From: an uncultured Gammaproteobacteria bacterium | GTDB taxonomy: Bacteria > Patescibacteriota > Patescibacteriia > 2-12-FULL-60-25 | DNA: 51,276 nucleotides | Reading direction: 5' to 3' | Assembly: GCA_964359565.1 (NCBI GenBank) | Contig: CAYHTN010000001.1 | Coordinates: forward strand, 1-51,276 | Shown: positions 1 to 51,276 of the stretch, one piece after another | How positions within the stretch are numbered: position 1 is the first letter of the stretch | How the letters are laid out: each line of letters starts with the position of its first letter | Notes under the pieces: generated by a model | Seen by the model: the letters and a program-made list of their open reading frames with translations, nothing else | What the model was told of the DNA's origin: nothing | Database searches by the model: none | Made by a program: the position numbers and the translations under genes

Positions 1-45
1 CCTACGATGTTTTCATATTTCGAGCCGGAAACGATCGAACCGGTA

Positions 46-696
46 TCAAGTCCGAGTCTGGCTCGCCCCCGTCTCTTTGGCCTCTTTCATAAATCGCTCG
101 ATCTCTGATTCGCTCCCCTGAAAAGGCCAGTCGTCACATTTTGTCAGACGCGTGCAAAAATCCATAAACGCTTCGCGATCGGCGAGGAGTGTCACGCCGA
201 GCGTCTCTGCCAAAGCCGTAAGCTCTTTACGATCGTTCTCGGCATGCGTCTCATCCGACATTTTTTCGAGTTCCAGATAGGCAAGACCGCTCGGACTCGA
301 AACAATCGAAGCAGTGATGCGCTCTCTCGCATAATTTGTGGTGACTCGCGAACCAACCTTATGAAACATATTGAGTGCACCAATAACACGTGCAAATGCA
401 GGAAGCATTGCTGGCTGAATCGGCGTACTCATTTCTTTTCGGTCATGCGCATGAACACCACCAATCTTCACCACCACTTCTGCTTCACCATTCGTAATAC
501 GACAACGAATATCCGTCTCCGCCGTGCCCCGATCCTCATCTTCAGCAATGCGACCAATCCGTCCAAAAGACATGAGCATCGTTCGATGAGCGACATTTTG
601 AATGATGAATCCTGCCTGAATGAGCCGAGCCGCAACTTCTTCTCTTTCTCGTGCTTGAATCTCTGCCCGAACTTCGAGCTCGATGGGATGCATCAT
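46..696 (-). CDS. CYTH-like (triphosphate tunnel) domain protein, tentative
   Basis: 216-aa ORF. The N-terminal IELEVRAEI resembles the ExExK opening strand of CYTH domains, and the sequence has a charged alternating beta-strand pattern. Recognition by eye only. Confidence 0.4.
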   Translation of the reverse strand: MMHPIELEVRAEIQAREREEVAARLIQAGFIIQNVAHRTMLMSFGRIGRIAEDEDRGTAETDIRCRITNGEAEVVVKIGGVHAHDRKEMSTPIQPAMLPAFARVIGALNMFHKVGSRVTTNYARERITASIVSSPSGLAYLELEKMSDETHAENDRKELTALAETLGVTLLADREAFMDFCTRLTKCDDWPFQGSESEIERFMKEAKETGASQTRT

Positions 697-791
697 ATTC
701 GCCCGAGTCTAGCGGGTTTTTTATGGTAGAGCAAAAGCGGACCTTGCGCGCTAGAAAAAAACAAAGAAATAGGCTAGGGTAGGTCCATTCC

Positions 792-1988
792 ATGGAGAAC
801 GAGATCAATATCAACACTCCGGCCGAAAGTGTCATCGCCGCGTACGGAACATCCTCCTCTCATCGTCTCACGCCACTTTTTATCGGCGTAGGAGCGCTTC
901 TTTTGAGTCTCCTCCTTTATTTCGGATTCTTTTGGATCTTAGCAGGTTCTCTGCGCCTCCCAGCACAAACCGCCTTCCTTGGGATCGTCTCTCCTCGTGC
1001 CCTACAAAACCAACTTTCCCCAGAGAGACGGTCCTCCCTTCCGGAAGTGTGGCGGCTCCAGACCGAGCATGCCTCACGCTGGCCAATTCTGTTCGGCGCC
1101 TATCGCGAAGAAGATACGTGGCAGTTTTTTGTCATCGGTCCACGTTGGAGCGTCAACGATCGTGAAGGACTCCTGATCGAAACATCGCGAGCAACGGCTC
1201 TTGTGACCAGCCGTTTGAGCGCAAGCACGACCGAAACCACCACTTATTTTTCTTGGTGGTGGAAAACGATGCGCCGTCCCTACGCCCTAGCGCAACTAGA
1301 AATTCGCCCCCACGTGCTAAGTTCAAGCTTTTTTCCTCCCACAGAAACCATGGAAGGCATCTTCTATCACGATCGATTGATGACGAACCTGAGCCCAATT
1401 GTCGCTGCGACGACCATAGAGTCTCCTGCTGGAGATGTCTTTCTTCGCTTCAATCCCGCTACTACCGGAACGGCGCGAGCTGCATTATTACAATCTTTAG
1501 ACCTAAACAATGATCGTTTTTCGCTCGCAAACCTTTCTCCTCAAAGTTTAAACCTCCGCTATAGCACCTCTGGAACTCTGTCACAGATTCAATTTACTAC
1601 TCCTGAAACCATGAGCTCCTCAACCAAGCGATCATTACTTGGCGCTCTTGGCTTTTCTAAAAAGGTGATCCTTTCCCTCCCAGATGGCTCTCTCCTCGCC
1701 GAACGGCAATTGCCCAGCGAACAAGAGCTTCGAACAACCTCCTCTTATAGAACCCCGGCCGGATCATTAGAGCTAACAGATACCTCCTTTGATCTTCAAA
1801 AAGAGACGACGAGTACCGAAGCGCAGGTGTCCCCCTGTCAGACAGGAACACTCATCGGACGATTTTCTCCCCATGTGATCCAACAATTACTTAGCGCTCT
1901 CGACCTTCCTTTTTTATCGAGCGGACAGGGAGTACAAATCTTGCAAGATCAAACCCGCGTCTTCGTCTGCCTAGAGGAACCCTCGTAA
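792..1988 (+). CDS. hypothetical membrane-anchored protein
   Basis: 398-aa ORF with one N-terminal hydrophobic helix (LTPLFIGVGALLLSLLLYFGFFWILAG). No recognisable catalytic motif. Confidence 0.6.
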   Translation: MENEININTPAESVIAAYGTSSSHRLTPLFIGVGALLLSLLLYFGFFWILAGSLRLPAQTAFLGIVSPRALQNQLSPERRSSLPEVWRLQTEHASRWPILFGAYREEDTWQFFVIGPRWSVNDREGLLIETSRATALVTSRLSASTTETTTYFSWWWKTMRRPYALAQLEIRPHVLSSSFFPPTETMEGIFYHDRLMTNLSPIVAATTIESPAGDVFLRFNPATTGTARAALLQSLDLNNDRFSLANLSPQSLNLRYSTSGTLSQIQFTTPETMSSSTKRSLLGALGFSKKVILSLPDGSLLAERQLPSEQELRTTSSYRTPAGSLELTDTSFDLQKETTSTEAQVSPCQTGTLIGRFSPHVIQQLLSALDLPFLSSGQGVQILQDQTRVFVCLEEPS

Positions 1989-1997
1989 TGAATGCCC

Positions 1998-2070
1998 TAA
2001 AACATTATCCACATGATGTGGATAATGTTTTATTTTGCTTCTAATAAGGCTTGTTTTATACTTATCCACA
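1998..2070. promoter_or_regulatory. three consensus DnaA boxes, two of them inside a 35-bp perfect palindrome
   Basis: TTATCCACA at 2005-2013 and 2062-2070; TGTGGATAA at 2017-2025. Positions 1998-2032 form a perfect palindrome (17-bp arms around G2015) followed by a T-rich run, so it could also act as a terminator hairpin for the 792..1988 ORF. Confidence 0.6.
2035..2062 (+). promoter_or_regulatory. candidate sigma70-like promoter (TTGCTT-16 nt-TATACT) overlapping the third DnaA box
   Basis: Hexamers read directly from the sequence. The predicted start near 2069-2071 would drive the ORF-free region downstream. No experimental support. Confidence 0.25.
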
Positions 2071-2863
2071 CCCAACCTTTGAGCCGCTTCCCTAAAAGGG
2101 ATACACTGGAGAAGTCCTCTGGATTCCGGTCCCAACCCGTGGCAGTCCCTGGACGCGTTCATTCCCGTTTCGATCCTTTAACAGCCGCTCACCTCACTTT
2201 GAGGTCCGCGACCGTCTTCAACGGTCTTGTCTCCGCATCTGCGGTCACAAACCACACGAGTGGGTTTTGAGTCAGCCATGCACTGGCTTAAGACGAACAC
2301 CTTCGTAGTGTCAGCACACAATTTTCGTGTCGTCCGCCCTTCGCGGTGAACGACGTGTCCGTACCTTTCCTTTGCCCCTGCATTCGCATCGGCGTCGCTC
2401 CTTACAATTCCGCTACACTCTTTGATGATTTAGAGGTTGACCCCACATGCGGGAGCCGTCTTCGGACGTTTTCCATGGGAGGCCAACAGCTTCTACTGGC
2501 TTTCTCTCCCGTTGTACTAGCCACGCTAGTCCCAAACGAAAAAGAGAAACAAAACGAGGTACTCGTGCCAGGGGGTCGCAAGACCTATTCACGCTGACGC
2601 TTCGCGCGCTCAGTTTGTCTCGCGCGTTTACCGGAAAGCCGGTTGACAGAATCTCGAGTAGAAAGCGGACTACATTCTTCTCGAGGACCGTACTCACGGT
2701 TTCGAACTTCGGTAAAGCTTCGTGCTTTTAGATCTCCTCGCGTGGTGGCGAGCGGTGATCGCACCTATCTTTCTATTGATTTTCTGAACCGAGCGTAAGC
2801 TAATACGGCCTTATATGCGCCGTATGCCGCTTCCCTTGCGTCCTCTACGGCGTGTTCTTTTTT
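2070..2863 (+). ncRNA. candidate large structured RNA of unknown class (boundaries approximate)
   Basis: About 0.8 kb with no credible ORF in any frame, in an otherwise tightly packed region. G+C is about 52% (31/60 at 2401-2460), against about 30% in the AT-rich spacers.
Many local hairpins are present:
- CGUC-UUCG-GACG at 2457-2468
- ACGAG-GUA-CUCGU at 2554-2566
- GGUC-GCAA-GACC at 2574-2585
- ACCGG-AAAG-CCGGU at about 2630-2643
- nested CTCGAG/GTAG..CTAC/CTCGAG at about 2653-2688
- CGCCGTA..TACGGCG plus a T-run at 2818-2863, a possible terminator. Confidence 0.3.
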
Positions 2864-2979
2864 ATGCTACAGTGAAGCTTAGGTAGATCGAATCGCATTT
2901 TCATGATTCTCTCCTCAAAGAAGAATCTCCCCTCCGCCCTTGCCTGAAATGCCGAAAAATCATACACTCTCCCAGATCT

Positions 2980-3366
2980 ATGCATTCCGCCGAATTTCTC
3001 CAACAGATGAACGAAAAGCTCCTCAAGATGCGGAAGCAGCTCGAGAGCGATCTTTCTGATGTCACTCAGAAGGATCTTCAACATCCAGGCCAACTGAATG
3101 CTGCCTATAACAGCGGCGCCGAGGGCGCTGACACTTCCGAAGATGATGTCTCTGAAAAAGTCTCTGCCTATGCCGACGAAGTCTCTCTCATGGGGGAACT
3201 CGAAACCCAGCTCCGTGACGTTCAGAAGGCTCTTGAAGCCATCACAAAAGGAACCTACGGGGTTTGCAAATACTGCAATAAAGATATCGACATGAAGCGC
3301 CTAGAGGCACGTCCTTCATCTTCTTCGTGTATCTCGTGTAAGAAACTCTTTACCCAAGAATTGTAG
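2980..3366 (+). CDS. DksA/TraR-family C4 zinc-finger protein
   Basis: 128 aa with an acidic coiled-coil N-terminus and a C-terminal CxxC-x17-CxxC (CKYCNKDIDMKRLEARPSSSSCISC). Confidence 0.75.
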   Translation: MHSAEFLQQMNEKLLKMRKQLESDLSDVTQKDLQHPGQLNAAYNSGAEGADTSEDDVSEKVSAYADEVSLMGELETQLRDVQKALEAITKGTYGVCKYCNKDIDMKRLEARPSSSSCISCKKLFTQEL

Positions 3367-3371
3367 TTTTC

Positions 3372-3833
3372 ATGCGCCGTGCGTACGCCTCCTTCTTTTT
3401 AGGCGTAGCGACCGCGCTCGTAACCTTTGCCGTTGATCAACTCGCAAAAATGCGTTGGCTCACCCCGCCTGAGAGCCCCGCGGGTTTTTGGCATCTACAT
3501 GGTTGGGTTCAGTCGGTCATTCATGAGAATCACGGCATTACGTTCAATCTCCCTCTTCCAAACATCTTGATACTCCTCGTTACCCTCGCTGCTCTTGGAT
3601 GGATCCTGCATGAGAGTTGGCGTGAAGGAAAACAAGGACATATTCTTCGTCTTTTTTTTCTTGGCCTCATTCTTGGGGGCGCGCTCGGGAATGCGTACGA
3701 CCGTCTCATCTTTGGATACGTCCGTGATTGGCTTCTCCTATGGCACCGTTCCGCAATTAATTTTGCTGATATCAGTATCCTCGTGGGTGCAGTTGGGTAT
3801 TTTGTAGATCGATTCCGCTCTTCGAGAGCGTAG
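3372..3833 (+). CDS. lspA: lipoprotein signal peptidase II
   Basis: 153 aa with four hydrophobic segments. Carries the LspA motifs GGALGNAYDRL, GYVRDW and INFADISI. Confidence 0.85.
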   Translation: MRRAYASFFLGVATALVTFAVDQLAKMRWLTPPESPAGFWHLHGWVQSVIHENHGITFNLPLPNILILLVTLAALGWILHESWREGKQGHILRLFFLGLILGGALGNAYDRLIFGYVRDWLLLWHRSAINFADISILVGAVGYFVDRFRSSRA

Positions 3834-3877
3834 CTCCTCTCTTGCACCATTCTCCAAAATGTGGAACGGGGTAGAGT

Positions 3878-5410
3878 ATGACCTCGCACGTTCATACCGG
3901 ATCGATCATCGGGCTCGAAGCCCATCGTGTTGATGTCGAAGCAGATATCTCTCCGGGCTTACCGAACTTTTTTATCGTTGGTCTCCCTGATACCGCGATT
4001 CAAGAAGCGCGAGAACGAATTCGTAGTGCACTCCGACATACCGGTCTCACGCTACCAAAAACCCGCGTCACGATTAATCTTGCACCGGCACATCTAAAAA
4101 AGGTCGGTACCCTGTATGACCTCCCGATCGCTCTTGCTCTTCTTCATGCGGATGGATCGTTGTCAGAATCTTTTCCAAAAAATATCTTGGTTGCGGGCGA
4201 ACTGGCTCTCGACGGTTCCGTGCGACCAATTCAGGGCGCGCTCTCGCTCGCGTTACTCGCACGAAGAGAAAACTACGACGCCCTTATCATTCCCGAAGCC
4301 AATGCCCGTGAAGCGGCACTTGCAAACGGACTCACCGTGTACGCGGCAGGACATCTTCATCAAATTCTTCAACATTTGCGCGGAGTTCGCTCTCTTCCGA
4401 TCGCCTCTCCTCCGACACGATCAACCGATGCGCTCCCTCGCTTCGAACACTACAATTTTTCTGCTATTCGCGGCCAAGAACAAGCCCGTCGCGCCCTTGA
4501 GATCGCTGCTGCTGGCGGACATAACGTCCTCATGCAGGGACCACCCGGATCCGGGAAAACCCTTCTCGCTCGAAGCCTTCCTAGTATCCTGCCTCTCCTC
4601 AGCGATGAAGAAACGGTCGATGCAACGCGCATTCATTCGGTCGCTGGGACATTGTCTCCTAACGAAATTCTGGAATTGCGTCCGTTTCGAGCTCCGCATC
4701 ATAGTGCGAGCATGGCGTCCCTCATCGGCGGAGGGAGCATCCCTCGACCAGGAGAGATTTCGCTCGCACATCGTGGCGTGTTATTTCTGGATGAATTCTT
4801 AGAATTCCCCCGTACCGTGCTCGAAAGTCTGCGCCAGCCTCTTGAAGACGGATTTGTGAGCGTGAGCCGCGCTCAAGGAACGATTCAATTCCCTGCACGA
4901 TTTATTTTGATCGCCGCCATGAATCCTTGCCCCTGTGGGTTTGCAAGTGATCCGGACCAACGCTGTATTTGCACTACTTGGCAACGAGAAAAATATTACA
5001 AACGCTTGAGCGGACCTCTCCTTGATCGCATGGATCTTTGTCTGGAAGTGCCAAAAGTAAAAACGAGCGAACTCCTTTCACTTGCGCCCGCCGAAGAGAG
5101 CGAAGCGATTCGCCTGCGTGTCCAAGCTGCGCGCGATCGGCAGGCGGCACGTACAAAAATAACCGGCGTCCTCACGAATGCAGAATTACGCAGCATGCAC
5201 TTACGAACAGCTCTTCATCTAGATCAGGATGCTCAAGCAGTCCTCACCTGTGCGATCGAACGCTACCATTTATCGGGACGAGCCTACACACGTACACTGA
5301 AAGTAGCCCAAACCATTGCAGATCTTGCCGAAGAAGATGTCATTTCAGCCACTCATATCGCCGAAGCGCTCCTCTATCGCAAACTAACGGGAACGCCTCT
5401 TCGGGATTGA
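3878..5410 (+). CDS. comM: YifB/ComM-family Mg-chelatase-like AAA+ ATPase
   Basis: 510 aa: Lon-protease-like N-domain, Walker A GPPGSGKT, Walker B VLFLDE, a Cys cluster CPCG..C.C, and a C-terminal Mg-chelatase subunit ChlI-like tail. Confidence 0.9.
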   Translation: MTSHVHTGSIIGLEAHRVDVEADISPGLPNFFIVGLPDTAIQEARERIRSALRHTGLTLPKTRVTINLAPAHLKKVGTLYDLPIALALLHADGSLSESFPKNILVAGELALDGSVRPIQGALSLALLARRENYDALIIPEANAREAALANGLTVYAAGHLHQILQHLRGVRSLPIASPPTRSTDALPRFEHYNFSAIRGQEQARRALEIAAAGGHNVLMQGPPGSGKTLLARSLPSILPLLSDEETVDATRIHSVAGTLSPNEILELRPFRAPHHSASMASLIGGGSIPRPGEISLAHRGVLFLDEFLEFPRTVLESLRQPLEDGFVSVSRAQGTIQFPARFILIAAMNPCPCGFASDPDQRCICTTWQREKYYKRLSGPLLDRMDLCLEVPKVKTSELLSLAPAEESEAIRLRVQAARDRQAARTKITGVLTNAELRSMHLRTALHLDQDAQAVLTCAIERYHLSGRAYTRTLKVAQTIADLAEEDVISATHIAEALLYRKLTGTPLRD

Positions 5411-5523
5411 CAAAAAGGCTAAAAAAGGGTACTCTATTTCTCACGTTGGAATTCTAAATACACTGCGAACCTTAGCGGAAATTATACGTTTGAGCCCGGC
5501 CTGTTTAGCTCCTGCTGCTTTGA

Positions 5524-7077
5524 TTGATGCTAGACGCTACCGCTCGAACAAAGAGGTCTTCTATTCCTATCAAACATCACATCACATACGTCTTTGCCAC
5601 GCTCCTCCTCGGCTTCATCCGAGGACTAAAGGCATGTGCGTATGTTTTGAAACCGATGTTTCGCATCCTCGGCCTCGTCATTTGGCCGATCGCACGTGTT
5701 TTGAGCCGTTTCGTTATCCTGCCCATCTACAGCATTTTCTTGATGGCAAAAATTCGTCTTGAAAGAACAGTTGTGTCCGCTCGTGGGCTTGTCTTCTTCG
5801 TCTTCACGAATCGCTACGTTTCTCACGTTCTTTTGTTCGCGATCGCTGTTGGAACCGTTGGTTCCCAACTCATGACACAACAAGCCTCCGCCCAAGATGC
5901 TGGACAAAACAGCCTTTTATACACACTTGTCACGCGCGGCCAAGAAGATTTCATCGAAGAATCCATTAGCCCAGGCCTCGCTCTGGCCGATGTCCACCAC
6001 TTAGGAGCAGATACTATCCAAACGATGCCTGGTATCGACTACGATTATGAGTCGTTCGACGAAACTCCGGTTGATCTAGGAATCAGTGGAACGATCGCCA
6101 TTCGCCCTCAGTCTGAGTTTCCGGCATTGCCTTCAGAAGAAACGTTTGAGACCACTGAAGATCCTGACCTCGTCGTTCCAACCACGCCCGTCACTCCTCG
6201 GAAGGATACAGAAACGTATGTCGTAAAAAGCGGCGATACGGTTGCCTCAATTGCGCGACGCTATGGGGTAAACGTCGGAACAATTCAATGGGCTAACAAT
6301 TTGAATCGCACAAGTTCAATCAAACCCGGTGACGCCCTCCGCATTCCTGCTGCTTCGGGCGTTCTCTATACCGTGAAACGAGGCGATACGATTCAACGTT
6401 TAGCTCAACTCTATGGCGTCGACGCGGCTCGTATCAGCGCGAGTAATCACTTGAGCGCTCGCGCCACTCTTTCAGTCGGAAAAGAAATCTTGATTCCGGA
6501 TGCAACCCCACAACTCGCGACTACCCAAACACCTACGGCTCGTCTTACCGCGACTACTCCAAGCGTGATCTCTCCTAAAGTCAGTGCGAAGGTCGCCGTA
6601 AAACCAGATATCCCTCTTTCGCGCATCCGAAACAAAGCCGTTGATGTCTATCAAGAACTGGCCGATGAGAAATCAGACACACGTGAAAAACCATCGGACG
6701 CTTCAAATTCCACCCGCTCTCGCTTACTCTGGCCGACACACTTACGTGTGATCAACCAATACTGGGGCTATCAACACACCGGTATCGACATTGACGGAGA
6801 TTACACCGACCCGATCTACGCTTCTGACGATGGTGTCGTCGAACAAGCGGGGTGGAACAACGGTGGCTACGGTCTCATGATCCTCATCGATCACGGCAAT
6901 GGCTTCCGCACGCGCTACGCCCACGCTTCTAAAATGTTCGTGAAAGCCGGAGACAAGGTCAAACGTGGTCAAACGATCGCTATGGTTGGAACCACCGGAC
7001 GCTCAACCGGAACCCACTTGCACTACGAAGTGTACGTCAACGGCCGACGCGCTAATCCTCTCACCTATATTCGCTAG
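5524..7077 (+). CDS. membrane-anchored LysM(x2)/M23 peptidoglycan metallopeptidase
   Basis: N-terminal TM helices; two LysM repeats (YVVKSGDTVASIARRYGV..., YTVKRGDTIQRLAQLYGV...); M23 motifs HTGIDID, IDHGNGFRTRYAH and GRSTGTHLHYE. An ATG at 5527 is an alternative start. Confidence 0.9.
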   Translation: MMLDATARTKRSSIPIKHHITYVFATLLLGFIRGLKACAYVLKPMFRILGLVIWPIARVLSRFVILPIYSIFLMAKIRLERTVVSARGLVFFVFTNRYVSHVLLFAIAVGTVGSQLMTQQASAQDAGQNSLLYTLVTRGQEDFIEESISPGLALADVHHLGADTIQTMPGIDYDYESFDETPVDLGISGTIAIRPQSEFPALPSEETFETTEDPDLVVPTTPVTPRKDTETYVVKSGDTVASIARRYGVNVGTIQWANNLNRTSSIKPGDALRIPAASGVLYTVKRGDTIQRLAQLYGVDAARISASNHLSARATLSVGKEILIPDATPQLATTQTPTARLTATTPSVISPKVSAKVAVKPDIPLSRIRNKAVDVYQELADEKSDTREKPSDASNSTRSRLLWPTHLRVINQYWGYQHTGIDIDGDYTDPIYASDDGVVEQAGWNNGGYGLMILIDHGNGFRTRYAHASKMFVKAGDKVKRGQTIAMVGTTGRSTGTHLHYEVYVNGRRANPLTYIR

Positions 7078-7085
7078 CATACGAA

Positions 7086-7120
7086 AGAAGCGTCTCCAAA
7101 CGGAGACGCTTCTGCGTTTT
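7086..7120 (+). terminator. rho-independent terminator after the M23 peptidase gene
   Basis: 12-bp stem AGAAGCGTCTCC/GGAGACGCTTCT with loop AAAC, followed by GCGTTTT. Confidence 0.7.
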
Positions 7121-7193
7121 AGATCAGAGCGAGTAACGTTGACGATAGACCCTCCATTTGATACGCTCTGGCCACAAATTTAGAGTCCTATAT

Positions 7194-7269
7194 GGGCTGT
7201 TAGCTCAGCTGGTAGAGCGCTTCCATGGCATGGAAGAGGTCAACGGTTCGATCCCGTTACAGTCCACCA
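7194..7269 (+). tRNA. tRNA-Ala(GGC), CCA encoded
   Basis: 76-nt cloverleaf folded by hand: acceptor GGGCTGT/ACAGTCC with the G3:U70 Ala identity pair, anticodon loop AUGGCAU, T-loop TTCGATC, 3' ACCA. Confidence 0.9.
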
Positions 7270-7274
7270 CACTG

Positions 7275-7304
7275 AAAACCGAGGTTACAAAAGCCTCGGT
7301 TTTT
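7275..7304. terminator. bidirectional hairpin terminator shared by tRNA-Ala and the recombinase gene
   Basis: Stem ACCGAGG/CCTCGGT flanked by AAAA on the left and TTTT on the right. The recombinase stop codon overlaps the T-run. Confidence 0.6.
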
Positions 7305-8850
7305 AGGTACTTTTTGATATATTGGCATCGTTTGCGTCAGAGAGACCAGACTGAAAATTTGGAAGTTCTGCACGATATTGAAAGGGAGTTTTTAGCTGAG
7401 GGACTACGGTTTTGTCTTTGATGAGGATGTCTGAACAGGTTCGCGTCAGAATCTTCCGCTTGAAATAGTCATCTCCCTCACGAAATTCTTGACCAAGTTT
7501 GAGTCCGTTTTGTTTCTTCTCGTCTCTGAGCGCACGCCAGGCATTGAGCTTCTCCAAAGGTTCAGCTAAAGCTTCTCGGAAGTGAGCAATCTGAGCGATC
7601 TGATTGATTCGTCTCACTTTGTACTCCTCCACCGTGAGGTAGTCCTTGAGCACGAGATCGGTCAACCTCACAAGTCCCACTTCAGCTCGGGCGAGCTGCT
7701 CCTTGGCTTTCCGCGCTACCTTTTCAGGGGAGAGTTCATCCTCCCCAGCCCACCAGGCCATCGCTTCAAAGGCCCAGTCTCGGACGGTGGGATCGATAGT
7801 CACACGATCAAGGGCTTCGGTCATCGCCTGGGTGATGTCTTGCTCTCGAACCTCTTGCTCGGGGCAAATGTATTGTCCTTTTTTTCGACGATCGCAGCGA
7901 TAGTAAATGTAGGTGCGGCCATGCTTCTCATGGCGCTCACCGACTACTTCGCGACCGCAGGAGCCGCAATGAAGCAGATGATGGTACAGGAACTCATGTT
8001 TTGGTTTGGGAATATTTGAAGCATGTTTCCCGTCCAGGAGACCCTGGACCTTCTGAAATTCCTCCCATGTCACGATGGGAGGATGTTCACCTTTGTAGAG
8101 CTCGTTTCCTCGCTTGATCTTTCCGGCATAGAAGGGATTGCGTAGAAGACCATAGATCATGGTGAGACCAATGGGGTGAGCAAGAATCCCCTTGGTCGGT
8201 CTGACGGTCAGTCCCCACTCATCCCTAGCTTTTCGCCAAAGATCGGTGACATTCAAACGATCGCACGAGATTGCTTCCCTCCAGAGCTTGTTCACAAGCT
8301 CGAATCGTTCCGGGTCTGGAATGACTGTGCCTGCTCCAGGAGTAAGCTCATGTTCGTGGGTCTTTATGTATCCCAATGGCACTGGTCCTGGAATCTTTCC
8401 CTTCCTCAGAACATTCTGATTCCCTCGACGAACCGCAGAAGAGAGGTCGTCGCTATATTTGGTCGCAGCACCGAACAAGAGCACTAACATGAATTTGGAA
8501 TCTGAGGCGCTGGTATAGGTGCTTTCAGGAGTCATGATTTCTTTGAGATGGCCTTCGGACAGGTGATAGATGATTTCACCTCCGTCGACCATGTTCCTGG
8601 CAAGGCGGTCAGGTCGCCAAACGAGGAGTCCATGAACTTCCCCAGAACGAATCCGCTTCATGAGCTTGTCGAAGATAGGTCGGCCTGGATCTTTGGCTGA
8701 AGCGCTCTCGACATATTCCTCGTCGATCTTGATGCCACGACTCGTTGCCAGTTCTCGAAGAACATCGAGCTGCTGTTCGATCGAGAGGGCTTGGTGCTCA
8801 TCGTCGTCGGAGGAGCGACGGGCGTAGAGGAGGTAAATGGGGGAGGGCAT
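7303..8850 (-). CDS. large serine recombinase (resolvase/invertase N-domain + recombinase domain + zinc ribbon)
   Basis: 515 aa. The N-terminal YARRSSDDDEHQALSIEQQ carries the catalytic Ser context, followed by LLVWRPDRLARN, a Cys4 ribbon (HCGSCG...YYRCDRR...CP) and a C-terminal coiled coil. Confidence 0.9.
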   Translation of the reverse strand: MPSPIYLLYARRSSDDDEHQALSIEQQLDVLRELATSRGIKIDEEYVESASAKDPGRPIFDKLMKRIRSGEVHGLLVWRPDRLARNMVDGGEIIYHLSEGHLKEIMTPESTYTSASDSKFMLVLLFGAATKYSDDLSSAVRRGNQNVLRKGKIPGPVPLGYIKTHEHELTPGAGTVIPDPERFELVNKLWREAISCDRLNVTDLWRKARDEWGLTVRPTKGILAHPIGLTMIYGLLRNPFYAGKIKRGNELYKGEHPPIVTWEEFQKVQGLLDGKHASNIPKPKHEFLYHHLLHCGSCGREVVGERHEKHGRTYIYYRCDRRKKGQYICPEQEVREQDITQAMTEALDRVTIDPTVRDWAFEAMAWWAGEDELSPEKVARKAKEQLARAEVGLVRLTDLVLKDYLTVEEYKVRRINQIAQIAHFREALAEPLEKLNAWRALRDEKKQNGLKLGQEFREGDDYFKRKILTRTCSDILIKDKTVVPQLKTPFQYRAELPNFQSGLSDANDANISKST

Positions 8851-8958
8851 ATTGGTGGGAACTGGTTGCCGAGTTTGTGTTCTATTCTTGTTCTATGGTA
8901 ACATAGTCTTAGCTCAATCATTCGGAAGCAGCTCTAGTCTTCTCCAGAATGATGCTAC

Positions 8959-9489
8959 ATGTCTCTCCTCATGCTGAAACGAAAACGACGCACGACCATC
9001 TCAGACATGGTCCACTCACTGCTCAAGGCAGAGGTAACGAATATCTGCCCGCTCTGTGGCAAATTTGAGCGTACAAGTCAGGAGTTCACTGCTCATCACA
9101 TTAACCACGATTCAAGTGTGTCGGAGTTTTGGAACCTCATTCGAATTTGTAGGGAGTGCCATGATGATCTGACGGAGAATAAGCAGGATGGAGTACGAGA
9201 AAAGCGTGTCAAAGAAGTGAAGAAGCAGTTGTTCAGAACCCACTTTGGGCCAGATGCGTGCAACGCCCTGGTTCTTGCTGCTGAAAACGACAAGGTTACG
9301 TGTTCGCCGGTTACGGCTCTTATGCTAGTGCGAAGAGGGTATGTGAAGATGTTTCGGGAGAATATTTTGACAGTCGGACCTGCCACGAACGTGTCGACTT
9401 TTGACATATATGAGATCACGCCAGCGGGTCAGGTTGTCGTTGAGAGGCTGAGACTGGCATCAATGTTTGGAGCACAAGAAAAGTTCTAA
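8959..9489 (+). CDS. HNH-motif nuclease-like protein
   Basis: 176 aa with CPLCG...HHINHD...N..RICRECH, a CxxC/HH/N/CxxCH arrangement typical of HNH. Divergent from the recombinase gene. Confidence 0.6.
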   Translation: MSLLMLKRKRRTTISDMVHSLLKAEVTNICPLCGKFERTSQEFTAHHINHDSSVSEFWNLIRICRECHDDLTENKQDGVREKRVKEVKKQLFRTHFGPDACNALVLAAENDKVTCSPVTALMLVRRGYVKMFRENILTVGPATNVSTFDIYEITPAGQVVVERLRLASMFGAQEKF

Positions 9490-9514
9490 CACGCATCACC
9501 CTGGTCCACCACGC

Positions 9515-9544
9515 AAAATCTCCGCTTATAAGGCGGAGATTTTG
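9515..9544 (+). terminator. rho-independent terminator after the HNH-like gene
   Basis: Stem ATCTCCGC/GCGGAGAT (9518-9525/9533-9540) followed by TTTT. Confidence 0.65.
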
Positions 9545-9591
9545 ATTAATGTCCATAGATCATAATACTGCTTCGGGGTAGAATGTGATTT

Positions 9592-9792
9592 ATGATATCG
9601 AGCTCTTTAGCCATTTTAGGAACTGTGGGCGTAGTACTGATTTTTTTCGTTGCTTTCCTCATTCCGGATCGAACCTTCCCTACCTTCGTACATGGTATAG
9701 GGGGTTTTATAAGAGAACTGCTTTGGGGGATTTTAAACTTCTTTCCAGGTCTTTCACCGTTTCTTCTAAATGTGCAACAAATGGATATTTAG
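9592..9792 (+). CDS. possible small hydrophobic protein (66 aa)
   Basis: ATG start and one clear TM helix (LAILGTVGVVLIFFVAFLI). Weak RBS and no homology recognised. Confidence 0.3.
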   Translation: MISSSLAILGTVGVVLIFFVAFLIPDRTFPTFVHGIGGFIRELLWGILNFFPGLSPFLLNVQQMDI

Positions 9793-9821
9793 CCTGCGGT
9801 GAGGCAGGGAGAAGTGGGGCG

Positions 9822-9968
9822 ATGACCTTAGAGTATAGAGGTGAATATGTTTGTTACAGTCGTTTCCGTAAGACCTGTCGTAAGCAGAATGATGGTACAT
9901 GCGGATGGGATCAAGATGAAGAAATGCGAGTAAAAAGCTGTATAGCCAAGGAAGAGTATGTTGATTAA
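9822..9968 (+). CDS. possible 48-aa cysteine-containing peptide
   Basis: ATG at 9822 preceded by GGGAGAAG. Sequence MTLEYRGEYVCYSRFRKTCRKQNDGTCGWDQDEEMRVKSCIAKEEYVD has four Cys. This is the C-terminal part of tracked ORF 9585..9968. Confidence 0.2.
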   Translation: MTLEYRGEYVCYSRFRKTCRKQNDGTCGWDQDEEMRVKSCIAKEEYVD

Positions 9969-10083
9969 ACACAAGCGCGATTCATTGAACATAGAACTTC
10001 TTACGCCAAGCCGATGACATTAAGTGCCAATCAAATTTTTGCGCTCCATTGACCACGCGTAAGTAAGTAGAGATAATTCTTCC

Positions 10084-10632
10084 ATGAACAACGTTCGAAC
10101 GCTTCTCATGGTCACGGGCAATCAAAATAAAGCCAACGAAGTTGGCGATATCATCGGAATGCCCATAGAAGCCGTAAAACTCGATATCTTGGAAATTCAA
10201 TCTCTGGACGTTGAAGAGGTTGCTCGAGAAAAGGCCCTCGCTGCATTTCGGGTTCTTGGGAGACCAGTCATCGTCGATGACACCGGGATGTCGATAGAGG
10301 CAATCAACGGTCTACCCGGAGCATTGGTGGTGTGGTTTCTCGATACACTTGGACCAGCTGGTTTACTCAAGCTTGTAGCCGGCGAAACAAACAGACGAGT
10401 CACGGTCTCAACCTGTATTGCTTACGCCGATGAGAAAGGTGTTCATACCTTCGTTGGCTCTGTATCAGGAAGCCTCGCTGACACGCTCCGTGGCGAAGGT
10501 GGCTTTGGTTATGATCCAATATTCATTCCCGATGGATCCGATCATACCTATGCCGAGATGTCTGCAGAAGAAAAGAATGCGGGCTCCATGAGAAAGATTG
10601 CGTTGGATAAACTCAAGAAGTTTCTTACCTAG
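10084..10632 (+). CDS. rdgB: non-canonical purine NTP pyrophosphatase (RdgB/HAM1/ITPase family)
   Basis: 182 aa with motifs VTGNQNKANEV, EEVAREKA, VDDTG, NGLPGA and GFGYDPIFIP. Confidence 0.85.
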   Translation: MNNVRTLLMVTGNQNKANEVGDIIGMPIEAVKLDILEIQSLDVEEVAREKALAAFRVLGRPVIVDDTGMSIEAINGLPGALVVWFLDTLGPAGLLKLVAGETNRRVTVSTCIAYADEKGVHTFVGSVSGSLADTLRGEGGFGYDPIFIPDGSDHTYAEMSAEEKNAGSMRKIALDKLKKFLT

Positions 10633-10677
10633 CACCTGTTGACGCGTTATCGAAAACATGGAACGGAGTATAGAAGC

Positions 10678-11193
10678 ATGAATCAATCTTTCATCCCCCC
10701 TGAGCGCATAGAGAGTAAAATCTTCTTGTTTCGAGGTACTAAAGTTATGATGGCTAGAGACCTCGCTCTTTTGTATGGCGTAGAGACAAAAGCCTTGAAT
10801 CAAGCAGTGGCCCGTAATAAGGAACGCTTTCCTGGCGATTTCATGTTCCAACTCACGAAAGATGAAACGGCTACTTGGAGGTCACATTTTGTGACCTCCA
10901 AACCTGAAAAGATAGGCGTTCGTTACGCACCCTACGCTTTTACCGAACAAGGGATCGCCATGCTCTCTAGCGTGCTTAATAGTAAAAGAGCAATTATGGT
11001 CAATATTCAGATTATTCGTATATTTACGAAGCTTCGAACTATGATACGTGAGCATGAGACTTTATATCTAAAACTAGAAGCGCTCGAAAGACGCTTTGAT
11101 GAACAATTTAAAGTCGTGTTTGATGCTCTTCGTAAAATACTGACGAGGGAAGATGACTCAAAATCCGAAATAGGGTTCAAAATTGATACATGA
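10678..11193 (+). CDS. ORF6N-domain (KilA-N-related) DNA-binding protein
   Basis: IFLFRGTKVMMARDLALLYGVETKALNQAVARNKERFPGDFMFQLT matches the ORF6N pattern as I recall it. The ATG at 10678 with GGAG upstream is preferred over the tracked TTG start at 10639. Confidence 0.7.
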   Translation: MNQSFIPPERIESKIFLFRGTKVMMARDLALLYGVETKALNQAVARNKERFPGDFMFQLTKDETATWRSHFVTSKPEKIGVRYAPYAFTEQGIAMLSSVLNSKRAIMVNIQIIRIFTKLRTMIREHETLYLKLEALERRFDEQFKVVFDALRKILTREDDSKSEIGFKIDT

Positions 11194-11231
11194 AAAGCAT
11201 GACGAGAATTGGATGGTATCAACTTACAGAC

Positions 11232-11771
11232 CTACACTTTTTTCTGATTCAATTGTCTCCACACCAGTTCATAGATCACTCGCTGCATATCGGCGAGTTC
11301 TTTTGACTCAATCATGATAGAAAGTTTTTCTTTCCACGATGTTAGGAGAATCTTATCATTATAGATGTCGAGTTCTGGGGTGAAAGGAAGGCTTGGATCA
11401 ACAAATACTGTTCGTCGCATCTCTTCTTTGTCATGAGAGGAGCGCTCTCGTGACATCGCGTTGTCGGTGAGGATGGCTTTAATCGCAAGCCCGGCGCCCG
11501 CACGACGCTTATGGTATTCAGGAAAGAAATTTGGGAGACCTTCATGCATCGCTTGAACGTTGGCATAGCCCAAGATCTCACCTTTCGAGGTAAGCGTATC
11601 TTCATAGGCTTCTCTTATCCCCTTTTCTCCTTCGAAAAAAGTGACTTTGGGCTTTGTGCTCCGCGGGTTAATGAGAGAAACCAGTTCCGGGAGAATTTCT
11701 TGAATTTGTCTCTTCTTTTGTTGGATCGCTTTGTGTGCTTCTTCTGCCTCACGATCCATATAATTCAGCAA
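11232..11771 (-). pseudogene. TrmB-family regulator paralogue lacking the N-terminal winged-helix domain (truncated gene or remnant)
   Basis: 179 aa that align by eye to residues of about 95-279 of the 12428..13267 protein (KPKVTFFEGEKGIREAYEDTL vs KPRVRFFEGLKGVLTVYEDHI; C-terminal ...IYELVWRQL vs ...MFDLAWKTA). No HTH region lies upstream in frame. Confidence 0.5.
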
Positions 11772-12427
11772 TCGTCGTGGATCGCCTTCGGCGTCGATAG
11801 CGTCTCAAAGATGGTTCTCAAGGATCAGCACAAGCGTCATAGCAGCGTCGTCGACTACGAATACTGCCGTAGCGCGTGTTACGAGGCAGAAATTCAGGTC
11901 GAACTCCTCCTGCTTGTAGGTTTCGAGACAGGAGGTTTACGTCCTGACCTCGAGGCCATCTTCTATGCGATGCAAAATGTCTATGGTCACTACCATGTCA
12001 TCATCCGACCCTATCTCGCCAAACTGGATCTCCCGGGCGGTAAGAGATGGGTACAGGATGAAGGAATGCGCGCCCGCTACCTCCAGGATCCCGAGAGCCT
12101 GAGTGATCTCGAATACTCGATGCTCCTTACGACCACTACCGCTCCGCGGGTACTGCATCGTTTCCGTGGGAATCTCCTGTTTCTCTTGCTTCAACTGGTC
12201 ATTTTGCCGCAGGGTTGGGCCAACCCGCCAATTCTGCCGATCTCGCGCCGCTTCCCTCTTCTCGCGAAACTCGCTCGCGCATTCAATGCCTATATGCCTC
12301 CAGATCGCTGAAAGGAGACTCTCTTCCTTAGCCGCTCGCTTCACGAAAACCTCTGCTCGTGAACCGTGCGGCCATTTTCGTATGAAGACCTCTCTGAGGG
12401 AATAAATAAATGTTCTCTCCCTTCCTA

Positions 12428-13267
12428 TTACCGATTCGTACTTTCTTTTGCCGTCTTCCACGCTAAATCAAACATCATGCGAATCATGCCGGCGATGATT
12501 TCATCTTCGATAATCACTCCAATCAAGATCCGTTCGTGAAAATTGATGAAAGAAACTTTATTCTTCCCATAGAGCGTCACTTCTCCTTGATACGGGAAGT
12601 CACGCGCAGGGATATAGCGCATGTGAACCAACGTCCGTTTTGCAGCACCCCGATAGATGGCTTTGTTATACCGTGCACTAAACTCACCCTCAGGAAAAAT
12701 TCCGCGTGTCGTAATTCCTATCCGTTCTTTGGCTTTCACGTACCGTTTCGCAAAGGTCGAAGGCAAAATTTTCATGAGTTCTTCGACATTGCTATATCCT
12801 AACATCTCGTAGGGCTCTGTTTCGGTAATGTGGTCTTCGTAAACGGTGAGAACACCTTTGAGTCCTTCAAAGAAACGGACCCGAGGCTTGTGAGGGGTAT
12901 TGATAAAAAGCGCTTCGACGTCGGGAAGGAGTTTTTTGGCATGCTCGAGTCGCTCTTCTGCAAGGATGATTTGCGTTTGGGCAAAACGAACGAGCCGCTG
13001 GGGACGCTCAGCCTGATAGCATAATTTTTTATTTCGTTCTAATTCCGTCACGAGTCCTTTCACCGAAAGATCCGTCAGGATCTTATAGACCGTGCTTCGA
13101 TTAAGCTTCGTTTTCTGGGCGATTTGCGCCGGGAAGGCGATGCCGACATCCAGAATTGCCGCATAGATGTGCGCGGCTTTTTCTGAGAGACCAATACGCT
13201 TTATTTGTTGTTGCAGTTCATACTGAGTCATACACTCGAGCCTATCTCTTTTCTCTTTTTTTGTCAC
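12428..13267 (-). CDS. TrmB-family transcriptional regulator (wHTH + C-terminal domain)
   Basis: 279 aa. N-terminal LSEKAAHIYAAILDVGIAFPAQIAQKTKLNRSTVYKILTDLSVKGLV is a TrmB-type wHTH. Divergent from the radical SAM gene. Confidence 0.8.
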   Translation of the reverse strand: MTKKEKRDRLECMTQYELQQQIKRIGLSEKAAHIYAAILDVGIAFPAQIAQKTKLNRSTVYKILTDLSVKGLVTELERNKKLCYQAERPQRLVRFAQTQIILAEERLEHAKKLLPDVEALFINTPHKPRVRFFEGLKGVLTVYEDHITETEPYEMLGYSNVEELMKILPSTFAKRYVKAKERIGITTRGIFPEGEFSARYNKAIYRGAAKRTLVHMRYIPARDFPYQGEVTLYGKNKVSFINFHERILIGVIIEDEIIAGMIRMMFDLAWKTAKESTNR

Positions 13268-13321
13268 TTTTAACGAACAAATATTTCACTATTTTCATAA
13301 TAGAGCTATCTAGAGCAAAAA

Positions 13322-13333
13322 ATAGATATCTAT
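13322..13333. promoter_or_regulatory. 12-bp perfect palindrome ATAGATATCTAT in the TrmB/radical-SAM divergent spacer (candidate operator)
   Basis: Read directly from the sequence. Lies 55 nt upstream of the TrmB start and 90 nt upstream of the radical SAM start. Confidence 0.3.
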
Positions 13334-13422
13334 CTTGATCGGTTGAGATAACAATTTAATAAACTTCGGTAGACTTCTCACATAACCTGGGTTATCCACC
13401 CGCACTTTCCCCGGAGGATCTC

Positions 13423-14886
13423 ATGCTGAGGCCAATCTTCGTTCACGCCCAACCGAGCACCGAACACGATCTCCGCTACGACACCACCATGATGGTGAAC
13501 GGCAGCGTCGCCGTCCTGAACGCCGTCACGAAGGATCTTTTGGGCTACCCTGGCATCGCCATCGACGAGACCTATCCTTCGGTCACGACCGTAGGCCACG
13601 AGTGTGCCTACGTTCGCACCTATCTGCGCGAGCAGATTGAGACCTCTTTGCGTGCCGGCGACGAGCCCGTCGTCTTCTGTACGCTTCTGAACTATAACGC
13701 AGAGAACGCTCTCGCTCTGCTTACGGAACTCAAACAGGAGTTCGGCACCCGTCTGCGAACGGGGGTGGGCGGACAGCTCGTCCGGGTCTGTCCGGAGGCG
13801 TATCTGCGAAACTCTCACATCGATCACATTGGTGTCGGTGACGCCGAAGTGGTCCTTGCGCCCCTTCTTCTGGGGCGCAAGCGCTTCGCGAGTGGGTACA
13901 AGACGGTCACGCCGACCGACCACTACACCCCGCCTCTCTACGATCAGTATCTCGGCCTCGAGGAGCGGCTGGACGACATGGCTCGATATGCATTCGGGCC
14001 GTTTCGAGACATGCGTCAGCTTGTGGTCGAGAGCGTCCGTGGGTGTGCCTGGGCCTACACGAACGCGATCTGCCGTTTCTGCGCCCTGGAAGGTATCGAT
14101 ACGCAACCGGTGTTTCGCGACATCGGTGCACAGACCCAGATCGAACGGGAGCTCGTCGCGCGCTTCGGCGTCAACTGGCTCTTCGACGTGAGTAATCAGT
14201 GGATCCCGACGGTGAAGTCCATCAAAATCGGGGAGTGGTTGCGTCACTACATCCGCGAGCGGGCGAAATACCACGCGCCTGCCCTCAACCGCTACGTCTA
14301 CCTCACCACCAACTCCATCACCGCCCGCACCGCACCGCTCCTGCACGAAGCAGGTGTCCGCATCGCCTATATCGGCATTGATGGTTGGGACAAACTCACC
14401 CGCGCTGCTCTCTTCAAGACGCAGGTGGACTGCCACAAGGCCCTCCGCGCCTGTGCGGAGAACGGACTGTACGTCCGGACGAGTCTCGTGATCGGATCCG
14501 GTCTCACCCGCGCCAATCTCGAGGCCCTGCCCCTCTTCGTCGGAGAACTCCTGGGAGAGTTTGGCGGGAACGTCATTCTCTCGTTCGGCAATTTCCTCGA
14601 GATCGTCCTCCCGGGGAGTGCCGACTGGCGCGAGTTTGAAGCGCAAGCTGAACGTGACCACATCGAAGAAGCCCGTGCGATCTTCGCCTTCTTCCGCGCC
14701 CATGGGTGGATTTCTCTCACCCAAGAAGATCGTCTGAACGAGCTTCGCATCCGCCACACCCAATGTGACGTCACCTTCGAAGATGTGATCGCCGCCCGCG
14801 ACCAAGCGGTGGCCATCACCAAGCGCTCGCTGGCGCTCAGCGTCACCATCCGCGAATGCGAGAAACTTCATCGCACCAACGAATAA
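13423..14886 (+). CDS. class-B-like (B12-binding-domain-type) radical SAM enzyme with non-canonical Cx8Cx2C motif
   Basis: 487 aa with GGAGGA 5 nt upstream of the ATG. Rossmann-like N-domain (VVFCTLLNYNAENALALL...GVGDAEVVLAPLL), ESVRGCAWAYTNAICRFC (C208, C217, C220) and a later SLVIGSGLT motif. Very GC-rich (40/60 at 13861-13920). Confidence 0.65.
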   Translation: MLRPIFVHAQPSTEHDLRYDTTMMVNGSVAVLNAVTKDLLGYPGIAIDETYPSVTTVGHECAYVRTYLREQIETSLRAGDEPVVFCTLLNYNAENALALLTELKQEFGTRLRTGVGGQLVRVCPEAYLRNSHIDHIGVGDAEVVLAPLLLGRKRFASGYKTVTPTDHYTPPLYDQYLGLEERLDDMARYAFGPFRDMRQLVVESVRGCAWAYTNAICRFCALEGIDTQPVFRDIGAQTQIERELVARFGVNWLFDVSNQWIPTVKSIKIGEWLRHYIRERAKYHAPALNRYVYLTTNSITARTAPLLHEAGVRIAYIGIDGWDKLTRAALFKTQVDCHKALRACAENGLYVRTSLVIGSGLTRANLEALPLFVGELLGEFGGNVILSFGNFLEIVLPGSADWREFEAQAERDHIEEARAIFAFFRAHGWISLTQEDRLNELRIRHTQCDVTFEDVIAARDQAVAITKRSLALSVTIRECEKLHRTNE

Positions 14887-14990
14887 CCTCTTGACCGTAC
14901 GTTTCTCGAGCATCTGCTCGCGATGCGATATGGTCATTCTTTTATGACCATTATCTGATTGAGTGTTTGTAGGATATAATTCAGAATTAT

Positions 14991-16301
14991 ATGAACTCTG
15001 AGAATTTTGATGATCTCTTTGGGGAAAAGATTGACGACACGCCTCCTTCCGAAGGTGACGCCATCGATCAAATACCCGCCTCTCTTCTTCCGGGATTGTC
15101 AGGAGAGGTGAAAGCAAAATACCGCGCGCTCGTTCGCGTGATCTGCCAAAGACATCCAGCCTGGTCGCCTGAGCATACGATCGACGAGATTCGCCGCGTC
15201 GAAGCAGCCTGCAATTACTCCTTTTATCAAGTCCAGTACAATGCTCCGCCGCAAAGCCCGGGCGAAATGATGAATCATCGTCGAGCGCTGCGCGCGAAAA
15301 AACTACTTGATCTGCTCGAGCCCGATGAAACAATGGAGCTAGAGGCCATCGAAGACGTCATCAGAAACATGGGAGAGTGGGTGGCCCATGCAACCGGGGA
15401 TTTGGCCGCAGAAGTCGAGCAAAATTTCGTTGATCTCGCTATCTATGGCGCTCAAGTTGGCATCCATAATCGGGCCGAAATTCAGGACATTCTCATCAAC
15501 GGACCGCACATTGAAGGCTTTGAAGCAAATGAAGATTCGACCTGTACGAATGAAGAGGTCCGCGCCATCCTAAAAGATCTCTTTGGCGAACAGATGTATC
15601 GTCGCGCCAAAATTGTACGTATCTCCAAAGATGATCAGTACCTCATTCATCGCACCGCCAATGATCCTCTTCACATCAAGGAAGGAAACGAGCTCCTCGC
15701 CCGCGGTCTCGTCGTGCGTTCAGGGACCTTTTTAGCCGCCAAAGATCGCGCCTCTTACCTTGAAGCGGAGTGTTTCTTAGAGGGAATCGATGATCCAGCG
15801 GAGTTACGACATATCTATAAATTGCGCGCACAAGTGACCGGCGCAAAAGACTACAACGTCATTCAACTCAGTAGCTTTGGGATCGAACAATCGCGTGATT
15901 ACGACTATCTCGCCGATCTTGAAGACCTCACAGAAGCAGAAAAGATGCGTCTTTACATTCTCAGCACGCTTGTCCATGAGTTTGGACATGCGTTTGAATT
16001 ACAAATTCCTCGTGCAGATTTCCAGACCTATCAAGGCATCATCGAAGAGGAGTTCGCTCCCGAACTTCGCCCTAAGTTTGTAAGCGATTACGTCTTACGG
16101 CACGAAGAACTCTATCGCAGCAGCGAGAACTTGCTCGCTCGTGAAGATATCGCCGAAGCTATTCGCATTTACACGGTGAATCCAGCCTATCTTGAACGTC
16201 ACTTTCCCCTTCGCCTGGCGTTCATCAAGGAGCATTTCCCGTTTATCAAGATGGGTGGACTCAGAGAAAGAGCACCTCTACCTGACCTCTTGGAAAGTTG
16301 A
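14991..16301 (+). CDS. hypothetical HExxH (zincin-like) protein
   Basis: 436 aa with an acidic N-terminus and a single LVHEFGHAFE motif at about residue 333. Host-like G+C (28/60 at 15001-15060). Confidence 0.6.
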   Translation: MNSENFDDLFGEKIDDTPPSEGDAIDQIPASLLPGLSGEVKAKYRALVRVICQRHPAWSPEHTIDEIRRVEAACNYSFYQVQYNAPPQSPGEMMNHRRALRAKKLLDLLEPDETMELEAIEDVIRNMGEWVAHATGDLAAEVEQNFVDLAIYGAQVGIHNRAEIQDILINGPHIEGFEANEDSTCTNEEVRAILKDLFGEQMYRRAKIVRISKDDQYLIHRTANDPLHIKEGNELLARGLVVRSGTFLAAKDRASYLEAECFLEGIDDPAELRHIYKLRAQVTGAKDYNVIQLSSFGIEQSRDYDYLADLEDLTEAEKMRLYILSTLVHEFGHAFELQIPRADFQTYQGIIEEEFAPELRPKFVSDYVLRHEELYRSSENLLAREDIAEAIRIYTVNPAYLERHFPLRLAFIKEHFPFIKMGGLRERAPLPDLLES

Positions 16302-16410
16302 CACCTTCCGCCATCCCGCTATAGTTAAAGTATGAAACGTGGGTCCGCCTTGCTTCTTAGCCTCCTTCTTCGATCCGAGAGGGAGTGATTTTCTTGCGTG
16401 CGCGTGAAAC

Positions 16411-16447
16411 AAAACCCCCTCTCATCGTAGAGGGGGTTTTGTTTTCG
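16411..16447. terminator. strong rho-independent terminator
   Basis: Stem AAAACCCCCTCT/AGAGGGGGTTTT with loop CATCGT, followed by GTTTTCG. Confidence 0.8.
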
Positions 16448-16523
16448 TCTTGTCGGTCTTCACGAGGAGCGTCGCAAACGACATTCGTGTGGGTCGAGAA
16501 GAAAAGAAAAAAGAGAACAGCTC

Positions 16524-17387
16524 ATGGAAATCCGTGTCTTTGTCCCGGGTCAGGTTTCGTGCGTTCAAGCCTTGCTCGAACGAGAATATACGGGCTATCC
16601 GTATCCGGTCGAGTGTCGCGCGGAGTACATCTCGTACGTCGCGACTGACGGCGACGATGTCATCGGCTTCGCGCGGGCCAAGCGCGATCAGTCTTTCACC
16701 CGCGCCCACGTCTACGAATTCGGGACGGCCATCGTCGATCCGAATCGTCGCGTGCGCGGCACGATGCGTGCCCTCGCTGCTCGCATCACGAACGAAGGCT
16801 GGGGTCGAGGCGCCGAGTTCCAACATACGGAGATGGTCACCTTCGTCCCGGGGATTCAGAAAGTCCTCCCCGCCGTCGGCTTCCAGTTCTGTGGGCTCGA
16901 GCTGGCTAAACATCCGTGCCTGCGTGACATGCCGCAACCGGAGTCCGTCTTCTTCGCCGTCGCTCGCCCTGATGGCGTGATCCGAAGGCGAGGTCCGGTC
17001 TTCCTCCCGCCGGACTACCAGGTGCTCGTGACGGCCTATCTGCCGAGCTTCCTCGCCGCTGGAAGCGACGAAGCCCTCGTCGAAGCTGCACCGACACCGC
17101 ACTATCATGCTCCGTACGAACGCGACGGCGTGCGTGGGAGCGAATTCATCGACGTCGCCGTGAACTGGCCGGAGGCGATCGACCTCCTGCAAGATCTGCG
17201 CGCCCATGGCTGGTGTTTCTCGGGAGTTCTGCCAGGGCTCTTGCAGACGACAACCGGACGTCCGTGCGACGGCATCCGCCTGCAGCGACTGCCGCAGGGC
17301 CTCTCGTTCGACCCTGCTCTCGTGCAGGCAATCGATCCGATCGCCGCGGTTCTCAAACGGCACGTGATCACTCATCTTCTGTCCTAG
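16524..17387 (+). CDS. GNAT-like N-acetyltransferase domain protein with an uncharacterised C-terminal half
   Basis: 287 aa. VIGFARA...YEFGTAIVDPNRRVRGTMRALAARI fits the GNAT beta4-alpha3 acetyl-CoA loop. Very GC-rich, and the 332-aa antisense ORF is judged a shadow. Confidence 0.5.
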   Translation: MEIRVFVPGQVSCVQALLEREYTGYPYPVECRAEYISYVATDGDDVIGFARAKRDQSFTRAHVYEFGTAIVDPNRRVRGTMRALAARITNEGWGRGAEFQHTEMVTFVPGIQKVLPAVGFQFCGLELAKHPCLRDMPQPESVFFAVARPDGVIRRRGPVFLPPDYQVLVTAYLPSFLAAGSDEALVEAAPTPHYHAPYERDGVRGSEFIDVAVNWPEAIDLLQDLRAHGWCFSGVLPGLLQTTTGRPCDGIRLQRLPQGLSFDPALVQAIDPIAAVLKRHVITHLLS

Positions 17388-17427
17388 CCTCGATTCGAAC
17401 ATCTCTTCGAATCGAGGCACTCTTTTT
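17387..17427 (+). terminator. rho-independent terminator after the GNAT gene
   Basis: 13-bp stem GCCTCGATTCGAA/TTCGAATCGAGGC with loop CATCTC, followed by ACTCTTTTT. Confidence 0.8.
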
Positions 17428-17440
17428 AAATCAATATCTT

Positions 17441-18079
17441 CTACGCAGTGACCAATGGCACGGGCAATCCTCCTAATCGCTCCTTCATCAGATCGAGCAC
17501 CTGCTCATATTGTTTTTCATCGTGAAGATAACGAACTTCTTCTGTCGGAATGGTGAGAACCGGCGCCTGTTGAAATTCGTGTGACCATTGTTCGTATAAC
17601 CGATTTAGTCCGTGAAGATAGTCAAGATCGATGGTCTGCTCGAAAGTCCGCCCTCGTTCTTGAATGCGCTCAACCAGAGTTGGTACCGAGGCATGAAGAT
17701 AAATCACGAGATCCGGTGGACGCAATAATCCGATCGCTGTTTGGTAAATCTCCTGATAGGTGGCCCAGTCACGCGCAGAGATCGCGCCACGTTCATAGAG
17801 ATGTCTCGCAAAAATTTCGGCATTTTCGTATAAACTCCGATCTTGAATCAGCACTCCCTCGCTTGCGACGACCGTGGCGTGATCTTTTAAACGACGACCG
17901 AGAAAGTACATCTGCGAATGAAAAGCCCAGCGATTCATGTCCTGATAGAAGTCCGCAAGATACGGATTCTCGACCGAAGGCTCTAAAAATGGCATTGCTC
18001 CCAACGTCTTTGCCAGACGCTTGGTTAATGTAGACTTCCCTACTCCCATATTTCCCGCGACCGCAATAAAAAGGCGCAT
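17441..18079 (-). CDS. deoxynucleoside kinase family protein
   Basis: 212 aa with P-loop GNMGVGKST, ENPYLADFY, FHSQMYFLGRR and DRSLYENAEIFA, characteristic of the dAK/dGK/dCK family. Confidence 0.85.
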   Translation of the reverse strand: MRLFIAVAGNMGVGKSTLTKRLAKTLGAMPFLEPSVENPYLADFYQDMNRWAFHSQMYFLGRRLKDHATVVASEGVLIQDRSLYENAEIFARHLYERGAISARDWATYQEIYQTAIGLLRPPDLVIYLHASVPTLVERIQERGRTFEQTIDLDYLHGLNRLYEQWSHEFQQAPVLTIPTEEVRYLHDEKQYEQVLDLMKERLGGLPVPLVTA

Positions 18080-18403
18080 AGTACTAGTCTACAGGTCGTG
18101 CATGGAGCTGCAAAAGACTAGGATGCCTACATTGACCATAAGAACGCCTTAGATTAGGCTTTTTTTTGTACAGAAAGAACCTTCAACTCTTTTCACAGGA
18201 GCAATCATTCATGGAAAAAAGAGGCACGGTTACCTCCGTGCGATTCAGGGTGATCAAACTTCGCTTTCACAGCGGCAGACCCGCATACCGGGATCACGAT
18301 AACCATCGATGAGAAGGCGATCACCTTCTCTTTAAGACGATGAGTAAGTCCGTTTACGCTTTTTTTATGATTACCACAGAACAGAGTACTCCGTATGGGC
18401 CGT

Positions 18404-18790
18404 TCATGGCTCATTTTTTATTTTTGCACGATAAGAAATAAACGAGAAAATGCCGAACGGAATCAGATAGACCCAAAGAACACGACGCGACTCAGAAGAA
18501 CCAAGTAGCATAGATGGAGCAATGACAATGAGAATCGTTTTTATTCCTGCAATAGGGAAAATTCTATTCCAATATTCTCCTGCCTCACATTGTACTGGTC
18601 CACGACGAAAACCATCACAGAGATACAAGTTTGGATTTATGCCTTTTCCATCAAGCTTGTAGGGGTCGTAAAAACCCGGCAGTCCACTCGCGACAAACCA
18701 AGCAAAAATAAATAAAATCCAGATGCCCATCGCTTGGAGCGCACGCTTGATCGTAGAGACGGAGATAGTCATAAAAAGAGGTGCTTTCAT
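18404..18790 (-). CDS. hypothetical membrane protein
   Basis: 128 aa with three hydrophobic helices. No recognisable family. Confidence 0.55.
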   Translation of the reverse strand: MKAPLFMTISVSTIKRALQAMGIWILFIFAWFVASGLPGFYDPYKLDGKGINPNLYLCDGFRRGPVQCEAGEYWNRIFPIAGIKTILIVIAPSMLLGSSESRRVLWVYLIPFGIFSFISYRAKIKNEP

Positions 18791-19043
18791 AACGCAACGC
18801 TCTCTTCATAATGACAAAATGACCTTATTTCTTATCCCCCCAGCTCATTTCTCGTTTCATCTTATTTTATTTGATCTTTCTCCCTTTTTCTGACAAGCTC
18901 GCTCCTGACCCTCTCTCCTTCTCGTACCTCTGTCTCAGGTACGATCACACTTCCACCCCACGTCTCGCAACGATCGCGATCATGTGGGTCTCTTTTTTTA
19001 CAAGAGACACGGCGCGCCATGTCTCTACACATACATAAATTGA

Positions 19044-19757
19044 TTACGTTCGAAATTGTTTTTTGTGACCATGCCAGGCGCGAACACGGGCGAGAATGGC
19101 AGCAGCGTAGGTAGGATCACGATCGGCAACTGCAAGCGCTTCCTCAATTCGTTCTTGCCAATGCGGGTGAGACGCGTCAAGTTGACGACGATAGATCTCG
19201 TGCCAATCATCTAAATCATCTAACTGTTCTTCGATAAAAACAGTTCGATCGAATCCGTAAGAAGGAAGGGAACGGCTTGCCTCTTCACGAGAAATATCTA
19301 CAGACGTTTCTGTATTTAAAGAAGTACTGGGACGTTTCCCACGAAGAACTAGTTCTGAACGTACCATTTCAACGCGTTGGACTTGAGCTGGCTCAAGCGG
19401 CTGCGTGCTCGCCTCAAGCAACGCCTGCCACTCTTGCCACTCCTCCTCTAATTCACGATCATCTTTCGTACTGACTTCTAAACGTCGTACCGCATTTCCA
19501 AGAACAGAGCGGATTGATTCAAGCGAACGACACTCTTGTTGCAACGAAACAGCATCTAGATCATTCACGTGTGCCGCAAAATAGTTTAAAGATCGTTCGT
19601 AGGTCGCAAGAAGTTCATTTAAATCGTGGCCCAAGCGCGCATGTTCATCGACGAGAACTTTTTGCCATGTGCGAATATGAGCCCGAGAGGTATCGAGAGA
19701 GACTTCTGGTTCTGATGGATTTTGGCCACGCCATTTTTTAAACAAAGAGGAAAACAT
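19044..19757 (-). CDS. hypothetical acidic coiled-coil protein (last gene of the envelope operon)
   Basis: 237 aa with no signal peptide or TM helix and E/L/R-rich heptad-like stretches. Lies 10 nt downstream of the 824-aa gene. Confidence 0.6.
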   Translation of the reverse strand: MFSSLFKKWRGQNPSEPEVSLDTSRAHIRTWQKVLVDEHARLGHDLNELLATYERSLNYFAAHVNDLDAVSLQQECRSLESIRSVLGNAVRRLEVSTKDDRELEEEWQEWQALLEASTQPLEPAQVQRVEMVRSELVLRGKRPSTSLNTETSVDISREEASRSLPSYGFDRTVFIEEQLDDLDDWHEIYRRQLDASHPHWQERIEEALAVADRDPTYAAAILARVRAWHGHKKQFRT

Positions 19758-19767
19758 AGGAAAAACA

Positions 19768-22242
19768 TTAGCGACGCTTTGGTGCTGGCTGGCGCTTTTT
19801 TGCTGGCACGGTTGAGGTCGTGCTCGTAGACGAGGCCGGCGTGAGCTTTACCTGATCTTGTTCTAACCGGGCCCGTTTTAGCTCCGCCAACTGCTGTTGT
19901 ACCATTGATTCTTTAGGAAATTGCTTGGCGAGCGACTCAAGCAACGCGATTGCTTCATCAAGACGATTATTCTCGGCGTATAACCGCATGAGCGTCCATC
20001 GAGCGAGAGGAGCCGCGTCTTCTACATGATCTTTCACGAGAGCCTCAAGAAGACGCGTCGCGAGATCACGCTTTCCGGCTTGTTCATACAGGAGAGCAAT
20101 CTGAATCTGTAGCTCTTGGCTTTTGTTTCCTTGTTGCTGCAAGAGCTCGAGTGCTTGTACTGCTTTCAATGTATCTCCTGACAGCAGGGCGAGGCGGGCT
20201 CGACCGGCGGTGGTCGCAGCTAAGTTCGGCTGTAATTCATCCGCTCGATCAAACCACTGGAGTGCTTCACGGGTCGCCTCTTCGAAGCGTAATCGTGCTG
20301 CTGTTTTGACCTGTTCGTCGCTACTCGAAAGCCAGGCCTGCTCGGCTTCGACCCGTTGGAGATAGAGATTTGCGATGAGAAGCGCCCCTTGAGTACCGCT
20401 CGGATTGAGAGACTGGGCCTGCAATAGCCCGGCAATGTCCCCATTCGTTCGTTTAGGGAGCGAGACGAGCAAATTTTGTGTTGAGGCGATCGCAGCGGCA
20501 GCCTGCCAAGATTCAATTCGATCCGGATTCTGCAACCTCGCCTGCGCGTTTAGTCGATCTGCGCGCTCAAGAAGCGCCACGATTTGGGGAAGTTCTGCTG
20601 GGGTCGGATTTTTGGCTAAGCGCGTGCGCGCTTCTTGCGCATACGCTTGTGAGAGAAGGCTGGTATAGATATCCGTCCACGGATTCCACGCATGTGCAAG
20701 CGCCAGATTACGCTGTGAAGCCCGATAGCTCTGCGCTTCAAGCGCTCCCTTGCCTTCGACAAAAAGACGCTCGGCTAAAAACCGTTGCATCCCCACCCAA
20801 GAACAGAGAAAGGCTGCGAGGACGGCGATAGAAAGAGGCAAAATTCCCTTCACGGGATGATCGAAGCGAAAAGTGCGCGCCTGTATTTTCGTCGTTTGAG
20901 TCACGAAAAGCAAGGCGCTCAGAAGCCAGAAAAAGAACACTTGGGTGAGTGCAAACGGAAGACTCATCCAAAGAGCGATATTGCTCACCCATAGGGCTAA
21001 GAGAATGGGTTTCCATCTCGCAAGCGAAGAAGAAGATGGTTCATGCCCACGTCGCAGCAAGATCATGGCTGGAAAAAACAACCAGGTGAGCCATACGAGA
21101 ATCCCAAAAATCCCCGTCGTCCCGACAACCGTCGCGACACTCGAAGCGCCGTGAAAAAAACGGACGTTCGCAAACGGAGATTGATTAAGCGCCGGATCAC
21201 GTTCTTGTAAAAATAAGTTAACCCACGTACCTGCCCCGCGACCTCGTAATGGATATTCTTGAAATCCTTTGACCGCCATCGACCAAGAGGGCCCTGTCCC
21301 GAGCGTAACCTCGGCAGGAACGGTGAGCGAAATACGATTCCCAAACAAACGCCACGGATTCCAGCCCGGCGAGAACAAAGCTAGAACGGCGGATCCAAGG
21401 CAAAGAATCGCGACCATAAGCGCAGCAAGACGTAAACGTCGTCCTTCAAGAAAGACGACGAGAATACCGACACCAAGAGCCAGCGAGAACCACAGAGCCG
21501 GGCTTTCAACTGCGCCAATCAGCGTGAGACTTGGGAGTAATAACAGGACGGCTCCGATACGAAGGAACCGTGTCCTGTTCTTTCGCGTTTCTCCAAAGAG
21601 TTTGGCACCTTGAAGCAGCATTGCGAAAGAAAAAACGACCATCGGCACCAGAAAGATAGCGACCTCACTGACAGAGCCTAGGGGGGTCATCGAACGAAAA
21701 AGAGGTAATGACCAGGGCCAAATCGTTTTTCCTACGAGCCATGCGATCGTTCCCCAGGCAAAGAGCCCGGCCGATACAAACCAAACTCCAAGAACGAGCA
21801 AGAATCGAAGAGGCGCGTTTACTAATCGACGAATCGCAAGCCACCAAGCCGCTCCAGCGAGCATCGTGATGACGGCCGTTGGGATTTGTTTGGTAATCCC
21901 AACCCAGGAGCCATAAGGGTCACGGGAAGCGATTGCGAGGAGTACGAGCACCCCCATGCTCGTGAAGATGATCTTGCTATAGCGGTCCCAAGCAAGATGC
22001 CAGGCTCCTCGTAAGGCGTCCTGAACGACAAACAAACACCAAACGAGTCCGGCCGAAACAACCAGCACCGTTTGTTTAGGAAGTTCGGTAGTATCAAGTT
22101 GCGTTCGTGAAAAAATCCAAGGCAAACAGCCAACCACCATGAGTAAAAGAGAGAAAGCGGCTTGCTCAAGCCCCCACGCCAGACGTGAAATAAAAGCGTG
22201 AGGCCCGATATGATGCGGAAAGAGCGACTCTGACATAGACAC
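19768..22242 (-). CDS. polytopic O-antigen-ligase-like (Wzy_C-type) membrane protein fused to C-terminal TPR repeats
   Basis: 824 aa. About 12 hydrophobic helices occupy the first ~480 aa, followed by A/L/Q-rich TPR-like repeats and a basic tail (PAKKRQPAPKRR). Confidence 0.75.
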   Translation of the reverse strand: MSMSESLFPHHIGPHAFISRLAWGLEQAAFSLLLMVVGCLPWIFSRTQLDTTELPKQTVLVVSAGLVWCLFVVQDALRGAWHLAWDRYSKIIFTSMGVLVLLAIASRDPYGSWVGITKQIPTAVITMLAGAAWWLAIRRLVNAPLRFLLVLGVWFVSAGLFAWGTIAWLVGKTIWPWSLPLFRSMTPLGSVSEVAIFLVPMVVFSFAMLLQGAKLFGETRKNRTRFLRIGAVLLLLPSLTLIGAVESPALWFSLALGVGILVVFLEGRRLRLAALMVAILCLGSAVLALFSPGWNPWRLFGNRISLTVPAEVTLGTGPSWSMAVKGFQEYPLRGRGAGTWVNLFLQERDPALNQSPFANVRFFHGASSVATVVGTTGIFGILVWLTWLFFPAMILLRRGHEPSSSSLARWKPILLALWVSNIALWMSLPFALTQVFFFWLLSALLFVTQTTKIQARTFRFDHPVKGILPLSIAVLAAFLCSWVGMQRFLAERLFVEGKGALEAQSYRASQRNLALAHAWNPWTDIYTSLLSQAYAQEARTRLAKNPTPAELPQIVALLERADRLNAQARLQNPDRIESWQAAAAIASTQNLLVSLPKRTNGDIAGLLQAQSLNPSGTQGALLIANLYLQRVEAEQAWLSSSDEQVKTAARLRFEEATREALQWFDRADELQPNLAATTAGRARLALLSGDTLKAVQALELLQQQGNKSQELQIQIALLYEQAGKRDLATRLLEALVKDHVEDAAPLARWTLMRLYAENNRLDEAIALLESLAKQFPKESMVQQQLAELKRARLEQDQVKLTPASSTSTTSTVPAKKRQPAPKRR

Positions 22243-22267
22243 GCCTTAGTATAGCGCGTGTCCGATC

Positions 22268-25200
22268 TTAAGGCGATGCAGGTGCTGATACTTCTTCTAC
22301 AGGCGTACGATTCTCAGACACCGACTCCGATGGTGAAGATGGCTGAGCCTCGACGGAAACATCCGATGGACTCTCTGTCACGACCGGGGGCGCAATCACA
22401 ACCGGCTCGGTCTCCGCCGGTACTGGTACAGGCTCCTCTTTAGACTCGACGACGGGCGCCATCGGAGCCGGAGGAGTGGTTGGATCTTCTTCCATAACGG
22501 GCGTAGAGACAGGAATGAGCTCTGGATCAAGATGGATCGCTTCTGGGATAGGAGGATCTGGAATCACGACTGTCGGTTCTTCTTCGGGATCTTGAGGGAT
22601 GAGACTCCCCGTGTCGATATCGACATCACGAATCGTTCCGTCTGAGAGCGGCACCCGACTCTGTTCCATGGTCATGCCTTCGACGCGCCACGAGAAGGTC
22701 ACTTCGTGCAATTGTTTTTCCTTCAAAATAATATCAAAGCCTTCATGAGAATAACCATCTGTCCACCAACCGCCGCTGACTTCTCCATAGGGAGTAATCT
22801 GTACAAGTGGATAGGAGCCGACTGAGGGGAACTTCACGTGCACCTTTTGTCCTCCCGTGGTCACGCGCGCAAGTCCTTGATAGACCTTCGCTTCTTCCGG
22901 CGATGGTGAGTCTACTGATGCCGTGGCAGCGGTAACTTGTTTTTCTTTCTCAGAACCACCCCACCAACCGGTATGGACGAATACCTCGATCGAACCGACG
23001 CCGCTCTCGCTATACCCTTCCAACGCCTGACCAACGACCGGACCCGCCTTCGTCGCTTTGATCGCGACTCCTGGGATTGTCGAAGGCGCTAACAGATCGC
23101 CGACCAAGATGGCTCCATTCGAGGTTGAAACTTTGGTTGGCACACGACCAGCCAACGCGATCGGATAGGTCGAGGTCGCTGGGGCACCCGCAACAAACGC
23201 CGGACGGGTCGAAACGATTCCCATCGGAATAAGTGTCGTATTCGCTGAACGTTGAACGTGAAGACGACCTTGTTGACTCACGACGACCACGTCTCCTGGA
23301 GTCAACGCGTCTGGAGAATAATAGCGTTCCGCAAAGTCATACGAATCGTTCGCTTGCCAACCATCGGCGTTCGTTGCCATGTAGGTCGTCGAAGCATCGC
23401 GATCGTCTAAGAAAATATATTTGCTATTTTGTATCGAACCTTGCGCTGAAGGATAGAGACGGCCACCTAAAAAGAAGTCGCCTTGAATACGCGTATTGCC
23501 GTCCTGATCGATGGCGAACAGCGTCGAACTCGACTGACGGATCGACCACTGTGAAGAGGTGGCCGAAAGGCTATTTGTGCTTAAAAGATAGTCTTGCATC
23601 AGCGCTTGCGACCCATCCCAGGCGCTACCACGGAAGGTCAGGCCCCAGGAATCAGCATTACGTGCAGCTGCTGTAGCCGCCTCACGAGCATTAATCGCAA
23701 GATCACCATTTATGGTTGCTTCTCTGCCGTTATTTGCAAGCAGCGCACCCGCTTCGTATCCGACTTTCACAAATACTTCGATGGTTGAGGTTGTTGAAGT
23801 GGCTTCAAGCGCATAGCCAATGATCCGACCTGGTTGTGTTGCCTTCATGGCAACGCCGGGATAGATCGAGCTTGTGAGCGGATCACCGATGGCAATCGCA
23901 CCATTGATCGCTGAGAATTTTGTGGGCACACGTCCGGCGAGAGCAATTTCTTTGCCGCCATCGAGACCCAAGATAAAACCTGGCGCGGTTGAGACAATTC
24001 CCATGAGTCGTTGGTCGTAGGCAACCCCGGGACTACGCATCGCCTGAAGAGGGGTGGTTGGATCAAATGACACGAGATCCCCAGGTTCTACCGCTCCATT
24101 AATTTGATAACGTTCAGCCAAGTCGTAAGCCCCTCCGGTCACGGAGCCTTCTGCCACAATGCTCGCGCTCGAGGCTGACGCTGATGGACACGTTTTTGCC
24201 GTGCTTAAATCATCGATACAAATTCCGTGTGTCACGGTCGGGGTCGCTTCATTGTTATAGCCAAGCACCATCCGATAGTTTATCGATCCTGTCGCGTTCA
24301 CCGAACCACCGACAAGTAAATTATTAATATACGCTCCCCAAGCGGTATTTGTCGTTGTCGCGGCGGTATTTACGATCTCGACGGCAATTTGGGTCGAACT
24401 CGCCGTGACGCCGAGCCCATCGGTCGCAAGCCCTCCCACCACAGACACCCCGCGAAGGAAGTAGCCCAACCCATTAAACGTAGATTTATTTCTCACATCT
24501 AACGCCCCTGCATCCACCGCATGTGCTTTTACCCCTCCCACTTCAGCGCTAACCAGAGAATAGATGCTGATACCACTGCCCGTAGGAACAAAGAATTCAC
24601 TCCCCGCAACATCAACCGCTCCACCGCCTCCACTCGGCGTTAAACTTTGGAGAACAGCGATATTTGAAGGATCGGCCGCGTCTAAAACGCTGACTTCGTA
24701 GGTACTTGTCCCTACATTATACAAACTGGCATAGATGTAACGTCCACGGATGACCGGTGGATTGTTTACCAATCGACCAAAGGTATATGAACCGAGTTGA
24801 ACGACTCCCCCAGGATTAGTAACATCGAGAAGTGTTAATGCATAGCTTGTTGCACTGATCACTCTAATGACCGCCAAACGCGTCCCCTCTATCGCCGCCA
24901 TTGTTGGACTGGCCAAGGTAATATCCGAAACGAGCGTGATATTAAGAGGGTTAGAAACATCTACCACCCGAACCATATTCGCATCCTGGTCGGTCAAATA
25001 GGCATATCTGCCCTGTACCGTTCCTCCGCTCACCTTTGTCACGGCACTAAACGTCCCCAATACACGTACTTGCATGGGATCAGAAACATCAAGGATTTTT
25101 AATATCGTGTCATAGCCGACATACAATTTGTGACCCTGTAGCGAGAGGAAGGTCACTGTTGCTCCGCCAGAAAAATTCCATGCCGAGACGATTCTTGGTT

Positions 25201-26197
25201 GTCGTGGATTAGAAATATCAATAATACGAACGACACTTGAATCTGCACCGTAGACATAGTTCCCTCCTACCTCAAGACGATTCATGTAAGGAGAGGCGAG
25301 TTGGCCAACCGAACCCGACCCCGTCATCCCTCCAAGATCGATAACATCAAGGGTACGGGCACTGCTCAACGCATAACCGTATCTTCCATGCACTTTAAGA
25401 TCAAACACACCGCTGAAGGTACCGACCGACGTGGTCGTCGCGATGGTAAGAGCCAAATTGGAATCGATCAAGGCTTTAAACTGACCATTTTTTGTGATCG
25501 CATATCCTGTTCCTGTCGCACTGCCTGCCGCGTTTAGTGTATAGACCGCACTGCCTGCCGCATTGAGAGCACGGATTGAAAAATCATTCACGGCCGACGT
25601 TCCTTGATTCCGCACTTCCAGTGCCGTTCTGGTCGCGCCGGCGGCAGCACTGTCCGCTTGATGGATCACGAACATGGCGCCCGAAGTGATACTCGTACTC
25701 GAAGCAGACATCCCCTGAAGCTGTTCCGCGTTAAAGGCTTGCGGCACCGCTCCGATCCGTTTGCGCGGTGTCATTTCTGACGCATCTGGACTTACGGTCA
25801 CACCTAGATAGAGAGAATCGGTATTCCAATCAATGCCGGTTAAAGCAACCTGCCATCCACCGGCACTCGACGTATCTCCAAGCATGATAGTGAACAAACC
25901 CCCCGCCACGTTTACTGGGATCGTGGTCGGAAGAGCAGGCGTCCCTGAAGCAGTCCAGAGCGCTGTCCCACCCGTAGCCGCACTATAAAGGGAGAACTTC
26001 ATTTGATACGTTCCGTCCGTGACTGGTTGTCCGAAGGCATCCAATAACTTCGCTTGGTAATTAATTTGTCGGTTGATACCAGAGGCCTGCGCCGTTGATG
26101 TCTGGAATCCTACTACCCCTCCAATCACAAGAAAGAACCCGAATCCGATAACGGACCAGGTTTTTGCCAGGGACCAAAGAGAGCGAATCAAAGACAT
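22268..26197 (-). CDS. giant surface protein: N-terminal anchor, LVIVD-repeat beta-propeller, two tandem autoproteolysis-like modules, Pro/Glu-rich tail
   Basis: 1309 aa.
- N-terminal TM/signal segment (VIGFGFFLVIGGVVG).
- Repeats of the LVIVD type: LDVIDLGG, VRIIDISNPRQP, LKILDVSDPMQV, VRVVDVSNPLNI, LTLLDVTNPGG, VSVLDAADPSNI.
- Duplicated ~120-aa modules starting YDLAERY and YDFAERY.
- PE-rich C-terminus. Confidence 0.85.
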   Translation of the reverse strand: MSLIRSLWSLAKTWSVIGFGFFLVIGGVVGFQTSTAQASGINRQINYQAKLLDAFGQPVTDGTYQMKFSLYSAATGGTALWTASGTPALPTTIPVNVAGGLFTIMLGDTSSAGGWQVALTGIDWNTDSLYLGVTVSPDASEMTPRKRIGAVPQAFNAEQLQGMSASSTSITSGAMFVIHQADSAAAGATRTALEVRNQGTSAVNDFSIRALNAAGSAVYTLNAAGSATGTGYAITKNGQFKALIDSNLALTIATTTSVGTFSGVFDLKVHGRYGYALSSARTLDVIDLGGMTGSGSVGQLASPYMNRLEVGGNYVYGADSSVVRIIDISNPRQPRIVSAWNFSGGATVTFLSLQGHKLYVGYDTILKILDVSDPMQVRVLGTFSAVTKVSGGTVQGRYAYLTDQDANMVRVVDVSNPLNITLVSDITLASPTMAAIEGTRLAVIRVISATSYALTLLDVTNPGGVVQLGSYTFGRLVNNPPVIRGRYIYASLYNVGTSTYEVSVLDAADPSNIAVLQSLTPSGGGGAVDVAGSEFFVPTGSGISIYSLVSAEVGGVKAHAVDAGALDVRNKSTFNGLGYFLRGVSVVGGLATDGLGVTASSTQIAVEIVNTAATTTNTAWGAYINNLLVGGSVNATGSINYRMVLGYNNEATPTVTHGICIDDLSTAKTCPSASASSASIVAEGSVTGGAYDLAERYQINGAVEPGDLVSFDPTTPLQAMRSPGVAYDQRLMGIVSTAPGFILGLDGGKEIALAGRVPTKFSAINGAIAIGDPLTSSIYPGVAMKATQPGRIIGYALEATSTTSTIEVFVKVGYEAGALLANNGREATINGDLAINAREAATAAARNADSWGLTFRGSAWDGSQALMQDYLLSTNSLSATSSQWSIRQSSSTLFAIDQDGNTRIQGDFFLGGRLYPSAQGSIQNSKYIFLDDRDASTTYMATNADGWQANDSYDFAERYYSPDALTPGDVVVVSQQGRLHVQRSANTTLIPMGIVSTRPAFVAGAPATSTYPIALAGRVPTKVSTSNGAILVGDLLAPSTIPGVAIKATKAGPVVGQALEGYSESGVGSIEVFVHTGWWGGSEKEKQVTAATASVDSPSPEEAKVYQGLARVTTGGQKVHVKFPSVGSYPLVQITPYGEVSGGWWTDGYSHEGFDIILKEKQLHEVTFSWRVEGMTMEQSRVPLSDGTIRDVDIDTGSLIPQDPEEEPTVVIPDPPIPEAIHLDPELIPVSTPVMEEDPTTPPAPMAPVVESKEEPVPVPAETEPVVIAPPVVTESPSDVSVEAQPSSPSESVSENRTPVEEVSAPASP

Positions 26198-26305
26198 ACC
26201 CTACGGAACAAAACAGAGATACCGCCCGGTTCGAGCGATATCCCTAGTATAGAGGACTTTAGCTAATCTCTTACTTTTGGCTAAAATTGGCTCTATAGTA
26301 TGTTG

Positions 26306-26327
26306 ATATCTTGTGTATATCTTGTGT
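26306..26327. repeat. tandem 11-mer ATATCTTGTGT x2, next to a consensus DnaA box (26339-26347)
   Basis: Read directly from the sequence. Located in the only sizeable spacer (150 bp) inside the envelope operon, upstream of the 1309-aa gene. Confidence 0.7.
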
Positions 26328-26347
26328 GTAACCTGTGTTGTGGATAA

Positions 26348-29300
26348 CTACGCATCCTTGCCTCTTTGCTTTGAGAGCCCGACTTTTTGGTCGATAATTG
26401 TTTCTTTGGCCTGACGTAAATCGATGTCCTGGGAAACAAATTTATCGTAGCCGATCTTTTCGGCCGTGATGTAATACAGGCCCTTCCCGGCAAAGAAGCC
26501 ATATTTCCCTTTCTGATCGGTAATTTGCGTCTCTAACAGCTTGTTAAACTTCTTATCGAAGACACGAATAATGGCGCGCTCAAGCGGCTGTTTCGAACCC
26601 ATATCGTAGGCGATGCCCCAATCTTTTAATTTCGGAGGTAAAGCCAAACGGCGGAACAAGAAGTAGGAAACGAGCTGCACGCCGAACAATCCACCGGTAA
26701 CCACCGAGGGCGCGATCGCAAACGCACCCACGGAGACCGCCGTCCCAACGACGCCTACAAGGCTCTGCGCTCGACGCAAACGCCCTTGCCAGATGATCTT
26801 TGCGGGCGGTAATTCGCGTACGATCGGATCGATGGGGATGTTCGGTGTGAGTAACGCCCCATCTTTTGCCGTGATAATTTCCCCATGATAAAGGTCTAAG
26901 AAGTCTCCGTCTTCTTTTTCTGCTTTGAGATAAGCTGAGGGATACGTGTAATTGGGCTTCAGCACCTGTACCCGATACTGTCCGGGTGGTGCTATAAAAG
27001 AAAAGCGTCCTTGCGCATCTGTGATGCGCGTTTGTACCACCACCCCCGAACCCGCGTGCACAAGACGGGCGATTGCAAGCTCAATCGGCTGTTTACTCAG
27101 AGCATTATAAATCGTGCCCCACTTCTTTCGTTTGCGTCGACGAATCAGTAAGAGCGGTTGCGTAAATAAGAACCGAGCATAATTGAGCGCAGAAAAAGAA
27201 GATACGGCTGTCGCCGTTACTGCGACCGATGCAACCGCGACCGTTGGAGCCACAATCAACTTGGTTGCATCCTGTACGGCTGACGTTTCACTCAGATCTC
27301 GTAAAATTTGCGCAGCGATGCTTGTTTGCCCTAAAAGAGCCGCGGTATTTTCGCCAAGACTTGCATCCGCACTCAGAACTTCTGATAATGGCCTCAATTC
27401 TTTCGTGAGCGTAATAGGGAGAGCAAGCACCTGATCACGAACTTCTATCGCACGTTCAATCGAGCGGAATCCCACCTTACTCACCCGCAGACGATAGCTC
27501 CCTTGTGGCATCATAAATCCATAGACCCCGTCCTCTCCCGTAGTAAAGGGATTCTGCATTCGGAATGGCTCCGCCGCCCAACGACTTCCGTCCGCACGCA
27601 GCACCTCGACGAGCGCCTTATGAATCGCAGGAGTGTGGTCACGCTGCATCAACGTCCCTTCACGCACGATCCCAAAGGGACGGGTACGAATCGTTCCGAT
27701 TTCTCGACGACGCGAGCCATTTTCATACTGCAATAGAACTTCGTAGGGAATATCACGGATTTCGGCCGAGGACATGACCGTCGTCTCCCAAGCGAGATCA
27801 GAAGCGCGTCCGGTCAATAAGTAAAGCGACTCTCCAACTCGGAGCTGTCCTCCCGTCGGTGTTTGCCCAGAGGGCTGTAAAGAAATACGAAAGAGCATGG
27901 CACGCGAAGGTAAGATCGTACGGACCATTTGTATTGGCAAAAGCTCTAGTGCCCCACTCGCAACATAAACGTGCGTCTGCACCTGTCCGTCAAACGGAAG
28001 GACTGTTCTTCCCTCAGGAGAGTCAGACGACCCATCTGTACGCGCATCTCCTTCTAAAGGCATAAGCACACTAAGCGGACTCGTTGCTGGACTCACGCCT
28101 GCCGGCAGAGGGATTGGCGTCGTGATATCCGGTGTCAAAAGAGAATCCGTTGAGCCGAGACCGGGGGCTCGTCCCGGTATGGTGATAGCAGCACCTGGTG
28201 CTCCACCAACCGTAGGCGTCGGTCCTACTGGCGACCTTGGTCCATTGTCTGCCGAATCGGGCGGAGGAGACACGAGCGCTCCTGGGTCGAGCGGAGGAAG
28301 CGCTGCAGGAGGTGGCGCTGCGGGTTCGAGCTCGGGAGTTGCCGCGCCACGCTCTGTCCGTGCACTTGTGAATGCTCCACTTGAAGCATTCCCTGAAGGG
28401 TCTAGGGCAAAAATCGTATAATAATAAACTGTATCATCAAGAAGACCCGTGTCTACAAGACTTGTATCCGTTCCGGTATAAACCAATCGCCCTTCGCGGG
28501 GTGACATGGGAGGGCCAGACAAGCTCGCACGCACCATCAGATAATCACCGTCTTCAAGTGGCGGGTTCGCCCACATCACTTTTATAGATCGTCTATATCC
28601 AAAAGACATGACATTTAATGGATTTGGAGGTGCTGTTCGATCTTCGGCGGTACGAAACGTGAGGTTGACCGGAGGGGAGGTGAGTCCGGTCGCCTCTTGA
28701 GCGGTGATCTCGATGTTATATTCGGTTCCGGCACGCAAGCCCCTGAATGTCGCGGCATGCGAGCGTGTTGACGCTGCCTCGGTCATGATTTGGGAACTTC
28801 CTACTCCTATCACAACAGGGGTCAATCTGATGGTCCCAATCGCATCAATGTCGGTATCAAAAAGGACCGTGACAGCTCGATCTGTGATCGACGTGACTCG
28901 AGCATTCGAAATAATCGGTGCATGCGGTACGGCGATCGTGCGAAATGAGATGGTTCCGATACCGACAATGTCAGACGGCGTTTGAGAACGAACACGTACG
29001 TGATAGGTCCGCTCTGGCAAAAGATCCGCGATGCGAATGCGATGTTCACGGGTAAGCGGTGCGCTTTCGGCTCGCAATCCTCCATACGACATCGTCTCAC
29101 CATATTCAACCTGCCGGTTGGCGCTCGCGCTAGTTTCCCAGACAACAGTCGCGTCATTCCAGCGAATCGTTTCAAGACGAAGATTGGAAATGGTTAATAT
29201 TGGCGGGGGTAGAGCTGTCGGATCTCCCGCTGCACTCGCTCCACCACCCGCACCGCCACTTCCCCCACTCGATGCCGACGGAACGGTCGCTGTCACGGTG

Positions 29301-29845
29301 ACCACATCATTATTTACAATCTGAACAAAGAAAGTCCCCCCCTCGAAGGGGGTACGTATGAGAAACCGATAAAGACCTGGAATTAAAGGGTTCGTGATTC
29401 GCACCGATCCTCCGCTCACATGCAGTCCAATACTCACGATAATTTTACTTCCTGCAGGTAATCCTGCTACTCCGGCATTCGTCGGTACTTGAAATCTCAA
29501 TGTCTGTCCTGACACACTCACTCCCCAAATACTACTCGCTGAACCACCCGCCAATGTCGCGGTCGTTTCGAGACCGGTTGATGGTCCATATGAGAGAGAT
29601 ATATCACTTGGGACTAGCGCTGGGATCGTAAAAGCTGCCGGAAAAACAATCTCTATCGTATTTCCCGCCGATGTTAGTGCGGTGGGAATGGTCGCCCGAA
29701 TGGTATGGTCTACGGCCGTATTCGTGAGTGAACGCGAAAGCTGATCTTGCATCGCAGAAATATTTGCTGCATACACCGTGTTAATTGAAAAGAGAACGCT
29801 CAAACAACTCAACCAACACACGATAAGACCACGTAGCTTCTTCAT
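26348..29845 (-). CDS. giant surface protein: signal peptide, FN3-like domains, Pro-rich linker, three carboxypeptidase-regulatory-like domains, internal TM pairs
   Basis: 1165 aa.
- Signal peptide ending VYA/AN.
- FN3/PAP-N-like segments (ISNLRLETIRWNDATVVWETSA...YHVRVRS).
- Gly-rich and Pro-rich linkers.
- Three G-x-Y/F beta-sandwich motifs (GVYGFMMPQGSYRLRVSKVGF, GRFSFIAPPGQYRVQVLKPNY, GKYGFFAGKGLYYITAEKIGY).
- Hydrophobic helix pairs at about residues 863-900 and 1028-1065. Confidence 0.85.
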   Translation of the reverse strand: MKKLRGLIVCWLSCLSVLFSINTVYAANISAMQDQLSRSLTNTAVDHTIRATIPTALTSAGNTIEIVFPAAFTIPALVPSDISLSYGPSTGLETTATLAGGSASSIWGVSVSGQTLRFQVPTNAGVAGLPAGSKIIVSIGLHVSGGSVRITNPLIPGLYRFLIRTPFEGGTFFVQIVNNDVVTVTATVPSASSGGSGGAGGGASAAGDPTALPPPILTISNLRLETIRWNDATVVWETSASANRQVEYGETMSYGGLRAESAPLTREHRIRIADLLPERTYHVRVRSQTPSDIVGIGTISFRTIAVPHAPIISNARVTSITDRAVTVLFDTDIDAIGTIRLTPVVIGVGSSQIMTEAASTRSHAATFRGLRAGTEYNIEITAQEATGLTSPPVNLTFRTAEDRTAPPNPLNVMSFGYRRSIKVMWANPPLEDGDYLMVRASLSGPPMSPREGRLVYTGTDTSLVDTGLLDDTVYYYTIFALDPSGNASSGAFTSARTERGAATPELEPAAPPPAALPPLDPGALVSPPPDSADNGPRSPVGPTPTVGGAPGAAITIPGRAPGLGSTDSLLTPDITTPIPLPAGVSPATSPLSVLMPLEGDARTDGSSDSPEGRTVLPFDGQVQTHVYVASGALELLPIQMVRTILPSRAMLFRISLQPSGQTPTGGQLRVGESLYLLTGRASDLAWETTVMSSAEIRDIPYEVLLQYENGSRRREIGTIRTRPFGIVREGTLMQRDHTPAIHKALVEVLRADGSRWAAEPFRMQNPFTTGEDGVYGFMMPQGSYRLRVSKVGFRSIERAIEVRDQVLALPITLTKELRPLSEVLSADASLGENTAALLGQTSIAAQILRDLSETSAVQDATKLIVAPTVAVASVAVTATAVSSFSALNYARFLFTQPLLLIRRRKRKKWGTIYNALSKQPIELAIARLVHAGSGVVVQTRITDAQGRFSFIAPPGQYRVQVLKPNYTYPSAYLKAEKEDGDFLDLYHGEIITAKDGALLTPNIPIDPIVRELPPAKIIWQGRLRRAQSLVGVVGTAVSVGAFAIAPSVVTGGLFGVQLVSYFLFRRLALPPKLKDWGIAYDMGSKQPLERAIIRVFDKKFNKLLETQITDQKGKYGFFAGKGLYYITAEKIGYDKFVSQDIDLRQAKETIIDQKVGLSKQRGKDA

Positions 29846-30804
29846 ACGGAGGCACGCACAAAACGACGAATCAACTGACGACGTATCCCATAAAGCACAA
29901 TGATCAGTGCGAAGACTATTCCCGCGAAGAGCGCCATCAGACGCACTGGCCAGATCGAGATACGAAAAAGCTCTGTCGTCGGAAGTCCGTTCCCATGACT
30001 TGGCTCAAACGAGAGCGTATAAGGTCCAAACCCACCATTCGAAAGCTCTCCTCCCACCATCGCCCAAAAACCCGCTTCCACTCCTGGTGGATGGTTTTGC
30101 CATACGTGTGAAAAACTTCGACGCGAACCTGACAAAATCCGAGAACCCGTAGGATTAAATGGAATGCGGCTGCGTTCTCTTCCAAACATATTTCGAACCA
30201 CGAGCGTCCCTTGAGGAATCGCATAACTCCCTCCCTGGTTTTCAACCGTGGCTTGGATCAGCACAGGAAGTTGTGTGAACCAAGATGCTGGTCGATTGAC
30301 CCACGTAAAGGCAAGATGTTCTTCCTGCACCGCTCCCACCCGTAAAAATACCAGGATCCCGGTTCGGACTCCCACCCCGACGCCTGAGTCCGGAGGAGCT
30401 GGAGCAACGGTCGAAACAAAGATCGCCTCTTGGACACTGCCACGAGGGGCCTCCGCCGGAACACGAATAGTAAAGGAGATACGTTCTTGCCGACCTGGTG
30501 TAAGCAATACAGAGGACTTCGAAAGATATGTCCAGGTTGGTAAACCGCTCGTTTCTGTAACAGGTAGAAACGATTGGTCTCCATCCTCCCCTTGAGGAAG
30601 AAACTTCTGAATCGAGAAGTAATAGGATTGCGACTGGCGTTCATCGTTTGTAATAAGAAAAGAGGCGTTGATGGACTGTCCTGGTTCTGCCACGAGATCA
30701 AGAATAGCCGGCTCTACCGCTAACGCACGTGCCTCACGAATGCCAAGACTAAAAAAAATAAAAACCAAGAGTGATGTCAGGACCGACAAAAAAATGCCGC
30801 GCAT
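29842..30804 (-). CDS. secreted two-domain protein with C-terminal TM anchor (DUF916/DUF3324-like architecture, tentative)
   Basis: Start moved to the ATG at 30804 (MRGIFLSVLTSLLVFIFFSLGIREARALA is a signal peptide); the tracked 30912 start overlaps the upstream gene. C-terminal helix LMALFAGIVFALIIVLYGI plus RRQLIRR. There is a 4-nt overlap with the next gene. Confidence 0.75.
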   Translation of the reverse strand: MRGIFLSVLTSLLVFIFFSLGIREARALAVEPAILDLVAEPGQSINASFLITNDERQSQSYYFSIQKFLPQGEDGDQSFLPVTETSGLPTWTYLSKSSVLLTPGRQERISFTIRVPAEAPRGSVQEAIFVSTVAPAPPDSGVGVGVRTGILVFLRVGAVQEEHLAFTWVNRPASWFTQLPVLIQATVENQGGSYAIPQGTLVVRNMFGRERSRIPFNPTGSRILSGSRRSFSHVWQNHPPGVEAGFWAMVGGELSNGGFGPYTLSFEPSHGNGLPTTELFRISIWPVRLMALFAGIVFALIIVLYGIRRQLIRRFVRASV

Positions 30805-30808
30805 ACAG

Positions 30809-31753
30809 TTAATACCTTGGGGTAAGGGTATAAAAGACGGTCTGAGAATAGGATCCGGGGGCCGTGCTCGTGGCCACGGCAAGTTTAAATAGCTGGGCGG
30901 TTTGATCGCCACTCATGGTTATTTCGTCCGAGATCGTTGGCGACGATTGCACTAATCGAGGTGTTGTTGTCACACCGAAGTCCGTTCCTGGAGACACCGT
31001 TCGCATCCCTATTCCCATAGAGCCATACTCTTCGACTCCCACGGTCACCGCACCGTCCGTCACTGCTGCGATTGGTGAACCTCCACCATTTACAAGATTG
31101 GTGAGCCCCTGCATGTACACAAGATATCCGCTCGGAGCTGTTGAATGAACCAGTATTCGCAGTACCAACGTCGGCTGGCTTGTCGATACAACCGCTCCAA
31201 AGGGGAGAGCGGTCCCACTCAAGCGAAAAACCCCATCATTCCCGCCTGAAGGGACCGGACTCAATGGTCCAGAAGTTTGGAAATTCATCACAGTGATTTT
31301 ACTCCCAACGATCGAAGAGATCTCTCCAATCGCCGTCGCTTGAGCAAAGCCGCTATTTTCGACGACCGCAATCGTATTCCCAACCGAAAAAGCTCCTGGA
31401 GTCGTGACGGTGACCGTTCCCAGACCAGTATCCACCGCCGAGTACGTAGAGTCATATGTTGAAGTCGCAGACTGTGCCGCCACGGCGATAGAAATCCGAT
31501 CGATATTCTCACCTGCACGATATCCAGCCGATAATTTATACGCACTGCCGGTAGAAGTCCCTGCCGCAACTCCTCCAATCGTGTCATGAATTCTATACGC
31601 TGAAGAAGTTGCCGCTTCATTGCCACCGGCATTCAATGAGTCCCAGTCGATACGATAGTTCAAACTCGACATCGCCATCGCCGTTGAAGCAAGGCTAGAA
31701 AAAAGAAGTACCCCAAAAAGAACACGCCAAAGCATGGCATCAGTATAAAGCAT
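30809..31753 (-). CDS. secreted beta-rich protein (first gene of the envelope operon)
   Basis: 314 aa. Signal peptide (LFGVLLFSSLASTAMA), repeated S-x-x-Y-[RK]-[IL] motifs near the N-terminus and a C-terminal APGSYSQTVFYTLTPRY. An ATG at 31735 is an alternative start. Confidence 0.75.
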   Translation of the reverse strand: MLYTDAMLWRVLFGVLLFSSLASTAMAMSSLNYRIDWDSLNAGGNEAATSSAYRIHDTIGGVAAGTSTGSAYKLSAGYRAGENIDRISIAVAAQSATSTYDSTYSAVDTGLGTVTVTTPGAFSVGNTIAVVENSGFAQATAIGEISSIVGSKITVMNFQTSGPLSPVPSGGNDGVFRLSGTALPFGAVVSTSQPTLVLRILVHSTAPSGYLVYMQGLTNLVNGGGSPIAAVTDGAVTVGVEEYGSMGIGMRTVSPGTDFGVTTTPRLVQSSPTISDEITMSGDQTAQLFKLAVATSTAPGSYSQTVFYTLTPRY

Positions 31754-32123
31754 TTTAGACCGTCAGACGATCCACACTTAAATACAAAAAACGTTCGATC
31801 TTAGGCTATGTGACTAGGCTCCTCTAAATGAGTCGTAAAATAAATATATTTTACACGACACCTCTTCAAAAATACTTACGTTCGTAAAAAATCATCTAAT
31901 ACACTTCGCCTTGAACGAGTAATTCTTCCCAATGCAACTTTACAGACTACAACGTCACACCATTTGCCTTTCAACATCCTAAAATTGACAGACAATACCT
32001 ATTATACCAATAAAAAACATCGGATGAGTCTGAACTCAATCTCTCAGACGCACTTCGATGTTAAAACAACAAACAAAGCTGGGCTCTCATCATTATTTTT
32101 GACAAGATGAACAGATATGCTAC

Positions 32124-32423
32124 TTATCCACAGTAAAAATCTTAAAAAGATGGCATATTCTATTTATACACAGCCTTATCCACAGATAAATGACACTATC
32201 GAAGATAGCTAGAAAATTGTTTCACATGAAACATCTCATTTTAAAACTTATCCACAGAGTCTAACTTGAGATCGCGGGCTTGATATTAACCAGACTAGAA
32301 AACGTGATGAATATATTAACATATACACATCTTATCCACAGATATGAAAGTATCTGTCAAACAGCCTATCTACGATACTTTATGTAGTTTTTACATATCA
32401 AAAAATTACAAAACTGTGGATAA
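32124..32423. promoter_or_regulatory. cluster of five perfect DnaA boxes in an AT-rich spacer (candidate oriC or DnaA-binding locus)
   Basis: TTATCCACA at 32124-32132, 32176-32184, 32248-32256 and 32332-32340; TGTGGATAA at 32415-32423. All five share the extended 11-mer CTTATCCACAG. A one-mismatch box, TTATACACA, lies at 32164-32172. Confidence 0.6.
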
Positions 32424-32660
32424 GTTTTTCTATCGCATGCATTACTACTGTTCCGGTAATCATACTTGCTTAGGTAAACAGACGACCTGAATAACCAGGT
32501 ATTAGAACATTAAGACGACAAGCGTCCTAGCTAGTAGGAGTCCGAGGCTCATAATCACAAACGAACGTTTACAAAAACCCCTCTCCCTAAAAAGGGGAAA
32601 AAATGATCGTCGTAAAGAGCCTTACTGAGCAATCTTAAGGATGACTGGGTGTTTAGTGCT

Positions 32661-32688
32661 AAAAAATACAATCTCACTGATCAGTGAG
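32661..32688 (-). terminator. hairpin plus T-run on the minus strand, about 165 nt downstream of tRNA-Ala(CGC)
   Basis: 16-bp palindrome CTCACTGATCAGTGAG (32673-32688), followed on the minus strand by ATTGTATTTTTT. Confidence 0.45.
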
Positions 32689-32852
32689 GCGTATCTGGCG
32701 GGGCATGCAGATCAACTTGTTTTCAACCACGAACGTTACGTCCTGCGCTAAAACGGATTCCAAAATGGACCTATTGGCTGCGTCACCGCTATAGAATGCG
32801 GTAGGTGTGGACCACAACGAAAAAACCACCCTATTCAGGCATGGTCCTTGCG

Positions 32853-32928
32853 TGGTGGACTGGAGGGGAGTCGAACCCCTGACCTCTGCAATGCGAATGC
32901 AGCGCTCTACCAACTGAGCTACCAGCCC
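32853..32928 (-). tRNA. tRNA-Ala(CGC), CCA encoded
   Basis: Hand-folded 76-nt cloverleaf: GGGCTGG/CCAGTCC acceptor with G3:U70, anticodon loop UUCGCAU, T-loop TTCGACT. Confidence 0.9.
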
Positions 32929-33120
32929 ATAAATTGTATCGTGACCCTCATCCAGATTTATTCATCATCATTTAGCTTAGATAAATGTTTCACGTGAAAC
33001 ATTTCAAATGTGGCTAACCTGACACAGGTTATACAATAAATTCTCTGTAGATCCTACTAAGTAGAGAAACAAAGCTAAGGTGTGTTAAATCCATCTCTCT
33101 AACCACCGAGCTGAGCTCGG

Positions 33121-33196
33121 TGGTGCCCTCAAGTGGAGTCGAACCACTATTTAAGGCTTAGGACGCCCCCGTTCTATCCAGTTGAACTATGAGGAC
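33121..33196 (-). tRNA. tRNA-Arg(CCU), CCA encoded
   Basis: Hand-folded 76-nt cloverleaf: acceptor GTCCTCA/TGAGGGC, anticodon stem GGGGC/GCCTT (two G:U pairs), loop GUCCUAA, T-arm AGTGG-TTCGACT-CCACT. An 11-bp-arm palindrome (ACCACCGAGCT g AGCTCGGTGGT, 33101-33123) overlaps its 3' end. Confidence 0.8.
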
Positions 33197-33210
33197 AAGT
33201 GTCGTAAAAT
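33182..33210 (+). promoter_or_regulatory. candidate promoter P1 for rpsT (TTGAAC-17 nt-TAAAAT)
   Basis: Hexamers read from the sequence. The -10 lies inside the 13-nt repeat AGTGTCGTAAAAT (33198-33210). Overlaps the 5' end of tRNA-Arg on the opposite strand. Confidence 0.35.
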
Positions 33211-33294
33211 AATTACAATGTTCTTTTCTCCAGCATTGATGAGGATACCTACGACACCTTTTTCTGTCAAAACAAGTCTTTTAGAATAAAGTCA

Positions 33295-33323
33295 TTAGAA
33301 AGAACCTGCGAGTGTCGTAAAAT
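33295..33323 (+). promoter_or_regulatory. candidate promoter P2 for rpsT (TTAGAA-17 nt-TAAAAT)
   Basis: Second copy of AGTGTCGTAAAAT, at 33311-33323. Confidence 0.3.
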
Positions 33324-33524
33324 TTGCAATTTATTGATTTTCTTAGGACCCTCAGATTTGGATGCAGTCCGAGGAAGAGTCGAGGCTTTTTACGAAGTGC
33401 TATGGAATAGCGGTGAGTAAAAAACACAGAGTCTGACGAAGGAATGCGCCAAATCTGAGGGTCCGTGCGGGCGGTTGACGGGGAAGGGGGAGTAAGGTAG
33501 TCTTGCATCCATCACTTCTCTGCT

Positions 33525-33788
33525 ATGCCAAATAAGCACGCCGCCATCAAAGACCTGCGCAAGAGTAAAAAGCGCGCCATCACCAATAAACGCCTGAAAA
33601 CACACATTAAATCATTGACCCAGCAGTTGATGAGTCTTGTGAAAGAAGGCAAAAAGACGGACGCGACGGGAATTGCCCAAAAGCTCCAGCAAGCGCTCGG
33701 AAAAGCCACACGCGAGAACATCATCCATCGCAATAACGCGAGCCGCAAAACATCGAACACGCACCGCATGGTGAGCAAGATGAAATAA
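33525..33788 (+). CDS. rpsT: 30S ribosomal protein S20
   Basis: 87 aa, very basic. The MPNKHAAIKDLRKSKKRAITNKRLK opening is typical of S20. Confidence 0.9.
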   Translation: MPNKHAAIKDLRKSKKRAITNKRLKTHIKSLTQQLMSLVKEGKKTDATGIAQKLQQALGKATRENIIHRNNASRKTSNTHRMVSKMK

Positions 33789-33794
33789 AAAAAG

Positions 33795-33826
33795 ACACCC
33801 CTCTGCATCAGGCACGGGGGTGTTTT
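33795..33826. terminator. bidirectional terminator between rpsT and holA
   Basis: Stem ACACCCC/GGGGTGT flanked by an A-run on the left and a T-run on the right. Confidence 0.6.
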
Positions 33827-33828
33827 CA

Positions 33829-34674
33829 TTAGGGTAAAATCAAGGTTGCTTCTTCTTCGTTTGCGTACCCACTACGCTGTAAGAAATAATATAAGATAAT
33901 ACGCGCAAAACGTTCTTCGGTCTTGGCATCGAGTCGCCACGTTTGTAATTTACGGACAATAAAAGAGGGGAGTGTCTGCGCGGCTCCATCACGCACGCGT
34001 AAAAGTGCTCTGATTTGCCCTAAAAAAGCTTGCATCGCCTGATTTGTTTGCGTCACTTTTGCAAGCTCGCTCCGCCACGCAGGACGCGCTTGCAAAAAAG
34101 CATCCGCAAGTTCGTACACCGAAGAAAGTTCTTCTCGATCTATCCCGAGCGAACCACCGGCCGCGCATTTACTTAATTCATTCCAGGCTGCCCACGTGTC
34201 CCCCTGTGTTTGCTCCGCGATCTTTCGTATCACGATCGGGTCTTCGCACTGCAAACGTTTTCCAAGTTGTTGTAAAAACGTCACAAACGCCTCGCCACTT
34301 AAAAGTGGGAAATCATAGCGCGTCACCTTCGTCTCACCGATCGTCGCTTTTAAGAGCGCCTCCGTAGGGATTTCTTCTTCCCGATTCACAATAATCGTAT
34401 CGTCCGTCGCTCGTGCCAGCGCCTGTTTTAAGACCGCGTGTTTTCCTTTTGGACATTCCGCGAGAAGATTCTGGGTTTTTAAAAACCGACGGGGCGTGAA
34501 TAAACTCGGTGTGTGCATCCGTTCGATCAGTTGATCGACAAGAACCGCTCCTGACGTCTCAAGACGTTCAACACTCACTTGTTCTTTATCATATTTCTGC
34601 GCGAAATGCGCTGCTAGTTCCCGAACACGCTCCTGGGCCCGAAACGCGTCTGGGCCAACACAGAGGATAAGCAT
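33829..34674 (-). CDS. holA: DNA polymerase III delta subunit-like protein
   Basis: 281 aa, helical and of delta-like length. Adjacent and divergent to rpsT, as in the Bacillus holA-rpsT arrangement, and immediately downstream of polA. No sharp motif, so the call is moderate. Confidence 0.5.
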   Translation of the reverse strand: MLILCVGPDAFRAQERVRELAAHFAQKYDKEQVSVERLETSGAVLVDQLIERMHTPSLFTPRRFLKTQNLLAECPKGKHAVLKQALARATDDTIIVNREEEIPTEALLKATIGETKVTRYDFPLLSGEAFVTFLQQLGKRLQCEDPIVIRKIAEQTQGDTWAAWNELSKCAAGGSLGIDREELSSVYELADAFLQARPAWRSELAKVTQTNQAMQAFLGQIRALLRVRDGAAQTLPSFIVRKLQTWRLDAKTEERFARIILYYFLQRSGYANEEEATLILP

Positions 34675-34680
34675 ACGATC

Positions 34681-37359
34681 TTATAATTTAAGGCGTTCCA
34701 TTTCTGCCCAGTTTTTTCCGGACTTTGTTTCTACAAGAATCGGAACACCGAATTTCTCAACCGATTCCATGATTTCTTTTAAGGCACGGGCGAGCCTATG
34801 CACATCTTTATCTGGCACTTCTAAAACCAATTCATCGTGCACTTGAAGCAGGAGCCGAGCGAATGGACAGAGCGTGGGAAGTTCACGATCCACCACCATC
34901 ATGGCGCGCTTCATGAGGTCGGCGTCTGTTCCTTGAATCGGCATATTGATGGCCATACGCTCTGCTTGAGCACGCAGCTGATGCACGTGAGAGGCAAGAT
35001 CAGGTAAATAGCGTCGACGACCAGAGAGTGTTTCAACATACCCCTGCGCGTGCGCGAGTGCTTTTGTTTGAGCCATATATTCGTGCACGCCCTTGTAGAC
35101 ATCGAAGTAGGTGGCGATGAATTGCTTTGCTTCCGCATACGAAATTCCCGCCACTTGTGAAAGCCCTTGAGGGCCTTGGCCAAAAATAATCCCGAAGTTA
35201 ATCGCTTTCGCAATGCTTCGCTGTTCCTTGGTTACATCCGAAAGAGGAATGCTCCAAATCGCAGATGCCGTTGCAGTATGAATATCTTTGCCTTCACGAA
35301 AGGCTTGAAGCATTTTTTCATCATGCGCGATTGCGGCGACCAAACGTAATTCGATCTGCGAGTAATCACAAGAAAGCAGTGTATATCCTGGAGACGCGAT
35401 GAATGCTTTACGAATCCGTCGGCCAAGCTCGGTCCGAATCGGAATATTTTGGAGATTGGGATCCGTTGAAGACAGCCGACCAGTCGCTGCAATCGCTTGA
35501 TGATAGGTGGTATGAATCCGTGATGTATGATCGACAAGGTCTGGCAATGTTTCGACGTAGGTCGAAAGCATTTTTGCCAGTTCACGATGTTCTTCAATCA
35601 ATTCGATCAATGGGTGCTGCCCGCGTAATTTTTCGAGCTCTGAAGCTGCCGTCGAAAAACCAGTTTTTCCTTTCTTAATTCCTTTTGAGGGTAGCTTCAG
35701 ATCGCCAAATAAAATCTCTGACAACTGCGCTGGCGAGGCTGGGTTAAAGGATTTTCCCACCAACGTCTCCATGCGAACTTCAAGAGATTTTTTATCGTCT
35801 TGCAATTCTTTCGCGAGGGCACGCAGATAGGGAACATCGACTGCGATCCCGTGCTCCTCCATACGTGCCAAGACCGGAATAAGCGGAAGTTCGTAGGTCG
35901 CAAGAATCGATTGTAATTTTTCTTTTTCTAGCTCGGCGCGAAGACGTATTATAAGCTCATAGACCAGGGTCCCTGCCTCCATCGCGGTTTGTGGTGTCGT
36001 CGGTTCCAGTTGATAGCGTACTGCCAGTGAAGAAAGATCATAGGCGCGATCACCCGCAAGCAAAAGGTAGGCCGCGAGCATCGTATCAAAATGCCACTCG
36101 TCTACCACGATGCCAATCTGAACGAGGGAACGACGTTGCTTTTTTGCATCATGACTGACACGACGCATTGCTGAAAGAATGACTGTTTCCAGAACCTTTT
36201 TCACCCGTATATCTTGAAGCAGGGTGTCCGGAAAACAGAGCCCTTCGTGCGCACGTGCGAGCACGACGTCCTGCAACTGCTGGGCAAAGAGCGATCCTTC
36301 CGCCGCATGAAAATACACCAGGAGCTCATCCGCATTTTTCCACTCAGCTAATACCCGCACGAGTTCTGATGCGCTCGTGATCTGTCTCCAAATGAGATCT
36401 TTTATCTTCTGTGTGCCTTTTATTTTTTTTGTGACTACTAGCTCTTCCGTAGCAGACGTGTGCTCTTGTTTTTTAGGAGCTGATTCTTTCTTTCCTTCTT
36501 TTACCAGTGATTTAAAACCCATCCGCACAAAAAAAGCATGGGTCGCTTCCGTCACATTTAATGATTGCTTTTCAATACGCCAGTCGATGGGCACACTCGT
36601 GTGAATACGGACAAGGTCAAGCGTCGCCGCAATTCCATCTTCGCCTGCGAGAAGCTTCGCTCGAACCGAAGGGGAGAGATCACTGGAAGCATCGTGGGCA
36701 GCCAAAAATATCTGCTTCAAATTTCCAAACCGCTGTAACAAATCGGTTGCTCCTTTTTCTCCAATCCCTTTGATACCAGGAATATTATCCGAAGGATCCC
36801 CGCGCATGGCCTTGTACTCAACAAATTGGGAGGTGGTGAGACCAAATTCTTTTTGCAATTCTGCTTCATCGTATGTCACCGTTTCGCTGACCCCTTTCTT
36901 AAAAGCAAGAACCGAGATATGTGGACCGATAAGCTGAAGCGCATCTCGATCGCCGGTCACGATCATCACCTGCCATCCTTCGCGAGCAGCACGGAGCGCA
37001 ATCGTCCCGATCAGATCATCCGCCTCAAAACCATCCAACGAGAGGGAAGGAATACCGAATGTTTCTAATCCCTCTTGAATCAGAGGAATCTGTTCATATA
37101 ATTCGTCCGGTTGCTTCTCTCGCTGCGTCTTATATTCTTTATAGGCTTCGTGACGAAACGTTGGCGCTTTCGTGTCCCAACAAGCAACACAGGCATCCGG
37201 AGAACGGTCTTGAATGAGGCGGAGCGCAAAGCGCACGACGCCATAAACGGCATTGACCATCTGACCCTCCGGGCTCGTAAGCGGAGGGAGGGCGTGCCAG
37301 GCTCGATGGAGCATGGCATTGGCATCAAAAATGTAGAGCGTTGGTCGAAGAGAAGACAT
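34681..37359 (-). CDS. polA: DNA polymerase I (5'-3' exonuclease + Klenow-like polymerase)
   Basis: 5'-nuclease motifs (LYIFDANAMLHRAWHAL, GDRDALQL, GIKGIGEKGA); polymerase motifs A (LLSCDYSQIELR), B (RSIAKAINFGIIFG) and C (LQVHDELVLE). Start set at the ATG at 37359 (MSSLRP); the tracked 37407 extension is judged spurious. Confidence 0.95.
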   Translation of the reverse strand: MSSLRPTLYIFDANAMLHRAWHALPPLTSPEGQMVNAVYGVVRFALRLIQDRSPDACVACWDTKAPTFRHEAYKEYKTQREKQPDELYEQIPLIQEGLETFGIPSLSLDGFEADDLIGTIALRAAREGWQVMIVTGDRDALQLIGPHISVLAFKKGVSETVTYDEAELQKEFGLTTSQFVEYKAMRGDPSDNIPGIKGIGEKGATDLLQRFGNLKQIFLAAHDASSDLSPSVRAKLLAGEDGIAATLDLVRIHTSVPIDWRIEKQSLNVTEATHAFFVRMGFKSLVKEGKKESAPKKQEHTSATEELVVTKKIKGTQKIKDLIWRQITSASELVRVLAEWKNADELLVYFHAAEGSLFAQQLQDVVLARAHEGLCFPDTLLQDIRVKKVLETVILSAMRRVSHDAKKQRRSLVQIGIVVDEWHFDTMLAAYLLLAGDRAYDLSSLAVRYQLEPTTPQTAMEAGTLVYELIIRLRAELEKEKLQSILATYELPLIPVLARMEEHGIAVDVPYLRALAKELQDDKKSLEVRMETLVGKSFNPASPAQLSEILFGDLKLPSKGIKKGKTGFSTAASELEKLRGQHPLIELIEEHRELAKMLSTYVETLPDLVDHTSRIHTTYHQAIAATGRLSSTDPNLQNIPIRTELGRRIRKAFIASPGYTLLSCDYSQIELRLVAAIAHDEKMLQAFREGKDIHTATASAIWSIPLSDVTKEQRSIAKAINFGIIFGQGPQGLSQVAGISYAEAKQFIATYFDVYKGVHEYMAQTKALAHAQGYVETLSGRRRYLPDLASHVHQLRAQAERMAINMPIQGTDADLMKRAMMVVDRELPTLCPFARLLLQVHDELVLEVPDKDVHRLARALKEIMESVEKFGVPILVETKSGKNWAEMERLKL

Positions 37360-37434
37360 GCGGGGAGCGTAGCAAAAAAGAACGCGCCGGTCATGCTTGA
37401 GTTGCACGAACAGCGCGGGAAGGGAGAAGGGGGA

Positions 37435-38409
37435 TCAGGAGATGGTTTTGGCCGCCACTTGGCCGAACCGAAAGAAACGAGCGAGATTCGGGCCTGTCGC
37501 CGGAATCGCCTTGGCACGAACAGGCGGCTGCTTCCTCGTCACGGTGGGCGCAGGCGGGAGCGGGAAGACCGGGATCGGCTTCCCGAGACGATTGCCTTCG
37601 AGAAGAGCGCGGTAGCCATGGCCGCCCATCTTCGTGACCCTCACGGCCAACTTGTCACCGTCACGCTCGAGACTCCAGCTGAGACGTTCGCAGGTGGGCG
37701 GCTTGGGCAGCCGACCGAGCTTGCGCCAGAGACCCCTGTCGTTGAGCTCTTCCGACGTGGCCACGCGTGACACGGCGAAGACCTCGCCCGTCGCGCCGTC
37801 CACGAGCAGCTGGTCATTCCCCGTGCCATCTCCAAGAAGGAGGTGATCCGGCTGTGCCCAGAGCCCACGCCGGAGGCTCCATGCCAGCCGGTTCGCCGGC
37901 TGGCGAGAGAACACCGCCCGCCTCGGGTGAGCACCGAGGAAAGCAGCGAACGAGTCGAACAGGATCCTGAAGCGATCGTTCGTGGGGAAGCCCGCGCCGC
38001 GTACCCCACCGATTTGGGCCACGTACCCCCCCGCACCTACCGCGAAGTTGACGAGTTGCTCGCAGGGACGCCCCTCGAACAAGGTCACCTTCGTCCCCAC
38101 GTCAGAGGGGGCGGTCGAGAGAGAGACCACGAAACGATCATCCTTCCAGGACACACCCGTGACCTGATCGCTCGTCACCCCCGCACGCGTGAAGCGATCG
38201 AAGGGGTCCTGCTCGGCCCTGCCGAGCATCCCCTGAACCACGATGCCTCCCGCTGCGACGTCACGAACCTTGAACCCCATCGCCTTGAGCCCTGAACCCT
38301 GAACCTGTACCGAGAACGTCATTTGTTGAGCCCTGACCATTGAAACCTTGACCCTCGAGGCCCCGCACCCAATTGCGAGACCAAAATAAGCACACATACC
38401 AAGGCACAT
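37435..38409 (-). CDS. hypothetical lipoprotein encoded by a very GC-rich gene
   Basis: 324 aa with lipobox-like FGLAIGC near the N-terminus. 45/60 G+C at 37861-37920, against about 42-47% in neighbouring genes. Confidence 0.6.
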   Translation of the reverse strand: MCLGMCAYFGLAIGCGASRVKVSMVRAQQMTFSVQVQGSGLKAMGFKVRDVAAGGIVVQGMLGRAEQDPFDRFTRAGVTSDQVTGVSWKDDRFVVSLSTAPSDVGTKVTLFEGRPCEQLVNFAVGAGGYVAQIGGVRGAGFPTNDRFRILFDSFAAFLGAHPRRAVFSRQPANRLAWSLRRGLWAQPDHLLLGDGTGNDQLLVDGATGEVFAVSRVATSEELNDRGLWRKLGRLPKPPTCERLSWSLERDGDKLAVRVTKMGGHGYRALLEGNRLGKPIPVFPLPPAPTVTRKQPPVRAKAIPATGPNLARFFRFGQVAAKTIS

Positions 38410-38551
38410 GCCACTGGCACGTCTGACATATTTTCGATAGTTTTCTCCTAATCGTGTGAAAGAGCCTTGTCCTCCGGAAATCGAAGAACGCCCCCAGCAT
38501 GGACTGGTTTTATAATATAGTCAAGGGTTTCTAGGCTATTTTTTGATAACG

Positions 38552-38572
38552 AAAAACATCTCTTTCGAGATG
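38552..38572 (-). terminator. rho-independent terminator after tRNA-Cys
   Basis: Minus-strand CATCTC-GAAA-GAGATG followed by TTTTT. Confidence 0.6.
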
Positions 38573-38580
38573 CTTTCCGT

Positions 38581-38655
<75 letters not shown>

Positions 38656-38764
38656 ACGTCGATCGATGACTCTTCTTCCGAACGGTGCGATGGTAACAAA
38701 CGTCTAGAAGATCGTAAAGATTCAAAATAACTGCCTCAGGGCAGTTATTTTTGTTTTGTATTGA

Positions 38765-39376
38765 TTATACCGCCAAGCGATGGCACATCCCTCGTTTCTT
38801 TCCGACGAGATGCTTCCAATTCGTTTCGCCGGTACCCCATTCGATCACTTCGATCTGGAGGTTTCGTTTGATGCCGAACTGACGCATGTCCTTCTTTTGT
38901 GCCATCCAAACGTCAATACGATGGGTGTAGCGCTTATTCATGCGGTCGTGCACGGTGAAGATTTTATCACCAAACTGGGTCGGAATACGCACCTTGGTTC
39001 CAATCGGAAGGAAGTTCGAGGCAATCATGCCAAAATAGGTACAGGTACCGTCCGCAGCTAATTCTGGCGTATCATCCGTTTCTTCAGGAGAAGAGGTGTA
39101 GGAAGTCGCATCGACACGATAGGTCTTCAGGGCGATTGGACGGGTATTGGTCGCGGTTGGAATTTCTTCGATCGAATCTTCCTCATCAGTGTCAGCCGGA
39201 GTTGTTTCATCCGTTTGGACCGTCGTTGTCGAAGTTGTGATCTGAGGCCCAGAAGAAACGGTCACAGTCTCTGCGAAAGAGGTTGCTGCTGCAAAAGAAG
39301 CATGAACATCTACCGATAACATCCCAAATACGACAACGAAGGAGACCAGGACACGAACAAGAGGGGATTGGGTCAT
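38765..39376 (-). CDS. secreted 3D-domain (RlpA/MltA-like double-psi beta-barrel) protein
   Basis: 203 aa with a signal peptide and a Thr/Asp-rich linker. C-terminal VDATSYTSSPEETDDTP...GTCTYFGMIASNFLPIGTKVRIP...FTVHDRMN...IDVWM is typical of 3D domains. Confidence 0.75.
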   Translation of the reverse strand: MTQSPLVRVLVSFVVVFGMLSVDVHASFAAATSFAETVTVSSGPQITTSTTTVQTDETTPADTDEEDSIEEIPTATNTRPIALKTYRVDATSYTSSPEETDDTPELAADGTCTYFGMIASNFLPIGTKVRIPTQFGDKIFTVHDRMNKRYTHRIDVWMAQKKDMRQFGIKRNLQIEVIEWGTGETNWKHLVGKKRGMCHRLAV

Positions 39377-39554
39377 GACAAGAAAATCGAAGTCCGTGAA
39401 AAGCGCGTCTAGAGGACTTCCGACCGGTACAATAGGGTCCTCTAAATGTCGTTTCTCAAGTTAAGGTACTTCGATTCGTAAGGATCATTTATACCAGATT
39501 TGCCCTATTTTGTCAATGGGAATACACTAAAAAAGAACTTGAATTAGCCAAAAA

Positions 39555-42446
39555 ATGAGCTTCCTTTCGACTTTTATTGCTATGTTTAAACGAACTCCTG
39601 GAACCCCTTCTACGCCTAAACGCCGCTTCCCCTGGAAGCGCCTCTTTCGAGCCCTGCTTTGGATCAGCGGTATTGGTTTGGTGTTGGGATTTTTCGTCGT
39701 CACGATCGCCCTCGCCTGGGTGAGCCGGGATCTTCCCGACCCAAACACCCTTTCGACCCGTGAAGTGCCTCAATCAACCCGTATCTACGACCGGACGGGA
39801 GAGCATCTCCTCTACGAGATCCACGGAGACGAAAAACGAACTCTGATCAAAATTGCAGACGTACCTCGCTATGTGCCGATGGCGACCGTCTCAATCGAAG
39901 ATCGGAAATTTTATGAACATCACGGCGTCTACTGGCGTGGTCTGTTCCGCGCCGTGGTCGTAAACACCCTTCGTGGTGAGCGTATTAAAGGAACATCAAC
40001 CCTCACACAGCAGTTAGTGAAAAACGCGATCTTAACAAACGAACGCAGTCTCCTACGTAAAGCAAAAGAATTTATCCTTGCACTTCAAATCGAACGCACC
40101 TATAGCAAAGATGAAATTCTTCAATTGTATTTGAATGAGATTCCGTACGGCTCGACCATTTATGGGATTGAATCGGCCGCACAAACCTACTTTGGTAAAT
40201 CTGCGCAAGACCTCACTCTTGATGAGGCCGCTCTTCTTGCCGCCATTCCTCAAGCACCTGATCTGTATTCTCCATATGGAACCGGTCTGCATGGGGATAA
40301 TCGTGACCGCTTAGTCGTTCGTCAGCGATACATTTTGGATCTCCTGGCCGAACAAGGCTATGTTCCCAAAGAAGAGGCGGAGGTCGCGAAGACCATGAAA
40401 ACACTCGACAAGATTCGTCCTAAAAAAATTAGCGGCATCGATGCACCTCACTTTGTGATGTATGTCCGCTCGCTCTTGGTTGATAAATATGGGCAAAAGC
40501 AGGTGGAACAGGGCGGTCTTAAAGTGATCACGACACTTGATTGGAAAAAACAGCAGATCGCCGAACGCGAAGTGAAAAAGGGCGTAGATACCCGTGGCAA
40601 AGAATATAAGTTCACCAACGCTGCCTTAATCTCACTCGATCCAAAAACCGGACAAGTCGTTGCGATGGTAGGCTCCAAAGACTTTTTTGACACTGCCAAT
40701 GATGGGCAGGTGAATATCACCATCCGTCCACGTCAACCAGGATCGAGTTTCAAACCAATCGTCTATGGTCTCGCCTTCAACCGCGGCTATCTTCCTCAAA
40801 CCCAACTTTGGGACGTGACTACCAATTTTCGTGTCGATAATAATTCGTATACCCCCAATAACTACGACTTTAAAGAACGTGGTCCGGTCAGTTTACGACA
40901 AGCACTACAAGGCTCTCTCAATATCCCCGCCGTCGAGCTCATCTATCTGAATGGCGTCGGACGAACAATCGATTTTGCCGAACGTCTTGGCTATAGCACC
41001 CTCGGAGATCGTAGCCGCTTTGGTCTTTCGCTCGCGCTTGGCAGTGGCGAAGTGAAACCCATCGAACACGCTTCCGCCTTCGCGACCTTCGCGAACGATG
41101 GTGTTCGTTTACCAACCAATGCCATTCTTCGTGTCGAAGGCTCCGACGGTATCGTTTTGGATGAGTGGAAACAGCCCGAAGGAGAACGCGTGATGGAGAG
41201 CCAAGGGGCACGACTCCTTTCGAATGTCTTAAGTGACACTTCTGCCCGTACCTATATCTTTGGCGCGCGCAGCGCTCTCCTTACCCTCCCTGATCGTCAG
41301 GTCGCCGCCAAAACCGGAACAACAAATAGTTTTAAAGATGCCTGGACCGTTGGTTATACCCCTAATCTCGTATCCGTGGTTTGGGTTGGGAACAGCGATG
41401 GTACTGACATGAAAAAAGGTGCTGACGGTTCTGTGATCGCCGCTCCTATCTGGAATGCGTACATGAAAGAAGCAACGAAAGATCTTCCAAAAGAACGTTT
41501 CAAAGAACCGGCACCGGGAGAAACAAAAAACCTCGCCTTACTCGGTCAAGTCTTTTTTCAAAAATTAAAAGTTGATCGTATCTCAGGCAAACTCGCAACC
41601 GAGCAAACCCCGGCTGAATTCGTGGAAGAGCGTTCGTATATTGTTCCTCATTCGATCTTGTACTACCTAGAAAAAGACGACATCAACGGTCCACCTCCAA
41701 CTAATCCCGCTCAAGATCCCCAATTTGAAGCATGGGAACGCGCGATCAAAAATTGGTTGCCAAAATCTCCATACGCAACCAGTACCGCACCCACAGAATA
41801 CGACGACGTGCATACGCCAACCACCAAACCAGAAGTCAGCCTGCTCGAACCGAGAAATAATCAGGTTATTGTTGGCCGTACCCTTACGATTCGTCCGAGC
41901 ATCACTTCGGTTCGCACCGTCGTACGCGTTGAAGCGAGTATCGATAATAATCTCATTGCCACCGCAGGGAGCTCTCCTTGGACGATGGGCGGGTCCTTCC
42001 CTTCGTTCGTCGAGAATAGTTCCATCCATACCCTGAACGTCACTGCGATCGATGACGCGGGAAATCGAGGCGAAGTGGAGGTACAGGTCCAGTATCAAGC
42101 ACAGAACGCTTCTGGAGGCATCCTTGTCCCGATCTCAAACATCCTTTCAGCCCCTCGACCAAGTATCGAGATCGAAGGCCAGCGACCCCTGAGCTGGTCT
42201 TCGAGCGGCGACAACAGCGTAAATCTGCGTGTAGAAGAACCTAGTCAATATATCCGTATCGATCTTTCTCTCATCACCCGCGACGGGGTCGTGAATCCAC
42301 TCACCACCGTCAATCCACCCTTTAGTGAAGCATTTACCATCGCCGTTGATCGAGCCTTCGCCTCGGGATCGTATACGCTCCACGTCTCTGGTTTCCGCAA
42401 TAGCGGCGAGATAGATACCGCCGATGTCGGTGTGACGGTGCCATAG
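39555..42446 (+). CDS. class A penicillin-binding protein (GT51 glycosyltransferase + transpeptidase) with Ig-like C-terminal extension
   Basis: 963 aa: N-terminal TM helix; GT51 motifs (SIEDRKFYEHHG, GTSTLTQQLVKN, RKAKE); transpeptidase motifs SSFKP, SLN and KTGTT. Confidence 0.93.
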   Translation: MSFLSTFIAMFKRTPGTPSTPKRRFPWKRLFRALLWISGIGLVLGFFVVTIALAWVSRDLPDPNTLSTREVPQSTRIYDRTGEHLLYEIHGDEKRTLIKIADVPRYVPMATVSIEDRKFYEHHGVYWRGLFRAVVVNTLRGERIKGTSTLTQQLVKNAILTNERSLLRKAKEFILALQIERTYSKDEILQLYLNEIPYGSTIYGIESAAQTYFGKSAQDLTLDEAALLAAIPQAPDLYSPYGTGLHGDNRDRLVVRQRYILDLLAEQGYVPKEEAEVAKTMKTLDKIRPKKISGIDAPHFVMYVRSLLVDKYGQKQVEQGGLKVITTLDWKKQQIAEREVKKGVDTRGKEYKFTNAALISLDPKTGQVVAMVGSKDFFDTANDGQVNITIRPRQPGSSFKPIVYGLAFNRGYLPQTQLWDVTTNFRVDNNSYTPNNYDFKERGPVSLRQALQGSLNIPAVELIYLNGVGRTIDFAERLGYSTLGDRSRFGLSLALGSGEVKPIEHASAFATFANDGVRLPTNAILRVEGSDGIVLDEWKQPEGERVMESQGARLLSNVLSDTSARTYIFGARSALLTLPDRQVAAKTGTTNSFKDAWTVGYTPNLVSVVWVGNSDGTDMKKGADGSVIAAPIWNAYMKEATKDLPKERFKEPAPGETKNLALLGQVFFQKLKVDRISGKLATEQTPAEFVEERSYIVPHSILYYLEKDDINGPPPTNPAQDPQFEAWERAIKNWLPKSPYATSTAPTEYDDVHTPTTKPEVSLLEPRNNQVIVGRTLTIRPSITSVRTVVRVEASIDNNLIATAGSSPWTMGGSFPSFVENSSIHTLNVTAIDDAGNRGEVEVQVQYQAQNASGGILVPISNILSAPRPSIEIEGQRPLSWSSSGDNSVNLRVEEPSQYIRIDLSLITRDGVVNPLTTVNPPFSEAFTIAVDRAFASGSYTLHVSGFRNSGEIDTADVGVTVP

Positions 42447-42547
42447 GAGATTCTCCTCCTCTGACACGCCGTTTGCGTCTCGACTAAGCTCGCTGAAGTC
42501 GAACAATGTACCAAGGAGAACAAAGAGAAGGACTTCCTTTCATACGC

Positions 42548-42747
42548 CATCCTCGGAAAATCACTCGATCACTAAGAAAGACGTAGTGATTTGTCCGAGG
42601 ATCCAGTCCTCACGAACGACTAGTGAGTGAAGAGAAATATTAAGGGTTTTATCCTCTGATAGCTTAGGTTGTCACTGGTCGCTCCTCCAAGTGGATCCCC
42701 GGATAAATCACCTATCTTTTTATTTATGGTGTGATTTTCCGAGGATG
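42548..42747. repeat. 200-bp MITE-like unit bounded by perfect 17-bp terminal inverted repeats, with a third internal copy
   Basis: CATCCTCGGAAAATCAC at 42548-42564 and its exact reverse complement at 42731-42747. A third copy, AGTGATTTGTCCGAGGAT (42585-42602), pairs with the first to form a 17-bp stem with one bulge. Confidence 0.5.
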
Positions 42748-42850
42748 ACGGAATGGGCCATAATCATACTCCTGCGAATAGATACAAGAAAAAGCAGCCA
42801 CTATTTTGGCTAAAACAAGACTTCTTAAAAAATACCTCCTTGCCAGGCTC

Positions 42851-42884
42851 CAGGGCTTCTGATTGACAAAAGCCCTGTTTTTTG
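42851..42884 (+). terminator. rho-independent terminator about 400 nt after the PBP stop
   Basis: Stem CAGGGCTT/AAGCCCTG followed by TTTTTTG. Confidence 0.7.
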
Positions 42885-42950
42885 CTTTAATTACACGTCC
42901 GTCTCGCGAAAATCTCGCGTGCACGACCCACTACCGGAGGTGGACTTTCC

Positions 42951-43568
42951 ATGCGAAGCATCATCATGTTTCTGTTCGTCGTTGCCTGCCCGGGCTGCGG
43001 CGACATCCCGGACCCGGACCAGACCGGTCGGATCCGGGGCACCGTCGCCGACGGCGGTGTCAGCGGATGCGCCGAAGGTCAGGTGGGGCGCACCCTCACC
43101 TACTTCACCCACGACGTACGACAGTCGCCCGCGTGGGCTAGCGCCACGCGCACCTGGTGCTGCCCGGCCGGGAGCACGTTCGCCCAGTGCCCGGGACGGG
43201 CTCTCCTCAACACCGCCTGCATGGGGGACTGGCCGGGGCAGACCTGCCCCACGACTCTCTTCGTCGGCCGTGCCTGCGCGACCAACGCCGACTGCCCGAC
43301 CGAACTTCGGTGTGAGCAGGTGGTCGCGAACGGCGCGCGGTTCTGCACGAGCCCGTGCTCGGTCATTCCGGGCGGTGGGCTGGACGAGTGCACCCCGCTC
43401 CGCGGGGAGTGCATGCCGACGCGCGGCAACGAAGAGGGTCGCTGCTTCCCGCGGTGCACCCTCCCGAACAGCACTGACTTCTCGAGCTGTTCGATCGGGG
43501 TCTGCGCCATCGCGTCCGACGAGCCGCCCGGCTCGCGTCGAGGGATCTGCTACCCAACGAGCCGCTGA
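42951..43568 (+). CDS. cysteine-rich lipoprotein encoded by a very GC-rich gene
   Basis: 205 aa with GGAGGTG 8 nt upstream. Signal peptide plus lipobox (MFLFVVAC) and 20 Cys in total. 40/60 G+C at 43081-43140, against 25/60 in dnaN at 44001-44060. Confidence 0.65.
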   Translation: MRSIIMFLFVVACPGCGDIPDPDQTGRIRGTVADGGVSGCAEGQVGRTLTYFTHDVRQSPAWASATRTWCCPAGSTFAQCPGRALLNTACMGDWPGQTCPTTLFVGRACATNADCPTELRCEQVVANGARFCTSPCSVIPGGGLDECTPLRGECMPTRGNEEGRCFPRCTLPNSTDFSSCSIGVCAIASDEPPGSRRGICYPTSR

Positions 43569-43630
43569 TCTTCAACGTCTCATCACCCCCTTCCATCAAA
43601 CTAACGATGCGGAGGGACTCTTTTTTTACG

Positions 43631-43656
43631 AAAAGGGGCACGACGCGTCGTGCCCC
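43631..43656 (-). terminator. terminator after dnaN
   Basis: 22-bp perfect palindrome GGGGCACGACGCGTCGTGCCCC (43635-43656), followed on the minus strand by TTTTCGTAAAAAAA. Confidence 0.7.
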
Positions 43657-43673
43657 TACAATGATTCGTGGGA

Positions 43674-44810
43674 TTATTGTCGAATCGGCATGACCACGTA
43701 TTGGAATCCTTCTTTATCCGCCGGCTTTACCACAACCGCATTCATGGCATCAATCACATGGAGAACGACAAAATCCGTTTCCATGATACTCAGACCGTCA
43801 TTCATGTATTTGAAATTCAAGGTCACTTTATTTGATTCACCCTCAACGACGGCGTGTAATTTCGCCGTGTGCGCACCTGTGCCGGTATCCGCGGAAGAAA
43901 CCGTGAGCATGCCTTCGGTCGACATTTCAAAGAGAACGTCGTAAATACCTTGGCGAGAAAAAAGCGAGGCGGCACGGATCGCTTTCATGAGCTCCGTGCG
44001 CTTCACACGACAATTGGTGCGGAACTGTTTGGGGATAATCTGTTTATAGTCGGGAAAAGATCCTTCAATCAACCGAGAAACGAGTTCGACATTTCCAAAC
44101 GAGACGGCGAGCTGACTATCCGTCATCGACCACTCAATAAATTGTGGCATCCCAACCTCATCCTTGTATCCTGAAAGGATACGGCCGATTTCCTGCATCG
44201 CACGCGCGGGAATAATGCACTTCTTTTCCACATCTGAGCCCGCGCCTGTGGCTAAGTGCGCTTGGCGCTCCGCTAGACGATACGAATCCGTTGCCGCCAT
44301 CACCAAAGAATCTTTTCCACCTTGAGTATTAAAGAAACAGGCAACGCCACTAAGCTCAGGGCGAGAGTCCGAAACCGAAACCGCGAAAGCGACTTGGGAA
44401 ATCGCGTGGCGCAAAGGCTCCGCCTCCATCCGAAACGAGAGATCTTTTGCTAAACGTGGGATCAGAGGAAACTCTGTTGCGACAAGGCCCTTGATATTTG
44501 TCGTTTTTCCATCAGCCCGAATCTCGAGCTGATCATTCTTAAGCGCAAGCTCGACTTTTCCTTCGCCGAGAAGCCCGATGTAGTCCTGAAATAATTTTGC
44601 GGGCACCGTAAACTCTCCTGGCTGATCTACCTTGCCACGTACGAGCACAGATGTCGCCATCTCCAAATTCGTGGCCGAAATTCGAAGGTTGCCGCCATCG
44701 GTTTGCAGGAGTACGTGAGAGAGAATCGGAAGATTCGCGTTCTTCCCAGCCACGTGCGCGACTAGGGAAAGACCTTGAGCGAGATTTTCTTGAGTGCAAG
44801 CGAAGTTCAT
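43674..44810 (-). CDS. dnaN: DNA polymerase III beta sliding clamp
   Basis: 378 aa, with the three-domain clamp pattern (MNFACTQENLAQGLSLVAHVAGKNANLPILSHVLL... to ...VVMPIRQ). Located immediately downstream of dnaA. Confidence 0.93.
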   Translation of the reverse strand: MNFACTQENLAQGLSLVAHVAGKNANLPILSHVLLQTDGGNLRISATNLEMATSVLVRGKVDQPGEFTVPAKLFQDYIGLLGEGKVELALKNDQLEIRADGKTTNIKGLVATEFPLIPRLAKDLSFRMEAEPLRHAISQVAFAVSVSDSRPELSGVACFFNTQGGKDSLVMAATDSYRLAERQAHLATGAGSDVEKKCIIPARAMQEIGRILSGYKDEVGMPQFIEWSMTDSQLAVSFGNVELVSRLIEGSFPDYKQIIPKQFRTNCRVKRTELMKAIRAASLFSRQGIYDVLFEMSTEGMLTVSSADTGTGAHTAKLHAVVEGESNKVTLNFKYMNDGLSIMETDFVVLHVIDAMNAVVVKPADKEGFQYVVMPIRQ

Positions 44811-45114
44811 AGGAGATCAGTGTACCTAGACCTTGTACGTGTGGCGAATCGGTTCGTCAATAACCCCAAGATCCCCATACTTGGCGCATACCTTTGTCGC
44901 TCACTGCGTTTTTTGTTCACCGCTATTTCCATAGCGTCTCACAAAAAGCCTCGTTCGCTTCGCGGTCTGCATCCAAGTATGGGGATCTTGAAACAATGAT
45001 CGACTTCTTTCCCCAGCTCTCTGTATTAAAGAGATTTATATATAACTCAGTAGTAATAGTAATAAGGGCTGTGAGGTATGGGGACAGCGTCCGAATTTAA
45101 CTGGGTTGAGAGTA

Positions 45115-45144
45115 GAAACACCGTGGATCTGTCCACGGTGTTTC
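45115..45144. other. 13-bp perfect stem with tetraloop, downstream of dnaA
   Basis: GAAACACCGTGGA-TCTG-TCCACGGTGTTTC. No U-run on either strand, so its role (intrinsic terminator or protein site) is unresolved. Confidence 0.5.
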
Positions 45145-45260
45145 TGTGTACTGACTGTGTGAGGTGAGGGACTCGCTCTGGATAAGTGTGTGCAAGAGGG
45201 GCTGGATAGGGTTTTATTCTCTTTCTATACACGCTCGTGAACAGGCTTACCCCCATCTGA

Positions 45261-46673
45261 TTAAGATGTGGACGAGCTTGTGGAGTAAAGCTTTTCGCGA
45301 AGCGTCCCGAGGTTTCGTTTGAGCTCTTCGTCGGTTTTTAAGAGGGTATTGATCTTGTCGCAGGCATGCATGGCGGTAGTGTGATCGCGTCCACCGATAT
45401 GATGACCGATGGCGGGATAGGAGCATTTTATCTCTTCACGTAGCAAAAACATGGCAATCTGACGAGGGAGGGCAAAACGTTGTTCACGGCTTTTCCCCAG
45501 GATATCCTCCATGGTGATGTCGTAGTGGTGCGTAATCGCTTCTAAGAGATGACGGGGGGTGAGGGTGCGTTTGGTGATCGTTGGCGCGAAACTTTGAAGT
45601 AGGGTCTGAACAGATTCGGTGCTCGGTAATAAGTTCTTGAATTGGTGGTAGGCGATGATCTTGTTGAGGGCGCCTTCGAGTTCACGAATATTGGATTGAA
45701 TCGACCCGGCAATAGAATGCATGATCTCGATCGAAAGAGGGTATTGCTTCTCGCGAGATTTAGCTTGAAGGATTGCGACCCGGGTCTCGAAATCCGGTTT
45801 TGAGATGTCAGCCATCATGCCCCACTCGAATCGTGAGAGGAGGCGACTCTCGAGAGTTGGAATATCTTTTGGGGGACGATCAGAGGCGATCACGATCTGC
45901 TTGTTGTTCTGATGCAAGGTGTTGAAGGTATGAAAAAACTCCTCTTGTGTGCCTTCTTTGCCGGTTAAAAACTGAATGTCATCGATTAAAAGTAGATCGA
46001 CGGTGCGATAGGTTTCTTTGAAGTCTGCCCCACGACCACTCCGGACGGCTTGGATAAATTCATTTGTAAAACGCTCGCAGGTCACGTAACGGACCTTCGC
46101 TTGTGGCTGTTGTGAAACTAAATGATGGCCGATGGCTTGTAAGAGGTGGGTTTTTCCCATGCCGACACCGCCGTAGATAAAAAGGGGGTTGTAGGTCTGA
46201 CCCGGTTTTGCAGCTACCGCCATGGAGGCGGCATGAGCGAGCTCGTTTCCTTTCCCAACGATGAACTGCTCGAACACATAGCGAGGATTAAGGCCGATAT
46301 CACAGGTATTACCCTCATGACTTGCAACGGAATCATGACCGCCTCCGTGCTGAGGTTGTGCGAGGTGGACACCGTCAGGCAGCGCTTCGGCGGCAATGTG
46401 CTCAAGAGGGAGGATGGTGGTGTTCTTCACTTCAACGCGATAAGTCACTTCGCGAATGTTCTGATTGGCGGCCGCGCGCAGGGATTTGACGATCGATTCA
46501 TGATATTTTTTCTCTAACCACGCTTTGGTGAAGGTGTTAGGGACAGCGATAATCACGCGGGTGTTCTCAAAAGAGCTGATAAACGTATTTTTGAACCACG
46601 TCGTGAAATTCGCCTTCGACAGGGTAAGCTCGAGCTCGCCGAGAGCCGCTTGCCAGATCGCTTGTGTGTCCAT
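45261..46673 (-). CDS. dnaA: chromosomal replication initiator DnaA
   Basis: Walker A GGVGMGKTHL, Walker B LLLIDDIQF, sensor motifs and the C-terminal DNA-binding helix (IGGRDHTTAMHACDKI). Start set at the ATG at 46673 (MDTQAIWQAAL); the tracked 46721 extension is hydrophobic and unlikely. Confidence 0.95.
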   Translation of the reverse strand: MDTQAIWQAALGELELTLSKANFTTWFKNTFISSFENTRVIIAVPNTFTKAWLEKKYHESIVKSLRAAANQNIREVTYRVEVKNTTILPLEHIAAEALPDGVHLAQPQHGGGHDSVASHEGNTCDIGLNPRYVFEQFIVGKGNELAHAASMAVAAKPGQTYNPLFIYGGVGMGKTHLLQAIGHHLVSQQPQAKVRYVTCERFTNEFIQAVRSGRGADFKETYRTVDLLLIDDIQFLTGKEGTQEEFFHTFNTLHQNNKQIVIASDRPPKDIPTLESRLLSRFEWGMMADISKPDFETRVAILQAKSREKQYPLSIEIMHSIAGSIQSNIRELEGALNKIIAYHQFKNLLPSTESVQTLLQSFAPTITKRTLTPRHLLEAITHHYDITMEDILGKSREQRFALPRQIAMFLLREEIKCSYPAIGHHIGGRDHTTAMHACDKINTLLKTDEELKRNLGTLREKLYSTSSSTS

Positions 46674-46929
46674 AGAGACGTGAAAAATGAAAAAATAACT
46701 GAACCGCAAGACCGAAAACAACGTTCTGAAATGGTGAGTGCGTCTTGCGGACGATAATTCCAGTTATGCACAGCCCTGTCAAATTTGCACACGTTGAAAA
46801 AACAGTTGGGGACAACATGTGGAGGAAGGGGATAATAAAAATGCAAATTTTCTATTTATTGAGCGGCTTTCGGTTTTATTTTTTCTTTGTAGTTTTGACT
46901 ACTTGTCTTTTACAAACTGGTCCGCACTC

Positions 46930-48414
46930 CTACTTTTGACGTAGCAAATCAAGGGCGCGCCAATCATTACGAACGAGCAGGCGCCAATCCATCTCGGCGG
47001 ACTGCGACAAGAACTCTTTTTTAAAATCTAATTCACGTTGAAGGCAGGCGATTTCGGTTTCGTTCACCATACAATGTCCATGAGCCCGTAATTGGAGATT
47101 CGGATCTTCATTCCAGGCCCGACGAACTAAACTCACGAGCGGAGGAAGCGCATCCGAAGAGAGGGTGAGGAGATAGGGGGCGTCTAGTTTTGTGGTTTCA
47201 CCGACCAAGTAGCGATGAATATTATATTCTGCCACGCGTCCTTCGTGGTTTACGAACACAAGCGGGAGCACGAGCACGAATGAACCAATCACGAGGCCTT
47301 GCACGAATCGAGGAATGCTCACCTTTCGGAGCAAGCAGAACGCACACCAGGTAAGAACACAGGCAACGAGAAGAAGGCCAACGCCTCCCCACCAACGTGC
47401 CACAGTCAGATTATAGGCAGACACATACATGGAAAGCCGGGTCCACGCCGAAGCGAGGACGACGGCTGTTTGGGCGAGGAGGGTAAGAAGAAGAATGCGA
47501 GTGAGGCGAAGCTTGGTACCTGCAATGCGATAGCAAAAGAAGGCGATGCCAAAGACAAGCACACCGACCCAAAAAAGTTGGTAGAAGCTCTGTTTGGCAT
47601 AATCGGCATAGGTAAGTCCGGTTGCGGTCCAATGGCCACTCCCCTGTACGACATAGAGAACTTGAATGATCACGAAGGCGAGGAAGATGCCGTTAAGCGC
47701 GACGAGGAAGGTGTGAAGAGCGAGGTAATCTTTAAAAGCATGTACCGTTTCTCCTGCTTCTGTAGTGATGGCGGGAATGAGCCGTCGGCGTAAAGCCGTC
47801 CCTATAAAACCAATGAAGAAGATGCCGATAAGGATATCGAGGAACCAGACACCCGCATCAGTAGGGAGAATATTCCAATCGAAGACGCGATGGATGAGTT
47901 GGGCGAATGTGGCATCTGCGGCCGAGAAGAGAGAGGTAATAATCCAAAGGAGAGGAAAACCTACGGCAAGACCAAGGACGATCTGCCAGACGTGTTTTCC
48001 GGAAGCTTGAGAAGGGACCGCGAGGTGCTCGCGAAATCGTCGGAATGGCCAGAGCGTTTCCTGAAAGAAGGCGGGAGGAGTAAACGAAAACGCTTCACGC
48101 CAGGAGCGAGTGCTGGCAGTCACCCAATAGGAAAAGAGAGCGAGGCTCGTCGGAACAATCATCCAAGCGACCGTTCGAACCGCGTCTCCGGCATACCAGC
48201 TCTCGCCAAAGATCCCAGCACAGGCAGGGATAAGAAAAACGGTCGCCCAAGGATTTCGTAATTGTTTATCCCAGCGGGTCGCCGCCTGAAAGACAACAAA
48301 ATACGCAATCGCGAACAGGGCAAGACTCACCCCGAACGGAACTTTGGCGAGCGTTTGATGAAAAACGACGACAAGCGCAAGAACGAGTGCGATAACGCGA
48401 ATACGTGGATCCAT
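46930..48414 (-). CDS. polytopic membrane protein (DUF4153/DUF4173-like, tentative)
   Basis: 494 aa with about 10-12 hydrophobic helices and a soluble C-terminal ~100 aa. The family name is from memory only. Confidence 0.6.
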   Translation of the reverse strand: MDPRIRVIALVLALVVVFHQTLAKVPFGVSLALFAIAYFVVFQAATRWDKQLRNPWATVFLIPACAGIFGESWYAGDAVRTVAWMIVPTSLALFSYWVTASTRSWREAFSFTPPAFFQETLWPFRRFREHLAVPSQASGKHVWQIVLGLAVGFPLLWIITSLFSAADATFAQLIHRVFDWNILPTDAGVWFLDILIGIFFIGFIGTALRRRLIPAITTEAGETVHAFKDYLALHTFLVALNGIFLAFVIIQVLYVVQGSGHWTATGLTYADYAKQSFYQLFWVGVLVFGIAFFCYRIAGTKLRLTRILLLTLLAQTAVVLASAWTRLSMYVSAYNLTVARWWGGVGLLLVACVLTWCAFCLLRKVSIPRFVQGLVIGSFVLVLPLVFVNHEGRVAEYNIHRYLVGETTKLDAPYLLTLSSDALPPLVSLVRRAWNEDPNLQLRAHGHCMVNETEIACLQRELDFKKEFLSQSAEMDWRLLVRNDWRALDLLRQK

Positions 48415-48467
48415 AGAATGATCAAAAAAGAGGAGTATTGTTCTCTCTAACGATAGAAGGGTTCGTT

Positions 48468-48538
48468 ATGACGCTTGGTCTAGCATAGCGTCATCCTCGG
48501 ATCTTCGTTCCGCAAGCTCCACTCCGTCCGAGGATGAC
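48468..48538. repeat. two overlapping, mutually exclusive hairpins sharing the TCCGAGGATGAC repeat core
   Basis: Hairpin A is ATGACGCT (48468-48475) with AGCGTCAT (48487-48494). Hairpin B is GTCATCCTCGGA (48490-48501) with TCCGAGGATGAC (48527-48538). The two share 48490-48494. Confidence 0.55.
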
Positions 48539-48691
48539 AAAGGGGAGGATCTTTGAAGAAATCTTCTCAATGGGTTAATAAAAAATGTCCAGACATATTT
48601 TTGGCTCTATGGAGAGAAAATAATGGTAAAAATTCAAATAAGGCTCTGCTATTGAAAAAAAAGAGGAACTCCGCTAGAGTACTCCCATTCT

Positions 48692-48850
48692 ATGGCCACA
48701 AAACGAACCTATCAGCCCAAAAAGCGCCGCCGAGCCAAAGTGCATGGCTTTTTAGTGCGTATGCGTACCCGTGGAGGACGTGAAGTCCTTTCTCGTCGTC
48801 GTGCCAAGGGCCGAAAACGCATTGCGATCAAAACCGGCCGGGTTGCTTAA
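48692..48850 (+). CDS. rpmH: 50S ribosomal protein L34
   Basis: Hand translation gives [52 protein letters not shown] (52 aa). It is too short for the ORF track. Canonical position upstream of rnpA. Confidence 0.92.
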
Positions 48851-48892
48851 GCTTTATTTTGGTGCGTTTTGCATCAAAAGAGCTGACGTAAG

Positions 48893-49309
48893 ATGCTCCC
48901 CAAGGTCCATCGATTGCGCCGTATGCGCGACTTCGCCCTGCTGTCTCAGCGGGGCCGAGTTGTTTATGGGCGCTTTTTTACGCTCCGCATTCGTCAAAGC
49001 AAGGAACCGACGAAGATTGGGTTTGTGATCACGACCAAGATGTTTAAGCGCGCCAATAAGCGCAATCGTATTAAACGGCGGATGCGCGAAATCCTCCGTT
49101 TGAATCAAGTCGCTTGGCCGCAGAATATGGACCTGCTCTTTATTGCCAAGCCTGAAGCCCTGACTGCTCCTTTTGCAGAGCTCACGACCGCTGTTCTTCA
49201 CTCGTTTGAAAAAATTCCGGAAGCGCTGATAAAGCCCGTTCCGAAGCGGCCACCGAAAGCTAAACGAAAATCGTCTATTGTCTTTCAGGCCCCAACCGCG
49301 GCAGTATAA
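48893..49309 (+). CDS. rnpA: RNase P protein component
   Basis: 138 aa, basic, with KVHRLRRMRDF..., the RNR-like motif KRANKRNRIKRRMRE and the rpmH-rnpA-yidD synteny. Confidence 0.9.
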   Translation: MLPKVHRLRRMRDFALLSQRGRVVYGRFFTLRIRQSKEPTKIGFVITTKMFKRANKRNRIKRRMREILRLNQVAWPQNMDLLFIAKPEALTAPFAELTTAVLHSFEKIPEALIKPVPKRPPKAKRKSSIVFQAPTAAV

Positions 49310-49315
49310 AGAAAT

Positions 49316-49582
49316 ATGTTTTGGCACCAGATCACACAGTTCCCTCGAAGGATCGTTCTGGTGCTTATTCGTATCTATCAAAAAACACTTTCTCCGGATC
49401 ATGGGCTCATGAAGGTCTTTTTCCCGCACGGCGCCTGTCGTTTTCGCCCAACCTGTTCGGAGTATGGCTATGACGCGATGGAGCGATTCGGTCTTTTTAA
49501 AGGAGGATGGATGACCTTTAAGCGTATTAATCGCTGTCATCCCTGGCATCCGGGAGGCTGGGATCCGGTGCCGAAAGAATAA
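49316..49582 (+). CDS. yidD: membrane protein insertion efficiency factor YidD
   Basis: 88 aa with [10 protein letters not shown]...[21 protein letters not shown]......[17 protein letters not shown]. Confidence 0.9.
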
Positions 49583-49602
49583 AGTGTCATAATAGGATCA
49601 GT

Positions 49603-50277
49603 ATGTACGTTGAGAAAGGCAAATCTCTTAACGTATATTTTATGACCTCTCTTTTCCGTTCTAAACTCTTCTGGACCCTCCTTGCAGGTAAAATTATTCT
49701 TTCTGCCATCTTTCTCACGACTTTATTGCCGGCGTATGCAAAGACGTCGCCGGTCGTGACCCCCGTGAAAAAGGCGGTTGTCACGGTCTGCCCAGCGCTC
49801 AAAGTTAACACATTTGCCCCGGCAAAAGGCTTTAATTTTCCATTTTCTTTCAACATTCCTTCTGGGTGGAGCGCGGTTTGGCATAACCGCGGTGGCGTGT
49901 GTGTCGGTCAAGCTTGCGTCGCAAGTACTATCGAATTGAACCCGGGCTATGTCTATGATGCTGATCGTGGCGCGATACGGCAGGGAGCGGCAATCCAACT
50001 TTCTCTGATTGATAAGCCCTCATTTGGAGGAGGTGGGGATGAAGTAGTGGAGAAACTCATGGAACGGGTACAAATCACAAAATCAAAAACAACGTTATTA
50101 GGAACACATCTGCTTACAACCTACGAGGGAAAGATCGCGACCTTGAATCAGCAAGTCCCTTCTCGTGATTATGTGATCCTTTTGAAAGGGCACATGCTCC
50201 ATATTTCGATCGAACAAGTGACTCCCGAAAATGAGCAGATGGTGCAATTTATTCTGAACTCAATCAAGGATCGATAG
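49603..50277 (+). CDS. hypothetical secreted protein
   Basis: 224 aa with a signal-peptide-like LLAGKIILSAIFLTTLLPAYA/KT. An ATG at 49642 is an alternative start. It sits where yidC would normally follow yidD. Confidence 0.6.
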   Translation: MYVEKGKSLNVYFMTSLFRSKLFWTLLAGKIILSAIFLTTLLPAYAKTSPVVTPVKKAVVTVCPALKVNTFAPAKGFNFPFSFNIPSGWSAVWHNRGGVCVGQACVASTIELNPGYVYDADRGAIRQGAAIQLSLIDKPSFGGGGDEVVEKLMERVQITKSKTTLLGTHLLTTYEGKIATLNQQVPSRDYVILLKGHMLHISIEQVTPENEQMVQFILNSIKDR

Positions 50278-50320
50278 GGAGTAAAGAAGAGAATATAAAA
50301 AGCAAAAACACGTTCTGCCT

Positions 50321-50581
50321 CTAGAACGTGTTTTTGATGTCAATATTATCGGGGATATCGAGGCATTTTAGACGGCCGCGTGATCCGGCATGAAGAAAAA
50401 GACTCGTAAACGGGAGACGGAGTTTTTTGGCGAGAAAACGGAGGAGAGCTTCATTTGCTCGTCCTTCGACCGGAGGGGCGGCGAGACGTATTTTGAGGAT
50501 ATCGTCTTCCCAACCGATGATCTCAGTTGTTTTTGCGTTTGGGGTTACGCGGACAGAAAGGCGCATACTATTACGAATCAC
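50321..50581 (-). CDS. DUF167 (YggU/UPF0235) family protein
   Basis: 86 aa with VRVTPNAKTTEIIGWEDDILKIRLAAPPVEGRANEALLRFLAKKL. Confidence 0.8.
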   Translation of the reverse strand: MIRNSMRLSVRVTPNAKTTEIIGWEDDILKIRLAAPPVEGRANEALLRFLAKKLRLPFTSLFLHAGSRGRLKCLDIPDNIDIKNTF

Positions 50582-51276
50582 GGAATTTCTTCAGAATTTT
50601 CAAATCGGTTTGCACATCATCTGGTTCCGTCTCGAGAATCAAATTGAGATGGGCAAGTTTTTTATGATGAATAATCGCATCAAAACCATCGAGACCGATA
50701 AAGCCTTTGCCTAAGTGCTCGTGACGATCTTTGCGTGCCCCGAGCTCAACCTTCGAGTCATTACAGTGACTCATTTTAAGACGTTTTAAGCCGATCAATG
50801 TATCAAATTGCGTAAACGTTTTCTTAACCGCTGCTTTGGTGCGGAGATCGTATCCGCTCGCAAAGGCGTGGGCGGTATCAAAACAGACGCCGAGTTCAGG
50901 ATTTCCGATCCCTTCGAGCAGAGCAGCCACTTCTTCGAAGGTATCTCCGATCACCATGCCGGCTCCGGCGGAGATTTCGATTAAAAGTTGAGTCGTGCCA
51001 TTGTATTTATCGAGAACTTTTTTGATACCTTCAATAACATAGGCGAGACCTTGTTCTTCGCCCACGTCTTTGGCGCTCCCGGGATGAAACATGACATAGG
51101 AGGCACCGAGCAGGGTGCCGCGCTCTAATTCTTCGCGGATGATACGAATGGAGTTTCCGCGAATGCGTCCTTCGGCGTTTGCGAAGTTGATATAGTAGGG
51201 AGCGTGAATGGCCCAATCTTTGAGATTGCCCGCAGCACAATTTGCCTGAAAGGCATCAACGATTTCTGGGGTGAGG
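50571..51276 (-). CDS. nfo: endonuclease IV (deoxyribonuclease IV), 5'-truncated by the window edge
   Basis: Motifs HAPYYINFAN (from my own translation upstream of the tracked Met), MFHPGS, CFDTAHAFASGYD and DRHEHLGKGFIG. The reading frame stays open to position 51276. Confidence 0.9.
   Translation of the reverse strand, partial: LTPEIVDAFQANCAAGNLKDWAIHAPYYINFANAEGRIRGNSIRIIREELERGTLLGASYVMFHPGSAKDVGEEQGLAYVIEGIKKVLDKYNGTTQLLIEISAGAGMVIGDTFEEVAALLEGIGNPELGVCFDTAHAFASGYDLRTKAAVKKTFTQFDTLIGLKRLKMSHCNDSKVELGARKDRHEHLGKGFIGLDGFDAIIHHKKLAHLNLILETEPDDVQTDLKILKKFRDS

Follow-up and report, generated by a model that had tools for sequence, protein, structure and literature searches.

The Pam pilus is a recently described system of CPR bacteria, for which the proteins PamT, PamA, PamB, PamC, PamD and PamR have been reported in M. 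amalyticus (bioRxiv 10.64898/2026.03.03.709456). PamT is the tip subunit and, according to the authors, unable to donate a strand, and extra density was observed on Ser356 of PamA. PamC and PamD share a chaperone architecture of signal peptide, two β-sandwiches and a transmembrane (TM) helix. In the proposed model the N-terminus of PamR inserts into the last pilin and PamR serves as tether, and canonical pam operons are consistently accompanied by a gene for a tail fibre-like protein (bioRxiv 10.64898/2026.03.03.709456). The sequence analysis, structure models and gene-order comparisons described here suggest that a six-gene cluster in a 51.3-kb stretch of DNA (the window) of an ultra-small CPR bacterium is likely a divergent, Uhrbacteria-type variant of the CPR Pam pilus, that is, an usher-less fibre formed by chaperone-assisted β-strand complementation.

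Organization, conservation and transcription signals of the cluster

The cluster consists of six open reading frames on the minus strand: gene 1 (30809-31753, 314 aa), gene 2 (29842-30804, 320 aa with ATG as start codon; the longest version with a GTG start, 29842-30912, would run into gene 1), gene 3 (26348-29845, 1165 aa), gene 4 (22268-26197, 1309 aa), gene 5 (19768-22242, 824 aa; the database copy has 822 aa and starts two codons downstream) and gene 6 (19044-19757, 237 aa). The intergenic distances of 4, −4, 150, 25 and 10 nt agree with the packing given in a preliminary description, as does the share of the window taken up by the module (12.7 of 51.3 kb, ~25%).

Homologues were found for every product, and the six-gene cluster is real and conserved. 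More than 20 related contigs, almost exclusively from Candidatus Uhrbacteria, share this gene order. Gene 1 to gene 4, with or without gene 5, are arranged alike in loci L001, L002, L004, L005 and L007-L024, with 30-60% amino-acid identity and different flanks, which places the cluster far beyond chance. The anticipated co-occurrence of the families in other genomes was thus borne out in 20+ loci, and the proposal of a module for the envelope or a surface appendage is supported; homologues named Candidatus Uhrbacteria place it in a CPR organism. Gene 5 follows gene 4 in all six assessable loci (L004, L005, L006, L020, L021, L022). Gene 6 is subclade-specific, with orthologues directly after gene 5 in L004, L005 and L006 only, and is missing behind the gene 5-like genes of L021 and L022. 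In the more distant loci L025 and L027 this core is preserved, here centred on a short PamT-like gene. An additional, two-domain pilin occurs in L001, L018, L019 and L027. Gene 3 is missing from L019; in L012 and L015 there are two chaperone genes and the gene order is rearranged.

Upstream of gene 1 lies a long AT-rich non-coding region (31754-32855, minus strand, 38% GC) that is a candidate promoter or regulatory region. It contains five perfect and one single-mismatch TTATCCACA (DnaA-box) 9-mers (32124-32423) and one near-perfect TGTTTCACGTGAAACA palindrome (32218-32233); at the equivalent position relatives have either five to ten copies of the palindrome or one to three TTATCCACA boxes. 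A perfect TTATCCACA is also found at 26339-26347 in the 150-nt spacer that separates gene 3 from gene 4 (26198-26347, minus strand), and the 9-mer is present in this spacer, with unchanged orientation, in L001, L008, L009, L010, L014 and L024. This spacer further holds a 15-bp GC-rich hairpin with a U-run (26214-26246; z = −4.35), which is terminator- or attenuator-like. The hairpin is kept in L004, and different hairpins are present in the equivalent spacer of L005 and L001. Genes 1-3 are tightly coupled by the 4-nt gap and the 4-nt overlap, and no hairpin is found behind gene 1.

Because the hairpin resembles a strong terminator, transcription of the six genes as a single operon is left unproven; the hairpin probably sets transcripts of genes 1-3 above those of genes 4-6. 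Its position counts against one Pam-like system. The cluster could instead comprise two adjacent units, a pilus unit of genes 1-3 and an adhesin and glycosylation unit of genes 4-6 with its own transcription. Such a division would agree with the hairpins in this spacer and in those of L004, L005 and L001, with the conserved spacer TTATCCACA, which could mark a separate control point, with the absence of gene 3 from L019 and the rearrangements in L012 and L015, and with the limitation of gene 6 to a subclade. We nevertheless consider it unlikely: gene 4 is located behind gene 3 (or gene 2) in nearly all loci over a deep divergence that includes L025 and L027, the tail fibre-like neighbour is constant in canonical pam operons (bioRxiv 10.64898/2026.03.03.709456), and the end of the hairpin is only 16 nt from the gene 4 ATG, so that there is no promoter space downstream.

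The pilin-like protein and the chaperone-like protein

The gene 1 product is composed of a signal peptide (aa 1-27), a conserved triple S-x-N-Y amphipathic-strand segment (aa 28-82; 31508-31672, minus strand), an inserted β domain (aa 83-170) and a C-terminal incomplete-Ig pilin domain (aa 171-314; 30812-31243, minus strand). It matches the NCBIfam PamT model with an E-value of 1.2e-8 (34.6 bits, curated cut-off 240) and Pam_pilin_C with an E-value of 0.35 (10.9 bits, curated cut-off 55). PamT matches all 27 members of the gene 1 family (best 7e-16) and Pam_pilin_C matches 13 of the 27 (best 1e-9). The family HMM retrieves 2096 cluster representatives, many of which are 205-245 aa long and correspond to gene 1 without the middle domain; when 76 retrieved proteins were tested, 70 matched PamT (best 2.8e-22) and 56 Pam_pilin_C. 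All Pam and WxLIP_PGBD matches reported here score below the curated family cut-offs. AF2 predicts aa 83-314 with confidence; the pLDDT of aa 20-82 is below 50. The best PDB matches found by Foldseek are the chaperone-usher pilins CfaB (prob 1.0), CsuA/B and FimI, with modest E-values (4.6e-3; TM 0.47 on target). On the basis of these profile matches gene 1 is a distant, Sec-exported relative of CPR Pam pilus subunits, and its C-terminal domain is modelled with the incomplete Ig fold of Pam pilins and chaperone-usher pilins.

Gene 2 encodes a signal peptide followed by two β-sandwich domains and a C-terminal TM helix (aa 287-319; 29848-29946, minus strand), all of which are seen in the AF2 model (pLDDT 78). 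The model and the hydropathy bear out the C-terminal helix, the signal peptides and the anchors noted earlier. Foldseek matches include CfaA (2.5e-11) and WxLIP (5.6e-11) as well as CsuC, FaeE, FimC, Caf1M and PapD, all with prob 1.0. The protein, which has no match in NCBIfam, is thus modelled as a chaperone of two domains, similar to PapD, CfaA and WxLIP and anchored in the membrane through its C-terminal helix. It had been stated that no pilin signature was visible and that the assembly logic could not be named. Neither statement holds in view of the PamT, Pam_pilin_C and Foldseek matches of gene 1 and of a gene 2 product that resembles a membrane-anchored PapD-like chaperone, as in Pam pilus logic.

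An affinity to Pfam DUF916 (WxLIP_PGBD), also raised earlier, is weaker than proposed: the window protein gives an E-value of 0.19 (12.2 bits, cut-off 27.3), and matches at E<=1 extend to 10 of the 14 proteins of the family (best 8.6e-4), under the curated cut-off. In the WxL loci of Firmicutes, a membrane-anchored WxLIP with two Ig domains binds small and large partner proteins by an inserted hairpin. The cluster could form a static complex of this type, without a filament, with gene 2 as the WxLIP that displays partner proteins on the wall. The WxLIP structures 9i25 and 9i1y fit gene 2 as well as chaperone-usher chaperones do, the family matches point the same way, and WxL clusters likewise pair a single small and a single large secreted protein with a WxLIP. 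This is improbable in view of the sub-threshold WxLIP_PGBD scores and the homology of gene 1 to subunits of a filament whose structure was solved by experiment; moreover, a search of genes 1, 3 and 4 revealed neither a WxL domain nor a dual W-x-L motif.

Putative tether and adhesin, and the products of genes 5 and 6

The gene 3 product starts with a conserved domain (aa 27-190) that every orthologue retains, including those in which the remainder of the outer half is not conserved, and that matches neither PDB entries nor gene 1. It is followed by FN3/Pur_ac_phosph_N repeats (aa 229-497, Pfam), a Pro-rich linker and two repeated units (aa 863-1010 and 1028-1165; 39% identity, E 6e-14), each with a hydrophobic segment, a basic patch and a CarboxypepD_reg domain. 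Pfam matches to fn3 and Pur_ac_phosph_N and three to CarboxypepD_reg agree with the FN3-like and carboxypeptidase-regulatory-like domains first recognized. Membrane segments are seen by hydropathy, and shorter orthologues (696 aa in L025) terminate in a single TM helix. Gene 3 is a candidate secreted, membrane-anchored stalk or tether, by analogy with PamR.

Gene 4 encodes a large protein that is secreted and tail-fibre-like. It comprises a conserved N-terminal domain (aa 39-170), an LVIVD β-propeller (about aa 300-550; LVIVD E 1.6e-12), a phi29-gp12/Peptidase_G2-like module present in duplicate (aa 690-817 and 952-1081) and a Pro/Glu-rich tail (aa 1200-1309). The propeller, confirmed by Pfam, and the duplication (47% identity, E 7e-31) had both been predicted. 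A profile of the module matches the phi29 pre-neck appendage autochaperone 3gqh with an E-value of 0.031, and ten module copies gave Peptidase_G2 in three (best 2e-4) and Phage_cement_2 in four. Orthologues are 1044-3343 aa long and in almost every locus come after gene 3. If the module were a prophage remnant or a tail-fibre cassette of phage origin, instead of a cellular organelle, this would explain the weak likeness of the gene 4 modules to the phi29 gp12 autochaperone and to phage cement and head-fibre proteins, and the matches of the gene 3 FN3 region to PHROG tail-fibre families. Such an origin is very improbable, since the PHROG matches cover generic FN3 repeats only, capsid, terminase, portal and integrase genes are absent in the module and adjoining it, the GC content of the module equals that of its surroundings, and the chromosomal neighbours PBP1, polA, holA, rpsT and tRNAs are in conserved synteny.

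Hydropathy and an inferred reading of the positive-inside rule suggest that the gene 5 protein has about 13 TM helices (aa 22-486) and a large loop on the outer side (aa 292-366); the TPR domain fused to this part (about aa 557-792) is likewise predicted to lie outside the cytoplasm. The description of this protein as Wzy_C-like with TPR repeats holds for the TPR part; Pfam Wzy_C is absent from the window protein even at E<=10 but present in three of eight orthologues (best 1.6e-5). Gene 5 thus appears to be a polytopic Wzy_C/O-antigen-ligase-like protein, for which the glycan-ligase role proposed earlier is plausible. Gene 6 is acidic and helical, with neither signal peptide nor TM segment, is predicted to be cytoplasmic, and has no match in Pfam, NCBIfam, PHROG or PDB. 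The roles given to genes 4-6 below follow from synteny only.

Possible assembly mechanism and comparison with the Pam pilus

In view of the above, a surface fibre would probably be assembled on the outer side of the cytoplasmic membrane, would need no secretion machinery of its own and would serve for host-cell attachment. Following Sec export, the chaperone encoded by gene 2 would cover the open groove of gene 1, from which it would be replaced by a donor strand. This strand could come from another gene 1 subunit, whose S-x-N-Y N-terminal segment would then link the subunits into a homopolymeric fibre, or from gene 3 with its conserved N-terminus. The former idea is suggested by the segment itself, which is the best-conserved part of gene 1 yet unfolded in the monomer model, shows alternating hydrophobic residues in each motif on direct reading, and is modular, being also joined to unrelated C-terminal parts (e.g. 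P0185, 888 aa). Gene 3 would tether the structure to the membrane, as proposed for PamR, and gene 4 would be the variable host-binding adhesin. The density on PamA Ser356 and the Wzy_C matches of gene 5 orthologues suggest that gene 5 may O-glycosylate exported components, with its external TPR domain holding the substrates. Gene 6 would be a cytoplasmic accessory.

Gene 1 resembles PamT, which is described as unable to donate a strand, and polymerization is therefore unproven. If gene 1 is a PamT-type cap, it could be strand-complemented onto the gene 3 N-terminus with the help of gene 2, giving a capped fibril with one gene 3 stalk (FN3 repeats and Pro-rich linker) and one gene 1 head, and gene 4 as a separate second adhesin. 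Gene 1 fits the PamT tip model far better than the generic Pam_pilin_C and is the sole pilin-like reading frame in the window. The translational coupling of genes 1-3, with the only strong hairpin after gene 3 and none after gene 1, makes near-stoichiometric production likelier than an excess of major pilin. The gene 3 N-terminal domain is conserved in every orthologue, and the Pam model inserts the PamR N-terminus into the last pilin (bioRxiv 10.64898/2026.03.03.709456). This arrangement would leave the conserved, unfolded, modular S-x-N-Y segment without an obvious role, and the separate major pilin in L001, L018, L019 and L027 indicates that the ancestral system polymerizes. We regard the capped fibril as rather unlikely and retain the Pam-type fibre as the favoured explanation.

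A match to an already characterized system had been named as grounds for rejecting novelty. On these grounds the uncharacterized status proposed earlier is partly refuted, since the cluster follows Pam logic, but it is not simply a known system, as the matches are distant and below cut-offs and the gene content differs. The window has a single, tip-type (PamT-like) pilin gene, gene 1 is free of cysteines whereas PamA and PamB have two to three pairs, gene 3 is 3.7x the size of PamR (32.8 kDa) and has extra domains, and the Uhrbacteria lineage falls outside the reported Pam range. As in the pam operon, the cluster contains neither an usher nor an ATPase. Gene 1 is PamT-like by its profile matches; for genes 2, 3 and 4 the likeness is one of fold or description and relates the architecture of gene 2 to PamC and PamD, the FN3 repeats and TM segments of gene 3 to PamR, and gene 4 to the tail fibre-like neighbour of pam operons. 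The two chaperone genes of L012 and L015 further recall the PamC/PamD pair.

Gene organization and genomic setting

The six minus-strand ORFs are present as claimed in the preliminary description and follow each other, from gene 1 to gene 6, with spacings of 4, -4, 150, 25 and 10 nt. In transcription order these are gene 1 (30809-31753, 314 aa), gene 2 (29842-30804, 320 aa counted from the ATG; the longest form, from a GTG, would overlap gene 1), gene 3 (26348-29845, 1165 aa), gene 4 (22268-26197, 1309 aa), gene 5 (19768-22242, 824 aa) and gene 6 (19044-19757, 237 aa). Linkage of these genes is conserved, and the proposed synteny check bears out the co-occurrence of the families in other genomes. 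The complete set is found in the same order in loci L004 and L005, genes 4-6 in L006, and genes 1-4 in L001, L002 and almost all of the 18 GTDB-representative loci L007-L024. A gene 5-like gene follows gene 4 in all six loci where the contig is long enough (L004, L005, L006, L020, L021 and L022), and gene 6 is confined to closer relatives of the window. For the contig scan with the gene 1 profile a subset of the alignment was used, the full alignment being too variable. The flanks of the module differ between loci, and therefore the genes travel as a module. Its composition varies: an extra two-domain pilin-like gene lies between genes 1 and 2 in L001, L018, L019 and L027, two chaperone-like genes are present in both L012 and L015, and gene 3 is missing in L019.

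Upstream of the module are dnaA, dnaN, PBP1, polA, a holA-like gene, rpsT and two tRNA genes, and downstream is a deoxynucleoside kinase gene. The window is core chromosome. This setting, the order PBP1, polA, rpsT and then the module that is shared by L001, and the even GC content along the window together argue against a mobile or phage origin. A prophage reading was dropped on this context; PHROGs gave generic FN3 tail-fibre matches for gene 3 and none for gene 4. Homologues of genes 1, 2 and 5 are metagenomic and, where named, are assigned to Candidatus Uhrbacteria, which belong to the Parcubacteria group of the CPR, or to the Patescibacteria group. Six MAGs with an Uhrbacteria-type module (L010, L012, L013, L017, L019 and L022) carry the title 'uncultured Gammaproteobacteria bacterium' and one (L018) 'Candidatus Methylomirabilis sp.'. 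Judging by the gene content, such titles are probably placeholders or result from faulty binning.

A large serine recombinase gene (Resolvase, Recombinase and Zn_ribbon_recom domains) on the minus strand at 7303-8850 directly adjoins a tRNA gene (7194-7266), and the pair may mark a boundary of an integrated element. Long ORFs on the two strands overlap each other at 13378-15333 (minus) and 13423-14886 (plus). The minus-strand ORF of 651 aa is probably spurious, because only the plus-strand ORF has domains (B12-binding and Radical_SAM).

The dnaN and dnaA genes lie at 43674-46721, and the cumulative GC skew is lowest at about 44 kb; the region of the replication origin, roughly 12 kb away from the module, is probably included in the window. 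The DnaA-box 9-mer TTATCCACA occurs in 10 perfect copies in the window, with about 0.4 expected from base composition, and in 20 copies if one mismatch is allowed, versus 7.9 in shuffles. A cluster at 32124-32423, 370-670 nt upstream of gene 1, comprises five perfect copies and a near-perfect one. One further copy directly follows the gene 3 stop (26339-26347) and three are found at 2005-2070. The spacer between genes 3 and 4 contains the element in the same orientation in L001, L008, L009, L010, L014 and L024. That the cluster at 32 kb is oriC is unlikely in view of the skew minimum beside dnaN/dnaA; the cluster may have a part in DnaA-linked regulation or titration. A perfect 16-nt palindrome, TGTTTCACGTGAAACA, is present in 5-10 copies in the approximately 1.2 kb upstream of the gene 1 homologue in several Uhrbacteria loci (L001 8350-10000, L010 9000-10000, L014 8900-10000, and also L007, L011, L013 and L024). 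The copies are spaced by about 40-140 nt, are interleaved with tRNA genes in L001, and are absent from the remainder of these 16-21 kb loci. The window has two copies (32218-32233 and 32986-33001), with 0.04 expected. These elements are also candidates for control of the operon.

The pilin-like subunit and its probable chaperone

CPR bacteria (Patescibacteria) are thought to live attached to hosts, and to our knowledge hardly any of their attachment organelles have been described. The similarities found for the module point to one that was solved only in 2026 and in a single cultivated species of the Saccharimonadia, the parasite Ca. Mycosynbacter amalyticus, of which two filaments were solved and the pam operon defined (Troman et al., bioRxiv 10.64898/2026.03.03.709456). 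The pilins PamA, PamB and PamE carry paired cysteines and are built from a nine-strand N-domain and a C-domain of truncated Ig type, joined by a linker that holds the donor strand; PamT is the subunit at the tip. The chaperones PamC and PamD are PapD/FimC-like and have a TM helix at the C-terminus. The tether PamR (32.8 kDa) has tandem FnIII domains, a C-terminal TM helix and an N-terminal strand. An extra density at PamA Ser356 was left unexplained. The distribution reported is mainly Saccharimonadia and Microgenomatia, and the main text does not list Uhrbacteria or Parcubacteria (10.64898/2026.03.03.709456).

Two NCBIfam models represent the Pam subunits, and both gave sub-threshold scores with gene 1. 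The PamT model (NF058579, 'CPR-type pilus protein PamT') scored 34.6 bits (E 1.2e-8), below its curated cut-off of 240 bits, and Pam_pilin_C (NF058581, 'Pam pilus system pilin subunit') aligned to aa 180-314 with 10.9 bits (E 0.35), below a cut-off of 55. Within the gene 1 family all 27 members match PamT (best 7e-16) and 13 match Pam_pilin_C (best 1e-9). At the level of sequence, the scores indicate homology rather than membership at the curators' thresholds. The family HMM retrieved 2096 representatives of clusters at 50% identity among 1.84 billion proteins. Many of these are 205-245 aa long, i.e. gene 1 without its middle domain, which is the size class of PamT. When 76 of the PamT-like representatives were tested, PamT matched 70 (best 2.8e-22) and Pam_pilin_C 56. 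The same HMM found only one pilin-like ORF in the window.

An AlphaFold2 model of gene 1 based on the 27-sequence alignment (pLDDT 75) is confident for aa 83-314. The most conserved stretch, aa 28-82 with three amphipathic S-x-N-Y motifs, has a pLDDT below 50. The best Foldseek matches of the model in the PDB are chaperone-usher pilins, namely CfaB (prob 1.0, E 4.6e-3), CsuA/B and FimI, and the C-terminal domain is accordingly modelled as a truncated Ig-like, chaperone-usher pilin-like domain. Direct sequence searches of the PDB with genes 1, 2 and 4 gave nothing significant, and the PamA/PamB entries 25PZ and 25QA gave no match in either of two PDB copies searched.

Gene 2 starts 4 nt past the end of gene 1. 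Its AlphaFold2 model (pLDDT 78) shows two beta-sandwich domains between a signal peptide and a C-terminal TM helix (287-319), and Foldseek matched it to CfaA (2.5e-11), an Enterococcus WxLIP (5.6e-11), CsuC, FaeE, FimC, Caf1M and PapD, with CsuC, FimC, Caf1M and PapD at prob 1.0. The operon thus appears, from the model, to encode a chaperone of PapD/FimC-like fold with a C-terminal TM helix. Firmicutes WxLIP structures (PDB 9i1y, 9i25) are as close in fold to gene 2 as the Gram-negative chaperone-usher chaperones. The DUF916/WxLIP_PGBD label is weak for gene 2 (E 0.19, 12.2 bits versus a cut-off of 27.3), DUF3324 of Pfam gave no match in this gene, and no chaperone or tether model of NCBIfam matched it. 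Among gene 2 relatives, WxLIP_PGBD was found at E<=1 in 10 of 14 (best 8.6e-4).

Giant surface proteins and accessory genes

Pfam recovered the domains expected for gene 3 (fn3, Pur_ac_phosph_N and three CarboxypepD_reg stretches). The protein contains an internal duplication (39% identity, E 6e-14), and in each of its units a hydrophobic segment and a basic patch accompany a CarboxypepD_reg domain. Compared with PamR by description, it has the fn3/Pur_ac_phosph_N repeats and membrane segments, yet it is 1165 aa long and carries extra domains. The orthologue in L025 is shorter (696 aa) and ends in a single TM helix. Across loci the N-terminal domain and the membrane-proximal half are conserved and the outer half is strongly variable. 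For the N-terminal domain, the PDB gave no match and a profile comparison with gene 1 showed no similarity (hhalign prob 0.4), which leaves the idea that it is another pilin domain unsupported.

In gene 4, both the LVIVD assignment and the duplicated module (47% identity, E 7e-31) were confirmed, the former by Pfam. The labels 'tail-fibre-like' and 'autoprocessing-like' are reasonable, but the matches behind them are weak. The module profile aligns with the cleaved autochaperone of the phi29 pre-neck appendage (tailspike) gp12 (3gqh) from its first residue, where the gene 4 module starts with D-x-A-E-[RY]-[YF], followed by a G-[IV]-V-S motif. Peptidase_G2 (PF11962) matches weakly in 3 of 10 module copies (best E 2.1e-4), and Phage_cement_2 in a minority of copies. 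The similarity to gp12 is very weak (E 0.031), the gene 4 module is duplicated and internal rather than C-terminal, and its autocleavage ahead of the D-x-A-E motif is putative. Gene 4 varies strongly in length across loci, from 1044 to 3343 aa. Candidates for a host-binding adhesin are the outer halves of genes 3 and 4, which evolve fast.

The TPR repeats of gene 5 were confirmed by Pfam. The Wzy_C label (PF04932) is weaker than first described: the window protein itself gave no match even at E<=10, and three of eight orthologues match (best 1.6e-5); a weak precomputed match also exists for the database protein P0033. The hydropathy profile shows about 13 helices, and together with the positive-inside rule it suggests that aa 292-366 form a large external loop and that the TPR domain is extracytoplasmic. 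An invariant G-x-G-A-G-T-W motif is located in the predicted external loop. The gene 5 profile found TPR proteins only and no ligase structure in the PDB, and a search of genome contigs with the gene 5 alignment found no relative. Pilins can be O-glycosylated by enzymes of the O-antigen ligase family (Pfam Wzy_C) such as PilO/TfpO and PglL. Like these, the gene 5 product is polytopic and Wzy_C-like and has a large predicted external loop, and its gene lies beside that of a pilus subunit. It differs by lacking a Wzy_C match of its own and by its fusion to a long external TPR domain, and glycan-synthesis genes are absent from the module. Gene 5 is a candidate pilus glycosylation enzyme, and an enzyme of this type is a possible source of the density in PamA.

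Gene 6 has neither a signal peptide nor a TM segment, gave no match in Pfam, NCBIfam, PHROG or the PDB, and has no detectable relative beyond its orthologues. Downstream of its homologue in L006 (GCA_964418045.1, 4873-14107) 13 small genes (150-190 aa) follow one another, 12 on the same strand and none with a Pfam match. This run looks like a tandemly amplified paralogue family.

Possible assembly mechanism and relation to known systems

Genes 1-4 encode exported proteins, and the models give gene 1 a pilin-type fold and gene 2 the fold of a tethered chaperone. On this basis a mechanism can be considered in which the gene 2 chaperone caps the groove of gene 1 until a donor strand displaces it. 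The donor could be the N-terminal segment of gene 1, which would give a homopolymer, or the N-terminus of gene 3, which would give a capped fibril. Donor-strand exchange into a filament finds indirect support in the N-terminal segment of gene 1, which is conserved, amphipathic and unfolded in the model. In the alternative, gene 1 would be a cap locked onto the gene 3 N-terminus, with one gene 3 stalk per gene 1 head. The 150-nt spacer between genes 3 and 4 bears on this. There, at 26214-26246, a GC-rich hairpin of 15 bp precedes a U-run (fold z = -4.35), and the start codon of gene 4 lies 16 nt beyond the end of this structure; the hairpin is kept in L004, and the corresponding spacers of L005 and L001 have other hairpins. 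An attenuating or stabilising role is more likely than complete termination, and transcripts may read through. The tight coupling of genes 1, 2 and 3, with the sole strong hairpin placed after gene 3, would favour roughly equal production of the three, and therefore the capped fibril stays alive as a rival to the filament. In the filament as in the capped fibril, gene 3 would tether the structure, gene 4 would supply host binding, and gene 5 could glycosylate exported parts, for which the PamA Ser356 density may be a parallel.

The preliminary description was right in reading the module as a surface-attachment system, but wrong in considering its assembly logic not nameable: it is probably that of a Pam-type usher-less strand-exchange pilus. 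We consider it fairly likely that the locus is a variant of this pilus in another CPR lineage. This kind of system is known, but neither the present form nor the breadth and accessory genes of that form have been described. Related machinery would then exist in Uhrbacteria, with a different and simpler parts list. The core of subunit, tethered chaperone, FN3 tether and tail-fibre-like giant is also found in the distant contigs L025 and L027, built there on a short PamT-like gene, and therefore extends beyond the Uhrbacteria clade. A more far-reaching reading, which we regard as rather doubtful, is that the module encodes a minimal, undescribed strand-exchange fibre. A single PamT-like subunit would polymerise with itself through the N-terminal triple S-x-N-Y donor, where PamA/PamB use the linker strand between their domains. 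The fibre would form on a giant FN3 tether with duplicated transthyretin-like domains facing the cytoplasm and would be decorated by a dedicated Wzy_C-TPR ligase. The four-gene core would be the ancestral and most widespread adhesive organelle of the CPR. The PamT-like subunit family alone has more than 2000 clusters at 50% identity. If this were true, the M. amalyticus Pam pilus would be one elaborated branch.

Going by the published descriptions, each of genes 1, 2, 3 and 4 has a parallel, namely PamT/pilin, PamC/D, PamR and the tail-fibre-like neighbour, respectively. Both systems belong to CPR organisms and all components are Sec-exported. Gene 1 combines a Pam-type C-terminal incomplete-Ig domain with a PamT-like N-terminal region, gene 2 has the PapD/FimC-like fold tethered by a C-terminal TM helix, gene 3 contains FN3 domains and is membrane-anchored, and the giant tail-fibre-like gene 4 is nearby. 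As in Pam, no usher, secretion ATPase or sortase was found when the six products and 21 neighbouring ORFs were scanned with Pfam and NCBIfam. A possible difference is that the scanned neighbours, which include part of the small ORFs of the window, showed no ATP-synthase domains. The differences are that the module scores far below the curated cut-offs, that it has a single pilin-like gene versus PamA, PamB, PamE and PamT, and one chaperone gene versus two. Gene 1 is PamT-like with an inserted beta domain of about 90 aa and has no cysteines. The tether candidate, with its duplicated TM and CarboxypepD_reg units, is 3.7 times the size of PamR, and the module has additional genes for a Wzy_C-like/TPR protein and a cytoplasmic protein. 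Uhrbacteria are also a different lineage from the reported Saccharimonadia and Microgenomatia.

Classical and archaic chaperone-usher pili (Pap/Fim, CFA/I with CfaA-CfaB, Csu) share the folds of the gene 1 subunit and the gene 2 chaperone, and presumably the same logic, in which an incomplete Ig fold stays capped by a chaperone until a donor strand takes the chaperone's place. However, the organism has no outer membrane and none of the products has an usher domain. The gene 2 chaperone is TM-anchored instead of soluble, and gene 1 has extra N-terminal and middle parts. Similarity to chaperone-usher proteins at the sequence level was limited to two gene 2 relatives that match a fimbrial chaperone model at E 0.075.

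The WxL gene clusters of Firmicutes, in which WxLIP has the architecture DUF916-DUF3324-TM (Hassan et al., Protein Sci 2023, PMC10599100), also place a membrane-anchored protein of two Ig-like domains beside secreted surface proteins, one of them small and one or more large, with a predicted insertion of a strand or hairpin into the partner. The WxLIP_PGBD similarity of gene 2 is weak but recurrent, and its Foldseek score is on par with that of chaperone-usher chaperones. The WxL domain of Pfam, with its dual Trp-x-Leu motif, was not matched in genes 1, 3 and 4. In contrast to WxL complexes, which are not known to polymerise, the gene 1 partner comes from a filament-forming pilin superfamily. 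At the level of predicted folds, the tie between Pam systems, chaperone-usher pili and WxL clusters hints at one ancestral strand-complementation module in common, an ancient toolkit that would extend across monoderm and diderm bacteria.

Follow-up and report, generated by a model that had tools for sequence, protein, structure and literature searches.

The window analysed here is a stretch of 51,276 nt that makes up the entire contig C1 of a draft genome (G000; 159 contigs, 1.37 Mb). At about 32 kb, an intergenic spacer of 1,099 bp (31754-32852) lies between a pilus-like envelope operon and two tRNA genes, with rpsT just past the latter (Table 1). The G+C content is 37.9% in this spacer and 30.7% in the 300 bp that carry a cluster of DnaA boxes, compared with 50.6% for the whole window. 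No coding-looking ORF longer than 48 aa was found in the box spacer, and an Rfam search of the whole window returned four tRNAs only, with no ncRNA match in the box spacer. The first-pass annotation of a gene-free, AT-rich region of 1.1 kb was thus confirmed. In the neighbourhood, a 105-aa antisense ORF (33512-33829, − strand) covers all of rpsT, and naive longest-ORF calling picks the antisense frame. An ORF at 37435-38409, with a G+C content of 64%, had been called holA; it had no Pfam match, and the name was left unsupported.

The genome belongs to an ultra-small bacterium of the CPR (Uhrbacteria). Many of its close relatives, all from one automated MAG series, are titled "uncultured Gammaproteobacteria", a label that appears to be wrong, as DnaA identity and synteny place them in the Patescibacteria/Uhrbacteria. 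The gene order of the family is dnaA, dnaN, a class A PBP gene, a small gene, polA, a hypothetical gene, rpsT, the spacer and the pilus-like operon, and the spacer carries tRNA-Arg and usually tRNA-Ala. Because this order is conserved in the family, the orthologous spacers are directly comparable.

Table 1 Coordinates of the 32-kb locus, the putative replication origin and a second DnaA-box cluster in the window
Feature	Position	Strand	Basis or remark
Second origin-proximal cluster, three perfect DnaA boxes	2005-2070		Kept in G014 at 971.0-971.5 kb
Pilus-like envelope operon, first gene; left syntenic anchor	30809-31753	−	Gene call, synteny
DnaA box 1, perfect TTATCCACA in CTTATCCACAG	32124-32132	+	Motif match
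One-mismatch DnaA box TTATACACA	32164-32172	+	Motif match
DnaA box 2, perfect, in CTTATCCACAG	32176-32184	+	Motif match
Predicted parS TGTTTCACATGAAACA, one mismatch to consensus; boxes 33 bp left and 14 bp right	32218-32233		Palindrome match
DnaA box 3, perfect, in CTTATCCACAG	32248-32256	+	Motif match
DnaA box 4, perfect, in CTTATCCACAG	32332-32340	+	Motif match
DnaA box 5, perfect, inverted	32415-32423	−	Motif match
tRNA-Ala(CGC)	32853-32928	−	tRNA/Rfam match
Predicted parS TGTTTCACGTGAAACA, perfect, between the two tRNA genes	32986-33001		Palindrome match
One-mismatch DnaA box TTAGCCACA	33009-33017	−	7 bp from perfect parS
tRNA-Arg(CCT)	33121-33196	−	tRNA/Rfam match
rpsT (ribosomal protein S20), right syntenic anchor	33525-33788	+	ORF, synteny
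dnaN	43674-44810	−	Gene call
dnaA-dnaN spacer, inferred oriC	44811-45260		GC-skew sign change; four TCCCCA-core degenerate boxes
AT-rich tract ATTAAAGAGATTTATATATAACT, 13% G+C, candidate unwinding element	45025-45047		Composition
Five tandem DnaA-trios TAGTAATAGTAATAA (3'-GAT/AAT-5' on this strand)	45051-45065	+	Trio definition of PMC8287927
Tandem degenerate boxes TACCTCACA (4 mismatches) and CTGTCCCCA (3 mismatches)	45070-45087	−	Orthologous module
dnaA	45261-46721	−	Gene call

The cluster consists of five perfect boxes, four direct and one inverted, all embedded in the identical 11-mer, with start-to-start spacings of 52, 72, 84 and 83 nt and an additional one-mismatch box between the first two; the array spans 32123-32424. 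All of this was as first described. Boxes 4 and 5 are convergent and separated by a 74-bp gap. The perfect 9-mer was also rightly said to be in excess: the window contains nine copies against 0.26 expected from shuffles, and at least nine were reached in none of 100 shuffled sequences. In the draft assembly, 9 of 24 perfect boxes are on this contig, and the 32-kb cluster ranks first among all box clusters, with a score of 11 against 6 for the runner-up. When one mismatch was allowed, six boxes were counted in 1.1 kb versus 0.22 expected at the genome rate (Poisson P ~1e-7).

The spacer between dnaA and dnaN carries a module of another kind. In the family, two tandem box-like 9-mers lie upstream of dnaN together with a GC cluster of 4 bp, a set of CTA/TTA triplets (four to six) and an AT-rich tract, and this arrangement was present in 15 of 15 genomes examined (11 by automated detection and 4 read by eye). 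In the window, the + strand reads AT-rich tract, tandem trios, GGGC and two boxes, and the latter are orthologous to CTATCCACA-CTGTCCACA in a closed genome of the same family (G014; 1,032,900 bp). The trio run is the single run of at least four strict trios in the 51-kb window. Within the window's genus, it is the degenerate core TCCCCA, and not the consensus TCCACA, that is enriched 15-50 times in the origin spacer. By these motifs, the origin uses weak degenerate boxes, and the consensus boxes, presumably of high affinity, sit elsewhere.

A basal unwinding system (BUS) of bacterial oriC was reportedly described by Richardson et al. in 2016. As defined by Pelliciari et al. (2021; PMC8287927), it comprises boxes, a GC cluster and 3'-GAT/AAT-5' trios. 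The dnaA-dnaN spacer is alike in its tandem boxes, its GC cluster of about 4 bp, its five or more trios and its AT tract, and the module lies directly upstream of dnaN, as does incC of B. subtilis. The two G000 boxes, with 3 and 4 mismatches, fall outside the limits of 2 and 4 mismatches of the BUS search program, whereas those of the relatives fall within them. None of the BUS features was found in the 32-kb cluster. Beside each of its six boxes there was never more than one strict trio, fewer than the at least three trios within 16 bp of a box by which the system is recognized (PMC8287927).

Additional elements were observed around dnaA. In the window's origin spacer, a perfect 17-bp inverted repeat (44868-44884 and 44973-44989) and a hairpin whose stem measures 13 bp and which has TCCACG cores (45115-45144) are located within ~210 bp, between the AT tract and dnaN, that are missing in relatives. 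The repeat was considered as a MITE and rejected, being unique in the assembly and having the degenerate box AGATCCCCA in each arm. The first-pass statement that no box flanks dnaA holds for perfect boxes, but degenerate boxes occur on both sides of the gene. Upstream of dnaA, no boxes other than TTATGCACA (46764) and two-mismatch ones occur in the window's genome. Eight same-genus relatives (L012, L014, L015, L018, L020, L021, L026 and L027) have two or three boxes directly upstream of dnaA, namely TTATCCACA, then T[CG]ATCCACA and usually a third, for example, TTATCAACA, GTATCCACA or TCATCCACA. This set probably serves autoregulation.

The cumulative GC skew of the closed genome G014 showed two clean, balanced arms, with a maximum near 434 kb and a minimum at 932,753, in the spacer between dnaA and dnaN; its box cluster is at 943.0-943.1 kb. 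Plus-strand skew averaged +0.08 and +0.07 for genes on the + and − strands of one arm; the corresponding values for the other arm were −0.05 and −0.07, indicating that the skew reports the replication arm and not gene orientation. All genes from dnaN to the cluster have the skew of the positive arm, including the PBP gene on the opposite strand, which rules out a transcription artefact, and dnaA has that of the negative arm. In three further relatives, the skew minima were at the 5' end of dnaN (108,170 in G003, 75,126 in G007 and 197,831 in G011). Moving the changepoint to the box spacer lowered the per-gene likelihood by 11.4 (G014), 8.1 (G003), 17.9 (G007) and 26.7 (G011) lnL units. Several same-genus relatives have an insertion of 1.8-2.4 kb between dnaA and dnaN (L015 in G007, L014 in G005, L020 in G008 and L021 in G009). 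G007 was the one such relative tested; there, both skew minimum and unwinding module remain on the dnaN side, which shows that the origin is tied to dnaN and not to dnaA.

In the window itself, skew is negative for the genes to the left and right of 32 kb and changes sign at dnaN|dnaA. The absolute position of the switch was taken from the relatives, and the window's contig was used for relative comparison only; in this comparison, dnaN|dnaA was ahead of the cluster by 7.5 lnL units. Coverage peak-to-trough mapping, as proposed in the first-pass annotation, would hardly resolve the two sites, since 13 kb in a ~1.4-Mb genome translates into a difference in depth of a few per cent at most under any realistic replication index. 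A single-changepoint optimum at 7.2 kb, obtained from the window alone, was discarded as an artefact of a positive-skew island at 7.3-11.2 kb. This island comprises five genes (7303-11193) of lower G+C content (0.41-0.51) within the negative-skew arm and starts beside tRNA-Ala(GGC) at 7194-7269; inversion or acquisition of the segment may account for it.

Taken together, the dnaA-dnaN spacer is the likely oriC of this Uhrbacteria family. The first-pass annotation had asked whether the 32-kb cluster is a displaced oriC and had also considered an origin near 48.5 kb. The latter was about 3.5 kb off, as the unwinding module is at 45.02-45.09 kb, and the former conflicts with the skew minimum in the dnaA-dnaN spacer of all four relatives. 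A displaced, second or bipartite-partner origin, at which replication would start or which it would need, could draw on the facts that the cluster is the strongest set of consensus boxes in the genome, that it lies in a gene-free and AT-rich locus, that parS sites, which occur here as described below, are commonly near origins, and that the origin-module boxes of G000 are the most degenerate in the family. Moreover, the most AT-rich 40-mer of the box spacer (17.5% G+C, from 32374) lies between boxes 4 and 5 and equals the tract at 45024 in AT-richness, a composition that would permit local unwinding but is no proof of it. Yet the skew switch is 10-13 kb away in the four relatives, the window contig favours the same site, and the opposite-strand PBP gene in the intervening stretch has same-arm skew. 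The trios adjoining the cluster boxes are insufficient, and the cluster is missing in many relatives, in contrast to the dnaN-proximal module. In addition, the tRNA genes, polA, dnaN and dnaA would run head-on to replication from 32 kb. An origin role is therefore highly improbable; the 32-kb cluster is not oriC, and this reading is effectively excluded.

The cluster is thus separate from the origin module in the dnaA-dnaN spacer, at a distance of ~12.7 kb (roughly 1% of the ~1.4-Mb genome; 10-13 kb in relatives). With five perfect boxes and one one-mismatch box in 300 bp of non-coding DNA, it belongs to the class of extra-origin clusters, defined as at least three consensus boxes in non-coding DNA outside oriC, with a significance of P about 1e-7 to 1e-10.

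The first-pass annotation described the setting correctly as an AT-rich spacer but overlooked a putative centromere in it. In the 1.8 kb between rpsT and the pilus operon, the boxes are interleaved with the only parS sites of the assembly. When the assembly was searched for the 16-bp palindrome TGTTTCACGTGAAACA with up to two mismatches, just two sites were recovered, both in this spacer (Table 1). The palindrome is invariant in the aligned spacers of the same genus and matches the parS consensus and core known from ParB biochemistry (PMC8429893, PMC10547168); the assembly has only two occurrences of the pattern TGTTTCAC(A/G)TGAAACA, which are at the same two positions. A parS site lies between both tRNA genes in 6 of 9 aligned spacers and beside tRNA-Arg in a seventh. 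The parA-parB operon of G000 is on another contig (C9), and its ParB has the ParB_N, HTH_ParB and ParB_C domains and the GERRFRA motif, that is, the chromosomal type. In G014, the operon (417,673-419,372) is near the terminus, ~0.5 Mb from the parS sites.

All 17 family genomes (11 genera) have 2-12 parS sites, essentially every one of them in a single tight cluster, which synteny located in the rpsT-to-pilus-operon spacer in 10 of the 10 genomes examined for it. On the strength of these predicted ParB sites and their synteny, the spacer is taken to be the single centromere of the family, 10-13 kb from oriC. In two relatives, contig breaks fall just past rpsT, on the border of the parS/tRNA spacer (the end of G005:C6, the end of G009:C4 and the start of G005:C2); repeated parS sites may hinder assembly there.

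The boxes are less constant than the parS sites. In 8 of the 17 family genomes, representing 5 of 11 genera, parS is accompanied by a cluster of three or more boxes having no more than one mismatch, and perfect boxes occur in the parS spacer of four genera. In the other nine genomes, boxes in the orthologous spacer are absent, nearly absent or weak; G013, for example, has five parS sites and no box. Therefore, the role of the cluster must be dispensable or replaceable. The first-pass annotation had named a skew minimum elsewhere together with a lack of conservation as evidence against its proposal; the minimum does lie elsewhere, and conservation turned out to be patchy rather than lacking. 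Box positions and orientations turn over even within a genus, which fits selection for site number over precise geometry. Beyond the family, a parS-box linkage was rejected as a general trait of the class, with perfect pairs within 120 bp in 7 of 301 genomes.

Where both motifs occur, they are close. In the window, boxes are 33, 14 and 7 bp away from parS, and in G014 the gap is 0 bp in two cases. The two motifs co-cluster in a stretch a few hundred bp long (P = 0.017 versus the whole spacer). A fixed parS-box pairing was rejected, since short gaps are not enriched within the site-bearing span (P = 0.61), with the two abutting G014 units as the exception; apart from these units, direct DnaA-ParB coupling is thus unsupported by geometry. 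Across the 17 genomes, the number of parS sites was weakly inversely related to the number of boxes (rho = −0.51, P = 0.036, phylogeny ignored), the extremes being two parS sites with five perfect boxes in G000 and 12 parS sites with no perfect box elsewhere. At the genus level, P was 0.10, and we treat this relation as no more than a hint.

These observations bear on the possibility that DnaA acts at the centromere as in Caulobacter, by licensing or triggering segregation or by gating ParB loading, and not in the control of initiation. The parS region of Caulobacter is reported to hold DnaA boxes (Mera et al. 2014, PMC4234595; reviewed in PMC6399470). There, as here, the boxes are situated in a parS centromere that is a few kb away from the origin, and domain IV of DnaA would read both loci. 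Together with this precedent, as relayed by the review, the short gaps, the co-clustering and the weak inverse relation speak for such a role. On the other hand, spacing and orientation are not fixed, the inverse correlation is non-significant at the genus level, and in more than half of the family parS sites are numerous and boxes missing, so that segregation in those lineages is independent of boxes. Caulobacter also differs in phylum, and the boxes of the window are perfect consensus boxes that outnumber parS and are patchy in the family. Overall, we regard a centromere role of this kind as rather unlikely. A further and decidedly unlikely variant would make the centromere a tunable two-protein platform, in which boxes gate or roadblock CTP-dependent ParB clamps and ParB spreading evicts DnaA, so that the potential to initiate and the loading of the centromere toggle each other. 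If this were true, lineages would trade parS copies against DnaA boxes.

An unlikely but live rival is that DnaA bound to the boxes controls transcription of the leftward pilus-like operon, of the tRNA genes or of an unannotated transcript across the spacer; surface-appendage or tRNA expression would then be tied to replication status. Upstream of the operon start, the distance to the boxes is 370-670 bp here and 170-360 bp in relatives of the same genus. Boxes 4 and 5 are overlapped or abutted by weak promoter-like sites of the − strand, and a promoter-like GTCGTAAAAT at 31832 (+) faces the cluster, the same motif preceding rpsT. However, predicted promoters were no better than in shuffled sequence (7 versus 4.2 ± 2.1 expected), the distance from the boxes to the operon start ranges from 170 to 1,450 bp among relatives, and five to six consensus sites over 300 bp, distant from the start codon, are beyond what a promoter needs. 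This rival also leaves the interleaving of boxes and parS unexplained. As regards GTCGTAAAAT, which was tested as a general promoter motif, the genome has 10 copies, half of them in one locus of contig C36 and three in the present locus (31832-31841, 33201-33210 and 33314-33323, all +). Two of these precede rpsT and the third points into the box cluster; boxes and parS may be crossed by a non-coding transcript.

Precedents for DnaA boxes at promoters exist. In P. aeruginosa, a box cluster near the origin, which was named like a second origin ("oriCII"), proved to be a DnaA-regulated promoter of the gidAB-parAB operon, linked to segregation (PMC13438810). The P. aeruginosa boxes are immediately upstream of a mapped promoter that drives parAB, whereas here parAB is elsewhere, in G000 on a different contig and in G014 close to the terminus. 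Some of the B. subtilis clusters of DnaA boxes (DBCs) also control neighbouring genes. Within G000, the third-ranked box cluster (C43:3962-4207; two perfect boxes and one one-mismatch box) is immediately upstream of a LexA-like ORF (C43:4246-4893), which places boxes at a promoter in this genome and suggests a DnaA input into the SOS regulator. A promoter role would be compatible with the explanation preferred below.

We consider it reasonably probable, from the arrangement of the motifs, that the 32-kb cluster is an origin-proximal, extra-origin DnaA-box cluster within the single parS centromere. Of the options raised in the first-pass annotation, that of a titration or regulatory site survives as the preferred one, and the origin does not. 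The cluster is most likely a DnaA sink or a coupling site beside the segregation machinery, titration being the most economical role that we infer for it. The five consensus sites would be occupied by DnaA for most of the cell cycle. As the locus is so near to the origin, it would be copied almost immediately after initiation, and its copying would double a strong DnaA sink and leave less free DnaA for the weak origin boxes. Such an action would be comparable to that of the DBCs of Bacillus subtilis or of datA of E. coli. In addition, because boxes flank parS, DnaA and ParB, and via ParB also ParA/Soj, would be brought together, and this proximity may tie the control of initiation to segregation, in the manner of the Caulobacter centromere. 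In E. coli, datA has an IHF site and promotes DnaA-ATP hydrolysis, and DARS has a box I-II-III core and acts by nucleotide exchange; these are gammaproteobacterial features, and we do not assign the locus to either type.

The second cluster of the window, at 2.0 kb, includes two boxes that form a palindrome. It is flanked by the ORF at 792-1988, which just precedes it, and by a stretch devoid of ORFs that leads to a DksA/TraR-type gene (2980-3366). The G014 ortholog of this cluster ranks third in strength there, and the pair indicates that the family has several origin-proximal box clusters. In G014, the cluster of the parS spacer and oriC share first rank in strength, and the third-ranked cluster likewise lies no more than 40 kb away. 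YabA, SeqA and a second DnaA-family gene were searched for in the genome, and none was found. Consequently, ParA/Soj and the box clusters are the only recognizable candidates for initiation control.

The closest known counterpart is found in B. subtilis, whose DBCs restrain initiation by dosage and position, synergistically with Spo0J (Okumura et al. 2012, PMC3245932); oriC-proximal DBCs were predicted in the same work for bacteria without SeqA and Hda. The resemblance extends to an intergenic cluster of consensus boxes near but outside oriC, to the presence of several clusters near the origin (here at 32.1 and 2.0 kb), to single clusters being dispensable or variable, to a SeqA/Hda-less organism and to ParB/Spo0J sites in the origin-proximal region. 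There are also differences. The DBCs of B. subtilis are merely described as sharing the origin-proximal region with eight parS sites, whereas boxes and parS are interleaved in a 1.8-kb spacer here, in which DnaA binding is predicted from sequence, and no YabA was found.

In the literature, we found no published account of the replication start, chromosome segregation, oriC or parS in CPR/Patescibacteria. The locus would add to kinds already known, namely, a DBC-like cluster and DnaA boxes at a centromere. For origin prediction, programs that rely on the density of perfect boxes would misplace the origin of G000 by ~13 kb. The analysis places the likely oriC and the single compact centromere of one Uhrbacteria family, and it indicates that in some lineages the strongest predicted DnaA-binding DNA lies in the centromere and not at the origin. 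The locus may serve as an in-vitro test case for DnaA-ParB crosstalk in organisms that apparently lack YabA, SeqA and Hda.
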